64,000 bases of DNA from the NCBI GenBank assembly GCA_027003115.1, contig JALWYS010000065.1:4655-68654 (forward strand), in the 5' to 3' direction. The notes below the pieces were generated by a model, which did no database searches, was not told the origin of the DNA, and worked only from the letters and a program-made list of their open reading frames with translations. The position numbers and the translations under genes were made by a program. Position 1 is the first letter of the stretch. Each line of letters begins with the position of its first letter. Shown one piece after another: positions 1-64,000 of the stretch. The DNA comes from Deltaproteobacteria bacterium (GTDB taxonomy: Bacteria; Desulfobacterota; Dissulfuribacteria; Dissulfuribacterales; QOAL01).

Positions 1-2
1 AT

Positions 3-245
3 GGAAGGATATTTTCCGGAAGGCAGGCCCTGGCACTCCACTTTGTGGATGAGCTTGGTAACTTCTCAACTGCAGTGAAGAAGGCTGCAGAGCTTGGAAA
101 GATAAAGGGTAAGCCCGCCCTTATATACCCTCAGAAGGATAAGATAACGGCAATAAAGGAAATCTTGGAGGATTCCGGAGCAAGGTCCATGCTCAAGTTT
201 CTAAGCCTGCTATTTCTTGATGATTCTTCCGGAGTTCCGCATTAA
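3..245 (+). CDS. sppA: signal peptide peptidase SppA, C-terminal fragment (5' end lies outside the window)
   Basis: Frame 3 is open from the window edge. The translation GRIFSGRQALALHFVDELGNFSTAV matches the conserved C-terminal G-R-x-x-x-G-x-x-A-L-x-x-G-L-V-D-E-L-G region of SppA. The stop codon is at 243-245. Confidence 0.7.
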   Translation, partial: GRIFSGRQALALHFVDELGNFSTAVKKAAELGKIKGKPALIYPQKDKITAIKEILEDSGARSMLKFLSLLFLDDSSGVPH

Positions 246-254
246 TCCTTTCAG

Positions 255-533
255 ATGTTAAAGGCAGACCTGGTAAAAAGGCTAAAGGAGATTCATCCGG
301 AATTTACCCAGGCCGATCTCCAGGAAATGGTGGAGCTTGTGTTTGAACAGATATCCCAGGCCCTTGAAGAAGGAAGAAGGGTTGAGATAAGGGGATTTGG
401 AAGCTTCAGCCTTCACAGACAGAAAGAAAGACAATTCATAAATCCCAAGACGGGTCAAAAGACAGTCTGCCCCTCCAATTTCAGAATAGTCTTCAGACCA
501 AGCAACAATTTAAAAAGGATCGATTCTCTTTAA
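255..533 (+). CDS. ihfB: integration host factor beta subunit (HU/IHF family DNA-bending protein)
   Basis: 92-aa ORF. The motif VEIRGFGSFSLHRQKERQFINPKTGQK matches the IHF-beta signature IEIRGFGSFSLH...NPKTG. Confidence 0.85.
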   Translation: MLKADLVKRLKEIHPEFTQADLQEMVELVFEQISQALEEGRRVEIRGFGSFSLHRQKERQFINPKTGQKTVCPSNFRIVFRPSNNLKRIDSL

Positions 534-659
534 GGCACCTGATAGGTCAGGGAAATATTTCCGAAATCTTCTTGATTGTTTCCTGTTGCAAATGATTAGG
601 GCATAATTATTGTCTTTTTAGGTAACTCCTTCAAAAAGGCCAATGGGAGGCGAAACCTT

Positions 660-2429
660 ATGGCCAGCAAATCCAGCAGGACAAAGATAGCCCTTCTCGA
701 TCTTACCAGTTGCACTGGTTGTGAGGTGAATCTCTTGCGGCTCGGCTCAAAATTTCTTGAGCTTGCCGAACACTTTGAAATCGCAGATTGGCACATGCTT
801 CAAAGGGACAAGGATACGGACTATGATGTTGTTTTCGTTGAGGGCTTTGTGTGCAATGAAGAGCAGGAGAGGTTTTTAAGGCAGGCAAGAAGGACAAGTC
901 AGGTGCTAGTTGCCCTGGGGGCCTGCGCCATGACCGGTAACGTTTTTTCCCAGATCAAACCTGAGAAATACGAAGAGCTTAAATCAAGGGTCTATCCCCC
1001 TGGCTACCAACCTGTAACCCACTTTGTAAAGCCCGTTTCAAAGGTGGTGGATGTAGATCATGTGATTCCGGGATGTCCTGCAAGCAGTGAGGCGGCGGCA
1101 AAACTCTTTGAGGAGCTTAGCAAAAGGCCCATAACATCTCCACGGCTCAGGGTTCAGGAGCCTGACTTTGTATCAAGGATAGAAGGCCATGGCAAACTCG
1201 AAGCTGATCTTGAAAAGGGCCATGCCGTTTTTGCGCCAGAAGAAGGAGAACGGTTCGTGGAGGCCCTTGCAGTTGGCAGGCCATACTGGAGCGCTCCGAA
1301 ACTTCACAGCAGGATATGTGGCATCTGCCCGGCAGCACATACACTTTGTGCCATCGAGGCTTCCGAAAGGGCCCTGGGAATCAGGCCTTCAACACAGACC
1401 GTTTTGCTCAGAAGGCTTTTTCAGTGTGGACAGATGGTCTCAAGCCATCTTATGCATTTGTATTTAATGGTTCTGCCCTCCATTGCAGGCTTTGATTCCA
1501 GTGTGGATTTCAGCCTTGTTTATCCGGAGGAATTTAAGATATTTTTGGAGATAAAGAGGATAGCCGAGGAGATAACGGATGCCATAGGTGGCGCTCCCCT
1601 TCATGCGGTCAGCCTAGAGCCTGGAGGTTTTACCAGGGTTCCTGATGCAAAAAGGCTTTCACAACTTGGTCGTCGTATTGAAAAGGTACTCGACGACAGC
1701 CTGGATCTTGTGCGGATACTTGGCACTTTCAGGTGGCCAGAGGCCGAAACTGTTGCCCATATGCTTTGTGTTCAGCCGGAAAAAGATGAATATCCCTTCT
1801 ATGGCATGAGCCTAATACACAACGGGCCAGAGCCCGTTTCCGGCACGGACTATCAAGATCTCATAGAGGAACACACACGAAAGGGCCAGTCCGGAAAGGT
1901 GGCTTATCTCAAAGGGAAAAGGCCAGTAAAGACAGGGGCACTGTCACGGCTCTTTCGCTTTAACAGGCATCTTAATCCCCTTGCTTCTGTCATTTTCAAG
2001 GAACTTGGCATTAATTTTCAAAACCCCTTTCACAACAATCTTTCCCAGGCAGTTGAGCTCATTCACTACCTTGAGGAGGCCAGAAAGCTCCTGGCTGAGC
2101 TTGGAAAAGGGGATGTTTCAGGGGCCAAGATAGATGAAAAAAAGGTGAGGCAACAGGCGCTTTCAGGAAAAGGGCCATGGCCGAGGCGCGGGGTTGGAAT
2201 CATTGAGGCGCCAAGGGGAATACTCATTCATGACGTGGAAATTGATAAATCGGGCCTAGTTACCAATTACAATATCGTAACACCCACGGCCCTTAACCTG
2301 TCTGCCCTTGGGCCAGAGGCGGAGCTGTTTCTTCGGAAAAATCGGGATCTATCAAAGGAGAGAAAAAGGGCGGCCCTTGAGGATCTTGTGCGGGCCTCTG
2401 ACCCCTGCATCACATGTGCTGTTCACTAG
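660..2429 (+). CDS. [NiFe]-hydrogenase with a small-subunit (NuoB/HoxY-like) module fused to the large subunit in one polypeptide
   Basis: GGGAGG (645-650) lies 9 nt upstream of ATG 660. Residues 1 to about 165 carry the proximal-cluster Cys pattern C18-T-G-C21, GACAMTG and IPGCPA. The remainder carries RIEGHGK, the L1 motif RICGICPAAH (nt 1311-1340) and the C-terminal L2 motif DPCITCAVH (nt 2400-2426), followed directly by TAG. Confidence 0.85.
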   Translation: MASKSSRTKIALLDLTSCTGCEVNLLRLGSKFLELAEHFEIADWHMLQRDKDTDYDVVFVEGFVCNEEQERFLRQARRTSQVLVALGACAMTGNVFSQIKPEKYEELKSRVYPPGYQPVTHFVKPVSKVVDVDHVIPGCPASSEAAAKLFEELSKRPITSPRLRVQEPDFVSRIEGHGKLEADLEKGHAVFAPEEGERFVEALAVGRPYWSAPKLHSRICGICPAAHTLCAIEASERALGIRPSTQTVLLRRLFQCGQMVSSHLMHLYLMVLPSIAGFDSSVDFSLVYPEEFKIFLEIKRIAEEITDAIGGAPLHAVSLEPGGFTRVPDAKRLSQLGRRIEKVLDDSLDLVRILGTFRWPEAETVAHMLCVQPEKDEYPFYGMSLIHNGPEPVSGTDYQDLIEEHTRKGQSGKVAYLKGKRPVKTGALSRLFRFNRHLNPLASVIFKELGINFQNPFHNNLSQAVELIHYLEEARKLLAELGKGDVSGAKIDEKKVRQQALSGKGPWPRRGVGIIEAPRGILIHDVEIDKSGLVTNYNIVTPTALNLSALGPEAELFLRKNRDLSKERKRAALEDLVRASDPCITCAVH

Positions 2430-2451
2430 ATATGGGGCCTCTATCATAGTC

Positions 2452-3057
2452 TTATTCAAAATCGGCACAGCTCCCCTTGCCGCGGCGAAGCACCTCTATT
2501 TCGTCATCCACCAGTGAGATCACGCTTGAAGGCTCCGGAGATATTATGCCTGAATCCACAATGATGGGGATCTGCTTGCCGAACCTTTTGGCCATTTCTT
2601 TTGGATCTGAAAAGATTTCATCCCCTTGGGATACAGTGGTACTGATTATGGGGTTTCCGAGCTGTCTTACTATTTCAAGGCAGACAGGATGATCGGGAAT
2701 CCTAATGCCAACGGTCTTTCTCTTTGTCAACATCATCTTTGGCACCTGGCGGGAGCCTTCAAGGATGAAGGTGTAGGGCCCGGGAAGATAACGTTTAAGT
2801 ATCCTGTAGGCAAGATCTGAGACCCTGGCATACTGGCTTATGTGACTCAAGTCTGAGCATATAAAGCTGAAGGGTTGGGTCTTCGGTATTCCTTTTATCT
2901 GGTAGACTTTTTCAATGGCCTTTTTATTGAATATGTCAGCCCCCATGCCGTAACAGGTATCCGTGGGGTAGATAACCACCTCTCCCTTTTTCAAGGCATC
3001 CACTATTTGGCGAATTTTTCTGGGCACCGGTCTTTTCGGATCTAATTCTATTATCAC
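2452..3057 (-). CDS. tsaC: L-threonylcarbamoyladenylate synthase (TsaC/YrdC/Sua5 family)
   Basis: Motifs VVIYPTDTCYGMGADI, LPGPYTFIL and GIRIPDHP. I prefer the GTG start at 3057-3055, preceded by AAGGAGGA at 7-nt spacing, over the longest-ORF ATG at 3099. Confidence 0.85.
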   Translation of the reverse strand: MIIELDPKRPVPRKIRQIVDALKKGEVVIYPTDTCYGMGADIFNKKAIEKVYQIKGIPKTQPFSFICSDLSHISQYARVSDLAYRILKRYLPGPYTFILEGSRQVPKMMLTKRKTVGIRIPDHPVCLEIVRQLGNPIISTTVSQGDEIFSDPKEMAKRFGKQIPIIVDSGIISPEPSSVISLVDDEIEVLRRGKGSCADFE

Positions 3058-3230
3058 GACTTTATCCTCCTTGGGGATTGACAAACATCTTGTTTTCAAG
3101 GTAACAATTTTGAACTACCGTTCAATTAATCAATGTATCAAAACAAGAAAGACGTTTTTTGCCTGTGGCGATTATTTCAAAGATAATCATGCAGGTGTTT
3201 ATGTGAAGAATAAAATTGAGGAGGAGTTAC

Positions 3231-4994
3231 ATGAAATTAGATCCGACCAAGATGAAAGACTGGGAAATAGCCGAGGCCGCTGCCGAACATATGAAAACAG
3301 TTTACCAGCTTGGCGAGGAGCTGGGCCTAGAGAAGGAAGAACTTCTTCCCTATGGCCATTACGTGGCAAAGATAGATTACGCCAAGACCTTGGAGAGGCT
3401 GAAAGATCGTCCAGACGGTAAGTACATTGATGTTACTGCCATTACCCCTACGCCCCTTGGAGAAGGGAAAAGCACCTGTGCTGTAGGTCTCATGGAGGGC
3501 CTTGGAAAAAGGGGGAAAAACGTTGTGGGGGCACTTCGTCAGCCCTCTGGAGGCCCCACATTCAATATTAAGGGAAGCGCCGCAGGTGGCGGGCTGGCTC
3601 AGCTTATTCCCCTGGACAAGTTTTCCCTGGGGCTTACTGGTGACATAAACGCCATTATGAACGCCCACAACCTGGGTATGGTGGCCCTTACGGCCAGAAT
3701 GCAGCACGAGAGCAACTACACAGACGAGCAGCTTGCCCAAAGGGGGCTCAAGCGTCTGGATGTGCATCCAAAAAGCGTTGAGTTCCGCTGGATAATAGAC
3801 TTTTGTGCCCAGGCGCTCAGGAACATCACCATAGGTATTGGGGGCCGCATGGATGGCTTTACCATGCAGAGCGGCTTCAACATAGCGGTTTCCTCTGAGA
3901 TCATGGCAATACTTGCCATTGCCAATGATCTTAAGGACCTCAGGGAAAGAATTGGAAAAATCGTTGTCGCCTACGACAAGACAGGAAAGCCAATAACCAC
4001 AGAGGACCTGGAGGTGGCTGGGGCCATGACGGCCTGGATGGTTGAGGCTGTAAACCCAAATCTCATGCAGACCATAGAGGGGCAGCCATGTCTCATACAT
4101 GCAGGTCCCTTTGCCAATATCGCAATTGGTCAGTCGTCGGTAATTGCAGACAAGGTTGGGCTGAAGCTTGGCGACTACCTTGTAACGGAAAGTGGTTTTG
4201 GGGCTGATATTGGTTTTGAGAAGTTCTGGAACCTCAAGTGTCGCTTTAGCGGGCTGAAACCAAACTGTGCAGTGGTTGTCGCCACTATCCGCGCGCTCAA
4301 GTGCCACGGTGGTGCACCCATTCCTCGCCCGGGCCGTCCAATGCCGCCAGAATATAGCGAGGAGCATGTGGAATGGGTGGAAAAGGGCACAGCCAACCTG
4401 CTGCACCACATTGAAACGGTTAAGAAGGCAGGCATCAATCCAGTTGTCTGCATTAATGCATTCTATACCGACACCAAGAACGAGATCGAGGCAGTACGCA
4501 GGCTCTGTGAACAGGCGGGTGCCCGCGTTGCAGTGTCCGAGCACTGGCTAAAGGGCGGCGAGGGTGCACTTGAGTTTGCAGATGCAGTAATTGATGCATG
4601 CAATGAAGAAAACGATTTCAGGTTCTTATATGACCTTGACACCCCGCTTCGCAAGCGTATAGAGCTCATCACCAAGGAGGTCTACGGTGGAGACGGCGTG
4701 GATTACTCGCCAGAGGCCCTTGCCAAGGCAGAAAAGATCGAGAAGGATCCAGAGCTTTCAAAGCTTGGTACATGCATGGTCAAGACACACCTAAGCCTAT
4801 CAGACAACCCAAATCTCAAGGGTGTGCCAAAGGGCTGGAGGCTTTTTGTTCGCGACATCCTTACGTATAAGGGCGCAGGCTTTGTCGTTCCAGTGGCAGG
4901 GGCTATAAGCCTCATGCCGGGAACCGGCTCTGATCCGGCCTATAGACGCATTGACGTGGATGTTGAGACAGGAAAGGTAAAGGGCCTGTTCTAG
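3231..4994 (+). CDS. fhs: formate--tetrahydrofolate ligase
   Basis: Fhs motifs [22 protein letters not shown] and [16 protein letters not shown] 3231 is preceded by GAGGAGG (3218-3224). The ORF-track start at 3216 is a TTG inside the RBS. Confidence 0.95.
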
Positions 4995-5020
4995 ATTTTG
5001 CCCTCCTTTTGTTCTTTTTT

Positions 5021-5045
5021 GGCCGCCTTCGGGCGGCCTTTTTAT
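5021..5045 (+). terminator. rho-independent terminator after fhs
   Basis: GGCCGCC-ttcg-GGCGGCC perfect 7-bp GC stem (5021-5038) followed by TTTTTATTT. Confidence 0.8.
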
Positions 5046-5049
5046 TTGG

Positions 5050-5101
5050 CCGGGGGAAAAGGCATCAGATATGGGGCAAAAGACCCCGGCTTTTAGTTTT
5101 T
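5050..5101 (+). terminator. second, weaker terminator-like hairpin
   Basis: CCGGGG (5050-5055) pairs with CCCCGG (5084-5089) and is followed by CTTTTAGTTTTT. The 28-nt loop makes this weak. Confidence 0.3.
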
Positions 5102-5273
5102 GTTACTCACGAGAAAAAAGTAGCACGATATATTGTGGGTAATTTTAGTGATATCAAATAATTACGATTTATGCGGGTGTCGGTTGGACAATTTTTGTTA
5201 TATGGTCTAAACTTTGCTATCTAAATATAGTCTACTTTATGAATCCACATTCAGTAAAAGAGTAGGAGGAGTC

Positions 5274-6161
5274 ATGTCAGCAAAAATTATCAGTGGCGTT
5301 GAGATAGCAAAGCAGATCAGGCAAGAGCTCAAGGACGAGGTAAAGGAGCTTAAGGATAAGCATGGAGTGGTCCCCGGTCTTGTTACTATCCTTGTTGGGG
5401 AAAATCCCGCCTCGGTCTCCTATGTCACTGCTAAGCAGCGCACGGCCCACGAATTAGGCTTTCATTCCATCCAGGACGATCAGCCTGAAGACATTTCTGA
5501 AGACGAACTTCTCAAGCTCATAGACAAGTACAACAACGACGAAAGCATCCACGGTATACTGGTTCAGTTGCCCCTTCCCAAGCACATTGATGAGAGCAAG
5601 GTGCTTTATGCCATTTCACCTGACAAGGATGTGGACGGATTCCATCCCGTGAACGTGGGCAAGATGGTAATAGGCGAGCCGTGTTTTTTGCCCTGTACCC
5701 CACACGGCATTTTGGAGATGCTTATTCGTGCTGATGTTGAAACAAGTGGTGCCGAGGTCGTGGTTGTCGGCCGTAGCAATATTGTTGGAAAACCCATTGC
5801 CAATCTCATGCTGCAAAAGCGCCCTGGCGGTAACGCCACTGTTACGATATGCCATACAAGGACGAGGGATATGGCCTTCCATACCAAAAGGGCCGATATC
5901 CTCATAGTTGCCGCAGGCAGGCCAAAGGTCATAACGGCAGACATGGTAAAAGACGGGGTCGTTGTCATTGACGTTGGAGTAAACCGCATTGGAAAGACCC
6001 CAGAAGGCAAGGCCATTTTGTGTGGTGACGTGGATTTTGATGCAATAAAGGAAAAGGCTGCTGCAATTACACCTGTGCCAGGCGGCGTTGGGCCAATGAC
6101 CATCACCATGCTCATGAAGAATACGGTCCAGGCTGCCAAACAGTTTGCTGGACTGGTCTAA
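5274..6161 (+). CDS. folD: bifunctional methylenetetrahydrofolate dehydrogenase / methenyl-THF cyclohydrolase
   Basis: Motifs PGLVTILVGENPASVSYV, GILVQLPLPKHI, VVVGRSNIVGKP and TPVPGGVGPMT. ATG 5274 is preceded by AGGAGG. The ORF-track start at 5214 adds 20 unsupported residues. Confidence 0.95.
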   Translation: MSAKIISGVEIAKQIRQELKDEVKELKDKHGVVPGLVTILVGENPASVSYVTAKQRTAHELGFHSIQDDQPEDISEDELLKLIDKYNNDESIHGILVQLPLPKHIDESKVLYAISPDKDVDGFHPVNVGKMVIGEPCFLPCTPHGILEMLIRADVETSGAEVVVVGRSNIVGKPIANLMLQKRPGGNATVTICHTRTRDMAFHTKRADILIVAAGRPKVITADMVKDGVVVIDVGVNRIGKTPEGKAILCGDVDFDAIKEKAAAITPVPGGVGPMTITMLMKNTVQAAKQFAGLV

Positions 6162-6191
6162 GGCCGGTTTAAATCATTAAGGAGAATTTTT

Positions 6192-8189
6192 ATGGACACC
6201 AGCAAGAGATTCAAAAAAGGAAATAGCGGATGTCCCAGCATCCAGTGTGAGGCCAACAGAGAGGTCCTATGCAATGAATGTGCATCTGGAGTCGTTACTG
6301 CTGCCCACAGGGTGCAGAATAGGAGCGTTGAGCCTTGCCTTTTCGGTAAGGGAGGCACATGCTGCAGAAACTGCAACATGGGCCCTTGTCAGATAATAGA
6401 AGGCGTAGATGCCATGGTGGGCATCTGCGGGGCAGATGCCCCAACCGTTGTGGCAAGAAACTTTGCAAGGATCGTTGCAGGTGGTGCTGCTGCCCACATG
6501 GATCATGGAAGGGGCGTGGCCCTGGCCTTTCTTGAAACGGCCAAGGGCGAGACCCCTTACGAGATAAAGGACGGGATAAAGCTTAGGGAAACAGCACTCA
6601 GGCTCGGCATTGACCCGGGCGAGAAGTCCAAGACGGATCTAGCCATTGAGGTGGGTGAAAAGCTTGTAAGCGAGTTTGGCCAGCAAGAAGGCGCTATTTC
6701 CTTTATAAAAAGGGCACCTCAGCCAAGGCAAGAGCTCTGGCAAAAATTGGGTGTCACGCCCAGAGGGGTTGACCGAGAGGTCGTTGAGATGATGCACAGG
6801 ACCCACATGGGTGTTGACCAGAATTACAAAAACATCCTGCTTCAGGCGGCAAGGTGCGCCCTTGCAGATGGCTGGGGGGCTTCCATGATAGCTACCGAGC
6901 TTTCAGACATCATGTTTGGAACCCCGGTGCCAATCCGCACCAAGGTCAACATAGGAGTGCTTAAGAAGGATGAAGTCAACGTAACTGTGCACGGCCATGA
7001 GCCTGTTCTGGCAGAGGCGCTGGCAATGGTGGCCAACGATCCTGAAATTGTTGCCGAGTGCAAGAAGGTCGGCGCAAAGGGTGTAAATCTAGCAGGTGTT
7101 TGCTGTACTGGTAACGAAATCCTTATGAGAAGAGGGCTTCCCATTGCAGGAAGCTTTGTGCAGCAGGAGGTTGTCCTTGCAACAGGCGCTGTAGAGGCCA
7201 TGGTGGTTGACGTGCAGTGTATCATGCAGGGCGTCTCCCCTGTCTCCAAGAATTACCATACCCAGCTCATAACCACCTCAGAAAAGGCCAAGATCACCGG
7301 TGCAAAGCACGTACAGTTCCATGAAGACAAGGCCCTGGACGTGGCTAAGGAAATCATCAAGATGGCCATTGCCAAGTTCCCTGAGCGTGGCAAGTACTGT
7401 ATACCAAGACATGAGATGGACGTTGTAGCGGGCTTCAGTCACGAGACAATAAACTACATCCTTGGTGGACGCTTCCGCGCATCTTACAAGCCACTCAACG
7501 ACAACATTATTAACGGAAGGATCCGTGGAGTTGCTGCAATAGTTGGCTGTGACAACTACCGCGTCATGGATGAGGTGCATGTTGAGCTTGCAAAAGAGCT
7601 CATTGCAAATGACGTGTTGGTTCTTGTCACGGGATGCGCTGCAACAGGAATAGGAAGGGCCGGGCTCCTGTCCCCTGAGGCAATGGAGATGGCAGGAGAC
7701 GGGCTGAAGGAGGTCCTTGAGGCGGTTGGCTGCCCACCGGTTCTCCACATGGGTTCCTGCGTGGACAACAGCAGGCTTCTTATTGCTGCAACTGAAATGG
7801 TACACACTGGCGGTCTTGGTAACGACATAAGCGATATTCCAGTGGTGGGCTGTGCTCCTCAGTGGATGAGCGAAAAGGCCGTGTCCATTGGTCAGTATTT
7901 CGTTTCAAGTGGAGCCTACGTCGTATTTGGTCCGAGTTTCCCCACAACGGGCTCTCAGGTTGTTACGGACTTTTGTTTCAAGCAGATGAATGACATTTAC
8001 GGTGGCTGCTGGGATCTTGCCCAGGGCGCCAACGAGTTCGCAGACAAGATGATCGACAAGATTAATGAAAGAAGAAAGGCCCTTGGCCTGGATAAGAAGA
8101 AAGAGCGCGTGCTCTTTGACATGGCCATGAGGCGTGAGCTAGGCTCTGGCATACCTGGAATGGGTTGTTCTCCAGGAGGTCACAGCTGA
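6192..8189 (+). CDS. cooS: anaerobic Ni-dependent carbon monoxide dehydrogenase catalytic subunit (CooS/AcsA)
   Basis: AAGGAG RBS. The B/D-cluster Cys pattern is EPCLFGKGGTCCRNCNMGPCQI, with typical CODH length and downstream motifs (HGHEP, CCTGNE, GSCVDN). An extra N-terminal CX4CX7CX2C stretch lies at 6231-6281. Confidence 0.9.
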   Translation: MDTSKRFKKGNSGCPSIQCEANREVLCNECASGVVTAAHRVQNRSVEPCLFGKGGTCCRNCNMGPCQIIEGVDAMVGICGADAPTVVARNFARIVAGGAAAHMDHGRGVALAFLETAKGETPYEIKDGIKLRETALRLGIDPGEKSKTDLAIEVGEKLVSEFGQQEGAISFIKRAPQPRQELWQKLGVTPRGVDREVVEMMHRTHMGVDQNYKNILLQAARCALADGWGASMIATELSDIMFGTPVPIRTKVNIGVLKKDEVNVTVHGHEPVLAEALAMVANDPEIVAECKKVGAKGVNLAGVCCTGNEILMRRGLPIAGSFVQQEVVLATGAVEAMVVDVQCIMQGVSPVSKNYHTQLITTSEKAKITGAKHVQFHEDKALDVAKEIIKMAIAKFPERGKYCIPRHEMDVVAGFSHETINYILGGRFRASYKPLNDNIINGRIRGVAAIVGCDNYRVMDEVHVELAKELIANDVLVLVTGCAATGIGRAGLLSPEAMEMAGDGLKEVLEAVGCPPVLHMGSCVDNSRLLIAATEMVHTGGLGNDISDIPVVGCAPQWMSEKAVSIGQYFVSSGAYVVFGPSFPTTGSQVVTDFCFKQMNDIYGGCWDLAQGANEFADKMIDKINERRKALGLDKKKERVLFDMAMRRELGSGIPGMGCSPGGHS

Positions 8190-8199
8190 TTCGGTTTGG

Positions 8200-8226
8200 T
8201 GCCGGCAACCTCGAGGGGGGCCGGCA
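8200..8226 (+). other. intercistronic GC hairpin between cooS and hdrA
   Basis: TGCCGGC (8200-8206) pairs with GCCGGCA (8220-8226) around a 13-nt loop. The T-rich tract follows only after 4 nt, so the role (partial terminator or stability element) is unresolved. Confidence 0.3.
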
Positions 8227-8267
8227 AGCCTTTTAAGTTTAAATTTTAAGGACTTGGAGTTGAGATA

Positions 8268-11200
8268 ATGGCAAAAAGCGGTTCAATATTGGTCCTTGGA
8301 GGAGGCGTGGCTGGTGTTCAGGCTGCGCTGGACCTTTCCGAGCTTGGCTATTACGTCTACCTTGTGGAGAAAAAGGCGTCCATTGGCGGGGTTATGGCCC
8401 AACTGGACAAGACCTTTCCCACAAATGACTGTTCGTTGTGAATTTTAGCTCCCAAGCTTGTTGAGGCCGGTCGGTCTCCAAATATCGAAATACTCACAAA
8501 TGCCAAGTTAGAGGCCCTTGAGGGAAAGCCTGGAAGCTTTATTGCAAGGATTTACCAGGAACCCAGGTACATAAACGAGGATTTGTGCACTGCCTGCGGC
8601 ATGTGCACCATGTACTGTCCAAGGCCCGTGGTGGACACCTACAACGAGCGTCTGGACATTACAAGGGCCCCTCATATAGATTACGCTCAGGCGATTCCAT
8701 CCAGCTACTACATTGATGCAAAGGCGTGTCTCAGGGTGAACTATGAGACGTGTAACCTTTGTGCCCAGACCTGTACAGCAGGGGCCATAGACTTTACCCA
8801 GCAGCCAAAGGAACTGGATCTGAGTGTGGGTGCCGTGGTGCTGGCCCCTGGATTTGGCCGGGTTGACGAAAAGGTGCTGGAGAAGTTCGGTTATGGACGA
8901 TACCCGGATGTGCTCACATCCTTTGAGTTTGAAAGACTGACCTGTGCCTCTGGGCCAAGCGAAGGTCACATTGTTCGTCCATCGGACAACAAGCGCCCGA
9001 AAAAGATCGCCTTTCTCCAGTGCATAGGTTCAAGGGACGAGACCTGCGGAAACGGTTACTGTTCTTCCGTATGCTGCATGTACGCAATAAAGGAGGCCTC
9101 GGTCGCCAAGGAGCATGAGCCTGATCTTGACATATCCATCTTTTTCATGGACGTGCGTACCATGGGAAAGGGCTTTGATGATGCCAGAAAGCGCGCCCAG
9201 GAAAAATACGGCATAAATGTCATACGGGCAAGGGTTCCTAGGGTTGACCAAGTGGATGGAAAGCTTGCCCTTACCTGGACAACAGGTGACGGAGAGCACC
9301 ACTCCGGCCTTTTTGACATGGTTGTCCTCTCTGTTGGGCTTGAATCCCCGGAGGATGCCGATCTCATCTCCCGGGTGGCAGACATAGAGCTCAACCACTA
9401 TAATTTCTGTCGCACTTCAGTGGATGCGCCCCTTGTTTCTTCCAGAAACGGGGTGTTGGTGGCAGGTGCCTTCCAGGGGCCAAAGGACATCCCTGAATCT
9501 GTAACCCAGGCATCGGGTGCGGCCGCCATAGCCTCGGAACTGCTGGCAGAAGCAAGAAACAGCCAGACCGTAACGGTGACATACCCGGAAGAGGACAAGG
9601 CCCTTGAGGAGGAAGAGCCGCGCATTGGTGTTTTCGTCTGTCACTGCGGTGTGAATATCGCTGGAGTGGTGGATGTAAAGGCAGTGCGTGACTACGCAGG
9701 CACCCTTCCTGGGGTGGTGCTTTATGAGGACACGCTTTACTCCTGCTCACAGGATGCCCTTAAATCAATAGCTGAAAAGATCAAGGAGAACAGGCTAAAT
9801 AGGGTGGTCATATCCGCCTGTTCCCCAAGGACCCACGAGCCGCTCTTCCAGGAGACGCTTCGCTCCATAGGTCTTAATCCTGCCCTTGTGGAGATGGCCA
9901 ATATCAGGGACCAGTGTGCATGGGTCCATGCCCAGGAACCTGAAAAGGCCACGGAGAAGGCAAAGGACCTTGTTCGTATGGCCGTTGCAAAGGCACGGCT
10001 TCTTGCCCCCCTTGAACAGCCCACTGTGGATGTGACCCCATCCGCCCTTGTAATCGGCGCAGGCGCTGCAGGCATGTCTGCGGCCCTTTCCATAGCAGAT
10101 CAGGGTTACAAGGTGGTGCTCGTGGAAAAGGGAAGATCCCTTGGCGGAAACCTCAAGAGGCTTACCTGGACACTGGATGGACAGGATGCCTCCAAGGTCT
10201 TAAAAGACATGGTCAAGAAGGTAAAGGCCCACAGGAATATAGAAGTGCTGACCTCGGCCCAGGTAGAGTCTGTTTCCGGATACGTTGGAAACTTTACCAG
10301 CACCATAAGCAAGGGCGGCAAGACCCAGATGATAAACCACGGTGTAATAGTGCTTGCGACTGGTGGCCGTGAGTACAAGCCAAAGGGCTATGGCTACGGG
10401 GACAGCACCAGGGTCATGACCCAGCTAGAGCTGGAGGAGAAACTCGCCAGGGGCAAGGGTTTTTTAAGAAATGCCAAGAACGTTGTGATGATTCAGTGTG
10501 TCGGCTCCCGTGGAGACGACATGACCCACTGCAGCAGGCTTTGCTGCACCCAGGCGGTCAAAAATGCCTTGAAGCTCAAGGAGGCAAAGCCTGAGGTCAA
10601 CGTCTTTGTATTCTATAGAGACATGAGGACCTACGGCTTCTATGAGGATCTATACAGGGAAGCAAGGAAGAAGGGCGTAAAGTTCATTCGTTATACCTCC
10701 GACAGGAAGCCCGAGGTGATAAAGCTTTCCCGCGGCATAAAAGTAAGGGCCTACGATGAACTCATTGGCGATGACATAGAAATACCAGCAAGCCTTGTTG
10801 TCCTTTCAACAGGAATTGCACCTGGGGATAACCAGGAGCTTTCAAAAATTATCAAGGCACCCCTTACTTCAGATGGATTCTTCCTTGAGGCACATGCAAA
10901 GCTCAGGCCTGTGGAGGTGGCTGTTGACGGTGTTTACCTTTGCGGACTTGCCCACGGGCCAAAGAGCCTTGAGGAGTCGGTGGCACAGGCCAAGGCGGCT
11001 GCAGCCAAGGCCACCATTCCCCTTGCCAAGGGAAAGGTAGCGGTTGCTCCCATAGTATCAAAGGTGAATCAGGACCTCTGTATTGGCTGTGGTATTTGTG
11101 AAAGCCTCTGCCCCTTCAATGCCATAACTCTTGAGAAGGTTGGCAAGCGGAAAAAGGCCCGTACCATCACGGCCTCTTGCAAGGGTTGTGGAATCTGTGC

Positions 11201-11303
11201 CTCCCACTGTCCCACCATTGCCATATCCATGGGGGGCTTTACAGACGAGGCCATCATGGCCCAGATCCATGCCTTTTCGCCAGAAGGATGCGAGGAGGAA
11301 TAG
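8268..11303 (+). CDS. hdrA: HdrA-like heterodisulfide reductase subunit A; selenoprotein (UGA at 8439-8441) with a tandem two-module architecture of about 1011 aa
   Basis: ATG 8268 opens [68 protein letters not shown]. The frame is the same as ORF 8583..11303 and has no other stop. The TGA sits where the HdrA DCS(M/L)C-ILxPK motif has Cys/Sec. The second half repeats the HdrA N-terminal domain ([12 protein letters not shown]), an FAD fold ([14 protein letters not shown]) and a C-terminal 2x[4Fe-4S] ferredoxin. Confidence 0.88.
8463..8478 (+). promoter_or_regulatory. candidate bacterial SECIS apical hairpin for the hdrA UGA
   Basis: GAGGCC-GGUC-GGUCUC forms a 6-bp stem (one G-U pair) with a GGUC loop. 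The loop starts 30 nt after the U of UGA at 8439. Confidence 0.5.
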
Positions 11304-11306
11304 GGC

Positions 11307-12110
11307 ATGGCGCAGGAAAACGTTTTGGAAAAGGAGAACGAGATGGCCCAGGAGGGTTTTGAACCGAGGATATTGGGTTTTTTCTGCCACTGGTGCTGTT
11401 ACGCTGCTGCAGATGCAGCCGGTGTTTCAAGGTACCAGTACCCCCCGAACGTGCGTGTCATAAGGGTCATGTGTACAGGCAGGATAGACACACGTTTTAT
11501 CCTTGAGGCCTTCAGGTGCGGAGCAGACGGGGTCTTTACCGGCGGCTGACACCTCGGGGAGTGTCATTACCAGTCTGGTAATTACGAGGCAATGATAGTG
11601 GCAGAAACCTGCAAGCAGTTCCTTGCAGACTGTGGCATCAATCCTGACCGCCTTACCCTGGAGTGGGCATCTGCAGCAGAGGCGCCCCGATTCGTGGAAC
11701 TCATTACCGGTTACGTAAACAACATCAAGGAAAAGGGTGAGATAGGCGCTGCGGAAGGGGAGGTGGACTCTGCGACCATCAAGCGCAGGCTCAAGGCAGC
11801 GGTCAAGGCTGCTGAGGCAAGAAAGCCTAGGAGTGCCCTAGGTATGTTGGCCAAGAAGCTTCATAAGGATGGTGAATATTCAAAGGAGGCCATAGCCAAG
11901 GGTGTTTCCTCAAAGATTGTTCCTGCCCTCCGTGCAGAAAGGATCAAGGAGGAGATGATACTTCTCCTTAGGGATGGGCCCATGGATATTGATGCGCTCT
12001 GCAGTGCCCTTTCTGCAAAGAAAGAAGAGGTGGAAAAGCCCCTTTCACAGCTGCAGAAAAAGGGTGTTGTCGAGGAGCAGGATGGAAAGTTCAAACTTAC
12101 AGGCAAATAA
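11307..12110 (+). CDS. mvhD: MvhD-like (methyl-viologen-reducing hydrogenase delta subunit family) selenoprotein with a C-terminal extension; UGA at 11547-11549
   Basis: ORFs 11307..11549 and 11592..12110 share a frame and are joined by an open stretch. The sequence [37 protein letters not shown]...[19 protein letters not shown] aligns to the MvhD GCHxGDCHY motif, with TGA at the first Cys. GAGGAGG lies upstream of ATG 11307. Confidence 0.88.
11552..11589 (+). promoter_or_regulatory. candidate SECIS hairpin for the mvhD UGA
   Basis: The outer stem pairs CCUCG (11552-11556) with CGAGG (11585-11589). The inner perfect 7-bp stem pairs AUUACCA (11566-11572) with UGGUAAU (11576-11582) around a GUC loop. 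The loop lies 26 nt after the UGA. Confidence 0.6.
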
Positions 12111-12132
12111 GATTCGGTGACAGGAAAAAAAC

Positions 12133-12684
12133 ATGACTGTTCAAGCCGCTAAACTAAACAGTGATTTTATCAAGGACATAGCCGCCCATGAAGGGTGTGA
12201 GACCGCGGCCATGTGTTTTTCATGTGGCTCCTGTAGCGGCGTGTGTCCTGTAGAAAAGGTGGTGGATGATTTTGATCCGCGTAAGATCGTCCATATGGTG
12301 GGTCTTGGTATGGAGGATTCATTGATTAACGGTGAGACCATCTGGGCATGTTCTCAGTGCCAGAGCTGCATACCCGTTTGTCCCCAGAATGTTAGGTGCG
12401 CAGACATCATAAAGGCCCTAAGGGACGAGGCTCTTAAGCGAAAAAGCGTTGATCAGGAGCGTCTTAAGGCTCTTGGTCTCTTTGCAGTGGTTGATCCGGG
12501 AAAGTGCGTGGCCTGTCTCACCTGCGTAAGGCTTTGCCCCTTTGGGGCACCTTCCATGACCGAGGAGGGATACGCCGTGATAGAACCGGATCTTTGCCAT
12601 GCCTGTGGAATATGTGTGCTTGACTGTCCGGCACAGGCTATCTCGCTTGCGCCGTCACTTGAGGCAAAGGGGGCACAACAATGA
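12133..12684 (+). CDS. HdrC-like iron-sulfur protein fused to an extra 2x[4Fe-4S] ferredoxin domain
   Basis: Four CxxCxxCxxxCP-type motifs: CFSCGSCSGVCP, CSQCQSCIPVCP, CVACLTCVRLCP and CHACGICVLDCP. The first pair has HdrC-like spacing. Confidence 0.7.
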   Translation: MTVQAAKLNSDFIKDIAAHEGCETAAMCFSCGSCSGVCPVEKVVDDFDPRKIVHMVGLGMEDSLINGETIWACSQCQSCIPVCPQNVRCADIIKALRDEALKRKSVDQERLKALGLFAVVDPGKCVACLTCVRLCPFGAPSMTEEGYAVIEPDLCHACGICVLDCPAQAISLAPSLEAKGAQQ

Positions 12685-13046
12685 GCAAGATAAAGGGCTT
12701 TTGCTGTAACTATACCCTGAGCGTTGAGGTGGATGCTCTTAAAGAGGAGGGCCTTGTGCCAGAGGATCTTGAGATAGAAAGGCTTCCATGTACCGGGAGG
12801 TTAGAGGTTCCCGAGATACTGGATGCCTTCACCCAGGGGGCTGAGGCGGTTTTCGTTGTAGGCTGCCAGGTGGATAAGTGTCATAACCTTTCAGGTAGTT
12901 ACCGGGCATCAAAAAGGGTCAAGTATGCCAAGAAAATCCTTGAGGAACTTGATATGAATCCAGACCTTGTGGAGATGTTTTTTGCAGGGCGAGGAGAGAC
13001 AGAGCCAGTGGTAGAGGCTGCAAGAACCATGGCATCCAGGGCCTAG
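12681..13046 (+). CDS. mvhD: second MvhD/FlpD-family protein (all-Cys version)
   Basis: The pattern FCCNYT...LPCTGRLEVPEILDAFTQGAEAVFVVGCQVDKCHN parallels the MvhD fold and its Cys ligands. The start overlaps the upstream stop (ATGA). Confidence 0.8.
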   Translation: MSKIKGFCCNYTLSVEVDALKEEGLVPEDLEIERLPCTGRLEVPEILDAFTQGAEAVFVVGCQVDKCHNLSGSYRASKRVKYAKKILEELDMNPDLVEMFFAGRGETEPVVEAARTMASRA

Positions 13047-13097
13047 GATGGATGCCTTCAGGAATTAAAAGCATATAGGCTTTTGGAGTAAGGTCAC

Positions 13098-13766
13098 ATG
13101 ATAATAGCAGAAAGAAAACCCATGAAGGAGCTGCTGGAGATGGTCTCCGATGTAAAGAAGCTCCTGATAGTAGGCTGCCGGGGTTGCGTGGCAGTTTGCT
13201 CTGCAGGAGGCGACAAGGAGGTCAGCATCCTTTCAGCAGCATTGAGGCTTGGAGTTAAAAGGGCCGGTGGTGAAATAGAGATCCATGAAGATACCCTGGT
13301 TCGTCAGTGTGATCCAGAATACATAGATCCATTGAATGACAAGGGGGCAAAGTACGATGCAGTCCTTTCAATGGCGTGTGGCGTTGGGGTCAATTTTGTT
13401 GCCGACAGGTGTCCGGATGTAAATGTGCTGCCTGCTTTAAACACCACCTTTTACGGGGCAAATCTTTCAAGTGGGGAGTGGAAAGAGATGTGTGCAGGCT
13501 GTGGGGCCTGCGTCCTTCACCTGACTGGAGGCCTTTGCCCTGTGGCCAGGTGTGCAAAAAGCCTTTCCAACGGCCCGTGCGGCGGTTCCCAGGGTGGAAG
13601 ATGTGAGATCAACCCCGATGTGGACTGTATTTGGCAACAGATTTACGACAAACTATCCAGTATGAACCGTAAAGAGGAGCTCAGGCAGATTATGCCCATG
13701 AGGGACTGGACTACTGCTGGACATGGAGGGCCACGTCGGAGAATAAGGGAGGACTTGCTACCGTGA
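13098..13766 (+). CDS. metV: MetV, Cys-rich small subunit of acetogen-type methylene-THF reductase
   Basis: The N-terminus MIIAERKPMKELLEMV plus many Cys motifs (GCRGCVAVCS, CAGCGAC, CPVARCAK, GPCGG) are typical of MetV. It sits immediately 5' of metF with an overlapping TGATG junction. Confidence 0.8.
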   Translation: MIIAERKPMKELLEMVSDVKKLLIVGCRGCVAVCSAGGDKEVSILSAALRLGVKRAGGEIEIHEDTLVRQCDPEYIDPLNDKGAKYDAVLSMACGVGVNFVADRCPDVNVLPALNTTFYGANLSSGEWKEMCAGCGACVLHLTGGLCPVARCAKSLSNGPCGGSQGGRCEINPDVDCIWQQIYDKLSSMNRKEELRQIMPMRDWTTAGHGGPRRRIREDLLP

Positions 13767-16700
13767 TGTCTGGAAGCAATTTTGAAAACGTACTTCGTTC
13801 TGGGACCTTTGCAGTCACAGGCGAATTGGGGCCACCCAAAAGCGGCGATATGGAAGTTGTCAGGAGAAAGGCCAGGATTCTAAAGGGCCATGTGGATGCC
13901 GTAAACATCACAGACTGTCAGACTGCAATCGTGCGGATGTCGAGCCTTACTGCAGGTCTCATTGCCCTGTCTGAAGGGGTTGAGCCTGTCATGCAGATGA
14001 CCTGCCGTGACCGTAACAGAATCGGCATGCAGGCAGACATCCTTGGAGCCTCTGCCCTTGGAATAAAGAATCTTCTGTGTCTTACAGGCGACCATCAAAA
14101 GTTTGGGAATCATCCCCAGGCCAAGGGTGTCTTTGATATGGACTCCATTCAGCTCCTCCAGATGGTCAGGGGCATGAGGGATGAAAAACGGTTTCAGTGT
14201 GGCGAGGAGATAAAGAAGGCTGAGCCAAAACTCTTTCTTGGGTGTGCGGCAAATCCCTTTGCGGATCCCTTTGAGTTCAGACCTGTCAGGCTTGCAAAGA
14301 AGGTGGATGCAGGGGCAGACTTTGTCCAGACCCAGATCATATATAATGTGGAAAAGTTCAAGAAGTTCATGGAGATTGCCAGGGATCTTGGCCTCCATGA
14401 AAGGTGCTTCATACTGGCAGGTGTGACACCACCAAAGTCCCTGGGAATGGCCAGGTACATGAAGAAATTTGTTCCTGGGCTGGATGTTACGGACGATGTC
14501 ATACAACGTCTTCAGGACGCCAAAGACCAGAAGGAAGAGGGCATTGACATCTGTGTAGACATCATCAAGCAGGTCCAGGATATTCCAGGGGTTTCCGGTG
14601 TTCATGTAATGGCCATTGAGTGGGAAGAGGCTGTACCCGAGATAGTAAAGAGGGCAGGCCTTTCACAAAGGCCAGAACCCAAGGGCATAGAGCCTGTTCT
14701 TACAAGCGGTAGTGCCATTGACGAGGCAGTTGAAAAGGCCCGCAGGGAGGCCAGGCTTGAGCTTGAGGGCGAGCTTGAAAAGGTGAAGGCCGAGGCACAG
14801 GCCTCAAGAGATCTGCTGGCAAAAGAAAAAGAGAAGGTTGCCTCTGAGATTTCAAATCTCAAGAAGCAGGTAGAGGAGGCAAAGAGCATGGTAAGCCGTA
14901 AGGAGGCTGAAATACAAAAACTTACTGAGGAATTGCAAAAGGCAAAAGAGGCAGCTTTAGACACAGCTGCCCAAGCACCTGCAGCCTCTAAAGAGGCAAT
15001 AGCCGGAGAACAGGAGGCCACCGTTACGGTTTCTTCCGGCGCTTTGAGTGCCAGGGAACAGCAGGTGCTGAGTTCACTCAACAAGGGGCTTGTTGCCCTT
15101 AAGGAAGTCTTGGGGCTGAATGACGCCCAGTTCGAGGCCATGAGACGGTTCCTTGAGGCGGAGTTCATGCTCCAGCTTGGAACTGTAGTAAGGGAAACTA
15201 CACAGGTTGCGGAGGCTCCCCGGGTACAGCCTGAGGCGCCACCTGCCCCGGCTACCGAGGCACCTGTTGTGGAACCAGTGGAGGAGACAAGGCCTGCGGA
15301 AGAAGAAAAACCGCAAAGGCCCAAGGAGGTTGTGAATCTGGTTGCCCAGGGCAATGTGGCCCTTCATGCCAAGGATTTCAAGAAGGCCCTTGAGCTGTTT
15401 AAAAAGGCCCTTGAGATTTCCCCTGAAGATGAGAAGGCCAAGGAAGGGCTTGAAGCGGCAAGAAAAGCCCTTTTAGAGGAGAAAGAGGCAGCAGATAAGG
15501 CAGTGAAAATCAAGGAGGTTGAAGGTCTTCCTCCATGCCCTGAAGAGATAGACCCGGATGAGTGGAAGCGCAAGTGGATAATTCGTTTTACAGCCCGTGG
15601 TAACGTTGCCCTTATGAAGGGCGACTTTGAAACTGCAAAGAAGGAGTTTCAAAAAGCCCTTGATCTTGATCCAGATTATGAAAAGGCAAAGGATGGCCTA
15701 GCCAGGGCCGAAAAGGGCGAAGACATATTCGTACCTGATGTGAAGCCAGGCGAGGTTGAGGCTGCAGCTCCTGCCCCTGAAGAGAAAAAGATAGAGAAAG
15801 AGGTTGTAGAGGCAAAAGAGGAAAAGCCTGTTAAAGAGGAAGCTGTTGAGGAGAAACCGGCTCCGCCAAAAGAGGCAAAGGAAGAGGAAGTAAAAGAGGC
15901 ACCAAAGCCCAAGGCAAAGGTTGAGATAAGTGCTCCTGCCGGAGAGGGCGTCGGAGATCTGGAAGTGGCTCCGTTTCCAAAGGATGAGCCGCCACTTGAA
16001 GAGCGAGCCAAGGGTATTCCTGAGGAGGTTTACAAGGAGCCGTGCACTGGAGTTATTCAGAGTGTGACAATAGGGGATGGAGACAAGGCCATTACAGTGG
16101 GAGGAGAGACGGCCCTGCCTTTCCATGCCTTTGAAGGCGATATTCCCAACCTTCCAAGGACGGCCTTTGAGGTGCTCGATTCCCCACCCGAGGAATGGCC
16201 CGAAGTGCTCCTCAAGTATTATTCCGACGTTGTAAACGATTCAGCGGCCTGGGCCAGAAAGTGTGTCAACGAGTTTGGCGCCCAGGCAATATGTCTGTCC
16301 CTTGATTCAACAGATCCCAATGGTGCCAACGTGTCATCAGCGGATGCCGCCCAGGTGGCCAAAAAGGTCATAGAGGCCGTTGATGTTCCCATCATCCTGT
16401 GGGGCTGTGGTAATGCTGAAAAGGACACCGAGACCTTGCGTGAGATAACAGGGCTTGTTGAAAATAGAAATGTTTGTATAGGTCCTTTGACCGACGCCAA
16501 CTACCGCACCCTTGGGGCAACGGCCATGGCATTTCAGTATCCTGTTGTGGCCTCTACTCCCATAGATGTAAACCTTGCAAAACAGCTGAATATTCTCCTC
16601 GAAAACCTGGGTGTTCATCTAGACCATATCCTAATGGATCCGTCCATTGGCGCTGTGGGTTACGGGCTTGAGTACACCTATTCTGTAATGGAGAGAATAA

Positions 16701-16951
16701 GACTTGCTGCACTTACCCAGCAGGACGAGAAATTGTCACCGCCCATTATATGTAACCTGGGAAGAGAGGTATGGAAGGCCAAGGAAACAAGGCTTCCAAC
16801 CGATGCCGAGCTTGGCGACCAGGAGAAAAGGGGCGTGCTTATGGAGGCAATTACCGCCTCAACCCTCCTTCTTGCAGGGGGAGAGTTGACTGTTATGCGG
16901 CATCCAAAGGCCATAAACCTTACAAACGTCCTTGTTGAAGGGATGTTGTAA
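13763..16951 (+). CDS. metF-acsD: fusion protein: methylene-THF reductase MetF (aa 1 to about 300), a linker of about 450 aa (coiled coil, TPR-like, Pro/Glu/Lys-rich), and corrinoid Fe-S protein small subunit AcsD (aa about 750-1062)
   Basis: One uninterrupted 1062-codon ORF; the start is GTG 13763 or ATG 13766. The N-terminus (FAVTGELGPPKS, NITDCQTAIVRMSS, MQMTCRDRNR, LCLTGDH) is MetF. The C-terminus from about nt 16010 (TVGGETALPFHAFEG, PIILWGCGNAEKD, VASTPIDVNLAKQLN, MDPSIGAVGYGLEYTYS, VMRHPK) is AcsD/CfsB. Confidence 0.85.
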   Translation: MMSGSNFENVLRSGTFAVTGELGPPKSGDMEVVRRKARILKGHVDAVNITDCQTAIVRMSSLTAGLIALSEGVEPVMQMTCRDRNRIGMQADILGASALGIKNLLCLTGDHQKFGNHPQAKGVFDMDSIQLLQMVRGMRDEKRFQCGEEIKKAEPKLFLGCAANPFADPFEFRPVRLAKKVDAGADFVQTQIIYNVEKFKKFMEIARDLGLHERCFILAGVTPPKSLGMARYMKKFVPGLDVTDDVIQRLQDAKDQKEEGIDICVDIIKQVQDIPGVSGVHVMAIEWEEAVPEIVKRAGLSQRPEPKGIEPVLTSGSAIDEAVEKARREARLELEGELEKVKAEAQASRDLLAKEKEKVASEISNLKKQVEEAKSMVSRKEAEIQKLTEELQKAKEAALDTAAQAPAASKEAIAGEQEATVTVSSGALSAREQQVLSSLNKGLVALKEVLGLNDAQFEAMRRFLEAEFMLQLGTVVRETTQVAEAPRVQPEAPPAPATEAPVVEPVEETRPAEEEKPQRPKEVVNLVAQGNVALHAKDFKKALELFKKALEISPEDEKAKEGLEAARKALLEEKEAADKAVKIKEVEGLPPCPEEIDPDEWKRKWIIRFTARGNVALMKGDFETAKKEFQKALDLDPDYEKAKDGLARAEKGEDIFVPDVKPGEVEAAAPAPEEKKIEKEVVEAKEEKPVKEEAVEEKPAPPKEAKEEEVKEAPKPKAKVEISAPAGEGVGDLEVAPFPKDEPPLEERAKGIPEEVYKEPCTGVIQSVTIGDGDKAITVGGETALPFHAFEGDIPNLPRTAFEVLDSPPEEWPEVLLKYYSDVVNDSAAWARKCVNEFGAQAICLSLDSTDPNGANVSSADAAQVAKKVIEAVDVPIILWGCGNAEKDTETLREITGLVENRNVCIGPLTDANYRTLGATAMAFQYPVVASTPIDVNLAKQLNILLENLGVHLDHILMDPSIGAVGYGLEYTYSVMERIRLAALTQQDEKLSPPIICNLGREVWKAKETRLPTDAELGDQEKRGVLMEAITASTLLLAGGELTVMRHPKAINLTNVLVEGML

Positions 16952-17005
16952 AGGGGTTGTAAATAAAGACGCAAATTTTTGTACATAATTTAGAGAGGAA
17001 AAAAT

Positions 17006-19213
17006 ATGTCCAAGATTATCTGTTCAGCAGCAATAAGAGGTGCCCACAAGATTGTGGATATGGCCGAAGAAAAGTATGAGGAGGCCCTTAAAAAGTATGG
17101 GCCTGAGCAGGAGGTGGCCTTTCCGAACACGGCCTACTACCTGCCAATCATATACAGTATGCTTGGCGCGCCTGTTAAGCAGCTGGGGGATATGAAAGAG
17201 ATATTTCAGGAGTGCAGGAAACTTCTTCCACCTCCTGTAAGTGACCATGTGTGGCTGCCTTACTTGGCACCGGCTCTTGATGCCGGTATGGCCACCTTCT
17301 TTGCTGAGGAGATGTTTGAGGCCATAAGATACATAGATGACCCTCAGTTTTATACCAAGACAGAGGATCCCCCTGCCAGTGGCAACTACTGGCTTGGGGC
17401 TGCCGACGATATCATCTTCAGGAAAAGGGGTGTGGAGTTCGTTGACGGAACGGCCCCGGGCTTTGCTGCAATTCTAGGTTCACCCGCTGATGCTGAAGAG
17501 GCAGAGAAGATAGCAACGGAACTTCAGGAGAAAAACCTCTATGTCTTTTTACACGATCAGACAGACGGAATCTATTTCCCTGACCAGCTTCTTAAGAGGA
17601 ACATCCAGATTGGATGGTCCACAAGGCTTGTTCCCTTTGGGCCCACCTACACCTCGGCAGTTTTCTCCATTGGTTTTGCATGCCGTGTTGCCCTGGCCTT
17701 TGGTGGAATTCAGCCAGGTGATTACAAGGCAAATCTCCTGTACAACAAGGATCGTACATTTGCCTTCGTGATAGCATTTGGGCCTGTTTCCGATGAGTGG
17801 TACGCCAATGCTGCCGGTGCCATAAACTGGGGCTTCCCAACCATATCAGATTGGGATATCCCAGAGGTGCTGCCATCGGGTATATGCACCTACGAGCACG
17901 TAGTAAGCAGGGTGCCACATGACGAGATTGTTCAGAAGGCCATTGAGGTCAGGGGCCTTAAGGTTACGGTTTCTAAGATAGACATCCCGGTATCCTATGG
18001 CCCTGCATTTGAGGGCGAACGAGTGCGTAAGGATGATCTCTATCTGGAATGTGGTGGCGGCCGTACCCTTGGCGTTGAGGTCTTGGTATCAAAGGATATG
18101 GACGAAGTGGAAGATGGCAAGGTGATCGTGGAAGGTCCAGAGATGGACGAGGTTGAAGAAGGCGCTAAGCTTCCCCTTGCCATACTGGTTGAGGTCGCAG
18201 GAAGGCAGATGCAGCCTGACTTTGAGCCGATCCTTGAGCGCCAGTTCCATCACCTGATCAATTACGCACAGGGCATAATGCACATTGGCCAGAGAAACAT
18301 CATGTGGCTTAGGGTGAGCAAGAGCGCCATTGAAAAGGGATTCAAGTTCGAACACATCGGCCGAATACTACATGGAAAGCTTCACCAGGATTTTGGCGCC
18401 ATTGTGGACAAGGTTCAGGTGAAGATCTACACAGAGGAAGAGAAGGTCAAGGAGGTATTGGATCTTGCCAAGCAGGTTTACGCTGCCAGAGATGAGCGCC
18501 TTGGCTCCATGACGGACGAAAGCGAGGAGGTCTTCTACTCCTGTACCCTTTGTCAGTCTTTTGCTCCGAGCCACGTCTGCGTCATCACCCCTGAGCGCGT
18601 TGGGATGTGCGGGGCCTACAACTGGCTCGATGGAAAGGCCTCCTATGAGATAAATCCCACGGGTCCTAACCAGCCCATTGAAAAGGGCAAGTGCATTGAC
18701 GAAAAGCTTGGCCAGTGGGAGGGCATAAACGAGTTCGTGAAACAGGCATCCCGAGGAAAGGTGGAAAGGGTCAGCGCCTACTCCCTCATGGTTGACCCTA
18801 TGACTGCCTGTGGATGCTTTGAGTGTATAGCCACCATGCTTCCCATGTGCAATGGTATCATGATTGTAAACCGTGACTACATGGGCATGACACCCAGTGG
18901 AATGAAATTTACCACTCTTGCGGGAATGGTTGGTGGCGGCCAGGTTACCCCAGGATTTCTTGGTGTTTCCAAGCATTACATCTGTTCGAGGAAGTTTATG
19001 AAGGCAGAAGGGGGGCTAAAAAGGGTCGTCTGGATGCCAAAGATGCTCAAGGAAGAGTTGAGGGAGCGTCTCCAGGAAAGGGCCGAGGAGATTGGAATCC
19101 CCGATCTCTTGGACCTGATAGCAGATGAGGAAGTGGGTGTATCTGAGGACGAGGTCTTGAAGTATCTGCAGGAAAAGGGTCATCCGGCACTTTCCATGGA
19201 AAGCGTTGTTTAA
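17006..19213 (+). CDS. acsB: acetyl-CoA synthase (CO-methylating; ACS alpha, A-cluster subunit)
   Basis: 735 aa. The N-terminus IRGAHKIV...AFPNTAYYLPIIY and the A-cluster ligand region TACGCFECIA are diagnostic of AcsB. Confidence 0.95.
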   Translation: MSKIICSAAIRGAHKIVDMAEEKYEEALKKYGPEQEVAFPNTAYYLPIIYSMLGAPVKQLGDMKEIFQECRKLLPPPVSDHVWLPYLAPALDAGMATFFAEEMFEAIRYIDDPQFYTKTEDPPASGNYWLGAADDIIFRKRGVEFVDGTAPGFAAILGSPADAEEAEKIATELQEKNLYVFLHDQTDGIYFPDQLLKRNIQIGWSTRLVPFGPTYTSAVFSIGFACRVALAFGGIQPGDYKANLLYNKDRTFAFVIAFGPVSDEWYANAAGAINWGFPTISDWDIPEVLPSGICTYEHVVSRVPHDEIVQKAIEVRGLKVTVSKIDIPVSYGPAFEGERVRKDDLYLECGGGRTLGVEVLVSKDMDEVEDGKVIVEGPEMDEVEEGAKLPLAILVEVAGRQMQPDFEPILERQFHHLINYAQGIMHIGQRNIMWLRVSKSAIEKGFKFEHIGRILHGKLHQDFGAIVDKVQVKIYTEEEKVKEVLDLAKQVYAARDERLGSMTDESEEVFYSCTLCQSFAPSHVCVITPERVGMCGAYNWLDGKASYEINPTGPNQPIEKGKCIDEKLGQWEGINEFVKQASRGKVERVSAYSLMVDPMTACGCFECIATMLPMCNGIMIVNRDYMGMTPSGMKFTTLAGMVGGGQVTPGFLGVSKHYICSRKFMKAEGGLKRVVWMPKMLKEELRERLQERAEEIGIPDLLDLIADEEVGVSEDEVLKYLQEKGHPALSMESVV

Positions 19214-19228
19214 GAGGAGAAAAGGATC

Positions 19229-20584
19229 ATGGGTCTTACAGGGATAGAAATCCTGAAAATGCTCCCCAAGAAAAACTGCGGGGAGTGCGGTGTGCCCACG
19301 TGTCTGGCCTTTGCCATGAAGGTTGCAGCTGGGCAGGAGGATATTGGTGCATGTCCCTACGTTTCTGACGAGGTCAAGGAGAAGGTTGGTGAGGCCAGTG
19401 CCCCGCCTATCCGCACCGTCACCCTGGGTAGTGGGGACCACAAGTTCCAGGTTGGAGGAGAGACCTGTCTATACAGGCATGAGAAGCGCTTTGAACATCC
19501 AACAGGGCTTGCTGTCCTGGTTACTACGCAGATGGATGACGAAGAGGTGTCCCAACGGCTTGCCAGGTTCAATGCACTTCGTTACGACAGGGTTGGCGTT
19601 GAGTTAAAGGCAGACCTTGTTGCAGTAAAGGACCAGGGCGGGGATGAAGCGGCCTTCAAAGCCCTTGTAGAAAAGGTCAGGCAGGATTGCCCAGATGCGG
19701 CCATCATTCTCATGAGTGAAGATCCCCAGACCATAAAGGGTGGTGCAGAGGTTTGCGGTGAGCACAAGCCCCTTCTTTATGCAGCTACCCCATCCAATAT
19801 GGATGATATGGTTACGGTTGCAAAGGAGACAGAGTGTCCCCTTGCCGTAAAGGGAGCCAATATCGGGGAGACCGCGGAGCTTTCAGAGAAGATCCAGGGC
19901 GAAGGGTTAAAGGATCTGGTTATTGATACTGGTGCAAGGACCATCAAGGCAGTTTTTGAGGATCAGGTTGTGTGCAGGAGGGCTGCCATAAAGCACAAGT
20001 ACAAGCCCTTGGGTTTCCCAACCATCACCTTTCCTTGTGAGATGACAGAAGATGCCCTTACAGAGGCCATGCTAACCTCTGTACTTATTGCAAAGTACGC
20101 AGGCATCTGCGTGCTTTCAGATATTCAGGGGGATACGCTCTTTCCACTCCTGCTTGAGCGGCTCAATATATATACTGATCCGCAAAGGCCAATGGTGGTT
20201 CAGGAGGGTATTTACCCAATTAACGGACCTGATGAAAATTCCCCGGTCCTTATCACCTGTAACTTTTCACTCACCTACTTTATCGTTTCTGGTGAAATTG
20301 AGGGCTCCAAGGTGCCTGCATGGCTCCTTATCAAGGACACAGAAGGCCTGTCGGTCCTTACAGCTTGGGCTGCCGGAAAGTTCAGCGCAGACCTCATCGC
20401 CCAGTTTGTCAAGAAAAGCGGCATAGAGGAGAAGGTGAAACACAGGAGCCTGATAATACCCGGTTACCTTGCCTCCATTAAGGGAGAGCTGGAAGAGGAA
20501 CTTCCAGACTGGAAGATTCAGATCGGGCCCAGGGAGGCAAGCCATCTGCCTCCGTATCTAAAGAGCTGGCAGCCTGAGGGCTGA
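19229..20584 (+). CDS. acsC: corrinoid iron-sulfur protein large subunit
   Basis: The N-terminal [4Fe-4S] motif is LPKKNCGECGVPTCLAFAMKVA. Length is 451 aa, with a GAGGAG RBS. Confidence 0.92.
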   Translation: MGLTGIEILKMLPKKNCGECGVPTCLAFAMKVAAGQEDIGACPYVSDEVKEKVGEASAPPIRTVTLGSGDHKFQVGGETCLYRHEKRFEHPTGLAVLVTTQMDDEEVSQRLARFNALRYDRVGVELKADLVAVKDQGGDEAAFKALVEKVRQDCPDAAIILMSEDPQTIKGGAEVCGEHKPLLYAATPSNMDDMVTVAKETECPLAVKGANIGETAELSEKIQGEGLKDLVIDTGARTIKAVFEDQVVCRRAAIKHKYKPLGFPTITFPCEMTEDALTEAMLTSVLIAKYAGICVLSDIQGDTLFPLLLERLNIYTDPQRPMVVQEGIYPINGPDENSPVLITCNFSLTYFIVSGEIEGSKVPAWLLIKDTEGLSVLTAWAAGKFSADLIAQFVKKSGIEEKVKHRSLIIPGYLASIKGELEEELPDWKIQIGPREASHLPPYLKSWQPEG

Positions 20585-20616
20585 AAAATTATCAAAATCA
20601 AGGATGAGGAAGAGAC

Positions 20617-21507
20617 ATGTACGTTCAATGTATAGCTGAAAGCATCAACATAATGGGAAAGCGTACAGGTGGGGCCATGAGGGCCAGGGATCCTAGGCCT
20701 ATTGTGGAAATGGCCCACGAGGAGGTGGCCTTTGGCGGCGATTACCTTGACCTGAACATTGGGCCTGCCAGGAAGGACGGCACCGAGCTTATGCCGTGGA
20801 TAGTGCGTGTTGTAGAGGAGGTTACTGATTGCCCGCTCTCCCTAGACACAACAAACGCAGATGCCCTTATAGCCGGTATGAAGGCAGCCAAAAATCCAAA
20901 GCAGCACATTATGAACTCCATATCCCTTCAGCCTGAAAGGATGAAGAAACTCATACCGGTTGCCGCCGAGACGGGCTGTTATGTGGTGGGGCTTCTTTGG
21001 GGGGTGGATGGAATGCCCAGGGATTCCAACGAACGGGCTGCCATGACGGTGGATCTTACAATGGCAATGAATGAGGCGGGAATTCCCAATGAAAAGATAC
21101 TCATAGACCCAATTGCAACTCCCATAACACTTGGTTCCGAGCAGGTCATGAGCGGATTAGAATTCATGGCCATGCTACCGGATATCGCCCCTGGGGTTAA
21201 GAGCACCGTTGGCCTTTCCAACGTATCAAATGGGGTTGAGGCGCATCTTCGTCCCTATCTCAATAGGGCCTATCTTGCAATGCTCATGAAGGTTGGTATC
21301 TGGTCGGCGATAGTTGACGCCTATGACCAGGAACTTATTGAGCTTGCCCACGGGGAGCGCTCGGAACTGCTAAAGCTTGTCCATGATATAATGGATGGCA
21401 ACGAACCCGATCCTTCAACCCTTTCCGACAAGGAAATGGAGTACTACAAAACAACACGGGTTCTCATGGGAAAGACCATTTTCTCAGAATCCTGGTTGGA
21501 ACTTTAA
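20617..21507 (+). CDS. acsE: methyl-THF:corrinoid/Fe-S protein methyltransferase
   Basis: Pterin-binding (DHPS-like) motifs: AESINIMGKRTGGAMRARD, YLDLNIGPA, LSLDTTN, NSISL and GLSNVSNG. Confidence 0.88.
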   Translation: MYVQCIAESINIMGKRTGGAMRARDPRPIVEMAHEEVAFGGDYLDLNIGPARKDGTELMPWIVRVVEEVTDCPLSLDTTNADALIAGMKAAKNPKQHIMNSISLQPERMKKLIPVAAETGCYVVGLLWGVDGMPRDSNERAAMTVDLTMAMNEAGIPNEKILIDPIATPITLGSEQVMSGLEFMAMLPDIAPGVKSTVGLSNVSNGVEAHLRPYLNRAYLAMLMKVGIWSAIVDAYDQELIELAHGERSELLKLVHDIMDGNEPDPSTLSDKEMEYYKTTRVLMGKTIFSESWLEL

Positions 21508-21534
21508 AAATAAGGATTCAAAAGGTATTATTAA

Positions 21535-21560
21535 ATGGTGGGTCATTCCCACCATTTTTG
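21535..21560 (+). terminator. intrinsic-terminator-like hairpin between acsE and fdhA
   Basis: ATGGTGGG (21535-21542) pairs with CCCACCAT (21548-21555) around a 5-nt loop and is followed by TTTT. Only about 17 nt remain before the fdhA ATG. Confidence 0.55.
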
Positions 21561-21576
21561 TATGGAAAGGTTGCAA

Positions 21577-24500
21577 ATGGCTGAATCAATCAAAATCACG
21601 CTAGACGGCAATGAGATCAAGGCCAAAAAGGGTCAGACAATCCTTCAGGCTGCAAGGGAGGCGGATATCAAGATACCCACCCTTTGTTATCTTGAAGGAG
21701 GCAGTGATTCTGAACGGCCCTGTCTTTTGTGCATGGTTGAGGTGGAGGGGATTGGCAGGGTCAGGGCATGTAATACCTTGGCTGAGGATGGACAGGTCAT
21801 AACTGTTCATTCCAAGGACCTGGATGCCTTCAGAAAGGAGAGACTCACAAGGCTTGCGGAGAGCCACTACGGGGACTGCCGGGCTCCATGTAATCTTACC
21901 TGCCCAGGCGGCATAAACGTCCAGGGATACGTAAACCTCATTGCCAAGGGCGAATACAAGGCTGCCCTCATGCTCATAAAGGAGAAAAATCCCCTGCCCA
22001 TTTCCGTTGGCAGGGTTTGCCCCAGGTTTTGCGAAACAAGGTGCAGGAGGATACTCCTCGATGAGCCCATAGCCATAAACCACTTAAAACGTTTTGTTGC
22101 CGATTATGCCTCTGAAATGGGTTTCAGGGATGATGTCGTGGGAAAGCCTACAGGAAAGAAGGTGGCTATAATCGGTGGGGGCCCTGCAGGCCTTTCCTGT
22201 GCCTATTTCCTTAGAAAGCAGGGGCATGATGTCACTATATTTGAGGCAGAGGAGAAGCTTGGAGGGCTTTTAAGGTATGGAATTCCCGGCTACAAGCTTC
22301 CAAACAAGGAGGTGGACAAGGAGGTCCAAAATATCCTAAATCTTGGTGTCCACGTAAAACTTCAAAAGAAATGGGGCCAGGATTTCACCATCAAGGACCT
22401 TAAAGATCAGGGCTATGGGGCGGTCTTCATTGCTACCGGACTTTCAAGGCAGAAGAAGCTTGAGATAGAGGGGGCAGAGCTTGCCATTTGCGGTCTAAAG
22501 TTTCTGAAAGAGGTGAACAAGGGTGGAGCCCCTGCGGTTGGCGAACAGGTCCTGGTGGTTGGAGGCGGTGACATAGCAGTTGACGCTGCCAGAAGTGCAC
22601 GGCGACTTGGCGCTAGAAACGTCACTGTCATCTATCCTCGTTCGCGGGTTGAGCTTCCGGCCCACCAGCGGGAGATAGAGGAGGCGGAAAAGGAAGGGGT
22701 TCAGTTTTTCCTCATGGCAACCCCCCTTAAAATCACTGAAGAAGAGGATAAGCTGAAGGTGGAGATGGCCCGGACAATCCTGGACGAGCCTGATGAAAGG
22801 GGAATCAGGCACCCAATCCCAATGCCGGGTTCGCGTCTTTACTGGACAGGAGATACAATTATTTCAGCCCTGGGCCAGGAAGGCGATCCAACATTTCAAA
22901 GCTTTGGTGAGATCGAGGCCTCCATCAAGCTTACTCCAAGAAAGACCATAAAGACCCATCCAAGCACCATGAAGACCAGTGTGGATGGCATTTTCGCAGG
23001 AGGTGACGCAGCCACCGGTTCAAGGACAGTGATACAGGCCGTTGCCGGAGGAAGAAGGGCTGCTGAATCCATCCACGAATACCTCATGAAGGAGAAGGCC
23101 GGGATAACAGAGGCCAGATTCAACTTCACCAAGGGCAAGCGCTTTGAAGACGTGGACATGCACAATTTCGACGGCTATTCTATTCAGCTGAACGAAGTAA
23201 TGCCTTCCAGGCCTCCTGAAAGACGGATCGGTGATTTTGACGAGGCAAATCTTGGTTTTTCAGAAGAGATGGCGGTTCGCGAGGCCAAAAGGTGCCTGCA
23301 ATGCGGATGCCTTGGGCTTTCAAAGTGCACCTACAGGGAGCTTTGCGTTGATTACAAGGTCAAGGCAAATGTTTCCCATACAAGGCTTAAATATCCAGTT
23401 GACAGAAGCCATCCCTTTATTGTCATCGATGCAAATAAGTGCATAGGCTGCACAAGGTGCTTGAGAAGCTGTAAATATGGTGCCCTTGAGCTAGACATCA
23501 AATGGGATGAGAAGTCCCAGGTCATTCAGGATGTATCCATCAGGCTTAATGAAAAATGCGTATCATGCGGGGCCTGTGTGGATGCCTGTCCTACTGGTAC
23601 CCTTTCCAAGCAGGACCTTGTAATTCCACTTTTTCCAGAGCAGGTAACCAAGGTAAAGAGCGTTTGCACTTACTGTGGCACGGGCTGTAGCCTTGACGTG
23701 GTTTCCAAGTATGGGGCCATTTTGGAGGTGAAGGCCGATTCGTCAAGACCGCCAAATTGGGGACAGCTGTGTGTAAAGGGCAGGTTCGGTTACACCTTTT
23801 ACAGGCATGAGGAGAGGCTCAGAAGGCCCCTGGTAAGGGATAACATCGATGAGCCTTTCAGAGAGGTGGATTGGGACGAGGCCCTTCGGGTGCTGGCTGC
23901 CCGCCTTAATGCCATTCGGGACAATTTCGGCTCTGATAGCGTTGGAGTCCTTGCCTCATCAAGGTGTACCAACGAGGAAAACTATCTTCTCCAGAAGCTT
24001 GCCCGTGCAGCCTGGGGCACAAACAATGTGGATAACTGTGCCCGGGTCTGACACGCTCCTTCTGTCAGCGGTCTGCTGGCGACACTGGGAAGCGGAGCAG
24101 CAACCACACCCTTCGAGCAGATTATAGGTACGGACTGTCTCTTGATCTGCGGCTCTAACACCACTGAGGCCCATCCCATCGTTGCGCTCAAGGTGAAAGA
24201 GGCAGCAAGGACAGGAACCGACCTCATAGTCATTGACCCAAGACGAACAGAAGTTGCCTCCATTGCCCAAGAACAGCCAGGCGGTTTGTTCTTGAGGGTG
24301 GCGCCTGGAGGAAACATCCCCCTTCTCAACTCCATCTTGTACTGCATCATTGAAGAGGGGCTAATAAACGAGGACTTCATATCAAAACGGACAGAGCATT
24401 TTGAGGCCATAAGGAAACATGTAAAGGATTACCCCCCTGAAAAGGTGTATCAGATAACGGATGTTGATCCGGAACTAGTGAGGGCTGCTGCTCGAAAGTA

Positions 24501-25692
24501 CGCCTCCTCCAAAAATTCCCTTATCCTCTACGGCCTTGGAGTTGCCGAGCACAAGGGTGGCACGGCCGGGGTAATAGCTCTGGCAAACCTTGTCCTGGCA
24601 ACAGGTCAGGTAGGCAAGCCCCACAGCGGCATAAATCCGCTAAGGGGGCAGAACAACGTGCAGGGAGCCTGCGACATGGGGACCTTGCCTTACACCTTCC
24701 CGGGTTATCAGCCAACTGATGATCCAAAGGTGCTTGAGAAATTTTCCAATGCCTGGGGAGTGAGCAGTCTTCCGGTATCAGACGGCCTTCTTGAGCCCCA
24801 GATGTACGATGCGGCCCTTGAGGGCCGATTCAAGGCACTTTACTGTGTAGGTTACGACCCTGCCCAGACCCAGTCTAACATTGGCAAGGTGCACGAGGCG
24901 CTAAAGGCCATGGATCTTGTGATGGTTCAGGATCTCTTTCTCACGGAAACAGCCAAGTTTGCCCATATTGTCCTGCCATCTGCCTGTTTCTATGAAAAGG
25001 ATGGTACCTTTACAAGTGGTGAGCGACGGGTAAGACGTGTCAACAAGGTCATAGATCCGCCTGGAAAAGCAAAGGCAGACTGGGAAATAATTTGTCTCGT
25101 TTCCCAGGCCACTGGATATCCCATGTTTTATACTGGGCCTGAGCAGATAATGGCAGAAATAGCAAGGGTGACCCCGGCCTATGCAGGTATCAGCTACGAC
25201 AGGCTTGGGGACAACGGAATGGTCTGGCCATGTCCCTCTCCCGACCATCCGGGAACCCCACTTCTCCATACGGGAAGTTTCCCGAGGGGTAAGGGTACAT
25301 TTGTGCCTGTCTCCTATATCATTCCAGAAGAGGAGGCTGATGAAGAGTATCCCTTTGTTCTCATTACCGGAAGGCGGTTGGAACATTACAACAACGGTTC
25401 CATGACTAGACGCTGCGAGGGATTTGACCGGCTGTGTCCAGAGGAGCTGGTGGAGATAAATCCGGAAGATGCGGCACGGCTCAAGGTGGAAGATGGAGCC
25501 GTGGTTAAGGTGGAATCAAGACGTGCCAGAATAAAGGCCAGGGTCAAGGTCACAGAAAGAAGTAAGCCTGGGGTGGTGTTTATGACCTTCCACCATCAGG
25601 ACACCTTGACCAACTTCCTTACGAGTCCTGGCATGGACGCCAAGACCCTAACTCCTGAATACAAGGTGTGCGCAGTGAGAATCAAACCATAA
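21577..25692 (+). CDS. fdhA: selenocysteine formate dehydrogenase, single-polypeptide fusion (2Fe-2S ferredoxin + GltD/NfnB-like NAD(P)H-FAD module + 4Fe-4S domains + Mo/W-bisPGD catalytic domain); UGA at 24049-24051
   Basis: ORFs 21535..24051 and 24142..25692 are in the same frame with an open junction. The junction reads NNVDNCARV-TGA-HAPSVSGL, the classic FdhA Sec site. The N-terminus has CYLEGG...CLLC...C (2Fe-2S). Next come CRAPCNLTCPGG...GRVCPRFCETRC, VAIIGGGPAGLSCA and VLVVGGGDIAVDAA (GltD-like), then CIGCTRCLRSC, CVSCGACVDACP and CTYCGTGCSL. I prefer the start MAESIKI at 21577. Confidence 0.9.
24064..24080 (+). promoter_or_regulatory. SECIS hairpin for the fdhA UGA
   Basis: GUCAGC-GGUCU-GCUGGC forms a 6-bp stem (one U-G pair). 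The loop starts 21 nt after the UGA and closely resembles the E. coli fdhF apical GGUCUGC element. Confidence 0.75.
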
Positions 25693-25886
25693 ATGCAATA
25701 AAGGATTGAAACGGGGCTGATTCGTCGGCCCCAACCAATGTTTTGGCCATCTAACTTGCAGGCTTCGTCAATCAAGAGACACAACTTATCAATTCATAAC
25801 TAGCCATAACTAGTCAGCTGATCAGAGATAAGGAAAACGTAGATGTAGTAGTTATTGGTGCAGGACCTGGAGGCAGCGTCACTGCA

Positions 25887-27020
25887 ATGCTCCTGGCACG
25901 TCTTGGCCACGATGTTCTTTTGTTGGACAGGGCCCGGTTCCCAAGGAAAAAGACGTGCGGGGATGGACTTACTCCGAGAGCCGTTGACACCTTGGCTCGT
26001 TTGGGACTTGAGAAAAAGATTGCCTCCCTTTCTTTCAAGGTTCTTAGTGCGCGACTCTATGCACCCTCAGGCACAGTATTAAGGGCCAGTTTTGCCAATT
26101 CTGTAGAGCCGCTTCCTCCAAGAGGATACGTGATACAACGTGTGCATCTTGATGATCTTTTGCGGCTTGAGGCCATAAAGGCCGGTGCCCGCTTTGTGGG
26201 CGGTGCGCAGGTGACTGATTTTATATGGGATAACCAGAGGGTAAAAGGTGTAAAAGTCCATCTGGACGGGGTCGAAAAGGAGGTGCGCTCCTTCGTAGTC
26301 GTTGTGGCAACTGGGGCTTCTTTGCATCTCTTGAAGCGGCTCGGGATTGCTCCTGCTAGCGGTGTTGATCTCTTTGCAGTCAGGGGATACTGGGAGGGCG
26401 TAAAGGATATCGATGACGCCCTTGAGTTTCACTTTGTGCGCAATATCTCCCCTGGTTACTCGTGGCTTTTTCCCGTAAGTTATGATGTGGCCAATATAGG
26501 CATCTGCTTTTATCCTGGGAGGAAATTTCCACGTATCTTACCTCGAAAGATGCTCATGGAACTTTTGTCATCCCACCCATATTTCAGGAAGCGTCTGGAA
26601 AACGCCCGCCCCATGGGCAAGATACATGGCTATCCCATCCGGACAGGTTTCCCACTCCAGCCAGTTAGTGGTAAAGGCTGGTTAATCGTTGGAGAAGCGG
26701 CAGGACTTGTCAACCCGGTGACAGGTGAAGGCATTGATCTGGCAATGGAGAGTGCAGAACTTGCAGCCCAGGTTATTTATCAGGTCATTGGCTCTGGAAA
26801 CAGGGATGGGGACACGTTACGCCTTTATTCCAAAAAGCTTCATAGCCGTTTTAGGGGCATGTTTTACGCCCTTCGTTTGATTCGTCCAGTGGCCCTGCAC
26901 CCACAGTTACAGGAATTCGTACTTAGAATGGCCACAAAACGTCCAGGTCTTAAGAGGCGAATCATTCGTATCAACCTGGGGCTTGTCCCAGTACACCAAA
27001 TACTCTTTCCATGGTTTTAG
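25887..27020 (+). CDS. FAD-dependent geranylgeranyl-reductase-family oxidoreductase (start codon unresolved)
   Basis: Motifs RFPRKKTCGDGLTPRA and GEAAGLVNPVTGEGI. The in-frame sequence upstream of ATG 25887 encodes VDVVVIGAGPGGSVTA (25839-25886), the dinucleotide-binding motif. There is no ATG, GTG or TTG between the upstream stop (25797) and 25887. Confidence 0.7.
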   Translation: MLLARLGHDVLLLDRARFPRKKTCGDGLTPRAVDTLARLGLEKKIASLSFKVLSARLYAPSGTVLRASFANSVEPLPPRGYVIQRVHLDDLLRLEAIKAGARFVGGAQVTDFIWDNQRVKGVKVHLDGVEKEVRSFVVVVATGASLHLLKRLGIAPASGVDLFAVRGYWEGVKDIDDALEFHFVRNISPGYSWLFPVSYDVANIGICFYPGRKFPRILPRKMLMELLSSHPYFRKRLENARPMGKIHGYPIRTGFPLQPVSGKGWLIVGEAAGLVNPVTGEGIDLAMESAELAAQVIYQVIGSGNRDGDTLRLYSKKLHSRFRGMFYALRLIRPVALHPQLQEFVLRMATKRPGLKRRIIRINLGLVPVHQILFPWF

Positions 27021-27254
27021 AGAAACTCATTTTGCGTAGCATGCGGGCTTAATTGGCATTATGTAGGAAACCTCACTAAAGAGGCTCTCTTTGGTATCAA
27101 AGGCCAAGGGCGAATGAGGCCTGGTTAAAGTCGCTCCTACTTATTGGTCAAGGGGAAAGTGCCTGTAAAATCGTTGTATTTACGTAAAGCCGTTGTTATT
27201 ACTAACCTGTTGCAAGAAAAAGAGATTTTCATTGTAAAAAAACACAAGAGGCAA

Positions 27255-27806
27255 ATGATGGAACCATTTAAAGGTACGACTGTGATTGCAGTCAGGCATG
27301 CAGGTAAGGTTGTCATAGGCGGTGACGGGCAGGTTACCTTGGGAAACACCGTTGTAAAGGGAAAGGCGCGAAAGGTAAGGCGTCTTTTTAACGGTAAGGT
27401 AATAACGGGTTTTGCCGGGGCAACTGCAGATGCCTTTACACTTTTTGAAAGACTTGATGGTAAGCTTGAGGCCTATGGTGGAAATCTTATGAGGGCTGCA
27501 GTTGAGCTAGCCAAGGACTGGAGGACAGATAAGCTCTTGCGCCGCCTTGAGGCAATGCTTATAGCAGCAGATAAGGAGCACACCCTTCTGATTTCCGGAG
27601 CAGGAGACGTCATTGAACCAGATGATGGATTGATAGCAATAGGCTCAGGCGGCCCCTATGCCCTTGCTGCTGCGCGGGCGCTTGTTGCCCACAGTGACCT
27701 TGATGCCGAAGAGATAGCAAGAAAGGCCCTTGATATAGCTGCTGACATTTGCATTTATACAAATCATAGCCTTGTTTTTGAAGGGCTTGAGGAAGATAAG
27801 AAATGA
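27255..27806 (+). CDS. hslV: ATP-dependent protease subunit HslV
   Basis: [23 protein letters not shown] and [15 protein letters not shown] chose ATG 27255 so that the catalytic Thr lies near the N-terminus. Confidence 0.9.
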
Positions 27807-29155
27807 AAAATCTTGAACTAATGGATGAAATACAGCCACTTACTCCAAGACAGATAGTTGCGGAACTGGACAAGTATATAATTGGCCAGGCAAAGGCGAA
27901 ACGTTCCGTTGCCATTGCCCTTAGGAACCGGTGGCGCAGGCAGCAGGTGCCAGAGGAACTCAGGGATGAAATTGCTCCCAAGAACATAATCATGATTGGG
28001 CCTACAGGTGTGGGAAAAACCGAGATAGCCAGAAGGCTTGCAAGGCTTGCAAAATCCCCCTTTCTAAAGATTGAGGCCAGCAAGTTTACCGAGGTTGGCT
28101 ATGTCGGGCGGGATGTGGAGTCCATGATCAGGGATCTTACGCATCTCGCAGTGGATATGGTGAAGGCCGAAGAGAAGCAAAAGGTGGAGGAAAAGGCAAG
28201 GAAACAGGCAGAGGAAAGGCTGCTTGACCTCCTTCTTCCCCGTTCTTCAACAGGTATGGAAGAGACTTCAACGGAAACCAGGGAGCGTTTCAGGAAGATG
28301 CTTCGAGAGGGTAAGCTTGATGACAGGCCCGTGGAGCTTGAGGTCTCTGCACGTCCTGCTGCCCCCATGGTAGAGATATTTGCAGCGGCAGGTATGGAGG
28401 AGATGCAGTCCAACCTCCAGGACATGCTTTCGAATATCTTTCCCAAGAAGAGGAAAAGACGCCAGGTAAAGGTGAAGGAGGCCAGAAAGATACTTGAGCA
28501 GGAGGCGGCCGGAAGACTCATAGACATGGATAAGGTGGTGGAAAAGGCCGTTGCCAGGGTGGAGCAGTCTGGAATCATCTTTCTTGACGAGATAGATAAG
28601 ATAGCCGCAGGTTCATCTGCCAAGGGAGGCCCGGATGTCTCCAGGGAGGGGGTCCAGCGGGATCTTCTGCCCATTGTGGAGGGAACGAGTGTTCACACCA
28701 AGTATGGCATAGTGCGCACGGACCACATTCTTTTTATTGCCAGCGGGGCCTTTCATGTGGCAAAGCCTTCTGATCTGCTTCCCGAGCTTCAGGGGCGTTT
28801 CCCCATAAGGGTGGAACTTGACTCCCTGACCCAGGAGGATTTCGCAAGGATACTTGTAGAGCCAGAAAATGCCTTGGTAACCCAGTACAAGGCTCTCATG
28901 GAAACCGAAGAAATCGAACTCGTCTTCGAAGATGATGCCATTTCCGAGATAGCAAGGATTGCCTTTGAGGTGAACTCACGGACGGAAAACATTGGGGCAA
29001 GGAGGCTTCACACCGTAATGGAAAGGCTCCTTGAGGAGGTCTCCTTTGAGGCCCCGGATATCGCGCCTCAGACCATAAGGATCACTGCTGGATATGTGAG
29101 GGAAAAGCTCAGCGATATCTTAGAGGATCAGGATCTCAGCAGGTTCATCTTGTAG
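27803..29155 (+). CDS. hslU: ATP-dependent protease ATPase subunit HslU
   Basis: [17 protein letters not shown], Walker [16 protein letters not shown], and [10 protein letters not shown]. The start overlaps the hslV stop. Confidence 0.95.
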
Positions 29156-29173
29156 TCGTAAGAGGAAAAGATC

Positions 29174-30076
29174 ATGTCAACCCAATCATCTGAAACTGCG
29201 CAAGTCTTAATCGAGGCCCTTCCTTACATAAGGCGCTTTTACGGAAAGACCATAGTCATAAAATATGGCGGACACGCCATGGTGGACGAGGGTCTTAAGG
29301 AGAAGTTTGCCCTTGACATCATTCTCATGAAGTATGTGGGCATAAATCCTGTAATAGTTCACGGCGGAGGCCCTCAGATAAGTAACATAATGGACCGAAT
29401 GGGGATAAAGCCCACCTTCGTGGAAGGACAGAGGGTGACAGATGATGAGACCATGAGCGTTGTGGAAATGGTGCTCGTGGGTACCGTCAACAAGGAAATC
29501 GTGGGGCTCATAAACAGGCTTGGAGGGCGCGCCGTTGGGCTTTCTGGCCGGGACGGAGAGCTAGTTCAGGCAAGGCGTATGAAGATCTACCGCTATAGTG
29601 GCGACGAACGTCCTCCGGAAATAATAGACATTGGCCGTGTGGGCAAGGTGTCCAAGGTGAACCCAGAGGTGCTAGTAGCCCTTGAGAGCCAGGGCTTCAT
29701 ACCAGTAATTGCTCCAGTGGGTGTGGGGCCTGACTCACAAGCCTATAACATAAATGCCGACCTTGTGGCAGGCGCCATAGCAGGCGAGCTTCGTGCTGAA
29801 AAACTCATACTTCTTACTGATGTTGCCGGTGTCCTTGGGCCTGGAGGAGAAGGTGAAAGCAGTAGGCTCATTCATTCCATGACTGTGGAGGAGGTAAAAA
29901 AGGCCCTTAAAGAGGGTACGGCCTCTGGGGGAATGATTCCAAAACTAAAGGCATGCCTCAAGGCCCTTGAACAAGGCACAAGAAAGGCCCACATTATCGA
30001 CGGAAGACGTGAACATGCCATTCTTTTAGAGCTCTTTACCGATGCAGGTGTCGGCACGGAGATTGTCGGAGATTGA
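29174..30076 (+). CDS. argB: acetylglutamate kinase
   Basis: [35 protein letters not shown] and [10 protein letters not shown]. Confidence 0.93.
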
Positions 30077-30091
30077 TCTTTTTGCCGCTTT

Positions 30092-31030
30092 TTATTTGGC
30101 TGTCTTAAGACCGATAGGCACTATCCCAAATGAGGAGATGATCTCCTGCCCTTTCTTAGAAGTGCAAAATTCCAAGAAGTTACGTGCATTTTTGTCCAGG
30201 TCTTTTTTGTTAAAAGTTGCGTAAAGGGCAGCAGAAAGGGGATAGGTTCCACTTTTGATGTTTTCAGCTGAAGGGATGAAATAGTCCTCACCCTCTTTTG
30301 GGGAAATGGCCAATGGCTTTATCTTTCCATCTTTTCTGTTGAATAGATAAAATCCAATGGCTTCTGGCTGGGTGGAAATGGCCTGAAAGAGATCCACGTT
30401 GGTGTCGAGAAACCTGAGATCGTTTTTAAGGTTTCCTCCGCACAGGCAGGCCTCCTGAAACCATTTGTTGAGTTCGGGAGAGCTTGAGAGGCCAAAGGGG
30501 ATAACCTTGAGGTCTATCCAGTGGCCGGTCAGACCAAGCTGACCAAAGTTCTCTATCTGATAAGGGAAACCACATCTTCTTTTGGTGGAAAAGATGGCGT
30601 CAATTTGCGTAATGGTAAGCCCTTTTAATGGATTGGCTTTGTTTACGTAGATGGCTAGGGCAGGCCTGCCAACAAGAATGATTCCCTTGTCTTTTTGTGC
30701 CGTTGCGTTTGCGCTTTTACCTGATTTTTTCCCATGAGGGGAAATGATGAATTTTATCAGGGGCTGGGCGTCCAGGCCCTCTTCCTTACCTTCAGAGCCT
30801 GTAGTTTCGCTAAAGATGAAGATATCACCTTTTCCATGGGTCCTTTGCCATTGCTTTACAAGTTCCTCTGTGCAGGGTCTTAAAAAGGCAGGAACAGACA
30901 GATTGAAACCAATTTCGGAATCCTTCTTGGCCTTGGATTTGTTCGTTTGGCCTATAACCAATCCACTTAAAAAGACGGCTATAAAAACAAAGGTACTTGT
31001 TAACTGCAGAAAGAGATAAGGTTTTTTCAT
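30092..31030 (-). CDS. exported PstS-like (PBP type 2) substrate-binding protein
   Basis: N-terminal hydrophobic signal/anchor. Motifs GRPALAIYVNKANPLKGLTITQIDAIF and SGTYPLSAALY resemble phosphate-binding PBP domains. The start overlaps the upstream crp-family stop. Confidence 0.55.
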   Translation of the reverse strand: MKKPYLFLQLTSTFVFIAVFLSGLVIGQTNKSKAKKDSEIGFNLSVPAFLRPCTEELVKQWQRTHGKGDIFIFSETTGSEGKEEGLDAQPLIKFIISPHGKKSGKSANATAQKDKGIILVGRPALAIYVNKANPLKGLTITQIDAIFSTKRRCGFPYQIENFGQLGLTGHWIDLKVIPFGLSSSPELNKWFQEACLCGGNLKNDLRFLDTNVDLFQAISTQPEAIGFYLFNRKDGKIKPLAISPKEGEDYFIPSAENIKSGTYPLSAALYATFNKKDLDKNARNFLEFCTSKKGQEIISSFGIVPIGLKTAK

Positions 31031-31728
31031 GGCATGTTCAATCCGATTTCATCTGGAGATAGTCCGGAAATCGCCTCCAATTCCTTCCTGTTTTTTATTT
31101 CTATCTGGCCACCCTTGACAACTATTATGCCTGATCGTTGCATCTTTGAAAGGATTCTGGAAAGCGTTTCGGGAATGGTGCCAAGGAGGCTAGCAAGCTG
31201 GGTTTTGGTCATCTCCAAGGTCACAGTGTCCCTTCCCCCTCCCTGGGCACTTGCAATCAAAAGATAGGTCGCAAGTCTTCCTGGAACCTCCTTCAGTGAA
31301 AGATCCCCGATCATTCTGGCAAATAGCATCAGACGTCTGGAGAGTATGGCAAGAAGATTTAGGGAAAGAGATGGGTTTTCCTCAAGTAGCCGTTCAAATC
31401 CTGATCGTGGTATGTAAAATGTTTTGGTTTCTTCCATGGCAGAGGCATTGGCCGGAAAAAGGGCCCCTGCAAACACGGCTGCTTCTCCAAAGGGCTCCCC
31501 TGGCCCAAAAATGTGAAGTATCTGTTCTCTCCCTTCCCCTGACAGCCTGTAAACCTTTATCCTTCCAGATAATACCACATAGAAACCTTCAGCTACCTCA
31601 CCCTGAAAAAAGATGGTCTCCTTTTTGGAAAAGGTGCGGAGCTGCCCAATGGCCTCAAGCTGGGCAAGATGTTTTTCTGGAAGCCCCTTGAAAAGAAAAC
31701 ATTGAGTCAAGACCTCTTTAACCTTCAA
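31027..31728 (-). CDS. Crp/Fnr-family transcriptional regulator
   Basis: cNMP-binding domain (FLFKGL...FFQGEVAEGFYVVLSGRIKVYRLS..GREQIL...GEPFGEAA) plus an HTH (TQLASLLGTIPETLSRILSKM). I prefer the TTG start at 31728-31726 (MKVKEVL, 233 aa) over the 290-aa maximal ORF that reaches 31899 and overlaps corA. Confidence 0.8.
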   Translation of the reverse strand: MKVKEVLTQCFLFKGLPEKHLAQLEAIGQLRTFSKKETIFFQGEVAEGFYVVLSGRIKVYRLSGEGREQILHIFGPGEPFGEAAVFAGALFPANASAMEETKTFYIPRSGFERLLEENPSLSLNLLAILSRRLMLFARMIGDLSLKEVPGRLATYLLIASAQGGGRDTVTLEMTKTQLASLLGTIPETLSRILSKMQRSGIIVVKGGQIEIKNRKELEAISGLSPDEIGLNMP

Positions 31729-31811
31729 CGCTAGCCCCTTACTAAACCTCTTTTTCTTGCCTATTGCCGTGCCCTGTCGTATAAATGTAGAAAAATTTTT
31801 TAGGTGACGTC

Positions 31812-32744
31812 TTGCTAAAAATATACAAACCTCAAAAAAATGCCCTTGAGTCCCTTGACACGGTGGAGAAGGGCTGCTGGATAAATCTCGAAGATCCAAC
31901 CGAGGATGAGATTAATAGGATATTGACAGAGACTCAAGTGCTGCCAGAGTTTTTGAGGTATCCCCTTGACATGGAAGAGACGTCCAGGGTTGAAAGTGAC
32001 GAGGGACAGCTTCTTATTATTGTAAAGATTCCTCATCCGCAGCACATGGAGGATGTTGTAAGGTATGAGACAATCCCTCTGGGAATAATACTTCTTGAAG
32101 ATATCGTAATTACCATCTGTCCAGTAAAATCTACCGTTCTGGAAAAGGTTGTGGAAACTGCTGGGAAACAACGGGCCCTTTCCTCCCACATACGTTTCAT
32201 TTTCAACATATTTCTGAGGGTCGCAGGGGAGTATTTGCGTTACCTGCGTCTCATAGACAGGTTAATGGATGAGTACGAAGAGGAGCTTCACCGCTCCATG
32301 AGAAACAAGGAGCTCATAAAACTTCTCAACCTGGAGAAGAGCCTTGTATATTTCAATACAAGCTTGAAGGCAAATGATATGGTCATGGCTCGGCTTGGTA
32401 GCGGACGCTATTTGGCCATTACAGAAGACGATGAGGATATACTCGAAGATGCCCAGGTGGAAAACCAGCAGGCCATAGAGATGGCTAAGATATACAGTGA
32501 CATTCTTGCCGGTATGATGGATGCCTATGCTTCGGTTATTTCAAATAACCTCAACATAGTCATGAAATTTCTTACTGCCGTAACCATAGTCCTTATGCTA
32601 CCCAACCTGGTGGCAAGTATTTACGGTATGAATATAGAGTTGCCTTTTCAGCATAATCCCCATGCCTTTTTCATTACCATGGGTCTGTCCTTCCTTATGT
32701 CAGCCTTGGTGATCTATATATTCATAAGAAGGAAGATGTTTTAG
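31812..32744 (+). CDS. corA: magnesium/cobalt transporter CorA
   Basis: C-terminal YGMN motif (ASIYGMNIELPF) flanked by two TM helices. TTG start, with AGGTGA 4 nt upstream. Confidence 0.88.
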   Translation: MLKIYKPQKNALESLDTVEKGCWINLEDPTEDEINRILTETQVLPEFLRYPLDMEETSRVESDEGQLLIIVKIPHPQHMEDVVRYETIPLGIILLEDIVITICPVKSTVLEKVVETAGKQRALSSHIRFIFNIFLRVAGEYLRYLRLIDRLMDEYEEELHRSMRNKELIKLLNLEKSLVYFNTSLKANDMVMARLGSGRYLAITEDDEDILEDAQVENQQAIEMAKIYSDILAGMMDAYASVISNNLNIVMKFLTAVTIVLMLPNLVASIYGMNIELPFQHNPHAFFITMGLSFLMSALVIYIFIRRKMF

Positions 32745-32750
32745 CCTTGC

Positions 32751-34502
32751 ATGAATCCGGATAACAAGGAAACAACTGGCAAAAATCCAGAAAAAGAGGC
32801 TTGGCTGGCCAACTTCTTTACGGAGAACCATATAGCCTACGAGGCCTTTCCTCATGAGGTTGCCTCTCTTGAACAGCTTCGCTTTATGGTCTACACAGAG
32901 CCCGGCCAGCTTTATTACCCTTGTTCGGACCGCACCTTTAACGCCATCATCAACAGAACCGATAGCGACTGGCTCATAATGAACTATGTCAAGGTGTGGG
33001 ACAGGATAAAACCGCTTGTTACATCCATAGTAGAAGATGATTTCAAACGAGAGTTTCTGCTGAACCTCCTGCACATAAAATTCAGGCACGATACTGCCTC
33101 TCTCGTAATGCTTCCTTCCAGGATTGAAAAACGCCTTCTCCATATATTTATCAGGGTGAGCGAGATAGACAGGCCCCTTGCAAGAAAAAAAGAGGAGATG
33201 AATCAGAAGGTAAGCAGGCTCCTAAATTCAGAGGCTTATCAGCAGGCCATTAATGACAGGGAGGGCCTATCCCTTGAAACAGACTCACCCCTTGATGAGA
33301 TAGGGTTGCGCATAAGTTTTTTAAAATTAAGGAGGCTTTTCAGTCTGGCCTTTAATATTGACAAGGTAATGGCCAGTGAAGAACTGACCAAAGAGAAACT
33401 TATGGAATTCATGGCTACGGAGGTCGGAGGCGAAGGCTGGAAACATCTTGAAGAGACTTTAAGAAGTTGGCACAAGGACCAGGAATGGCACTATATATTG
33501 TGGAAAAGTCCAGTGGCCGGGTCTGTCTTACTTGACCTTGAGGTAATCAAGATCCTGGTACGCTTTGGTGTAAAGGTGATAATCTCGGTAAAACACGCCT
33601 TTTACTTCGATGAGATAACCATGGCAGACGTCATGGAAGATCCCTATCTCACAGAGGGATTAAAGATTGCAGAGGTGATTACTGAGCGCCAGATATCAAA
33701 GAACAATCTCCTTGACAAATTGAAGAGTGATAAGACCATATTCGTAATCGATGACGGTACCCAGGAGAGATTTAATCCCCTCCTTACATCTGTAACCTTT
33801 GCCAGGGCCTTCAAGGAGGCAGACGAAGTCCTTATTCGCTCGCCAAAGGATGCATGGTGCATTGCACGTTCCAGTTTCAGTTATACCAGGAACATGTTGT
33901 TACGAAATCTGGATGTAACCGACCACCTGGACATAATGTTCAAGCCCAAGCATTCAAAGGCGGTGCGTTTTTCAGAGGCAGATCTAAGGGCAAAGGCCGA
34001 GGCTCTCATCTATCACTTAAAGATGGAAAAGAGGAAGGGCAAGACCATAATGTTCTATAGTGCCATAGTTGGCAGCATTCCAGGGCAGCTTGAAATGGCC
34101 AAGAAGATTCTTAAAGTATTTGTGAATTATCTGCGCCAAAAGCACAAGGATGTGGTGATAATAAACCCGGCAGAGCATTTTGAGCCTGGAATGGATGCGG
34201 ATGATCTCATGTATATGTGGGAGATGGTCCAGAGAAGCGGACTAATTGACATCTGGCGTTTCCAGACCTATGAAGACATTGAAAAGGCCTTTGAGCTTAT
34301 GGGTGAGAAGGTTCCGCCAGAGTGGGTGGGTAAGGATGCAACCTACAGCACTGGTTGCACAAAGGAGATGCAGATAGCCAGGGAGGTCCAGAAAGAACAT
34401 CCAGAGATGCAGATAATCGGACCGCCATGGGAGAAATTTCTAAGGAGGAAGGAGTATGGGGTAGGAAAATTGTATGATAGAACATTAGGAGATATTTCGT
34501 AA
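32751..34502 (+). CDS. 583-aa cytoplasmic protein of unknown function
   Basis: Long uninterrupted ORF beginning 6 nt after corA and ending 4 nt before phoH. I recognise no family motif, signal peptide or TM segment. Confidence 0.6.
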   Translation: MNPDNKETTGKNPEKEAWLANFFTENHIAYEAFPHEVASLEQLRFMVYTEPGQLYYPCSDRTFNAIINRTDSDWLIMNYVKVWDRIKPLVTSIVEDDFKREFLLNLLHIKFRHDTASLVMLPSRIEKRLLHIFIRVSEIDRPLARKKEEMNQKVSRLLNSEAYQQAINDREGLSLETDSPLDEIGLRISFLKLRRLFSLAFNIDKVMASEELTKEKLMEFMATEVGGEGWKHLEETLRSWHKDQEWHYILWKSPVAGSVLLDLEVIKILVRFGVKVIISVKHAFYFDEITMADVMEDPYLTEGLKIAEVITERQISKNNLLDKLKSDKTIFVIDDGTQERFNPLLTSVTFARAFKEADEVLIRSPKDAWCIARSSFSYTRNMLLRNLDVTDHLDIMFKPKHSKAVRFSEADLRAKAEALIYHLKMEKRKGKTIMFYSAIVGSIPGQLEMAKKILKVFVNYLRQKHKDVVIINPAEHFEPGMDADDLMYMWEMVQRSGLIDIWRFQTYEDIEKAFELMGEKVPPEWVGKDATYSTGCTKEMQIAREVQKEHPEMQIIGPPWEKFLRRKEYGVGKLYDRTLGDIS

Positions 34503-34506
34503 GGAC

Positions 34507-35478
34507 ATGATCAGCAGAAACCTTGATTTTGAAGACAACACTGTAATCATTGATCTCTACGGCGAACATGGCCGGAATCTTAAACTCATTGAAGATGCAC
34601 TGGGGGTGGATATCCAGACAAAAGGGAACCAGCTTACCATTACAGGGGACGCTGCTGGGATCGATCTTGCCCAAAGCGCATGCACCCAGCTTTATAGCCT
34701 GGTGAAGCAGGGATATCCCCTGGAATCAAAGGACGTTGAGTTCGCAATTGGAATACTCAGCGAGGATCCAAACGCACAGATAGCTGACGTATTTCTTGAT
34801 AATCTCACCATAAAATCAGGCAGGAAAAAGATATCACCCAAAAGTCTTGCCCAGAAGTATTATGTGGAATCCATCAGGAAAAACGACATTGTTTTTGGAA
34901 TAGGCCCGGCAGGCACGGGTAAGACCTACCTTGCCATGGCAATGGCCATATCATTCCTGCTTAACGACGATATAGCGCGAATAATTATGGTAAGGCCGGC
35001 GGTTGAGGCAGGGGAAAGGCTTGGATTCCTGCCCGGGGATCTTGAAGAAAAGGTCAACCCCTATCTGCGGCCGCTTTATGACGCCCTTTACGACATGCTT
35101 CCCTTTGACAGGGTGGCAAGACTTCTTGAAAGGGGCATAATCGAGGTGGCACCCCTTGCCTTCATGAGGGGTAGGACACTGAATGATGCTTTCATTATCC
35201 TTGATGAGGCCCAAAATACCACATCCAGCCAGATGAAGATGTTTCTGACCAGGATAGGCTTTGGCTCAAAGGCCGTGATTACCGGTGACATTACCCAGAT
35301 AGACCTTGATGACAGGAGCGAGTCGGGACTCGTTGAGGCCAAAAGGCTCTTAAAGGATATCAAGGGAATTGCATTTTGCACCTTTTCAAAAAAGGATGTG
35401 GTAAGACATCCTCTTGTAAAACGAATTATCCAGGCATACGAAGAAGAGGAAGAGAAGAAGCGAAAAAGGGCCACTTAA
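34507..35478 (+). CDS. ybeZ: PhoH-family ATPase (YbeZ-like, with an N-terminal KH-like region)
   Basis: Walker A GPAGTGKTYLAMA, ILDEAQNT and GDITQIDL. Confidence 0.9.
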   Translation: MISRNLDFEDNTVIIDLYGEHGRNLKLIEDALGVDIQTKGNQLTITGDAAGIDLAQSACTQLYSLVKQGYPLESKDVEFAIGILSEDPNAQIADVFLDNLTIKSGRKKISPKSLAQKYYVESIRKNDIVFGIGPAGTGKTYLAMAMAISFLLNDDIARIIMVRPAVEAGERLGFLPGDLEEKVNPYLRPLYDALYDMLPFDRVARLLERGIIEVAPLAFMRGRTLNDAFIILDEAQNTTSSQMKMFLTRIGFGSKAVITGDITQIDLDDRSESGLVEAKRLLKDIKGIAFCTFSKKDVVRHPLVKRIIQAYEEEEEKKRKRAT

Positions 35479-35481
35479 GCC

Positions 35482-35901
35482 ATGCCTGCAACCATACTCG
35501 TCAAGTCCCAAGGCCCTGTTTCAATACAAAGCATAAAAAGAAGTGCTAACTGGCTGCTAAGGAGCCAGTTGCTTTCCCATAAGGAACTCACTGTTGTCCT
35601 TACGGACAATGCCGGAATAAAGGAAATAAACAAAAGATGGTTTAAAAGGCCCTGGGCAACAAATGTCATCTCTTTCCCGTCTGAGGAGCCTGGCATTCTG
35701 GGGGACATTGTCATATCCGTTGAAAGGGCAAGGGAAGAGGCCCAGGAGGGGCTGACCACTGTTCAAAACCGGACCATTGAGCTTTTGATCCACGGCTTTG
35801 TCCATCTTTTGGGGTATGATCATGAGCTTGGCCCTCATGAAGAAAAACGCATGGCCAAAAAGGAATTTGAGCTAAAGAGGAACCTTTTCAGGAGGAGTCT
35901 A
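35482..35901 (+). CDS. ybeY: rRNA maturation endoribonuclease YbeY (no stop codon of its own; reads in frame into pdxJ)
   Basis: Zinc-binding motif [11 protein letters not shown], plus TNVISFP and GDIVIS. The reading frame continues without a stop into the pdxJ coding sequence. Confidence 0.8.
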
Positions 35902-36618
35902 ATGGCAGATCTTTGTATAAATGTTGATCATGTGGCAACCATTCGTCAGGCGAGGGGTGGGGTGGAACCTGACCCGGTTGTAGCCGCAGGTATTGTGGAG
36001 CTTGCGGGTGCGGATGGGATCGTTGTGCATCTAAGGGAGGACAGGCGCCACATACAAGACAGAGACGTGCGTCTGCTCCGCCAGATCGTTCAGACGCGCC
36101 TTACCCTTGAGATGGCTGCAACTGAAGAGATGCTTGGAATTGCTGAAGACATCAAACCGGATATCGTGACCCTTGTTCCTGAGAAGAGGCAGGAGCTTAC
36201 CACAGAGGGGGGGCTGGACGTATTGGCGCTTGAAAAATCCATTACGGATGCCGTTAAAAGGCTTCACGATGCAGGTATTCCGGTGAGCATATTCATTGAC
36301 CCTGAAAGGGACCAGATCGAGGCCGCCAAAAGGACAGGCGCTGAATGCATAGAGATACATACAGGCCGTTATGCCGATGCGGAAAGTGAGGAAGAACGGG
36401 AGAAGGAGTTCGATTCAATAGTGGAAATGGCAGGATTTGCCGCTGATATTGGCCTCAGGGTACATGCAGGCCATGGGCTCAACTACCAGAACACCGGAAG
36501 GCTCGCCGCAGTCAGTGAAATAGTGGAATTCAGCATAGGCCACTCTGTTATTTCAAGATCTGTTTTTGTGGGCATTGAAAGGGCAGTGAAGGAAATGCTT
36601 GCAATTGTAAAGGGTTAA
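35902..36618 (+). CDS. pdxJ: pyridoxine 5'-phosphate synthase
   Basis: [42 protein letters not shown] and HAGHGLNY. An internal AGGAGG (35890-35895) lies 6 nt before ATG 35902. Confidence 0.9.
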
Positions 36619-36628
36619 GGTTTCTTTT

Positions 36629-37006
36629 GTGATCATTGGTGTAGGTATAGACCTTGTGCAAATAAAGCGCATGGAAAGGGCCGTAGATCGCTTTGGAGAG
36701 GCTTTTTTGCAAAGGGTCTTTTGCCCTGGTGAGATCTCCTGGTGCAAAAAGAAACGAAACCCTTATCCCTGCTTTGCCGCGCGCTTTGCTGCCAAGGAGG
36801 CCTTTGTCAAGGCCCTTGGGACTGGTTTTTCTGGGGGAATAACCTTGAAAGACATTTGGATCGAAAGGCTTGATAGTGGTGCACCTGTTTTAAGGTTTTC
36901 CAAGAGGGCCAAACAGATTATGGATGAGCTAGGAAGTCCAAGGGCCTACGTAAGCCTTACCCATGAAAGGGATGTTGCAGCGGCAGTTGTGGTGATTGAG
37001 AAATAG
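36629..37006 (+). CDS. acpS: holo-[acyl-carrier-protein] synthase
   Basis: The N-terminus (M)IIGVGIDLVQIKRM, FAAKEAFVKALGTG and the 125-aa size fit AcpS. GTG start. Confidence 0.9.
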   Translation: MIIGVGIDLVQIKRMERAVDRFGEAFLQRVFCPGEISWCKKKRNPYPCFAARFAAKEAFVKALGTGFSGGITLKDIWIERLDSGAPVLRFSKRAKQIMDELGSPRAYVSLTHERDVAAAVVVIEK

Positions 37007-37060
37007 TGAGCATAAGTGGCCTAGATTTCTTCCATGGAGTGTACGTTTCCAAAATAAAAA

Positions 37061-37079
37061 GGCCGTCAAGCAGACGGCC
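37061..37079. terminator. bidirectional rho-independent terminator (acpS / flgE convergent)
   Basis: GGCCGTC-aagca-GACGGCC, flanked by AAAATAAAAA on the left and TCAATTTTTT on the right. Confidence 0.8.
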
Positions 37080-37102
37080 TCAATTTTTTCGTCTCTTTTT
37101 TG

Positions 37103-38620
37103 CTATCGTTTCATATTAAGCAACTCATTCAGCATGTCGTCTGTAGTTGTAATTACCCTTGAGTTTGCCTGGAATGCCCTCTGGGTGGTTATGAGTTTTA
37201 CGAATTCGGTTCCCATGTCCACTGTTGACTGTTCAAGTGCATTGGCAGCAATTGAACCCAGGCCGTTTGTTCTTGGCGGACCAGTGATTGCAGTACCAGA
37301 TGCAGTTGTCTCTCTCCAAAGGTTTCCACCTTCCTTTGAAAGATCGGAAGGGCTGTAGAATCTTGCCAAGGCAAGCTGCCCCAGGGCAATGATTCTTCCG
37401 TTTGAATATGAACCAGATATCACGCCTTCTGCATCAACGCTGAGGCTTTCGAGGAAGCCAGCGCCAAAACCGTTCTGGTCGTAGAAAAGGGTGCTTGACC
37501 GGTTTGCATACTGGGTTGTTGTGATGGTTTCCGGTGCCCAGCTGATTACCGAGTTAGTGCCGGAGTCTATCTGTGCATGAGCCCCAAAGCTGAACTCTAT
37601 TCTTTGGGCAGTGCTATCCAAACCCGTTGTGGGATCGTTATTGCCTGAAGGTGGCTGAAAAAAGGCAATGATCTGTGGATAATTGTGGTCTCCAAATGCT
37701 TGGTTTGTACCTGTATTGGCCTCCAGGTTATCCTCCTGGGTCGCATTATTGTATCTCGAGATATCAAATATTCTCTCTATCTGTCCATCAGGGGTGAACT
37801 GAATGTGTCCCCACATAAGTTTTCCTGCATTTGCACTGTCTGCATTACCTGACTTGTCCTCTTCAGGATTCATTGCCACCAAAAATTCCCATGTGCGTTC
37901 GTCGCCCTGGGTATTTGGATCATCCAATTCCTTGTCAAAATAAACGGTAAGTTCATGGGTGTTGCCCAGACTGTCGTAGACCTTGAAGGTGGACTTATAC
38001 TCATAATTAACGTTCTGTCTGAGTCCCCCGTTTGGGTCTCCTGTGCTGCCGTCCCAGGTCTGGAAGAGTCTGTTTGAGCTGTCCACAGGTTTGGCGCCGT
38101 CATCCAGGTTCACTGCTATGGTTGCAAGGCTTGTGGCAACAGGTGGAGAAGTATTTTGTATCTCAATATCCTTTATAGAGCCAACGATTTCAAATGTTCC
38201 ATCCGGCTGCTCCTCCATGTCCCAACCCTGGACCCTAAGGCCCGCTGGATTCACCATATAACCGTTCTTGTCAACATGAAATTGGCCTGCTCTGGTATAG
38301 TAGATACTGTTTTCAATTTTTGGATTTGAGACCATAAAAAAACCGTTTCCTGCAATGGCAAGGTCCGTGGGAGAGGATGTGGATTCAAAAGAGCCCTGGA
38401 TAAATTGAGGCGCTACATCCGACATGGACGACCCTCTTCCTACCTGGGATCCTCCCCTGGCAGTATTTATTGACTGGGCCATGATGTCCTGGAATGTGGC
38501 CCTTGCAGCCTTAAAACCTGTGGTATTCACGTTTGAGATGTTGTCTCCTATAACCTGCATGGCGTTACCCATGTTTACCAGGCCGCTTACGCCTGAATAT
38601 AGAGAACTTGTAAGTGCCAT
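37103..38620 (-). CDS. flgE: flagellar hook protein FlgE
   Basis: N-terminus MALTSSLYSGVSGLVNMGNAMQVIGDNISNVNTTGFK. C-terminus LEQSTVDMGTEFVKLITTQRAFQANSRVITT. Confidence 0.93.
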   Translation of the reverse strand: MALTSSLYSGVSGLVNMGNAMQVIGDNISNVNTTGFKAARATFQDIMAQSINTARGGSQVGRGSSMSDVAPQFIQGSFESTSSPTDLAIAGNGFFMVSNPKIENSIYYTRAGQFHVDKNGYMVNPAGLRVQGWDMEEQPDGTFEIVGSIKDIEIQNTSPPVATSLATIAVNLDDGAKPVDSSNRLFQTWDGSTGDPNGGLRQNVNYEYKSTFKVYDSLGNTHELTVYFDKELDDPNTQGDERTWEFLVAMNPEEDKSGNADSANAGKLMWGHIQFTPDGQIERIFDISRYNNATQEDNLEANTGTNQAFGDHNYPQIIAFFQPPSGNNDPTTGLDSTAQRIEFSFGAHAQIDSGTNSVISWAPETITTTQYANRSSTLFYDQNGFGAGFLESLSVDAEGVISGSYSNGRIIALGQLALARFYSPSDLSKEGGNLWRETTASGTAITGPPRTNGLGSIAANALEQSTVDMGTEFVKLITTQRAFQANSRVITTTDDMLNELLNMKR

Positions 38621-38655
38621 TTTGCTGACCTCCTGTATTTAAAAGCTGTTATTTC

Positions 38656-39354
38656 TTACGATTCTACCTTTGTTATTTCCTTGAAACTTATGGATTTATC
38701 ACCAAGAATTTTTATCTTGGGCAGCCCGTCTTCACCTGTTTCTATTCCAGAGACCATGCCCAGTGTTCTTGTTTTGAGTTCCACCTCGTTGCCGCTGGCG
38801 TCCTCTGCCTCAATTACTACTTTGTAGGCCCCAGGGGGTATGTCGTTTCCACTTGAGTCCTTGCCATCCCAGTCCAAGGTGATATCCTGTCCGGAATCAA
38901 TGGGTCCGACATCCAGTTTTCTTACGAGTGCACCCTTTGATGTATAGATGGATGCCTTGCACTTTGTAACCTGGGCATCCTGATCATTGGTGATGTGAAA
39001 GGGCTGAACCCCGTCCTCTGTGACAAATACCTTACTTCCCGCATACTCGACCTTGTGGCCCAACAGGCCTATTGCAGTAACCGAGGTGGCCATGGTCTCG
39101 GCCTTTGCCATGTTTTGTAGCGCGGTGTTGTTCTTGTACATCAGATCAACCATGTTGAATTGAGCCACCTGGGATGCCATCTCCGCGCTTTCCATGGGGT
39201 TCATTGGGTCCTGGTACTGGAGCTGTGTGACGAAAAGTTTCATGAAATCGTCACGGTTTAAGGTGGCGTGCTCTTCTCTTGTTTTGTATTCGATATCTTC
39301 CAGGCCGTTAGTGGTATTGGCCTTGGTGTTATTTATCATTCCTGGTGTTGTCAT
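38656..39354 (-). CDS. flgD: flagellar hook assembly/capping protein FlgD
   Basis: FMKLFVTQLQYQDPMNPM signature plus a C-terminal FlgD Ig-like region (DWDGKDSSGNDIPPGAYK). Confidence 0.9.
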   Translation of the reverse strand: MTTPGMINNTKANTTNGLEDIEYKTREEHATLNRDDFMKLFVTQLQYQDPMNPMESAEMASQVAQFNMVDLMYKNNTALQNMAKAETMATSVTAIGLLGHKVEYAGSKVFVTEDGVQPFHITNDQDAQVTKCKASIYTSKGALVRKLDVGPIDSGQDITLDWDGKDSSGNDIPPGAYKVVIEAEDASGNEVELKTRTLGMVSGIETGEDGLPKIKILGDKSISFKEITKVES

Positions 39355-39363
39355 TGCCCGCTC

Positions 39364-41049
39364 CTATGCAATTACGTGCATCCCATATGGGCCAGTTTTG
39401 TATGACTGGCCAATCTGGGGCTCTTCTATGGTTTCCTGTGAGCCGTTTTTGAGCCACATGCTTGGCAACCCAAAGGGTGTAATTTTTTCATGCTGTGTGC
39501 CATATCCGTTGGCAAATCCACCTCCAACGTCCACGTTCACCTGGGCGGTTGAAAAACCATTTTGGGCCAGGCTGTCCTTGAGATGTTGCATGTTTGTCTC
39601 AAGGATGTGTCTGGTCTCCGGACTATCCGCCACGAAGCTCGCCTGAACATGATTGTTGTGTAAAACCGTAATGTTGACTTTCACGCTGCCAAGCTCAGGT
39701 GGGTTCAGATGAAGAACAGCCCTGTTTTTGTTCATCTTAAGGGCCTGGCTGATCCCTTTACTGATCTGGGTGGTCACCAGCCCTTCAAACCTTGATCGGT
39801 AGGAAGATTCTCCCCCGGCCTGGTTGATATTTGAATTGTTCCCAATGACCGTGCCATCCTGGACCTTCGAATGGTGTTCGTTTCCGCCACCGGCCAAGAG
39901 GCCACTGTTGTGTCCCTTGGAATCCGTATCTTGGGAATTGCTGAAATCAACGGTAAGCACATCGGATGGGTCGTTTTTAGGGGAATTTGCATTCCCATTG
40001 TCGGTGGCTGTTAAGATGAAGTCCTTGTCGTTTTTGAGATAGGCGGAAGAGACGTGAAACTTTTTTATGCTAAGGTCTGTTCCGTCTGTCCCCATAAGGG
40101 AGGCCTTTGCCATTTTAACGGTTTCGCCATTTTCATCCCTGGAAATGTTTACAAGCTGCGCATTTGCCACTGATAGGCCCTCACCAAGATCGAAGCCGTC
40201 ACGGAGGTTGCCAGAATAGGTTATATCCGTAACGTCCATACCCTTTGAGCGTGAATAGGAAAAACTCAGAAGGTGCAGATCAAGCTGTGTGTGGGAATTT
40301 TTGGTGACTCCCGGCTGGCCCTCTTCTGCTGCCCTTAGAGAGGCAGACTTTGAAGCCGCTGGCATCTCAAAATCCGTACTGGTGACCTGTCTGGTTCCCT
40401 CTTTTGTAACCTCTGAAAGTCTTGAGGTGTCTCCAGGAAATGAGGGAGAAGGCATGTTATTTAAACCTTTTGTATCTGTGACTGAAGGGGTTTGTTTCGC
40501 CACCGTGTTGGCAAAAGGTGCATCAATGCCTGGGGTCACAACCGGGGCCGAAGCTTGCGCTGTGTTTTCTGCCACGGCTGGCTTAGCACTTTTGGTTGAC
40601 TGTACCCCAGCTGTTTCGTTTGGCAAAACAGGCGTTGTCTCAACTGCAGCGGGGGATTCACCCAAATCCAACGAGGCGGCAATTTTTTGAAACATGGAAA
40701 GGATGAGCTGAAGTTCTGATACGAAGCCGTTAAGTCCAGCTTCTGTCCCTTGGTTCTTTGAAACCGAGGTATTGCTTCCGATCACATTCGTATCAGCTAA
40801 GTTTTTTCCATCGGTTTCATCTATCGTCTTGCCCCACAAAAGATTCAAGAGGTCAAAAAGGTCCTTGAAGGGGTTTGTTTCTTCCGTAACTGCATCTGGT
40901 GCATTCATTTGCTGTGCAGGCGCCATTTCTGTGGCATTTAGATAGTGGTCAAAACCGGGGCCCTTTGCAGGGACCGCTGAAAGTGTCACCTTATCACCGG
41001 CAACTGGGGGGCTTCCTGGGAAGATGTTTGGAATTGCAGCTGCTGTCAT
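39364..41049 (-). CDS. fliK: flagellar hook-length control protein FliK
   Basis: The N-terminal two-thirds is low-complexity and Ser/Thr/Ala/Pro-rich. The conserved C-terminal domain reads LHLNPPELGSVKVNITV...QASFVADSPETRHILE. The gene lies upstream of flgD-flgE. Confidence 0.8.
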   Translation of the reverse strand: MTAAAIPNIFPGSPPVAGDKVTLSAVPAKGPGFDHYLNATEMAPAQQMNAPDAVTEETNPFKDLFDLLNLLWGKTIDETDGKNLADTNVIGSNTSVSKNQGTEAGLNGFVSELQLILSMFQKIAASLDLGESPAAVETTPVLPNETAGVQSTKSAKPAVAENTAQASAPVVTPGIDAPFANTVAKQTPSVTDTKGLNNMPSPSFPGDTSRLSEVTKEGTRQVTSTDFEMPAASKSASLRAAEEGQPGVTKNSHTQLDLHLLSFSYSRSKGMDVTDITYSGNLRDGFDLGEGLSVANAQLVNISRDENGETVKMAKASLMGTDGTDLSIKKFHVSSAYLKNDKDFILTATDNGNANSPKNDPSDVLTVDFSNSQDTDSKGHNSGLLAGGGNEHHSKVQDGTVIGNNSNINQAGGESSYRSRFEGLVTTQISKGISQALKMNKNRAVLHLNPPELGSVKVNITVLHNNHVQASFVADSPETRHILETNMQHLKDSLAQNGFSTAQVNVDVGGGFANGYGTQHEKITPFGLPSMWLKNGSQETIEEPQIGQSYKTGPYGMHVIA

Positions 41050-41104
41050 GGGTTTCTCCTATGATTCAAGATATAGTTCCTTGGTTTTCGTTCATCAGAA
41101 CAGT

Positions 41105-41120
41105 TGCAAGTGTTGTTCCC
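41105..41120 (-). promoter_or_regulatory. candidate sigma-54 (-24/-12) promoter for fliK-flgD-flgE
   Basis: The minus strand reads GGGAAC-aacac-TTGCA. The invariant GG and GC have canonical spacing, -12 is a perfect TTGCA, and -24 matches TGGCAC at 4 of 6 positions. The site lies about 55 nt upstream of the fliK ATG. Confidence 0.4.
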
Positions 41121-41355
41121 TTGACAAAGGATGGGCATTTAGTGGTAAATTCCCCTGCCTTCTTGGCATTTCAGAGTACTTGGCTGAAGCGGATAAATTG
41201 TGGGAATGGAAAATGTTTCCCACCTCTGGGAAACAACTGCCACTTTCGGTTGACAAGGAAAGGCCCTTTTATTTTTTTACCCGTGTAGGGATTCACAAAA
41301 TCAGGCGGCGTACTGCAAGATAACATAAATAGAGGTTTTACATAAAAAGGCGGTA

Positions 41356-41925
41356 ATGGACATTATTGTATCATCATTGAAGGCGACTCTTAATGCCTTG
41401 GAATCCACGGTTTCAGGCCAATTGGAACTGATTGACAAGGTGGCTTCCCTGATATCTTCGTGTCTTGGAAATGGGGGGAAGGTCCTTCTTTGTGGGAACG
41501 GGGGAAGCGCTGCAGACTGTCAGCACATAGCTGCCGAGTTTGTTAACAGATTCAGGCTCGAAAGGTCACCCCTGCCCGCAGTTGCCCTTACAACGGATTC
41601 TTCCATATTGACCTCGGTGGCCAATGACTACTCCTTTGACGAGGTATTTGCCAAACAGGTCCTTGCCCTGGGAAAAGAGGGGGACGTATTGGTTGGAATC
41701 TCCACCAGCGGTTCCTCCCCCAACGTGCTTAAAGCATTGGAAGTTGCAAGGGAAAACGGCCTTGTCACTGTTGGGTTTACTGGCAAAGGTGGCGGTAAAA
41801 TGGTTGAAAAGTGTGACTATCTTCTTCAGGTTGCATCTGAGGACACGCCAAGGATTCAGGAGGTGCACATATTTTGTGCCCACGTAATCTGTGACCTGGT
41901 GGAAAGGAGACTTTTTAAAGGATGA
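41356..41925 (+). CDS. gmhA: D-sedoheptulose-7-phosphate isomerase (SIS domain; GmhA/DiaA family)
   Basis: LLCGNGGSAADCQHIAAEFVNRF, GISTSGSSPNV and QEVHIFCAHVIC. Confidence 0.85.
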   Translation: MDIIVSSLKATLNALESTVSGQLELIDKVASLISSCLGNGGKVLLCGNGGSAADCQHIAAEFVNRFRLERSPLPAVALTTDSSILTSVANDYSFDEVFAKQVLALGKEGDVLVGISTSGSSPNVLKALEVARENGLVTVGFTGKGGGKMVEKCDYLLQVASEDTPRIQEVHIFCAHVICDLVERRLFKG

Positions 41926-42863
41926 GTTATCCAGAACCCATCTCCTTTAAGGGGCTTGAGACGTACAGCCTCCATGACAGGCCAAGCAAGGTTGGGGTGG
42001 AGGATCTCGGCAAGGCTATGAGCCCAGGATTAACAGTCAGGGAATTTCTTGACAGCCTTCCATCCCAGCTTGCGGCAAAGGATTTGAAGGAAGTGGCTGC
42101 AAGGTGGGCACAGGCCGTAAAAGAGGGAAAGAAGGTGATCTTCTCCATGGGGGCACATGTCATAAAGGTGGGCCTTGGCCCGCTTCTCATAGACCTCATG
42201 GACAGGGGCCTTGTGAGTGCCTTTGCTTTAAACGGTGCAGGCATTATTCACGACTCTGAGCTTGCAATGGCTGGAAAGACGTCAGAGGATGTGGCAGCGG
42301 TTCTCGGCTCTGGAAGGTTTGGTACAGCACGAGAGACAGGGGAGTTTCTAAACGGGGCTATAGAATATGCCTGTGAGAAGGGCATTGGTCTTGGAAGGGC
42401 GGTTGGTGAAAGACTCCTTGAGGCCTCTTTCCCTTTTAACAGGTATAGCCTGCTTGCCCAGGCAGCCACAAGGGAGATTCCGGTTACAGTGCACGTTGCC
42501 ATTGGCACGGACATCATCCACATCCATCCTCACGCCAACGGGGCAAAGACGGGTCAGGCAACATACACGGATTTCAGGCTTTTTTGCTCACTTGTAGCAG
42601 GGCTTCAAGATGGTGTATATTTCAACATAGGTTCAGCAGTCCTCCTTCCCGAGGTCTTTTTAAAGGCCCTTACTGCCGTAAGGAATCTTGGTTACAAGGT
42701 CGATAGAATCACAACCGTAAACCTTGACTTCATCAGGCAGTACCGTCCCTTGACCAACGTGGTCAACAGACCTACCTTGGAAGGCGGAAAGGGCTACAAC
42801 CTGACTGGCTATCATGAGATAATGCTGCCGCTTCTTGCTGCAGCCGTGATGGAATATCTTTAA
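41922..42863 (+). CDS. conserved hypothetical protein (possibly deoxyhypusine-synthase-like fold; uncertain)
   Basis: 313-aa ORF overlapping the gmhA stop. The segment IFSMGAHVIKVGLGPLLIDLMDRGLVSAFALNGAGIIHDSE loosely recalls the DHS-family core. No firm motif. Confidence 0.5.
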   Translation: MSYPEPISFKGLETYSLHDRPSKVGVEDLGKAMSPGLTVREFLDSLPSQLAAKDLKEVAARWAQAVKEGKKVIFSMGAHVIKVGLGPLLIDLMDRGLVSAFALNGAGIIHDSELAMAGKTSEDVAAVLGSGRFGTARETGEFLNGAIEYACEKGIGLGRAVGERLLEASFPFNRYSLLAQAATREIPVTVHVAIGTDIIHIHPHANGAKTGQATYTDFRLFCSLVAGLQDGVYFNIGSAVLLPEVFLKALTAVRNLGYKVDRITTVNLDFIRQYRPLTNVVNRPTLEGGKGYNLTGYHEIMLPLLAAAVMEYL

Positions 42864-42889
42864 TGAAAAATGTAGCGGAGGAAGTTCCA

Positions 42890-43117
42890 ATGCCCATTTA
42901 TGAATACGTATGTAATTCCTGTGGAGAGGAGTTCGAACAGCTAGTTTTCAGCTCGGACAAGGTTATAAAGTGCAGAAAGTGTGGTTCTGAGGACACCGTG
43001 AAGAAGATGTCCATGTTTGCCATGAAATCAAGCGGAAGCTTTCGCGGAACAGGCAAGAAGGCGTCTTCCAGTTGCAAGGGCTGCACAAGCACCAACTGCA
43101 GCTCCTGTGGTGGTTAA
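42890..43117 (+). CDS. FmdB-family zinc-ribbon protein
   Basis: MPIYEYVCNSCGEEFE...KCRKCGS is the CxxC...CxxC N-terminal signature of the FmdB/'putative regulatory protein' family. GGAGGAAG lies upstream of ATG 42890. Confidence 0.8.
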   Translation: MPIYEYVCNSCGEEFEQLVFSSDKVIKCRKCGSEDTVKKMSMFAMKSSGSFRGTGKKASSSCKGCTSTNCSSCGG

Positions 43118-43130
43118 CAGGGAAGACCAC

Positions 43131-44060
43131 ATGAAGGAAAAACTCATACTGGCCACAAGGAAGAGCAAGTTGGCCATGGCCCAGAGTATGTGGGTCAAAG
43201 GCCAGATAGAAAGTCACTGGCCAGGCTGCAAGGTCGAGATTCTTAAGGTCACCACCAAGGGGGACAAGATCCTCGATGTGCCGCTTGCAAAGGTAGGTGG
43301 AAAGGGCCTGTTCGTAAAGGAAATAGAAGAGGCCATGCTGGATGGCAGGGCAGATATTGCCGTTCACAGTCTCAAGGACGTTCCCACTGAGATACCTCCA
43401 GGGCTGGAGGTGAGCATATTCCCAAAGAGGGAAGACTGTCGGGATGCACTCATTAGCAGGCATGACGGCTGTGTGGAAGGGCTTCCAACTGGCGCTACAG
43501 TGGGTACTAGCAGTCTTAGGCGCATGGCACAGCTTAGGCTCATAAGGCCGGATCTTAAAATAGAGTCTCTTCGTGGAAACCTTGACACGCGTCTTAAAAG
43601 GCTTGATCAGGGAGATTTTGACGCAATTATCCTTGCCGCTGCCGGCCTTAACAGGCTTGGCCTTTCTAACCGTATTTCCTGCCTTATCCCTATTGAGACC
43701 ATGATTCCAGCCATTGGTCAGGGGTCTCTTGGCATAGAATTCCGGACAGACGACAATGAAACAAGGAAGATACTTATGCCCTTTCATGATCATGAGACGG
43801 AAATACGCGTGCGGGCAGAAAGGGCCTTTCTTAAGAGGCTCGAAGGCGGATGCCAGGTTCCCATTGGTGCAGTTGCAACCTTGAAAGGGGACATGCTTAA
43901 ACTTGAAGGTATTGTGGCCGATGAAGAGGGAAACAGGGTTATAAGAGAGAAGATGGAAGGGGCAGCCCAGGAGGCGGAACGCCTTGGAGTGGAGCTTGCA
44001 GAAACCATACTGAACCGTGGCGGAAGGGATATCCTAGAGGAAGTTTACAGTGCAGGTTGA
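43131..44060 (+). CDS. hemC: hydroxymethylbilane synthase (porphobilinogen deaminase)
   Basis: ILATRKSKLAMAQS, PLAKVGGKGLFVKEIE, ADIAVHSLKDVP and GTSSLRR. Confidence 0.93.
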   Translation: MKEKLILATRKSKLAMAQSMWVKGQIESHWPGCKVEILKVTTKGDKILDVPLAKVGGKGLFVKEIEEAMLDGRADIAVHSLKDVPTEIPPGLEVSIFPKREDCRDALISRHDGCVEGLPTGATVGTSSLRRMAQLRLIRPDLKIESLRGNLDTRLKRLDQGDFDAIILAAAGLNRLGLSNRISCLIPIETMIPAIGQGSLGIEFRTDDNETRKILMPFHDHETEIRVRAERAFLKRLEGGCQVPIGAVATLKGDMLKLEGIVADEEGNRVIREKMEGAAQEAERLGVELAETILNRGGRDILEEVYSAG

Positions 44061-45579
44061 AAAAAAGGGAAAGGTGTATCTGGTTGGAGCGGGCCCCGGT
44101 GACCCTGGCCTTCTTACCTTGAGGGGCAAGGAGCTTCTTGAAAATGCAGAGGTTGTAATCTATGACAGGCTTGCCTCCCCACGGATAATGGAGTTTGTCA
44201 ATCCAGGAGCGGAAAGGATATACGTGGGCAAAAGGGTTGGCAGACACGTTGCAAAACAGCATGAGATAAATGACATTATCCTTCAAAAGGCAAAAGAAGG
44301 CAAAAGGGTAGTTAGGCTCAAGGGAGGCGACCCTTTCATCTTCGGAAGAGGAGGAGAAGAGGCGCAAATACTTTCCGAAAACCAGATACCCTTTGAAATA
44401 GTGCCAGGTGTAACGTCTGCCATTGCTGTACCTGCCTATGCAGGAATTCCCTTGACCCATCGCTCCTACACCGCATCGGTTGCATTTATTACAGGGCACA
44501 GGCGTTTTGAAAACGAGGCAGATGTGGACTGGGAAGGACTTGCCAAGGGTGTTGGAACCCTGGTTTTTCTCATGGGCATGACAAACCTTCCAAGCATTGC
44601 AGATAATCTCATGCGCTTTGGCAGAAGCCCGGACACACCTGCTGCAGTGATAAGGTGGGGTACCACGCCGCTTCAGGAATCCATAACCGGTACCCTCGAG
44701 AATATAGCCCAAAAGGTAAAGGAGGCAGGTTTTAAACCCCCTGCAATTATTGTGGTGGGTGATGTGTGCAAGGTGCGTGACCAGATCAACTGGTTTGAGA
44801 GACAGCCCCTTCTTGGTAAAAAGGTACTTGTAACCAGGACACGCCAACAGGCCAGCCTTCTTGTTAACCTTCTTGAAAGAAAAGGTGCAGGCTGCATAGA
44901 GTGTCCAACCATTGAGGTAAGGCAGGTGGAGGACACATCCATTCTGGACCAGGCCATTTCAGAGGCGGATATATTTGACTGGATCATATTCACAAGCCCC
45001 AACGCAGTAAAATTCTTTTTTTTGAGGGTGGACCAGCTTGGAAAGGACGTGCGTGCTTTGGGAAAGGCAAGGGTGGCAACTGTTGGTACAAGCACTGCCC
45101 AGGAGCTTAAACATCACCACATAAGGGTGGACGCCATACCTGAGGACTTTCGCGCAGAGGGGCTCCTTGAGCTTTTTGCCAGACAGGACATGAAGGACAA
45201 GCGAATTCTCATTCCAAGGGCCGTCAAGGCCAGGGAGATACTTCCAGAAGGTCTAAAAAAAATGGGTGCCCAAGTGGTGGTTGCGCCTGCCTATGAAACC
45301 GTGCCTCCAAGGGTGGCGCCCCAGACCCTGGAGCTACTTGAGGAAGAAAACATTGACGTTGTTACCTTCACCAGCTCTTCTACTGTAAAGAATTTTTTCA
45401 AGGCAGTTCCCGGGGATATTGCCCGCAGAGTCACGTCACAGGCAAAGATTGCCTGCATTGGCCCGGTTACTGCCAGGACTGCAGAGAAAAAGGGGCTCAA
45501 AGTCCACATTATTCCGGAAAAGTCCACCATCCCGAGTATGGTTGATGCCATAGAAAAGAGTTTTGCTAAAAAGGATTAG
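44050..45579 (+). CDS. cobA: bifunctional uroporphyrinogen-III C-methyltransferase / uroporphyrinogen-III synthase (CobA-HemD fusion)
   Basis: The N-terminal half has VYLVGAGPGDPGLLTLRG, RLKGGDPFIFGRGGEE and VPGVTSA. The C-terminal half has the HemD fold (LVTRTRQQ..., FTSPNAV, FTSSSTV). The start is uncertain: GTG 44050 or GTG 44074. Confidence 0.88.
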   Translation: MQVEKKGKVYLVGAGPGDPGLLTLRGKELLENAEVVIYDRLASPRIMEFVNPGAERIYVGKRVGRHVAKQHEINDIILQKAKEGKRVVRLKGGDPFIFGRGGEEAQILSENQIPFEIVPGVTSAIAVPAYAGIPLTHRSYTASVAFITGHRRFENEADVDWEGLAKGVGTLVFLMGMTNLPSIADNLMRFGRSPDTPAAVIRWGTTPLQESITGTLENIAQKVKEAGFKPPAIIVVGDVCKVRDQINWFERQPLLGKKVLVTRTRQQASLLVNLLERKGAGCIECPTIEVRQVEDTSILDQAISEADIFDWIIFTSPNAVKFFFLRVDQLGKDVRALGKARVATVGTSTAQELKHHHIRVDAIPEDFRAEGLLELFARQDMKDKRILIPRAVKAREILPEGLKKMGAQVVVAPAYETVPPRVAPQTLELLEEENIDVVTFTSSSTVKNFFKAVPGDIARRVTSQAKIACIGPVTARTAEKKGLKVHIIPEKSTIPSMVDAIEKSFAKKD

Positions 45580-45593
45580 TTAATATCAAGAAC

Positions 45594-47006
45594 ATGACTA
45601 TTTATTGCGCCAAGCCTGATCCCCCGGAACTGGCAGCAGTTCTCGAGCGCATAAGAAAGAAAAAGGAAGATTACGAAAAATACAATTTTACCGCCACTCA
45701 GGGCAGGACTCTAAGGGCATTTTTCGATCTTGCCCAGGAGTTCGAGACACTGGAAAACTTCTACCGAATCGCAGTATTTGTTCCCAAGATATTTATGGAC
45801 TTTGATTCCTGTCTCTATCTGGTTGACTTTGATACTGGTCAACTAAAGCGCATTGCCGATTCCCTTAATGCCCTTGGTGTCTGCGGCATGGATCCTCCTG
45901 AAGGTGTGAAGTTGTCAACCAGGCCCTATGAACTTGGAGATTCCTATTTCGCCCCCATTCGTGGGAACAAGAGACTCTTTGCCGTAAAGGCCATTTCCAG
46001 GGCGACAGACATCATTGGAATGTTCGAGGTGTTTCCCAAGGGGCACCTTTCTGATAAGGACAGGCTTTTTTTTGAAAAGTACGCCAATCGGATTGGCTAT
46101 AATCTGCACTACAAGCTCCTGGCCAAGCAGAATGAGGAGCATATAAAGTTCATAAACACCCTGGTGGCTGATATAGAACACAATGTCATTGCTCCCAATA
46201 TCAAGTACAAGTACTTTCTTAAGCTAATAGAGAAAAAGGTTAAGGATTTGGATTTAATTATGGGGCTCTTAAGGCAGCATCTTAAGGATGCAGAAAGTTG
46301 TAACTGCCCACATGTAAGACAGGCAGAAGAGGTGGAGAGACAACTGCAATCGGCTGTTGAAGATCTTCGGTCATACTATAATGACATCAGAAAACACTTT
46401 GAGAATACGAGCCTTTTTCTTGAAAGTCTTTTAAGACGTGAGCACTTTCAAAAGGGTGAGCTTGTTTTAAGGAGGCGCAGCTGCAATTTCAGGAAGGAGG
46501 TCATAGAGCCACAGCTTGAACGGTATAAGGAGCGGCTGGCAAGGCGTGGTATCACCATAGATAACCAACTTGGCGGGGTCCCTGATGAGGATATTCCCCT
46601 AGCCGTGGATATTGGCCTTATATCTCAGGTTTATTCCAATCTTTTTTCGAATGCGGAGAAATATTGTCAGGAAGTAAAGGACTCCCAGGGAAATCCTATA
46701 AAATTTATGGCCTACGGAAGGCAAGTCCTTCCTGACTACTTCGGTCCTGGCAAGGACGGGATCAAGTTTAACGTCTTTACCACTGGTCCTCACCTGAGCC
46801 CTGAAGAAGCAGCCCACATATTCGAGGAAGGCTTCCGAACCACAGATGCATCAAAAAATATGCCCGGAACAGGTCATGGCCTTCACTTCGTAAAAAAGAT
46901 TATAGAGGTGCACGGAGGTGTGGTAGGCTACGAACCGGTTCCAATGGGAAATAACTTCTTTTTTATCCTTCCTATTCAAAAGGAGGTATCTAAAGAGTCA
47001 AAATAG
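45594..47006 (+). CDS. cytoplasmic sensor histidine-kinase-like protein (GAF-like N-terminus + HATPase_c)
   Basis: N-box VYSNLFSNAEKY and G-box GTGHGLHFVKKIIEVHGG. The candidate phospho-acceptor region ADIEHNVIAPN is atypical. No TM segments. Confidence 0.7.
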   Translation: MTIYCAKPDPPELAAVLERIRKKKEDYEKYNFTATQGRTLRAFFDLAQEFETLENFYRIAVFVPKIFMDFDSCLYLVDFDTGQLKRIADSLNALGVCGMDPPEGVKLSTRPYELGDSYFAPIRGNKRLFAVKAISRATDIIGMFEVFPKGHLSDKDRLFFEKYANRIGYNLHYKLLAKQNEEHIKFINTLVADIEHNVIAPNIKYKYFLKLIEKKVKDLDLIMGLLRQHLKDAESCNCPHVRQAEEVERQLQSAVEDLRSYYNDIRKHFENTSLFLESLLRREHFQKGELVLRRRSCNFRKEVIEPQLERYKERLARRGITIDNQLGGVPDEDIPLAVDIGLISQVYSNLFSNAEKYCQEVKDSQGNPIKFMAYGRQVLPDYFGPGKDGIKFNVFTTGPHLSPEEAAHIFEEGFRTTDASKNMPGTGHGLHFVKKIIEVHGGVVGYEPVPMGNNFFFILPIQKEVSKESK

Positions 47007-47033
47007 GACCTATATATTTTGATAAGAAGGTGA

Positions 47034-47294
47034 TTAACCCAAATTATGCACTTCAAACGCCGAACAAAATGATTTCTTTTATAATTTCAGCAGATTATCG
47101 TTGATATAATGCCCGAAAATATTCACCTAAAGGACGGGTGCCAACAGCAAAAACGTTCGGCATTTGAAGCCACAAGGGGCTCGTAATTTCACCGAATTTG
47201 CTGCGTTGTCGGGCACTTGAAGTACCATAGTACGTCTGCATGCCCTCCGCCTTGCACCTTCGGCAAACTTACGAGCTGCATAATCCGGGATTAA
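47034..47294. repeat. nested inverted-repeat element folding as a three-way junction (candidate structured RNA or MITE-like element)
   Basis: The outer helix pairs 47034-47050 with 47277-47294. Arm 1 pairs 47051-47065 with 47155-47169 (14 of 15 Watson-Crick pairs). Arm 2 pairs 47179-47186 with 47269-47276 (8 of 8) and 47197-47203 with 47261-47267. The helices abut with zero-nt junctions. Confidence 0.5.
47102..47110 (+). promoter_or_regulatory. perfect extended -10 promoter motif inside arm 1 of the inverted-repeat element
   Basis: TGATATAAT matches the TGnTATAAT consensus exactly. No good -35 element is present, and extended -10 promoters do not require one. Confidence 0.3.
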
Positions 47295-47402
47295 ATTTCA
47301 TTAATTATCTAAAAAATACATCTTGACAAAATTGGTCACTGGTAGTTTAAGAAAAGAGTAGACATTTCAGGAGGTTGTAAAAAAAGTAACAAAGGAGGGA
47401 TT

Positions 47403-49052
47403 ATGCGTAAGGGATTTGTTCCAAAAAGGAGTTTCGGGCTTCTGCTATTGTCTTTTGTGTTCCTGTTAACGGCATCTGCAGCAGCCTTTGCTGGGGGCGT
47501 TCCACCAAATCAGGAACTGGCAGATCTGAAGGCTCAGGTGAGGGCCCTGACCAAGAGGATCAAACAGCTAGAAGCCCAGCAAAGGACAGTTCCATGCCCA
47601 GACACGGCGGCACTTGAGCAGAAGGTGCAGGAGCTTGAGAAGTGGAAGAAAGACAGGAGCAACTTTAAGGTATTTTGGAAAAACGGTTTCAGGATCAAGT
47701 ATCACAACCCCAAGAACAACAACGAGTACCTCATGAGGCTTCGTGCCGGTATCCAGATGAGGTACACCTACGTTTCAGTGGATGACGACATTTCTGGTGC
47801 AGACGAGAACTTCAGTTCCTTCACCATGCGCCGTCTGCGTCTCTTTGTGGATGGCTATGCACCTAACAAGGACTGGAAGTACTTCATGCACATTCAGCTT
47901 GAACCCCAGGGCAAGGTACACACCCATGACGCCTTTATCGTATGGCGCAAGTACAAATATGCCCGTATCCAGTTTGGTCGCATGAAGATTCCATACTCCA
48001 TTGAATACTGGCAGAGTGGATTCGGCCAAAATGGAGCGGACCGTACCATATTCACCGGTGACTCCGAAATGGATAAGGATAAGTTTGGCAACCGTACCTA
48101 TGACATTCCTGGTTACAATGCCCGTCTGAGGGTTGGAAGCCATCTGGACAAGACCACAGAATTCCCCACTGGTGGTATGCTTCTTTACAGGTCCCAGGGT
48201 TTCAATATCAATGGTGACCTGGATCTCTTCAACCAGAAACAGTTTCTGGTTTACTGGGCCGGTATTTACAACGGCAGGGACACTCAGGCTACTGCCAACT
48301 TTGACGATCAGATGCTTTATGTTGGCCGTATAGGTATAAACTTCCTTCCAGGCTCTGATCCAAAAGGTCCAATGGGACCAAAGGGATTCAAGCACTACTT
48401 TGCTCAGGGTGACTATGGTTACAACACCACACCTTTGGCAGCCTTGATCCTTGGTGTCTTCGACTGGAAGAACAAAGTTAAAAACGTCTATAATCCTGTT
48501 GGTCAAAGTGGCAAGGTTGGTGCCAAAACAGGTTTTGCTCATGACATCAACAACTACGGTGGAAATGTTGCCCTTCTCTTCAGGTATCTTGGCTTTTCAG
48601 CTGACCTTGAAGCCGGTTGGGAAGAGTTCCAGCAGGCCCCTGATAAGAATAGCCAGTACAGCTATAACTGGGACCGTTGGGGTGCCAGGGCGAATCTGGG
48701 CTATTTCTTTGTGCCAAAAAAATGGGAAGTTACAGTCAAGTATGCGTATCTGAAGAGACTTGATCAGAACAACCTTGAGAACAGCCTTGCAAGCGGTCTT
48801 GGCCTTGTAAAGATGTCTGACGATGGCGGATACGCCGTGGAGAAAGACATGCACCAGATTCGTGCAGGTATCAATTACTACCTTCATGGCTTCAATCAGT
48901 ACATCTCAGCTGAGGTTGGACTATTCCACAGGAATTTCTACGAAATCAGCCAGGACGAGGCCGATGCCCTTGGATTCACCGGCAAGCTAGCCAAGGATCC
49001 AAAGGATCAGGATGACGTCCGCTTTAGGATTCAGTACCAGCACTTCTTCTAA
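47403..49052 (+). CDS. outer-membrane porin (phosphate-selective porin O/P-like) with an N-terminal coiled coil
   Basis: AAGGAGG RBS. Signal peptide ending ASAAAFA, a heptad-like segment LADLKAQVRALTKRIKQLEAQQ, then alternating aromatic/polar beta-strand patterns. The C-terminus RFRIQYQHFF ends in Phe. Confidence 0.7.
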   Translation: MRKGFVPKRSFGLLLLSFVFLLTASAAAFAGGVPPNQELADLKAQVRALTKRIKQLEAQQRTVPCPDTAALEQKVQELEKWKKDRSNFKVFWKNGFRIKYHNPKNNNEYLMRLRAGIQMRYTYVSVDDDISGADENFSSFTMRRLRLFVDGYAPNKDWKYFMHIQLEPQGKVHTHDAFIVWRKYKYARIQFGRMKIPYSIEYWQSGFGQNGADRTIFTGDSEMDKDKFGNRTYDIPGYNARLRVGSHLDKTTEFPTGGMLLYRSQGFNINGDLDLFNQKQFLVYWAGIYNGRDTQATANFDDQMLYVGRIGINFLPGSDPKGPMGPKGFKHYFAQGDYGYNTTPLAALILGVFDWKNKVKNVYNPVGQSGKVGAKTGFAHDINNYGGNVALLFRYLGFSADLEAGWEEFQQAPDKNSQYSYNWDRWGARANLGYFFVPKKWEVTVKYAYLKRLDQNNLENSLASGLGLVKMSDDGGYAVEKDMHQIRAGINYYLHGFNQYISAEVGLFHRNFYEISQDEADALGFTGKLAKDPKDQDDVRFRIQYQHFF

Positions 49053-49080
49053 AAAGAAGACTGCTGCATAAAGCTTAAAA

Positions 49081-49113
49081 AGACCCTGCTACGGCAGGGT
49101 CTTGTGTTTTTTT
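49081..49113 (+). terminator. rho-independent terminator after the porin gene
   Basis: AGACCCTGC-tacg-GCAGGGTCT (9-bp perfect stem) followed by TGTGTTTTTTT. Confidence 0.85.
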
Positions 49114-49118
49114 AAATG

Positions 49119-49146
49119 TTGACATGAGCCCTTTTCGTGTTATTTT
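49119..49146 (+). promoter_or_regulatory. candidate sigma-70 promoter for rplU-rpmA
   Basis: TTGACA (49119-49124), a 16-nt spacer, then TATTTT (49141-49146). It lies about 70 nt upstream of the rplU ATG. Confidence 0.4.
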
Positions 49147-49216
49147 TGACTCCGCACTTAAAAACGCCATTTGTCAATGACATGGCCTATTTTTATTGGG
49201 CCGGAGGAATCAAGAT

Positions 49217-49528
49217 ATGTTCGCAGTTGTAAAAACTGGTGGTAAGCAGTACAAGGTAACCAAGGGTGAAGTCATAAGGGTGGAAAAGCTTGATGCAGAG
49301 GTCGGCTCAGAGATTAATCTATCTGAGGTTATGATGGTTACCGACCAGGACGATGTTCAGATTGGAAACCCTGTTTTGGACACTGCTACTGTAAAGGCCA
49401 AGGTCCTGGAGCATGGTCGGGCCAGAAAAATAGTTGTTTTCAAGAAAAAAAGACGCAAGGGATATAAAAAGAAAAGAGGTCACAGACAACCCTTCACCAC
49501 CCTTGAAATTACGGATATAAGTTTATAG
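49217..49528 (+). CDS. rplU: 50S ribosomal protein L21
   Basis: [30 protein letters not shown] lies upstream of ATG 49217. Confidence 0.95.
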
Positions 49529-49540
49529 GAGGCTTTTGTT

Positions 49541-49792
49541 ATGGCACATAAAAAGGCCGGAGGAAGCTCCAAAAACGGAAGAGACAGTAAGGGGCAAAGG
49601 CGCGGAGTCAAGAGGTTCGGTGGCCAGTTCGTGCGTGCAGGCAATATACTCGTTCGTCAGTTGGGAACCAAGTTCCATCCAGGTAAGAACGTGGGTATGG
49701 GCAAGGATTATACCCTGTTTTCAAAGATTGACGGCAAGGTAAAGTTTGAAACCAGACGTAACAGGCAGCTTGTAAGCGTCTATCCAGCATAA
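49541..49792 (+). CDS. rpmA: 50S ribosomal protein L27
   Basis: [29 protein letters not shown]. Confidence 0.96.
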
Positions 49793-49827
49793 TTTTTCAT
49801 CCAACAACCCAAACCCATTTTTCAAAA

Positions 49828-49858
49828 CCCACATCTTATTTGGGATGTGGGTTTTTTA
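49828..49858 (+). terminator. rho-independent terminator after rpmA
   Basis: CCCACATC (49828-49835) pairs with GATGTGGG (49844-49851) and is followed by TTTTTTATTT. Confidence 0.8.
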
Positions 49859-49928
49859 TTTGAAAAAACTGATTATTTTTAAAGGGTCTGACCAGTATAT
49901 TTGTCAAATGACGGCTTGAAGTTTTTTT

Positions 49929-50960
49929 ATGAATTTTGTAGACGAGGCAGAAATATATGTTAAGGCCGGAGATGGAGGTCCTGGGGCTGTCAGCTTCCGC
50001 CGGGAAAAATATGTCCCTAGAGGTGGCCCGGATGGTGGGGACGGCGGCAAAGGAGGCGATGTAATCTTCCAGGTGGACCCGGGTCTCAATACCCTTCAAT
50101 CTTTCAGGCATAAAAGGAGGTTCTTGGCACAAAAAGGCAGGGCTGGAGCTGGGAAGAAGATGCACGGTCGTTCAGGTGCTGATCTTGTTGTGAAGGTGCC
50201 TGCAGGAACCATTGTTAGAGATCTGGATACCGGTTTGGTGCTTGCCGATCTCACAACTCCGGGTCAGAGGTGGATAGCAGCCAGGGGTGGCCTGGGAGGC
50301 AAGGGGAATGCCCGCTTTGCCACAGCAACTAACCAGGCACCCCGTTACAGTCAGGAAGGGCTGAAAGGTGAGGAGAGGCGGTTCAGGCTTGAGCTCAAAC
50401 TCCTTGCCGATGTGGGCCTTGTTGGAGCCCCAAATGCAGGTAAATCGACCCTTCTTTCCAGATGCTCGGCTGCTAAGCCCAAGATTGCAGATTATCCCTT
50501 CACCACACTTGTGCCTCACCTTGGGGTAGTGGAAGTCAATACAGAAGAAAGCTTTGTCATGGCAGATATTCCCGGGTTGATTGAGGGGGCACACTCGGGT
50601 GTTGGCATGGGAGCAGATTTTCTGAAACATATTGAAAGGACCTCTGTGCTTCTTCATGTATTGGATGTATCTGTAGGTATGGACGAGGCTATAAAGCAGT
50701 ATGAGATGATAAGGCAGGAGCTTCTTTCATTCAACCATTCCCTTCTTTCAAAGGCAACCGTGGTTGCTTTGAATAAAATAGATATCAGTGATCCGAAGGA
50801 AGTTACTGCAATAAAGAAATGGCTTGAGGCAAAAGGTGAGCGGGTTTTCCTGATTTCTGCTTACACTGGTGAGGGATTGGGTAGTCTTATACCTACCCTT
50901 TTAAATGAAGTTAAAATTCATAAAAACGAATTTGGTCGTCATGGACAAGAAGCTGTTTGA
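49929..50960 (+). CDS. obg: GTPase Obg/CgtA
   Basis: FVDEAEIYVKAGDGGPGAVSFRREKYVPRGGPDGGDGGKGGDV, G1 motif GAPNAGKST, and DIPGLIEGA. Confidence 0.95.
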   Translation: MNFVDEAEIYVKAGDGGPGAVSFRREKYVPRGGPDGGDGGKGGDVIFQVDPGLNTLQSFRHKRRFLAQKGRAGAGKKMHGRSGADLVVKVPAGTIVRDLDTGLVLADLTTPGQRWIAARGGLGGKGNARFATATNQAPRYSQEGLKGEERRFRLELKLLADVGLVGAPNAGKSTLLSRCSAAKPKIADYPFTTLVPHLGVVEVNTEESFVMADIPGLIEGAHSGVGMGADFLKHIERTSVLLHVLDVSVGMDEAIKQYEMIRQELLSFNHSLLSKATVVALNKIDISDPKEVTAIKKWLEAKGERVFLISAYTGEGLGSLIPTLLNEVKIHKNEFGRHGQEAV

Positions 50961-52080
50961 CGAACATATCCATTCGGCAAGGCGCGTAGTCATAAAGATA
51001 GGAAGTGCCGTTTTGACCAATCGTCACGGGCTTGAAAAGGGTCTCATTGATGATCTTTGCAGTCAAATGGCCTCCCTGATGGAAGAAGGCCGGCAGCTGG
51101 TGATTGTTTCTTCAGGGGCCGTGGCAGCCGGGATGACAAAGATGCCAGAAAAGGCCCAGGGGTGTTCTGTTCCGGAAAAACAGGCTCTGGCTGCAATAGG
51201 CCAGGGTTTACTCATGCAGGTCTATGAGGAGGCATTTTCAAAATATGGCTTCAGGGTGGCACAGGTGCTTCTTACAAGAGATGGGCTTGTCCCAAGAAGA
51301 CGGTATGTCAATGCAAAAAATACCATTAAGACATTGATGGATTGGCGTGTCATTCCTGTCATCAATGAGAACGATACAGTAGCAACGGAAGAGCTTCAAT
51401 TTACTGACAATGATGCCTTATCTGTCCTGGTGGTAAATCTGGCAGAGGCTGATCTTCTCGTTTGCCTGAGCGACATAGACGGTCTCTATGAAAGAGATCC
51501 AAGAGAAAAAGGAGATGCAAAAAAGATAAATGTGGTTGAGGAAATAGATGAAAAGGTTCTTGCCATGGCCGGAGATAGTCCTGGGAGAGCAGGCCGTGGA
51601 GGCATGGGATCCAAGCTCCGCGCAGCCAGGATGGTCACCTCCTTTGGTGTGCCAATGGTCATTGCAGGTGGAAAACAGCCTGGAATCATCCATGATATTT
51701 TCAAGGGGGATGCCGATTGCACACTTTTTCTTCCGTCAAAAAGAAAACGAATTTTCGGAAGAAAACCTTGGATAGCCTATGCCCTTGAAAGGAAGGGTAG
51801 TGTAAGCATCGATGATGGGGCGGTTTCGGCCCTTCTTAAGGGGGGAAAGAGCCTTCTTCCAGCCGGCATCTTGGAAGTGTCCGGGGAATTTCAGGAAGGT
51901 GACTGTATTGTCTGTATTGACAAGTCTGGAAATGAGATCGCCCTTGGCCTTTCAAATTATTCTGCCTCAGATCTCAGAAAGATTTCCGGATGTCATTCCA
52001 GCCAGATATGTTCAAGGATAGGAAAGGACTCTGCAAAGGAGGAGGTAATCCATAGGGATAATATGGTAACCTTGCAGTAG
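50941..52080 (+). CDS. proB: glutamate 5-kinase (with a C-terminal PUA domain)
   Basis: RVVIKIGSAVLT, VSSGAVAAG and NENDTVA. ATG 50941 overlaps the obg 3' end. Confidence 0.92.
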   Translation: MDKKLFDEHIHSARRVVIKIGSAVLTNRHGLEKGLIDDLCSQMASLMEEGRQLVIVSSGAVAAGMTKMPEKAQGCSVPEKQALAAIGQGLLMQVYEEAFSKYGFRVAQVLLTRDGLVPRRRYVNAKNTIKTLMDWRVIPVINENDTVATEELQFTDNDALSVLVVNLAEADLLVCLSDIDGLYERDPREKGDAKKINVVEEIDEKVLAMAGDSPGRAGRGGMGSKLRAARMVTSFGVPMVIAGGKQPGIIHDIFKGDADCTLFLPSKRKRIFGRKPWIAYALERKGSVSIDDGAVSALLKGGKSLLPAGILEVSGEFQEGDCIVCIDKSGNEIALGLSNYSASDLRKISGCHSSQICSRIGKDSAKEEVIHRDNMVTLQ

Positions 52081-52109
52081 CCGTTTTATGGAAATCCTGT
52101 AAATAAAAA

Positions 52110-52130
52110 GGGCCGCAGCATATACGGCCC
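52110..52130. terminator. bidirectional terminator hairpin (proB / glnA convergent)
   Basis: GGGCCG-cagcatata-CGGCCC, with AAATAAAAA on the left and TTTCT on the right. Confidence 0.6.
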
Positions 52131-52165
52131 TTTCTCTGTAGTATTTAAGAAGTTAAAAATTAATA

Positions 52166-53578
52166 TTAAATGTCGTAGTAGAGGTAGAATTCGATTGGAT
52201 GCGGGCGAAGCTTAACGGCATTCACCTCATTTTCCGTCTTGTATTCCAGCCACATGTCAATGACATCCTGGGTAAATACATCACCCTTTAAGAGGAATTC
52301 ATGGTCTTCCCTGAGTGCATCCAGGGCCTCTTCCAGTGAGCCAGGTGCTGAAGGAATGTTTGCAAGCTCTTCTGGAGGAAGGTCATAGATGTTCTTGTCA
52401 AGGGGCTCGCCCGGATCGATCTTGTTCTCTATTCCATCAAGTACTGCCATCAGCATGGCTGAGAAGGCAAGGTAGCCATTACATGATGGGTCAGGTGTCC
52501 TGAACTCGATCCTCTTTGCCTTTGGGGAGGCTGAGTACATTGGTATCCTTACTGCGGCGCTCCTGTTTCTGCTTGAATAGGCGAGGTTGACAGGTGCTTC
52601 GAATCCAGGAACGAGTCTCTTATAAGAGTTGGTTGATGGATTGGTAAAGGCGCAAAGGGCACGGCAATGTTTAAGGATGCCACCGATGGCGTACATCGCC
52701 GTTTCTGACAATCCAGCATACTTATCGCCGGCAAAAACGGGTTCGTCTCCCTTCCATATACTAATGTGGGTGTGCATACCCGTTCCGTTATCACCATAAA
52801 GGGGTTTAGGCATGAAGGTTACAGTGCGGCCGTACTTGTAGGCTACATTTTTAAGTACGTATTTGAACCACATTAGCTGGTCACCCATCTGTAGAAGAGG
52901 CTTAAAGCGCATGTCGATCTCGGCCTGGCCTGCGGTGGCAACCTCATGATGCTGACACTCGGTGTCAATTCCAAGGGATTCCAGGGTCAGAAGCATCTCT
53001 GTGCGCATATCTTGGAATTTATCAGTGGGTGGGACAGGAAAGTAACCTTCCTTGTGGCGGGGTTTGTATCCCAGGTTGGGGCACTCGTCCCTGCCACTGT
53101 TCCAGATGCCCTCTACGGAATCCACCTCGTAGAAGCAGCCATTGCTTGCATTATCGTAGCGCACGTCATCGAAGATAAAGAATTCCGCCTCTGGGCCAAA
53201 GTATGCGGTATCTCCAACACCTGTGCTCTTGAGATATGCCTCTGCCTTTTTGGCAATGTTTCTTGGGTCCCTTGAGTAGGCCTCCTTGGTGACTGGGTCA
53301 ACGATGTCACCTATGAGTACCAGTGTAGGTTCCTCGAAAAACGGGTCCATCAAGGCAGTTGAGGCATCCGGTACAACCAGCATGTCGCTGGCGTGAATGG
53401 GTTGCCAGCCCCTTATGCTTGAGCCGTCAAAACCGAAACCTGCTTCAAAGGAGCCTTCGTCCAGTTCGCTGGCCGGGACTGTAAAATGCTGCCAGACTCC
53501 AGGAAAATCCAGGAACCTCAGGTCAACAACCTTGATGTTTTTTTCCTTGATAAGGTCTAAAATTTCTTTGGGGGTCAT
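52166..53578 (-). CDS. glnA: glutamine synthetase type I
   Basis: [42 protein letters not shown] and the adenylylation-loop sequence [10 protein letters not shown]. Confidence 0.96.
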
Positions 53579-53714
53579 AAATGTCTCCTCCTGTTTTTAT
53601 TATTTTTTTGGGCCTGCAACCCGAGACCTTTGGCCCATATTTTATTTCTCTAAATATGCTTCCTGTGAATTAGACAGTTTTTAATATAAATTTGAGAAAA
53701 AACCATAGTTTCTT

Positions 53715-56278
53715 TCAAAAAAGACAACTCGTTGCAGCATATTCCAGCGCCTTTTCCAACTCGTTAACAAGTCCTTCATCCTCTATGCGTTGCCCAAGGC
53801 TATCCAGCACGTAAAACACATCCACCACCTGGTCTGCACTGGAACCTATTTTGGCCTTGTGTATGTTTATATTGAAATCCGCCAAGGTCTTAGTGATGCT
53901 ATAGAGCAGACAGGGAGAGTCCTGGGCATAGACTTCGATGATTGTATAAAAGTCCGACTGCTGATTGTCTATGACAACCCTGGTTTTGGGACGTATGGAG
54001 ACCTTGTGCTCCATGAGATGGAGCCGCGAAAATTTTTCTGCCAGTCTGTGGTTGAGCCCAAGCCTGTCCTGTACGGCCATTTTCAGATCCCTGCAAAGCC
54101 CGTCCCAGTTCACCTCAGAAAATGTATTGTTGGCAAAGGAACGGACGTCAAGAACGTCCACCACGGTTCCGTCCTTCAAGGTGAAGATTTGCGCCTGAAG
54201 TATGTTGAGATTGTAAAGGGCAAAGGTTCCACAAATCTTGGACAGGAGCCCCGTTCTGTCAGTGGTCATTAAAAGCACAGACCAGAAACTTCCCCTGTCT
54301 TCAGGTACACACAGGACCTGTTTTTTCCCCATTTCATTTTTAAGCCCTATGTGAAATGATATAGCCTGGGGCGTGAAGCTAAGAAGATAATCTTCAGGCA
54401 GAATAGGGAGTATATCTTGGGCGCTTTCACCTAGAAGCTCTGAGACCTTTTGCTTCATCCAGTTGACTGCGCTTATTCTGTCCGGATCCACAAGCTCTTG
54501 TTGCTCAAGGAGATGCGCAATCTTGTGATAGACCTCAAGAAGCAGGGCCTCTTTCCAGTCATTCCATACGTTTGGACCAGTTGCAAGTGAATCGGCTATT
54601 GTGATTAAATAGAGCATATTCAACCGATCCAGCCTCTTTATGTGTCTTGCAAACTTTAATATCAGGGATTCATCCTCAAGGTCCCGCCTTGTGGCATTAT
54701 CAATAAGGTATAGGTGGTTTCTAACAAGAAATGACAGGCACTCAATTTGGGAATTGGTAAGACCAAGTCTCTTGCCAATGTCTTTTACTATCTCGGCGCC
54801 CTTTTCAGCGTGACCCCCTCCCATACCCTTTGCTATATCGTGGAGAAAGGTGGCGAGAAGAAGCACGTTTTCATCTTCAATGTTTTGGAATATCGATAAA
54901 TATTTTTCGCGAAGTTTGTTAAGCTGGACTACACTTTCAGCCAGATGCTTGTCAACGGTGTTTACATGGTAAACATCATGAATGACAAGGGCCCTCAAGT
55001 GCTCAAATTCGGGAATGAAGGAGGTTAGCAGGCCACTGTCCATGAGTTGTTCGAGTACCGTTGATTCTCTAATGTTTGCCAGTATTTCAATAAAATACTT
55101 TGCGCATTTCCTGGAAGAACGCCATTTGGGATCAATATCCTTGCATATCGAAGCCACAAGCTTTCGAGAACGAAAGTGAATGGGTATATTTTCCTTGGCT
55201 GATAGAGCAAAGGCCTTGAGCATTACGTAGGGTTTAGATCTTACAAGGTCCGGATCCGTAATGACGATTTTCCCCCTCAGCTCTTCTATGCCTTTGCAAA
55301 ACACCCTTGAGGCAACAGAAGCAGGCTGTGGACTGATTACCTCCTGCACGTGTTCAAAAAAGAGATCAGATGCCACGGATATGGTCTGGAGGTCCATATG
55401 AACATCGCGCATGAATCTTTCAACACCAAGGAGATCCTTGGTGTCGTAGAATCTCAGGGCCTTTGCGATCTCTTCCTGATATTCAAAGAAAAGGCGGTCG
55501 TTTTTGCGCCCGCTTGCGTGATGGAGCCTGTTTCTGACAACAAAAAGATGGTCTCTGGCCGCAATTATTTGTTCATATTCGTCTCTGCTAAGAAGACCGG
55601 CCCGGCGGAATTCCTCAAGGTTTTTGAGCCCGAAGAGCACTTTCCCTGTCCACAAAATGGCGTGGAGGTCTCTAAGCCTCCTCTGCTCTCTTTGATATTT
55701 GGCTCAAGCAGATATGTGTGATCTCCAAACCGCTTGTGCCTTTCGCTGCGATGGAGCATCATGTCCTGGGCAAATGTTTTTCTGGCCCCGGCCTCAAAAT
55801 GCTCCCTGAATCTATCAGATAATTTATTGAAGAGTTCTTTGTCTCCGCAGATGGGTCTGGCATCTATCAGGGAGACCATGAAAAAGAAGTCGTTTTTTAT
55901 GTCCTCCATGCAGGCGTCAATGGTGCGTACCCCGTGCCCAACGTCAAGGCCTGCGTCCCAGAGTGGATAAAAGACTGCTTCTGTCACCTTCTCAATGAAG
56001 TGCGCCTGTTTTTCATTGTATAGTAAGAGGAGATCTATGTCTGAATAGGGGAAAAGCTCTTTTCTTCCATAGCCGCCCAGGGCAACCAGACATAGGCCGG
56101 AAGGATTTTCCTGAAAAATAGAATAAAATTTCTCTCTTATGAATTCGTCTATAAGTGAAGAGTGCTGTAGCAATAAGTCGGCACCAGACAGACCACGTTC
56201 CCAAAGGCTCGCAAGGGCCTGTCTGGGCGTTAAAATATCAAAGACGCCTTTTTCTGCCAAAAGGCCTTCCTGGTTCAT
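53715..56278 (-). pseudogene. glnD: [protein-PII] uridylyltransferase/uridylyl-removing enzyme GlnD, interrupted by a 1-nt frameshift near 55676
   Basis: ORF 55565..56278 carries the nucleotidyltransferase domain (GGYGRKELFPYSDIDLLLLY, LEPNIKESRGGL). ORF 53715..55655 is in another frame and carries RDLHAILWTGKV, the HD domain and two ACT domains. The coding strand reads GGAGGCTTAGAGACC where GGAGGCCTTAGAGACC would restore GGLRDLH. Confidence 0.85.
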
Positions 56279-56305
56279 GAGCTAACGTATGCGATAAACA
56301 GATTG

Positions 56306-56656
<351 letters not shown>

Positions 56657-56659
56657 TCA

Positions 56660-57877
56660 TCAAATGTTGTAGCCTATTTCACTGTGCTGCGTGATATCAA
56701 GGCCTTGGATCTCATCGTCACGATCTACCCTAAGTCCAATAATCATATCAACAACCTTCAATATAACAAAGCTTAAAACCAAAGAATATACAATTGCGCT
56801 TCCAGCACCCAAAGCCTGAATGAGAAACTGTTTGGGGTTTCCATAAAAGAGTCCGTTTGCACCATCAGGATTCCAGGCCAGGGAAGCAAAAAGGCCTGTT
56901 GCCAGGGCACCCCACAGCCCCCCAACGCCATGGACCGCCACCACATCCAGGGCGTCATCGTAACCGAATCTGGTTTTAAAGAGTATCGCGCAGTAACAGA
57001 GGGCCCCTGCCACGAGTCCTATGATGGCAGCTGAGACAGGGCTGACAAAGCCTGCCGCCGGTGTGACGGCCACCAGACCTGCTACAGCACCAGATGCTGC
57101 TCCAAGGGCTGTGGGTTTGCCCTGGATTATCCACTCTGTTACCACCCAGGACATGAGTGCACAGCCAGTGGCAATCTGTGTGGTGAAAAAGGCAAGGGTT
57201 GCTATCTTGCCTGCAGAAAGGGCACTTCCAGCATTGAAACCGAACCAGCCAAACCACAAGATTCCGGCTCCAAGCACCGTCATTGGCAGATTGTGGGGAT
57301 GAAAGGCCTCCTGTCCCCAGCCCTTTCTCTTGCCAAGCACCATGGCAGCTGCCAGGGCCGCACAGGCGGAGTTTATGTGGATTACGGTACCGCCCGCAAA
57401 GTCGAGGGCACCAAGCTTGCCAAGCCAGCCTCCCTGCCCCCATACCCAATGGCATACAGGCATGTAAACAAAAGTACTCCAAAGTGCCGTGAAAAGGAGA
57501 AAGGCCGTAAATCGTATCCTCTCTGCATAGGCACCTGAGATGAGCGCCGGTGTGATAATGGCAAACATCAGCTGAAAGGCGCAAAATAAAAGGTCAGGAA
57601 TGGTATCCGAGTAAGGCCCGGGATCAAGGCCTACCCCCTTTAGCCCCATCCAGTCCAGGTTGCCAACGAATCCGCCAATATCCGGCCCAAAGGCCATGGA
57701 ATATCCATATATCAGCCATATGAAGGAAACCAGGCCAAGGCAAAACATGCTGTGCATTATGGTGCTGAGCACGTTTTTGTTTCTTACAAGACCTCCGTAA
57801 AAAAGGGCAAGGCCTGGTGTCATGAACATGACCAGGGCCGTAGCTAATAACATGAAGGCGGTATCACCGGTGTCCAT
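56660..57877 (-). CDS. amtB: ammonium transporter (Amt family), copy 2
   Basis: 405 aa and polytopic. Motifs DTAFMLLATALVMFMTPGLALFYGG, DFAGGTVIHINS and DVVAVHGVGGLWGA. Confidence 0.95.
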   Translation of the reverse strand: MDTGDTAFMLLATALVMFMTPGLALFYGGLVRNKNVLSTIMHSMFCLGLVSFIWLIYGYSMAFGPDIGGFVGNLDWMGLKGVGLDPGPYSDTIPDLLFCAFQLMFAIITPALISGAYAERIRFTAFLLFTALWSTFVYMPVCHWVWGQGGWLGKLGALDFAGGTVIHINSACAALAAAMVLGKRKGWGQEAFHPHNLPMTVLGAGILWFGWFGFNAGSALSAGKIATLAFFTTQIATGCALMSWVVTEWIIQGKPTALGAASGAVAGLVAVTPAAGFVSPVSAAIIGLVAGALCYCAILFKTRFGYDDALDVVAVHGVGGLWGALATGLFASLAWNPDGANGLFYGNPKQFLIQALGAGSAIVYSLVLSFVILKVVDMIIGLRVDRDDEIQGLDITQHSEIGYNI

Positions 57878-57919
57878 CTCTCTGTTTCTCCTTTCCTCTC
57901 ACATATTGGATTCAGCCTG

Positions 57920-59149
57920 CTACAGATTGTAGGCTGTCTCACTGTGCTGGGAAAGGTCAAGGCCCTGAACCTCGTCTTCGGCTGGTACCCTCAATCCAAA
58001 TAGTGCGTCAACTATCTTAAGGAGTACAAAACTCACCACAAAGGCGTAAATCAATACTACAAGTACAGCAAAGGCCTGCGTGGCAAAAAAAGATGGGTTT
58101 CCAGCAAGAAGACCATCTGCTCCACCGGGATTTACTGCCTTTGAGGCAAATATGCCGAGCATGAGCGTTCCGGCAAAGCCCCCCAGTCCGTGAATTCCTA
58201 CAACGTCCAGGCTGTCGTCATAACCAAGTTTTTCCTTAAGGGATACGGCAAAGTAACAGATCACCCCTGCAATAAGGCCAATAATGATAGCTGAGTTTGC
58301 ACTTATAAAGCCAGCTGCAGGTGTAACTGTTGCAAGTCCTGCGATTGCGCCTGATGCGGCGCCCAGCGTAGTTGCTTTTCCCTGACGTATCTTTTCCATA
58401 AAGCACCAGCTAGCCATTGCGGCCATGCCTGCAAGATGTGTGGCTACAAAGGCCGTAGCTGCTATGCCATTGGCAGCAAGGGCGCTACCACCGTTAAAGC
58501 CAAACCAACCGAACCACAAAAGTCCTGTCCCTAATAGGGTCATTGGCAGATTGTGAGGCATGAAACTCCTTTTTCCAAAACCCTGTCTTGGACCCAAGAC
58601 TAGGACTGCAGCCAGGGCTGCCGCACCAGATGTCAAGTGGACAACTATACCGCCTGCAAAATCCAGGGCTCCTTTTGCTCCAAGCCAGCCACCAGAACCC
58701 CATATCCAGTGGCAGACTGGATTGTAAACTGCTATCGCCCAAACAAGGCTAAATACAATAAACGGGCCAAACTTCATCCTTTCGGCAAATGCCCCTGTGA
58801 TAAGAGCAGGGGTAATTATGGCAAACATGCACTGATAAATCATGAAAAGGACATGGGGAATGGTGGTAGCATAGGTGCTGCTTGGCGCGGCTCCCACGCC
58901 TTTAAGGCCGAACCATGATAGGTCTCCAATGAAACCACCAACGTCAGGACCAAAGGACATGGAATAGCCAATATATACCCATTCAAAGCTAATAATGGCT
59001 ATCATGATCAGACTGTGCATGATGGTGCCTAGTACATTTTTGTTACGTACCATCCCTCCATAAAAAAGCCCAAGAGCCGGGGTCATCAGAAGGACAAGCG
59101 CTGCCGATACCAAGATGAAAGCGGTATCCCCTGCTGAAATTTGTGCCAT
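57920..59149 (-). CDS. amtB: ammonium transporter (Amt family), copy 1
   Basis: 409 aa. Motifs DTAFILVSAALVLLMTPALGLFYGG, DFAGGIVVHLTS and DVVGIHGLGGFAGT. It is a tandem paralog of the downstream copy. Confidence 0.95.
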   Translation of the reverse strand: MAQISAGDTAFILVSAALVLLMTPALGLFYGGMVRNKNVLGTIMHSLIMIAIISFEWVYIGYSMSFGPDVGGFIGDLSWFGLKGVGAAPSSTYATTIPHVLFMIYQCMFAIITPALITGAFAERMKFGPFIVFSLVWAIAVYNPVCHWIWGSGGWLGAKGALDFAGGIVVHLTSGAAALAAVLVLGPRQGFGKRSFMPHNLPMTLLGTGLLWFGWFGFNGGSALAANGIAATAFVATHLAGMAAMASWCFMEKIRQGKATTLGAASGAIAGLATVTPAAGFISANSAIIIGLIAGVICYFAVSLKEKLGYDDSLDVVGIHGLGGFAGTLMLGIFASKAVNPGGADGLLAGNPSFFATQAFAVLVVLIYAFVVSFVLLKIVDALFGLRVPAEDEVQGLDLSQHSETAYNL

Positions 59150-59374
59150 ATTTCCTCCCTTCGTAGAAATAGTTTGTAAAGCCAGGAATTGCCCGGAGGC
59201 AAACTCCTATTTGATTGAAAGTTAATCAGTTCTAGTGCCAACAAGATTTTTTTGCAAGCAGTATTACAATTTTGAAATGTAAAATTTGGAATATTACCAA
59301 AATGTAAAAACACATGAGAATTTCTGGGTTAAGTTACCTGCCAAATTATGTCACTTATTTTGCCCTTTTGGGGC

Positions 59375-59398
59375 GAAATTTTTTCGCCTCCAATCTTT
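59375..59398 (+). repeat. direct repeat copy 1 (contains the palindrome GGCGAAA-TTT-TTTCGCC at 59372-59388)
   Basis: GAAATTTTTTCGCCTCCAATCTTT recurs, with two small indels, at 59906-59931. Confidence 0.5.
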
Positions 59399-59514
59399 GT
59401 TGTGGTTTTAAAGCAATTTTTTAGGCTTTAAACAGCAAGTTCAGCCAAAAATTCAGGTACGGATAATGAAGAGATTGTTTCAAATACAGAAATCATCACC
59501 AAAAGGAGAGAAAA

Positions 59515-59589
59515 ATGGGAATAAAGGTTGTTTACTGGGTATTGCTTGTGATTCTTTTAGCCTTTTTACCTGGCAAGGGGTATTCGTGA
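59515..59589 (+). CDS. candidate small hydrophobic peptide (24 aa)
   Basis: AGGAG (59504-59508) lies 6 nt before the ATG. The ORF encodes MGIKVVYWVLLVILLAFLPGKGYS followed by TGA. It is below the ORF-track size cutoff and no homology can be assessed. Confidence 0.2.
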   Translation: MGIKVVYWVLLVILLAFLPGKGYS

Positions 59590-59766
59590 GGTGGGCCTAA
59601 GCCGCTTGTTCCAACCGGCCAGGAGATTCAAAAGATTAAACACGATAATAGGGACACCAATGTGCCGAAGGTAAAAAAGAAGAAAACCTCACGCGAGGTA
59701 GTGGCAACCAACTTCTCTGAGTAACCCTTATTCAAGAAGACCTTTGTACAAGATCCTAATGTAAAA

Positions 59767-59803
59767 CCAGAAATGGAAATGTAACTTTCATTTCCGTTTC
59801 TGG
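59767..59803. terminator. 15-bp hairpin in the amt / exported-protein spacer
   Basis: CCAGAAATGGAAATG-taacttt-CATTTCCGTTTCTGG (one G-U pair on the + strand). On the - strand it is followed by TTTTAC, about 130 nt downstream of the stop of the 59932..61116 gene. Confidence 0.4.
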
Positions 59804-59905
59804 TCATTTCAACAACAGCGTTTTAGAACTCCGTTATAGAGTGGCTAAAATAGCTTCTTAACTTTTCTTCCTGAGGTAAAATCGAAATACCCAAGAAAAA
59901 CGGTA

Positions 59906-59931
59906 GAAAAATTTTTTCGCCCAATCCTTTT
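59906..59931 (+). repeat. direct repeat copy 2
   Basis: GAAAAATTTTTTCGCCCAATCCTTTT, the imperfect copy of 59375-59398, abuts the stop codon of the exported-protein gene. Confidence 0.5.
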
Positions 59932-61116
59932 CTAAAACACGAATCTTTCTATATTAAAGACCCGTCCATTCCAGATAAGCCTTGCCGTTGAGTCTGAAAG
60001 GAACTCCACTACAACCTTTTCCTTATCAAAGGCGGTTGGCAACTCATAGGTACACCCCGGGCATTGGCCTCCGTGCCACTCCTTGAGTGTTGCCACAAAG
60101 GTTTCATCAGTAGGTTTAAAGGTTTCAGAGGCAGTCCACCAAAGGGGATTGCCAAAGATGTCGTAATTGTACCAGGCAAGAAACATGACCTCCGCCTGGG
60201 CCTCCATGAAAAACCCCATGCCTTCAAGGCCTGGGCAGTACCACCAGCCATGGATGTTTCTCGAATCCCTTTCCCCAGGTGCAAGGCTGTCCATGAACTT
60301 TACCATGGTGGCGTTTCCGCTTACCCCATTGTATGTCCATGAAAAGGCCGTAGAGTTGGCATCAGAAAGATCAAGATTCACCGTGCCAACAGGCTCAGGG
60401 GTGGGCAGTGAATAGCTGTCCTCCAGGTACCAGCCGTGCCATTTGTACAGGGTGCCAGAAAAGCTGTTGTTGGTTATCACCCCTGATGAGCTCATCCAGA
60501 TGGGATTTCCGCTGGTGTCGTAGGTGTACCACCCCATGAACAGTTTGCCGTTTTGTATCTCAATGGATATACCAGAGCCCAAAGCGTCCTTGTCGTACCA
60601 CCAGCCTGTCTTGTCGCTTCCTGCGTGTTGGGAGAGGGTTATCTTGTAGTTCCATGTACATGAGACGCCGTTTGAGAAGTTGTACACCGAAGTCCCAGTG
60701 CCAAGGGCCGAGGTTGGAGAAGTCCATGTGATGGAGATGGTATTTGTTATGGTTCCGCCGCTTGAGTCTGCAAGATGGTTTGATACCACTATGTTTTTTT
60801 CTGTCTGGAAGGCGCCCTGATAAACGCAGGCCTCGTTTGGATTGCATGTCATGCCAGAAAGGAATACAAGTGTTACCCTTGTAGAGTTGGCCTCTTTTGT
60901 AAGGGATATGGTGCCAGACGCCGGATTTCCGGGAGGGCACGTGCCAGTAACGGTGTAGCTGGAAGTGTTGAAATTCCAAAGGCCGTTGATGTCCAGATAG
61001 GCGGAATCTGCATCCTTTCCTATGGAAATTCCTGCCGCGTAGGAAGGGGTTTCAACAGCGAGAATTCCTGTCATGAAAAGTGCTAAACATATTGAAATCA
61101 ATAAGTTATTCTTCAT
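59932..61116 (-). CDS. secreted protein of unknown function with two internal Trp/Tyr-rich repeats of about 105 aa
   Basis: Signal peptide MKNNLLISICLALFMTGILAVETPSYA. The repeats are GWWYDKDALGSGISIEIQNGKLFMGWYTYDTSGNPIW and GWWYCPGLEGMGFFMEAQAEVMFLAWYNYDIFGNPLW. Confidence 0.7.
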   Translation of the reverse strand: MKNNLLISICLALFMTGILAVETPSYAAGISIGKDADSAYLDINGLWNFNTSSYTVTGTCPPGNPASGTISLTKEANSTRVTLVFLSGMTCNPNEACVYQGAFQTEKNIVVSNHLADSSGGTITNTISITWTSPTSALGTGTSVYNFSNGVSCTWNYKITLSQHAGSDKTGWWYDKDALGSGISIEIQNGKLFMGWYTYDTSGNPIWMSSSGVITNNSFSGTLYKWHGWYLEDSYSLPTPEPVGTVNLDLSDANSTAFSWTYNGVSGNATMVKFMDSLAPGERDSRNIHGWWYCPGLEGMGFFMEAQAEVMFLAWYNYDIFGNPLWWTASETFKPTDETFVATLKEWHGGQCPGCTYELPTAFDKEKVVVEFLSDSTARLIWNGRVFNIERFVF

Positions 61117-61304
61117 AATGAACCTCTTTTTACTTATCGAGTCATCTTCTTCTTATCTAAAGTGAGCAAAAAGGAGACCAGCCAGACCAGGGTCAGCCAA
61201 TAGATTCGAAGTCTTAAAGGGAATGATTTTTGTGGCGCAACAAAGTAACCTGTGTATTCAACTATGCAGTCAGGAGAATAACGGGGCATAAAAAGGAGGA
61301 GCAG

Positions 61305-61679
61305 TTGAACAGGTACATTCCTTTAATCCTTGCAGGGGTGCTTCTTAATGCCGCAGCCCAGATCGTTATAAAAAAGGGCATGTCAGACATCGGCACCTTT
61401 GAATTTTCCTTTGAGAACATCATCCCTGTGGGGCTCAAGGTGGTAACAAGCCCCTTTGTCATTACAGGGGTCTTTTTCTATGTGGTAAGTCTGGCGCTTT
61501 GGCTCATGGTCCTTTCCAGGGTGGATGTAAGTTATGCCTATCCAATGTTGAGCGTGGGGTACATAGTGGCGGCCCTTGCCGGTAAGTATTTATTTAATGA
61601 ACCCCTTGGGCTTGTGCGTTGGGCCGGCATCATTGTCATCTGTATTGGAGTCTATCTCATTACAAGGAGCGCTGCCTGA
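61305..61679 (+). CDS. small EamA/SMR-like membrane protein (ArnE/ArnF-type flippase-subunit-like)
   Basis: About 124 aa with 4 TM helices. AAGGAGGAG lies upstream of TTG 61305. It is followed directly by arnB-like and arnD-like genes. The ORF-track start at 61230 adds an implausible hydrophilic leader. Confidence 0.6.
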   Translation: MNRYIPLILAGVLLNAAAQIVIKKGMSDIGTFEFSFENIIPVGLKVVTSPFVITGVFFYVVSLALWLMVLSRVDVSYAYPMLSVGYIVAALAGKYLFNEPLGLVRWAGIIVICIGVYLITRSAA

Positions 61680-61680
61680 C

Positions 61681-62850
61681 ATGAAGGAAAAGGATTTTAT
61701 CTCCTTTTGCAGGCCAACCATAGGGGAAGAGGAGATCAAAGAGGTGGTTGACAGCCTGAAAAGCGGCTGGATCACCACAGGGCCAAAGGTTGCAAGGCTT
61801 GAGCAGGAATTTAGAAGGTGGCTCGGAGAGCACCAGGAGGCCGTTGCAGTAAACTCTGCAACAGCAGGCCTGCATCTTGCCCTTCTGACCCTTGATCTTA
61901 AGCCTGGTGACGAGGTGATAACAACTCCCATCACCTGGCCTTCCACTGTGAACAACATAGTAGTCTGCGGAGCAAGGCCTGTCTTTGCAGACGTTGACAG
62001 GGACACTCTGCAGATAATGGCGCAGGAGACAGAAAAAAGGATAACAGGGCGCACAAGGGCGGTAATACCCGTTCACTTTGCAGGCGCTCCAGTGGATCTT
62101 GACCCAATAAGAAGTCTTTGCCAGGAAAGAGGTATTGATCTTATTGAAGATGCGGCCCATGCAGTGGGAACCAGTTACAAGGGAAGGCCCATTGGCTCAG
62201 ACAGCGAGGTGGCCGTCTTTTCCTTCCACCCTATAAAGAACATGACAACCGGGGAAGGGGGCATGATACTGTGCAGCAGCAGGAAGCGGGCAGATCGGAT
62301 GCGGAGGCTTCGCTTTCACGGCATATCAAGGGATGCCTGGAAACGCTATTCAAGAGGCGGGAGCCCCCAGTACGAGGTGGTGGAGCCTGGCTTCAAGTAC
62401 AACATGCTTGATATCGAGGCAGCCATCGGGTTGCACCAGCTTGAAAAGCTTACAAATTTCAATGAAAGAAGACGCCTTCTTGCAAAAAACTATCTTGAGC
62501 TTCTCTCCCATGTCCCAGGACTCATGCCCCTTAAGCCTCCTTCCTATGCCCACGAGCATGCCTGGCATCTCTTTGTAGTAAGGCTCGATATTGATAGGCT
62601 TAGAATTGGAAGGGACGAGTTTATCACCAAGCTCGGGGATGAGGGGATAGGTGTGGGGCTTCATTTCCCGTCAGTTCACCTCCAGAAGTTTTACAGGGAA
62701 AGATACGGCTTCAAAAGGGGAATGCTTCCAAATGCAGAGTGGAACAGTGACAGGATCTTCTCCCTTCCCCTCTATCCACTTCTTACAGAAAAAGAGCAGG
62801 AACGGGTTGTTTCAAGCCTTAAAAAGCTCCTTAAGAGATATGAAAGATGA
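61681..62850 (+). CDS. arnB: DegT/DnrJ/EryC1-family PLP aminotransferase (ArnB-like UDP-4-amino-4-deoxy-L-arabinose aminotransferase)
   Basis: RPTIGEEEIKEVVDSLKSGWITTGPKV, and FSFHPIKNMTTGEGGM (PLP Lys). ATG 61681 lies 1 nt after the upstream stop. Confidence 0.8.
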   Translation: MKEKDFISFCRPTIGEEEIKEVVDSLKSGWITTGPKVARLEQEFRRWLGEHQEAVAVNSATAGLHLALLTLDLKPGDEVITTPITWPSTVNNIVVCGARPVFADVDRDTLQIMAQETEKRITGRTRAVIPVHFAGAPVDLDPIRSLCQERGIDLIEDAAHAVGTSYKGRPIGSDSEVAVFSFHPIKNMTTGEGGMILCSSRKRADRMRRLRFHGISRDAWKRYSRGGSPQYEVVEPGFKYNMLDIEAAIGLHQLEKLTNFNERRRLLAKNYLELLSHVPGLMPLKPPSYAHEHAWHLFVVRLDIDRLRIGRDEFITKLGDEGIGVGLHFPSVHLQKFYRERYGFKRGMLPNAEWNSDRIFSLPLYPLLTEKEQERVVSSLKKLLKRYER

Positions 62851-63761
62851 GTGAGAAAGAGGCAATTTGTTTGAAGATAGACGTTGATACCCACGACGGC
62901 ATGAAAAACGGCGTTGCGGCCCTTCTTGAGGACCTTTCACACTTTGGTGTAAAGGCCACCTTTTGTCTGTCCTTTGGCCCAGACAATTCCGGAAAGGCCA
63001 TATTTCGCCTCCTAAGGGATACAAGATTCCTAAAAAAGATGCTAAGGACAGGGGCTCCAAGGCTCTACGGCCTACGTACGGTTCTCTCCGGCACGCTTCT
63101 TCCGGCAAGGCCGATAGCCACTGCCTTTCCAGGGCTTTGTCAAAGGATACGGGATGAGGGGCACGAGGTCATTGTGCATGCATGGGATCACAGGAGATGG
63201 CAGGATCATCTTCCCCAAATGGGAAGGCAGGAGATAAGGGCGCATTTCCAAAGGGCCTTTACTTCATACAGGAAGATACTTGGGATGAGGCCATGGGCGG
63301 TTGCAGCCCCGGGCTGGCAGGTCACACCCAGGAGCCTTGAGGTGCAAGACGAACTGGGCCTTCTATATGCAAGTGATCTCAGGGAGGGGGTGCCGTGTCT
63401 CCTTGAGGCTAAGGGAAAGAGGTATCGCACCCTCCAGATTCCCACCACAGGCCCATGTATTGAAGAGCTTCTTGCAATAGGAATGAGGGATGAGGATGAG
63501 ATGAAGATCGCCCTTCTTGACGGGCTTATGAGGGCGGATTTTCCTGTTCTTGCCCTACATGCCGAGGTTGAAGGGGGCCCCTTCCGTCCCTTTTTCAGAA
63601 GGCTAATGACCGCTCTTAAAAAACGCTTTCAGGGCTTTTTTACCTTGGGTGAGCTTGCAACAGGCCTTCTTGAGGCACCTGAAAGGATAGAGGTGTGCAG
63701 GCTTGGTTTCATAGAACTTCCCGGAAGGGCAGGGACCGTTGCCACGGGGATCAGGAAATAG
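62847..63761 (+). CDS. arnD: polysaccharide-deacetylase-family protein (ArnD-like deformylase)
   Basis: ICLKIDVDTHDGMKNGV...GVKATFCLSFGPDNSGKAI and VHAWDH. The start overlaps the arnB-like stop (ATGA). Confidence 0.7.
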   Translation: MSEKEAICLKIDVDTHDGMKNGVAALLEDLSHFGVKATFCLSFGPDNSGKAIFRLLRDTRFLKKMLRTGAPRLYGLRTVLSGTLLPARPIATAFPGLCQRIRDEGHEVIVHAWDHRRWQDHLPQMGRQEIRAHFQRAFTSYRKILGMRPWAVAAPGWQVTPRSLEVQDELGLLYASDLREGVPCLLEAKGKRYRTLQIPTTGPCIEELLAIGMRDEDEMKIALLDGLMRADFPVLALHAEVEGGPFRPFFRRLMTALKKRFQGFFTLGELATGLLEAPERIEVCRLGFIELPGRAGTVATGIRK

Positions 63762-63764
63762 TCC

Positions 63765-64000
63765 ATGAGAGTTGCCGTGGTAAGGAGGCAGTGCGGCCTT
63801 GGCCTTGGCGGTGCAGAAAGGTACTGCGCAAATGTTGCCATCTGGCTTTCAAGACTGGGCCACAAGGTCACCGTCATTGCAGACAGCTCCACAGTGAAGG
63901 GAGTTGATTTTAAAAGGGCGAGGGTATGGGGAAGAGGAAGCATCCTCAAGAATCTGTCATTTTTCCACTCTGTCAGAAGTGTCTTAAAGGCCGGGGAGTT
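63765..64000 (+). CDS. glycosyltransferase family 4 (GT-B) protein, N-terminal fragment (runs off the window)
   Basis: Manual translation from ATG 63765 gives MRVAVVRRQCGLGLGGAERYCANVAIWLSRLGHKVTVIAD, the typical GT4 N-terminus with GGAERY. It is open to the window end and absent from the ORF track because no stop is reached. Confidence 0.6.
   Translation, partial: MRVAVVRRQCGLGLGGAERYCANVAIWLSRLGHKVTVIADSSTVKGVDFKRARVWGRGSILKNLSFFHSVRSVLKAGE

Follow-up and report, generated by a model that had tools for sequence, protein, structure and literature searches.

Fused formate dehydrogenases (FDHs) of the FdhAB type are known from Desulfobacterota, among them sulfur disproportionators and cable bacteria. 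For Desulfurivibrio dismutans, a 2025 paper described such a "fused FdhAB" protein (RS08735), the gene of which has HdrA and MvhD genes as neighbours and is co-expressed with genes of the Wood-Ljungdahl pathway (PMC12142623). The FDH encoded in the window, i.e., the whole stretch of 64,000 nucleotides that was analysed, has the same domain order as these proteins of 1349–1400 amino acids and shares their gene association with an HdrL-type HdrA, MvhD and the Wood-Ljungdahl pathway (PMC12142623). The named homologs (D. dismutans, Dissulfuribacter thermophilus, Dissulfurirhabdus, Thiovibrio and Ca. Electronema/Electrothrix) are 52–61% identical to the window FDH and carry an active-site Cys, whereas the window FDH and its closest relatives (65–97% identity) have a predicted selenocysteine (Sec) and a SECIS element. 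The genes of these named homologs abut hdrL-mvhD, while the window gene is set apart from this pair by metVF and acs genes. The catalytic core can be aligned with E. coli FdhH (FdhF; 1AA6/1FDO) along 680 residues, at 568 bits. FdhH itself is a protein of 715 amino acids that has a single [4Fe-4S] cluster, lacks a flavin or NAD(P)H module and delivers its electrons to hydrogenase 3.

The N-terminal part has its described counterparts in bifurcating transhydrogenases. Residues 1–740 are collinear with NfnA (534 and 498 bits; 9BOV/9BP5 and 9N5U/9N5V) and with StnC of Sporomusa ovata StnABC (484 bits; 8OH5/8OH9). Both have the same ligand set for one [2Fe-2S] and six [4Fe-4S] clusters and the same GltD-like FAD/NADPH site, in which the highlighted K170 and R239 of StnC are matched by K171 and R233. 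In neither is the Fdh-like domain catalytically active, and its pterin site is incomplete (PMC10482914, PMC11829005); electron paths and a "remnant" branch have been described for structures of this type (PMC11829005, PMC10482914). StnC and NfnA dock onto a HydBC-like bifurcating module; in the window, by contrast, the FDH domain is intact by sequence and no such module is present nearby among the ORFs scanned. By description, GltD-like NADPH and molybdopterin subunits also make up the NADPH-dependent FDH of Moorella thermoacetica (sfrB2-sfrA2-fdhF3) and Geobacter SfrAB, although these systems distribute over separate polypeptides what the window FDH holds in one chain. The Moorella enzyme acts as CO2 reductase of the Wood-Ljungdahl pathway (PMC13040438), the same role as is proposed here for the fused FDH. 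Finally, methanogen Fdh-MvhD-HdrABC(-Fmd) complexes (7BKB) join an FDH, the catalytic subunit of which is homologous to the window FDH (560 bits), via MvhD to the HdrA flavoprotein. Methanogen FdhB is of the F420 type and not GltD-like, methanogen HdrBC reduce CoM-S-S-CoB, and a bacterial physical complex of this kind is only putative.

Architecture of the fused gene

The gene and its elements are as follows:

21577 to 25692, + strand: fused, predicted Sec-containing formate dehydrogenase gene of the "FdhAB" type (single frame, Pfam/NCBIfam domain order, collinear homologs)
21583 to 21810, + strand: N-terminal [2Fe-2S] domain with Cys37, Cys49, Cys52 and Cys65 (Fer2_4; Pfam PF13510, E = 8e-18)
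21877 to 23052, + strand: GltD/NfnB-like module with two [4Fe-4S] (Fer4_20), an FAD fold and an NAD(P)H fold (Pfam PF14691, PF07992)
23293 to 23799, + strand: four further [4Fe-4S] motifs (Pfam Fer4 families, Molybdop_Fe4S4)
23815 to 25674, + strand: Mo/W-bis-PGD catalytic and dinucleotide-binding domains, with Sec825, His826 and Arg1023 (PF00384, E = 1e-65; PF01568, E = 2e-28)
24049 to 24051, + strand: in-frame UGA, very likely read as Sec at residue 825 (alignment to FdhH Sec140, Cys in homologs, TGA kept in relatives)
24063 to 24081, + strand: SECIS hairpin with a 7-bp stem (nucleotides 15–21 and 27–33 after the U of UGA) and the loop GGUCU at 24070–24074

Translation bears out the original prediction of one frame of about 1371 codons broken only by TGA 24049: positions 21577–25692 give 1371 residues and a stop, and TGA 24049–24051 is the sole internal stop codon. 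An ORF listing yields two pieces, one of 838 amino acids from ATG 21535 and one of 516 amino acids from TTG 24142. The starts of homologs match ATG 21577, which leaves 824 amino acids before the UGA. Splitting by gene callers had been anticipated and is indeed seen both in the source metagenome and among relatives, where the gene is called as 824 plus 479–499 amino acids. Full-length collinear homologs measure 1349–1400 amino acids at 44–66% identity. On the 1371-residue product, Pfam places Fer2_4 (3–78), Fer4_20 (101–182), Pyr_redox_2 (194–492), a Fer4 dicluster (614–676), Molybdop_Fe4S4 (691–741), Molybdopterin (747–1177) and Molydop_binding (1260–1366). This is the foreseen order, in which the [2Fe-2S] domain is followed by the GltD-like module for FAD and NAD(P)H, then by Fe-S clusters and finally by a Mo/W-bisPGD FDH, and every motif named beforehand was recovered (DCRAPCNLTCP...GRVCPRFCETRC, GGGPAG, GGGDIA and NCARV-U-HAPSVSGL).

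The N-terminal [2Fe-2S] domain aligns with that of NfnA and StnC, and its four cysteines are invariant in 30 homologs. The GltD-like module matches the large subunit of P. furiosus NfnI (5jca_L) with 289 bits; GGGPAG (residues 200–205) marks the FAD fold, and GGGDIA (329–334) and YPRSRVELPA (353–362) mark the NAD(P)H fold. Its nucleotide-binding residues are kept across 119 family members (G200, G202, G205, G329, R339 and R343 in 100%, R355 in 97%), and K171 is invariant in the same set. Since both Rossmann folds are present in these 119 members and the basic residues R355/R357 that follow the second beta-strand are conserved, yet the YRR motif of NfnA and StnC reads YPRSR in the fused FDH, NADPH is the likely nucleotide of this site and NADH a possible one. 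The four further [4Fe-4S] motifs are CxxCxC..C (573–584), CxxCxxCxxxC twice (622–632 and 661–671) and the pterin-proximal CxxCxxxC..C (697–732), and all of their cysteines are invariant and align with cluster ligands of NfnA and StnC.

The FDH half scores 829 bits against NCBIfam TIGR01591 (Fdh-alpha; cutoff 666), with residues 696–1369 covering profile positions 2–672 of 672. In the alignment to 1aa6, Sec825, His826 and Arg1023 correspond to Sec140, His141 and Arg333 of E. coli FdhH: U825-H826 aligns to X140-H141, and R1023 lies in RGQNNVQGACDMG. The cysteines of the pterin-proximal cluster (C697, C700, C704 and C732) are invariant, PF04879 spans residues 691–741 and PF01568 spans residues 1260–1366. 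Judged by sequence, the fused protein has the features of a TIGR01591/FdhF-type formate dehydrogenase catalytic subunit, and its FDH active site is intact.

Gene neighbourhood and proposed working of the enzyme

The fused FDH gene is the final gene of a Wood-Ljungdahl cluster that comprises the following upstream genes:

8268 to 11303, + strand: HdrL-type HdrA of 1011 amino acids with an in-frame TGA at 8439 (...NDCSL-U-ILAPK), a likely partner (translation, Pfam)
11343 to 12110, + strand: MvhD (FlpD) with an in-frame TGA at 11547 (GG-U-HLGECHY), a likely electron connector (translation, Pfam)
12133 to 21507, + strand: rest of the co-directional Wood-Ljungdahl cluster, from mvhD to the FDH gene (Pfam)

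According to Pfam, the window HdrL contains two FAD/NAD folds and Fer4, and it is 60–62% identical to the HdrA encoded next to the fused FDH in three other loci (L152–L154). MvhD matches PF02662 with E = 5e-49 when the UGA is read through. About 9.5 kb of Wood-Ljungdahl genes (metVF, acs) lie between mvhD and the FDH gene, encoding an Fe-S protein, a second MvhD-like protein (12681–13046), MetV, a MetF-TPR-CdhD fusion, AcsB, AcsC and AcsE; no HdrB (CCG-domain) gene is present among the cluster ORFs scanned. Among the fused loci with long flanks, mvhD occurs in the same gene cluster in nine out of nine and an HdrL-type hdrA in seven out of nine. The window order recurs in L155, L157 and L159, with L157 showing mvhD without hdrL directly upstream. 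Five loci (L152, L153, L154, L156 and L158) have hdrL-mvhD directly adjoining the FDH gene. No metF intervenes in L152, L153, L154 and L156, and in three of these (L152, L154 and L156) mvhD ends within the start codon of the FDH gene, so that stop and start overlap. In L158 the pair directly follows the FDH gene. No HydB/HydC (NuoF/NuoE)-like subunit genes were found in L152–L159. Farther away in the family, neither hdrA nor mvhD was seen around the fused or split genes of L007, L009, L022, L034 and L053, for which flanks of up to 6 kb were covered.

The best explanation, and in our judgement a probable one, is that the gene encodes a single selenoprotein FDH of about 150 kDa, a CO2 reductase with an NfnA/StnC-type input module that works with HdrL and MvhD. 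It would be a cytoplasmic Mo/W-bis-PGD FDH fused N-terminally to an electron-input module. Besides the [2Fe-2S] domain and the GltD-like site for FAD and NAD(P)H, this module would contain two [4Fe-4S] clusters out of six, and the remaining four would be located between the module and the pterin site. Homology to the cryo-EM structures of NfnA and StnC suggests that NAD(P)H reduces the FAD and that electrons then travel via the pair of GltD clusters and on through the central ones. The conserved gene order points to electron exchange with the HdrL-type HdrA through MvhD, with the retained [2Fe-2S] port as the most plausible site of contact. To judge from their in-frame UGA codons, HdrL and MvhD are probably selenoproteins themselves in this organism. 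The link to HdrL and MvhD is drawn from gene order, together with co-expression reported for one relative.

The original prediction had portrayed the protein as an all-in-one, minimal catalyst, a single-chain NAD(P)H:CO2 oxidoreductase. Of this description, the single chain and the intact active site hold, but the autonomy fits less well with the consistent clustering with mvhD and an HdrL-type hdrA and with the retained [2Fe-2S] domain, by which electrons leave NfnA for a partner subunit (PMC11829005). An enzyme acting without partners, next to hdrL-mvhD genes that serve only methylene-THF reduction by MetFV, is possible but rather unlikely. It would have every cofactor site for NAD(P)H-to-CO2 transfer within one chain, and at the cellular potential of NADPH its reaction with CO2 to formate lies close to equilibrium (PMC13040438). 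Against it stand the four loci in which hdrL-mvhD adjoin the FDH gene without metF, the stop/start overlaps, the arrangement in L158 and the invariance of the [2Fe-2S] domain. The fused FDH thus probably works with the neighbouring HdrA and MvhD and not alone.

More speculatively, and on balance doubtfully, the fused FDH could form one arm of a bacterial HdrL-MvhD-FdhAB assembly, perhaps joined by MetFV, which would bifurcate electrons at a flavin and be of a kind previously uncharacterised. NAD(P)H would enter at the GltD-like FAD and/or at HdrL, and the HdrA-type flavin would split the electron pair. Of the two electrons, the low-potential one would then reduce CO2 at the Sec-W/Mo site, and the one of high potential would pass to methylene-THF (MetFV) or DsrC. 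If this were true, the energetics of the first Wood-Ljungdahl step would be solved without ferredoxin or H2, and the fused FDH would be a living and functional counterpart of the "evolutionary remnant" branch in the cryo-EM structures of StnABC and NfnABC.

Probable selenocysteine at the in-frame UGA

The position of the UGA is occupied by Cys in 68 out of 68 full-length homologs, and the 42 closest homologs end precisely at ...NCARV, the residue before the UGA. The TGA is kept in 19 distinct close relatives; in 19 distinct sequences, the UGA and the next 30 codons remain in frame with mostly synonymous changes. UGA 24049 is therefore very likely a selenocysteine codon, and the comparison of homologs supports one polypeptide made by Sec-UGA read-through. 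The anticipated fdhF-like SECIS was found in the register of E. coli fdhF: GUCAGC-GGUCU-GCUGGC lies at 24064–24080, and the loop GGUCU occupies nucleotides 22–26 after the UGA in both genes. Codons +5 to +9 after the UGA show zero synonymous variation (19 sequences). In the hairpin, 91% of cells are paired, double-sided changes occur in four of the seven pairs, and the covariation score of 0.54, versus 0.23 in shuffles, was reached by none of 500 shuffles. TGY (Cys) forms do not have the hairpin. Folding energy alone is no better than in shuffles (z = −0.63), so that the hairpin stands out from chance by comparative evidence (frozen synonymous sites and covariation) and not by folding energy. 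Rfam SECIS_3 matches with 26 bits (E = 3e-4), which is under the gathering score.

It is very improbable that the UGA is a true stop, yielding either two proteins (824 and about 480–516 amino acids) or a pseudogene. Gene callers do annotate two pieces, no selA, selB, selC or selD was seen among the window ORFs as far as about 49 kb, and a search of the window for tRNA genes gave none. Such a second protein, however, would have neither the catalytic Sec-His nor a conserved start, and the preserved downstream frame, the Cys of uninterrupted homologs and the conserved, covarying SECIS argue against termination. The same holds for hdrL and mvhD, two further genes of the cluster whose UGA codons sit exactly at known, canonical Sec/Cys positions. 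Three outcomes had been named in advance as speaking against the original prediction, namely separate products, no Sec insertion and lost nucleotide-binding residues, and the sequence evidence points to none of them.

Least credible of all is a reading in which the FDH-like domain would be purely structural and the protein would serve a Bfu-family NADPH-dependent transhydrogenase as its StnC/NfnA-type large subunit. The collinearity of the first 740 residues and the absence of FDH active-site motifs in about 123 of the best 150 50%-identity representatives of the scaffold would suit it, but the FDH half exceeds the TIGR01591 trusted cutoff and retains the Sec, His and Arg residues. For the active-site segment of this half, the match to FdhH reaches 241 bits, versus 42 (9bov) and 32 bits (8oh5) for the dead domains of NfnA and StnC. 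Moreover, no NuoE/NuoF (StnAB/NfnBC; HydB/HydC)-type gene occurs among window ORFs of at least 150 amino acids from 660 to 49052, and a costly Sec codon with a SECIS would be senseless in a dead site.

Spread of the fused architecture and its meaning

The fusion is less novel than had been implied. An ortholog survey gives at least 118 protein clusters with this architecture (76 full-length Cys forms and 42 Sec-truncated forms among the best 120 matches), NCBI labels the Cys forms "formate dehydrogenase subunit alpha", and a "fused FdhAB" has been published (PMC12142623). For Dissulfuribacter, proteomics has detected an oversized protein that is a putative FDH-alpha homolog (PMC13490349) and possibly the homolog found here. 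Among sulfur bacteria, the fused design is common and has been known before, and the Sec form is a new member. Stand-alone N-modules of 655–691 amino acids exist at 39–43% identity. To our knowledge, none of the fused FdhAB proteins has yet been purified.

As gene callers systematically split such genes, Sec-type FDHs of the Wood-Ljungdahl pathway are missed or called fragments in uncultured Desulfobacterota, and the same annotation loss applies to the HdrL and MvhD genes of the window cluster. The protein is less attractive as a minimal CO2 catalyst than supposed, because it depends on the insertion of Sec, on maturation of the pterin, on seven Fe-S clusters and perhaps on partner proteins. 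The StnC/NfnA scaffold of bifurcating transhydrogenases has FDH relatives with a site that is predicted to be catalytically live. Fused FdhAB is a candidate for the CO2-reducing step of autotrophic sulfur disproportionators and cable bacteria, and its conserved linkage with HdrL-MvhD leads to a concrete, testable hypothesis on how this step may be driven energetically.

Reading frame and domain architecture

The fused formate dehydrogenase (FDH) is encoded in a single frame of 1371 residues with one internal stop, TGA 24049-24051. The ORF list yields two pieces of it, one of 838 aa that begins at an upstream ATG (21535) and one of 516 aa that begins at TTG 24142, while homologs start at the equivalent of ATG 21577, which leaves 824 aa before the UGA. 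On read-through, Pfam annotates the following domains:

21577-25692, +, fused FDH gene
Residues 3-78, Fer2_4 ([2Fe-2S])
Residues 101-182, Fer4_20
Residues 194-492, Pyr_redox_2
Residues 614-676, 4Fe-4S dicluster domain
Residues 691-741, Molybdop_Fe4S4
Residues 747-1177, Molybdopterin
Residues 1260-1366, Molydop_binding

Residues 696-1369 score 829 bits against NCBIfam TIGR01591 (formate dehydrogenase alpha; curated cutoff 666), and residues 4-632 resemble PRK12814 (657 residues, 'putative NADPH-dependent glutamate synthase small subunit') with a score under its cutoff. The frame, the single TGA, both ORF pieces (translation, ORF list) and the domain order (Pfam, NCBIfam) are therefore as the original prediction described them, in all details. 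The splitting by ORF callers that it foresaw is borne out: the source metagenome contig and relatives alike have the FDH cut into 824 aa and 479-499 aa. A promoter and terminator scan around the FDH gene found no more hits than chance would give, and no terminator in the acsE-FDH interval.

Relationship to StnC and NfnA

Over their whole length, the N-terminal 740 residues align with the large subunits of structurally solved bifurcating transhydrogenases, namely NfnA of Caldicellulosiruptor NfnABC (9bov; 534 bits), archaeal NfnA (9n5u; 498 bits) and StnC of Sporomusa ovata (8oh5; 484 bits). All Cys ligands of the one [2Fe-2S] and six [4Fe-4S] clusters in NfnA/StnC have an aligned Cys in the fused FDH. 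The Fdh-like domain found in NfnA/StnC has been described as devoid of catalytic activity and incomplete in its pterin site, and the branch towards it (A2-A4-A5 in NfnA; C1 and C2 in StnC) as a non-functional evolutionary remnant (PMC10482914; PMC11829005). Whereas this domain is dead in StnC/NfnA, the active site is intact in the fused FDH: its active-site segment scores 241 bits to E. coli FdhH versus 42 (NfnA) and 32 (StnC), and in the alignment to FdhH (1aa6) both His141 (H826) and Arg333 (R1023 in RGQNNVQGACDMG) are kept. Judged by sequence, the C-terminal half is a genuine FDH. A reading as a transhydrogenase subunit of the StnC/NfnA type is therefore rejected, given this intact, FdhH-like active site and the absence of NuoE/NuoF-type (StnAB/NfnBC, HydBC-like) genes among the window ORFs scanned. 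Rather, the fused FDH is the predicted catalytically live form of the StnC/NfnA scaffold.

An exhaustive search was done with the 824-aa N-terminal product and the best 150 representatives at 50% identity were classified. About 123 are long, StnC/NfnA-like proteins without FDH active-site motifs, as approximated by a regular-expression test. Intact Cys-type fused FDHs account for six, Sec-type fused FDHs truncated at the UGA for nine, and other or partial sequences for five. The remaining seven (473-691 aa) were counted as stand-alone N-modules and include some partial sequences. The nucleotide-binding residues of the GltD-like region, which the original prediction had singled out for checking, are conserved across 119 family members (G200, G202, G205, G329, R339 and R343 at 100%; R355 at 97%), next to K171 (100%) and R233 (93%). 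By homology, NADPH is the likely dinucleotide, a preference left less firm because the YRR motif of NfnA/StnC reads YPRSR in the fused FDH.

Predicted selenocysteine and SECIS element

Five lines of evidence agree in predicting that the UGA encodes selenocysteine. It pairs with Sec140 of E. coli FdhH in the alignment to 1aa6. The best 120 database homologs include 76 without interruption (about 1300-1400 aa), and Cys occupies the UGA position in all of those with a locatable motif (68/68). The 42 nearest relatives in the same set (65-90% identity) are ~820-850 aa long and, without exception, end in ...NCARV, so gene callers truncated them at the same UGA. Codons +5 to +9 past the UGA (GUC AGC GGU CUG CUG) show zero synonymous variation in 19 distinct DNA sequences from the window's clade, in which nearly all other codons within 30 codons on each side vary. 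The proposed 7-bp stem was compared in 33 distinct UGA-form FDH genes, where 91% of cells hold a standard pair, versus 22-53% in a control with the partner strand slid. Double-sided changes occur in four of the seven stem pairs (e.g., GUCAGC/GCUGGC versus GUGGCC/GGCCAC), and the observed covariation score was reached by none of 500 shuffles. Homologs with TGY (Cys) are without the hairpin. The apical loop GGUCU lies at nt 22-26 from the U of the UGA, a placement identical to that in E. coli fdhF (NC_000913); the fdhF sequence was retrieved by accession, as a blastn search of E. coli genomes with the Sec region gave no match.

A focused scan with Rfam SECIS_3 gave a full-length match at 24046-24104 (26 bits, E = 3e-4) under the gathering score, and Rfam at gathering thresholds gave no match across the whole window. 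The RNAfold energy of the 52-nt hairpin segment is no better than that of shuffles; because stability alone is insignificant, the SECIS case rests on comparative data. A contig scan with the family alignment was flooded by ordinary ~900-aa FDH alpha subunits owing to generic peptide patterns, and yielded a species-level match (locus L004) plus usable Cys- and Sec-form comparators. No tRNA gene, tRNA-Sec included, was found in the window, and no sel gene among its ORFs, which were scanned as far as about 49 kb. Against this absence weigh two further cluster genes with a UGA at a canonical Sec/Cys position:

8268-11303, +, HdrL-type HdrA, 1011 aa on read-through; TGA 8439 in ...NDCSL-U-ILAPK
11343-12110, +, MvhD (FlpD); TGA 11547 in GG-U-HLGECHY

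In HdrL, for which the ORF list has just a 906-aa fragment from TTG 8583, the UGA takes the place of the second Cys in the N-terminal CSxC motif, and a possible hairpin (GAGGCC-GGUC-GGUCUC) lies at nt 25-40 past it. In MvhD, the UGA is the first Cys of GGCHxGxCHY and the whole FlpD profile is matched only on read-through (E = 5e-49). A potential hairpin (AUUACC-AGUCU-GGUAAU) lies at about nt 20-36 past the UGA, and the RNAfold MFE favours a different fold. In comparator locus L158, the genes that follow a Cys-type fused FDH downstream (14188-17865) are cut by the gene caller, hdrL into 62 + 894 aa and mvhD into 68 + 121 aa, where the window genes have their UGA. On this basis, the change between Sec and Cys appears to occur independently in FDH, HdrL and MvhD. 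Directly 3' of Cys-type fused FDHs lie a selB-like gene (GTP_EFTU + WHD_2nd_SelB) in Dissulfuribacter thermophilus (L152, 12247-14232) and a selD-like gene (AIRS/AIRS_C) in Dissulfurirhabdus (L156, 14130-15179), which hints at either past Sec use or Sec-type neighbours.

Wood-Ljungdahl context and proposed electron route

The fused FDH is the final gene of a co-directional Wood-Ljungdahl cluster, with the following order:

Start: [NiFe] hydrogenase-like ORF, then Fhs, FolD, CODH
Middle: HdrL(Sec), MvhD(Sec), Fe-S protein, second MvhD-like ORF
End: MetV, MetF-TPR-CdhD fusion, AcsB, AcsC, AcsE, FDH

The nearest named genome is the 'Deltaproteobacteria bacterium' MAG JALWNK010000062 (97% identity). 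Side observations on ORFs in and around the cluster are as follows:

660-2429, +, unusually short or fused 589-aa ORF heading the cluster, with Oxidored_q6 (hydrogenase small-subunit-like) and [NiFe] hydrogenase large-subunit segments; Sec is rejected here, as the C-terminus DPCITCAVH is of the Cys type
13763-16951, +, one 1062-aa ORF joining the methylene-THF reductase MetF, TPR repeats and a domain like CdhD, the small subunit of the corrinoid Fe-S protein; in related loci, MTHFR+CdhD is again fused, at 822-842 aa (L158, 3544-6072; L159, 2954-5422)
25887-27020, +, geranylgeranyl-reductase-like flavoprotein gene between FDH and hslVU, likewise in locus L001; the relative L002/L003, at 90% identity, lacks it there
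35482-36618, +, 378-aa ORF with YbeY endoribonuclease (residues 23-131) and PdxJ (144-375), either a true fusion or two genes joined by ORF definition

Nine fused loci with long flanks were compared (the window and L152-L159). The cluster includes mvhD in each of the nine, and an HdrL-type hdrA is visible in seven. The pair hdrL-mvhD lies directly 5' of the FDH gene in D. thermophilus, Thiovibrio, Ca. Electronema and Dissulfurirhabdus, and in three of these four the stop of mvhD and the start of FDH overlap; in Thiovibrio, stop and start have one base in common. In L158, the pair is directly 3' of FDH; L157 has mvhD without hdrL directly upstream, and in L155 the locus edge removes the region 5' of mvhD. 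The gammaproteobacterium Aeromonas sobria (L007, 6001-10107; NZ_NKWE01000023) has a Cys-type homolog that is collinear over residues 5-1369 at about 40% identity, with no hdrA or mvhD in the 6 kb upstream. The fused architecture therefore extends beyond Desulfobacterota and beyond the Hdr context. Two Pirellulales MAGs (L035, L075) show hdrA (L035 only), mvhD, metV and metF, then a GltD-like N-module and FDH (Sec form in L035, Cys form in L075). The ~700-nt gap between the N-module and FDH matches points either to a version in two parts or to a version carrying an additional insert.

By homology to NfnA, we infer that electrons would pass from NAD(P)H via FAD, the two GltD clusters, the central clusters and the pterin-proximal cluster to the Sec-Mo/W site; the cofactor ligands themselves are directly visible in the alignment. 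In NfnA, electrons leave for the partner subunit through the [2Fe-2S] domain (FAD-A7-A6-A3-A2-A1-B1; PMC11829005). The corresponding invariant domain of the fused FDH would be a plausible port to MvhD-HdrL, judging by gene order.

The fusion architecture itself is already known. Cys forms are annotated by NCBI as 'formate dehydrogenase subunit alpha', and the fused FdhAB of Desulfurivibrio dismutans, with adjacent HdrA (HdrL-like) and MvhD genes, is co-expressed with Wood-Ljungdahl genes and was proposed to perform NAD(P)H-dependent CO2 reduction with electrons entering via HdrL (PMC12142623). In the proteome of Dissulfuribacter, a putative oversized homolog of FDH-alpha has been reported (PMC13490349). 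Sec-containing HdrL, MvhD and FdhA proteins were catalogued for Desulfobacterium autotrophicum in 2009 (PMC2702500). The Moorella NADPH-dependent FDH, encoded by sfrB2-sfrA2-fdhF3 (PMC13040438), is the split counterpart. The original prediction is thus supported as to a Sec-type FDH intact on one chain, and not as to the implied novelty of a fusion already published and annotated. What the window contributes is a clade of fused FDHs of the Sec type, whose SECIS is well supported and which databases contain only as fragments, together with a structural connection to StnC and NfnA made explicit. According to a rough NJ tree, the family may have switched between Sec and Cys several times. These findings hold no surprise for FDH or selenoprotein specialists. 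Nonetheless, the fused FDH family is biochemically untouched, and its linkage to HdrL-MvhD offers a testable route to the energising of CO2 reduction in Desulfobacterota Wood-Ljungdahl autotrophs.
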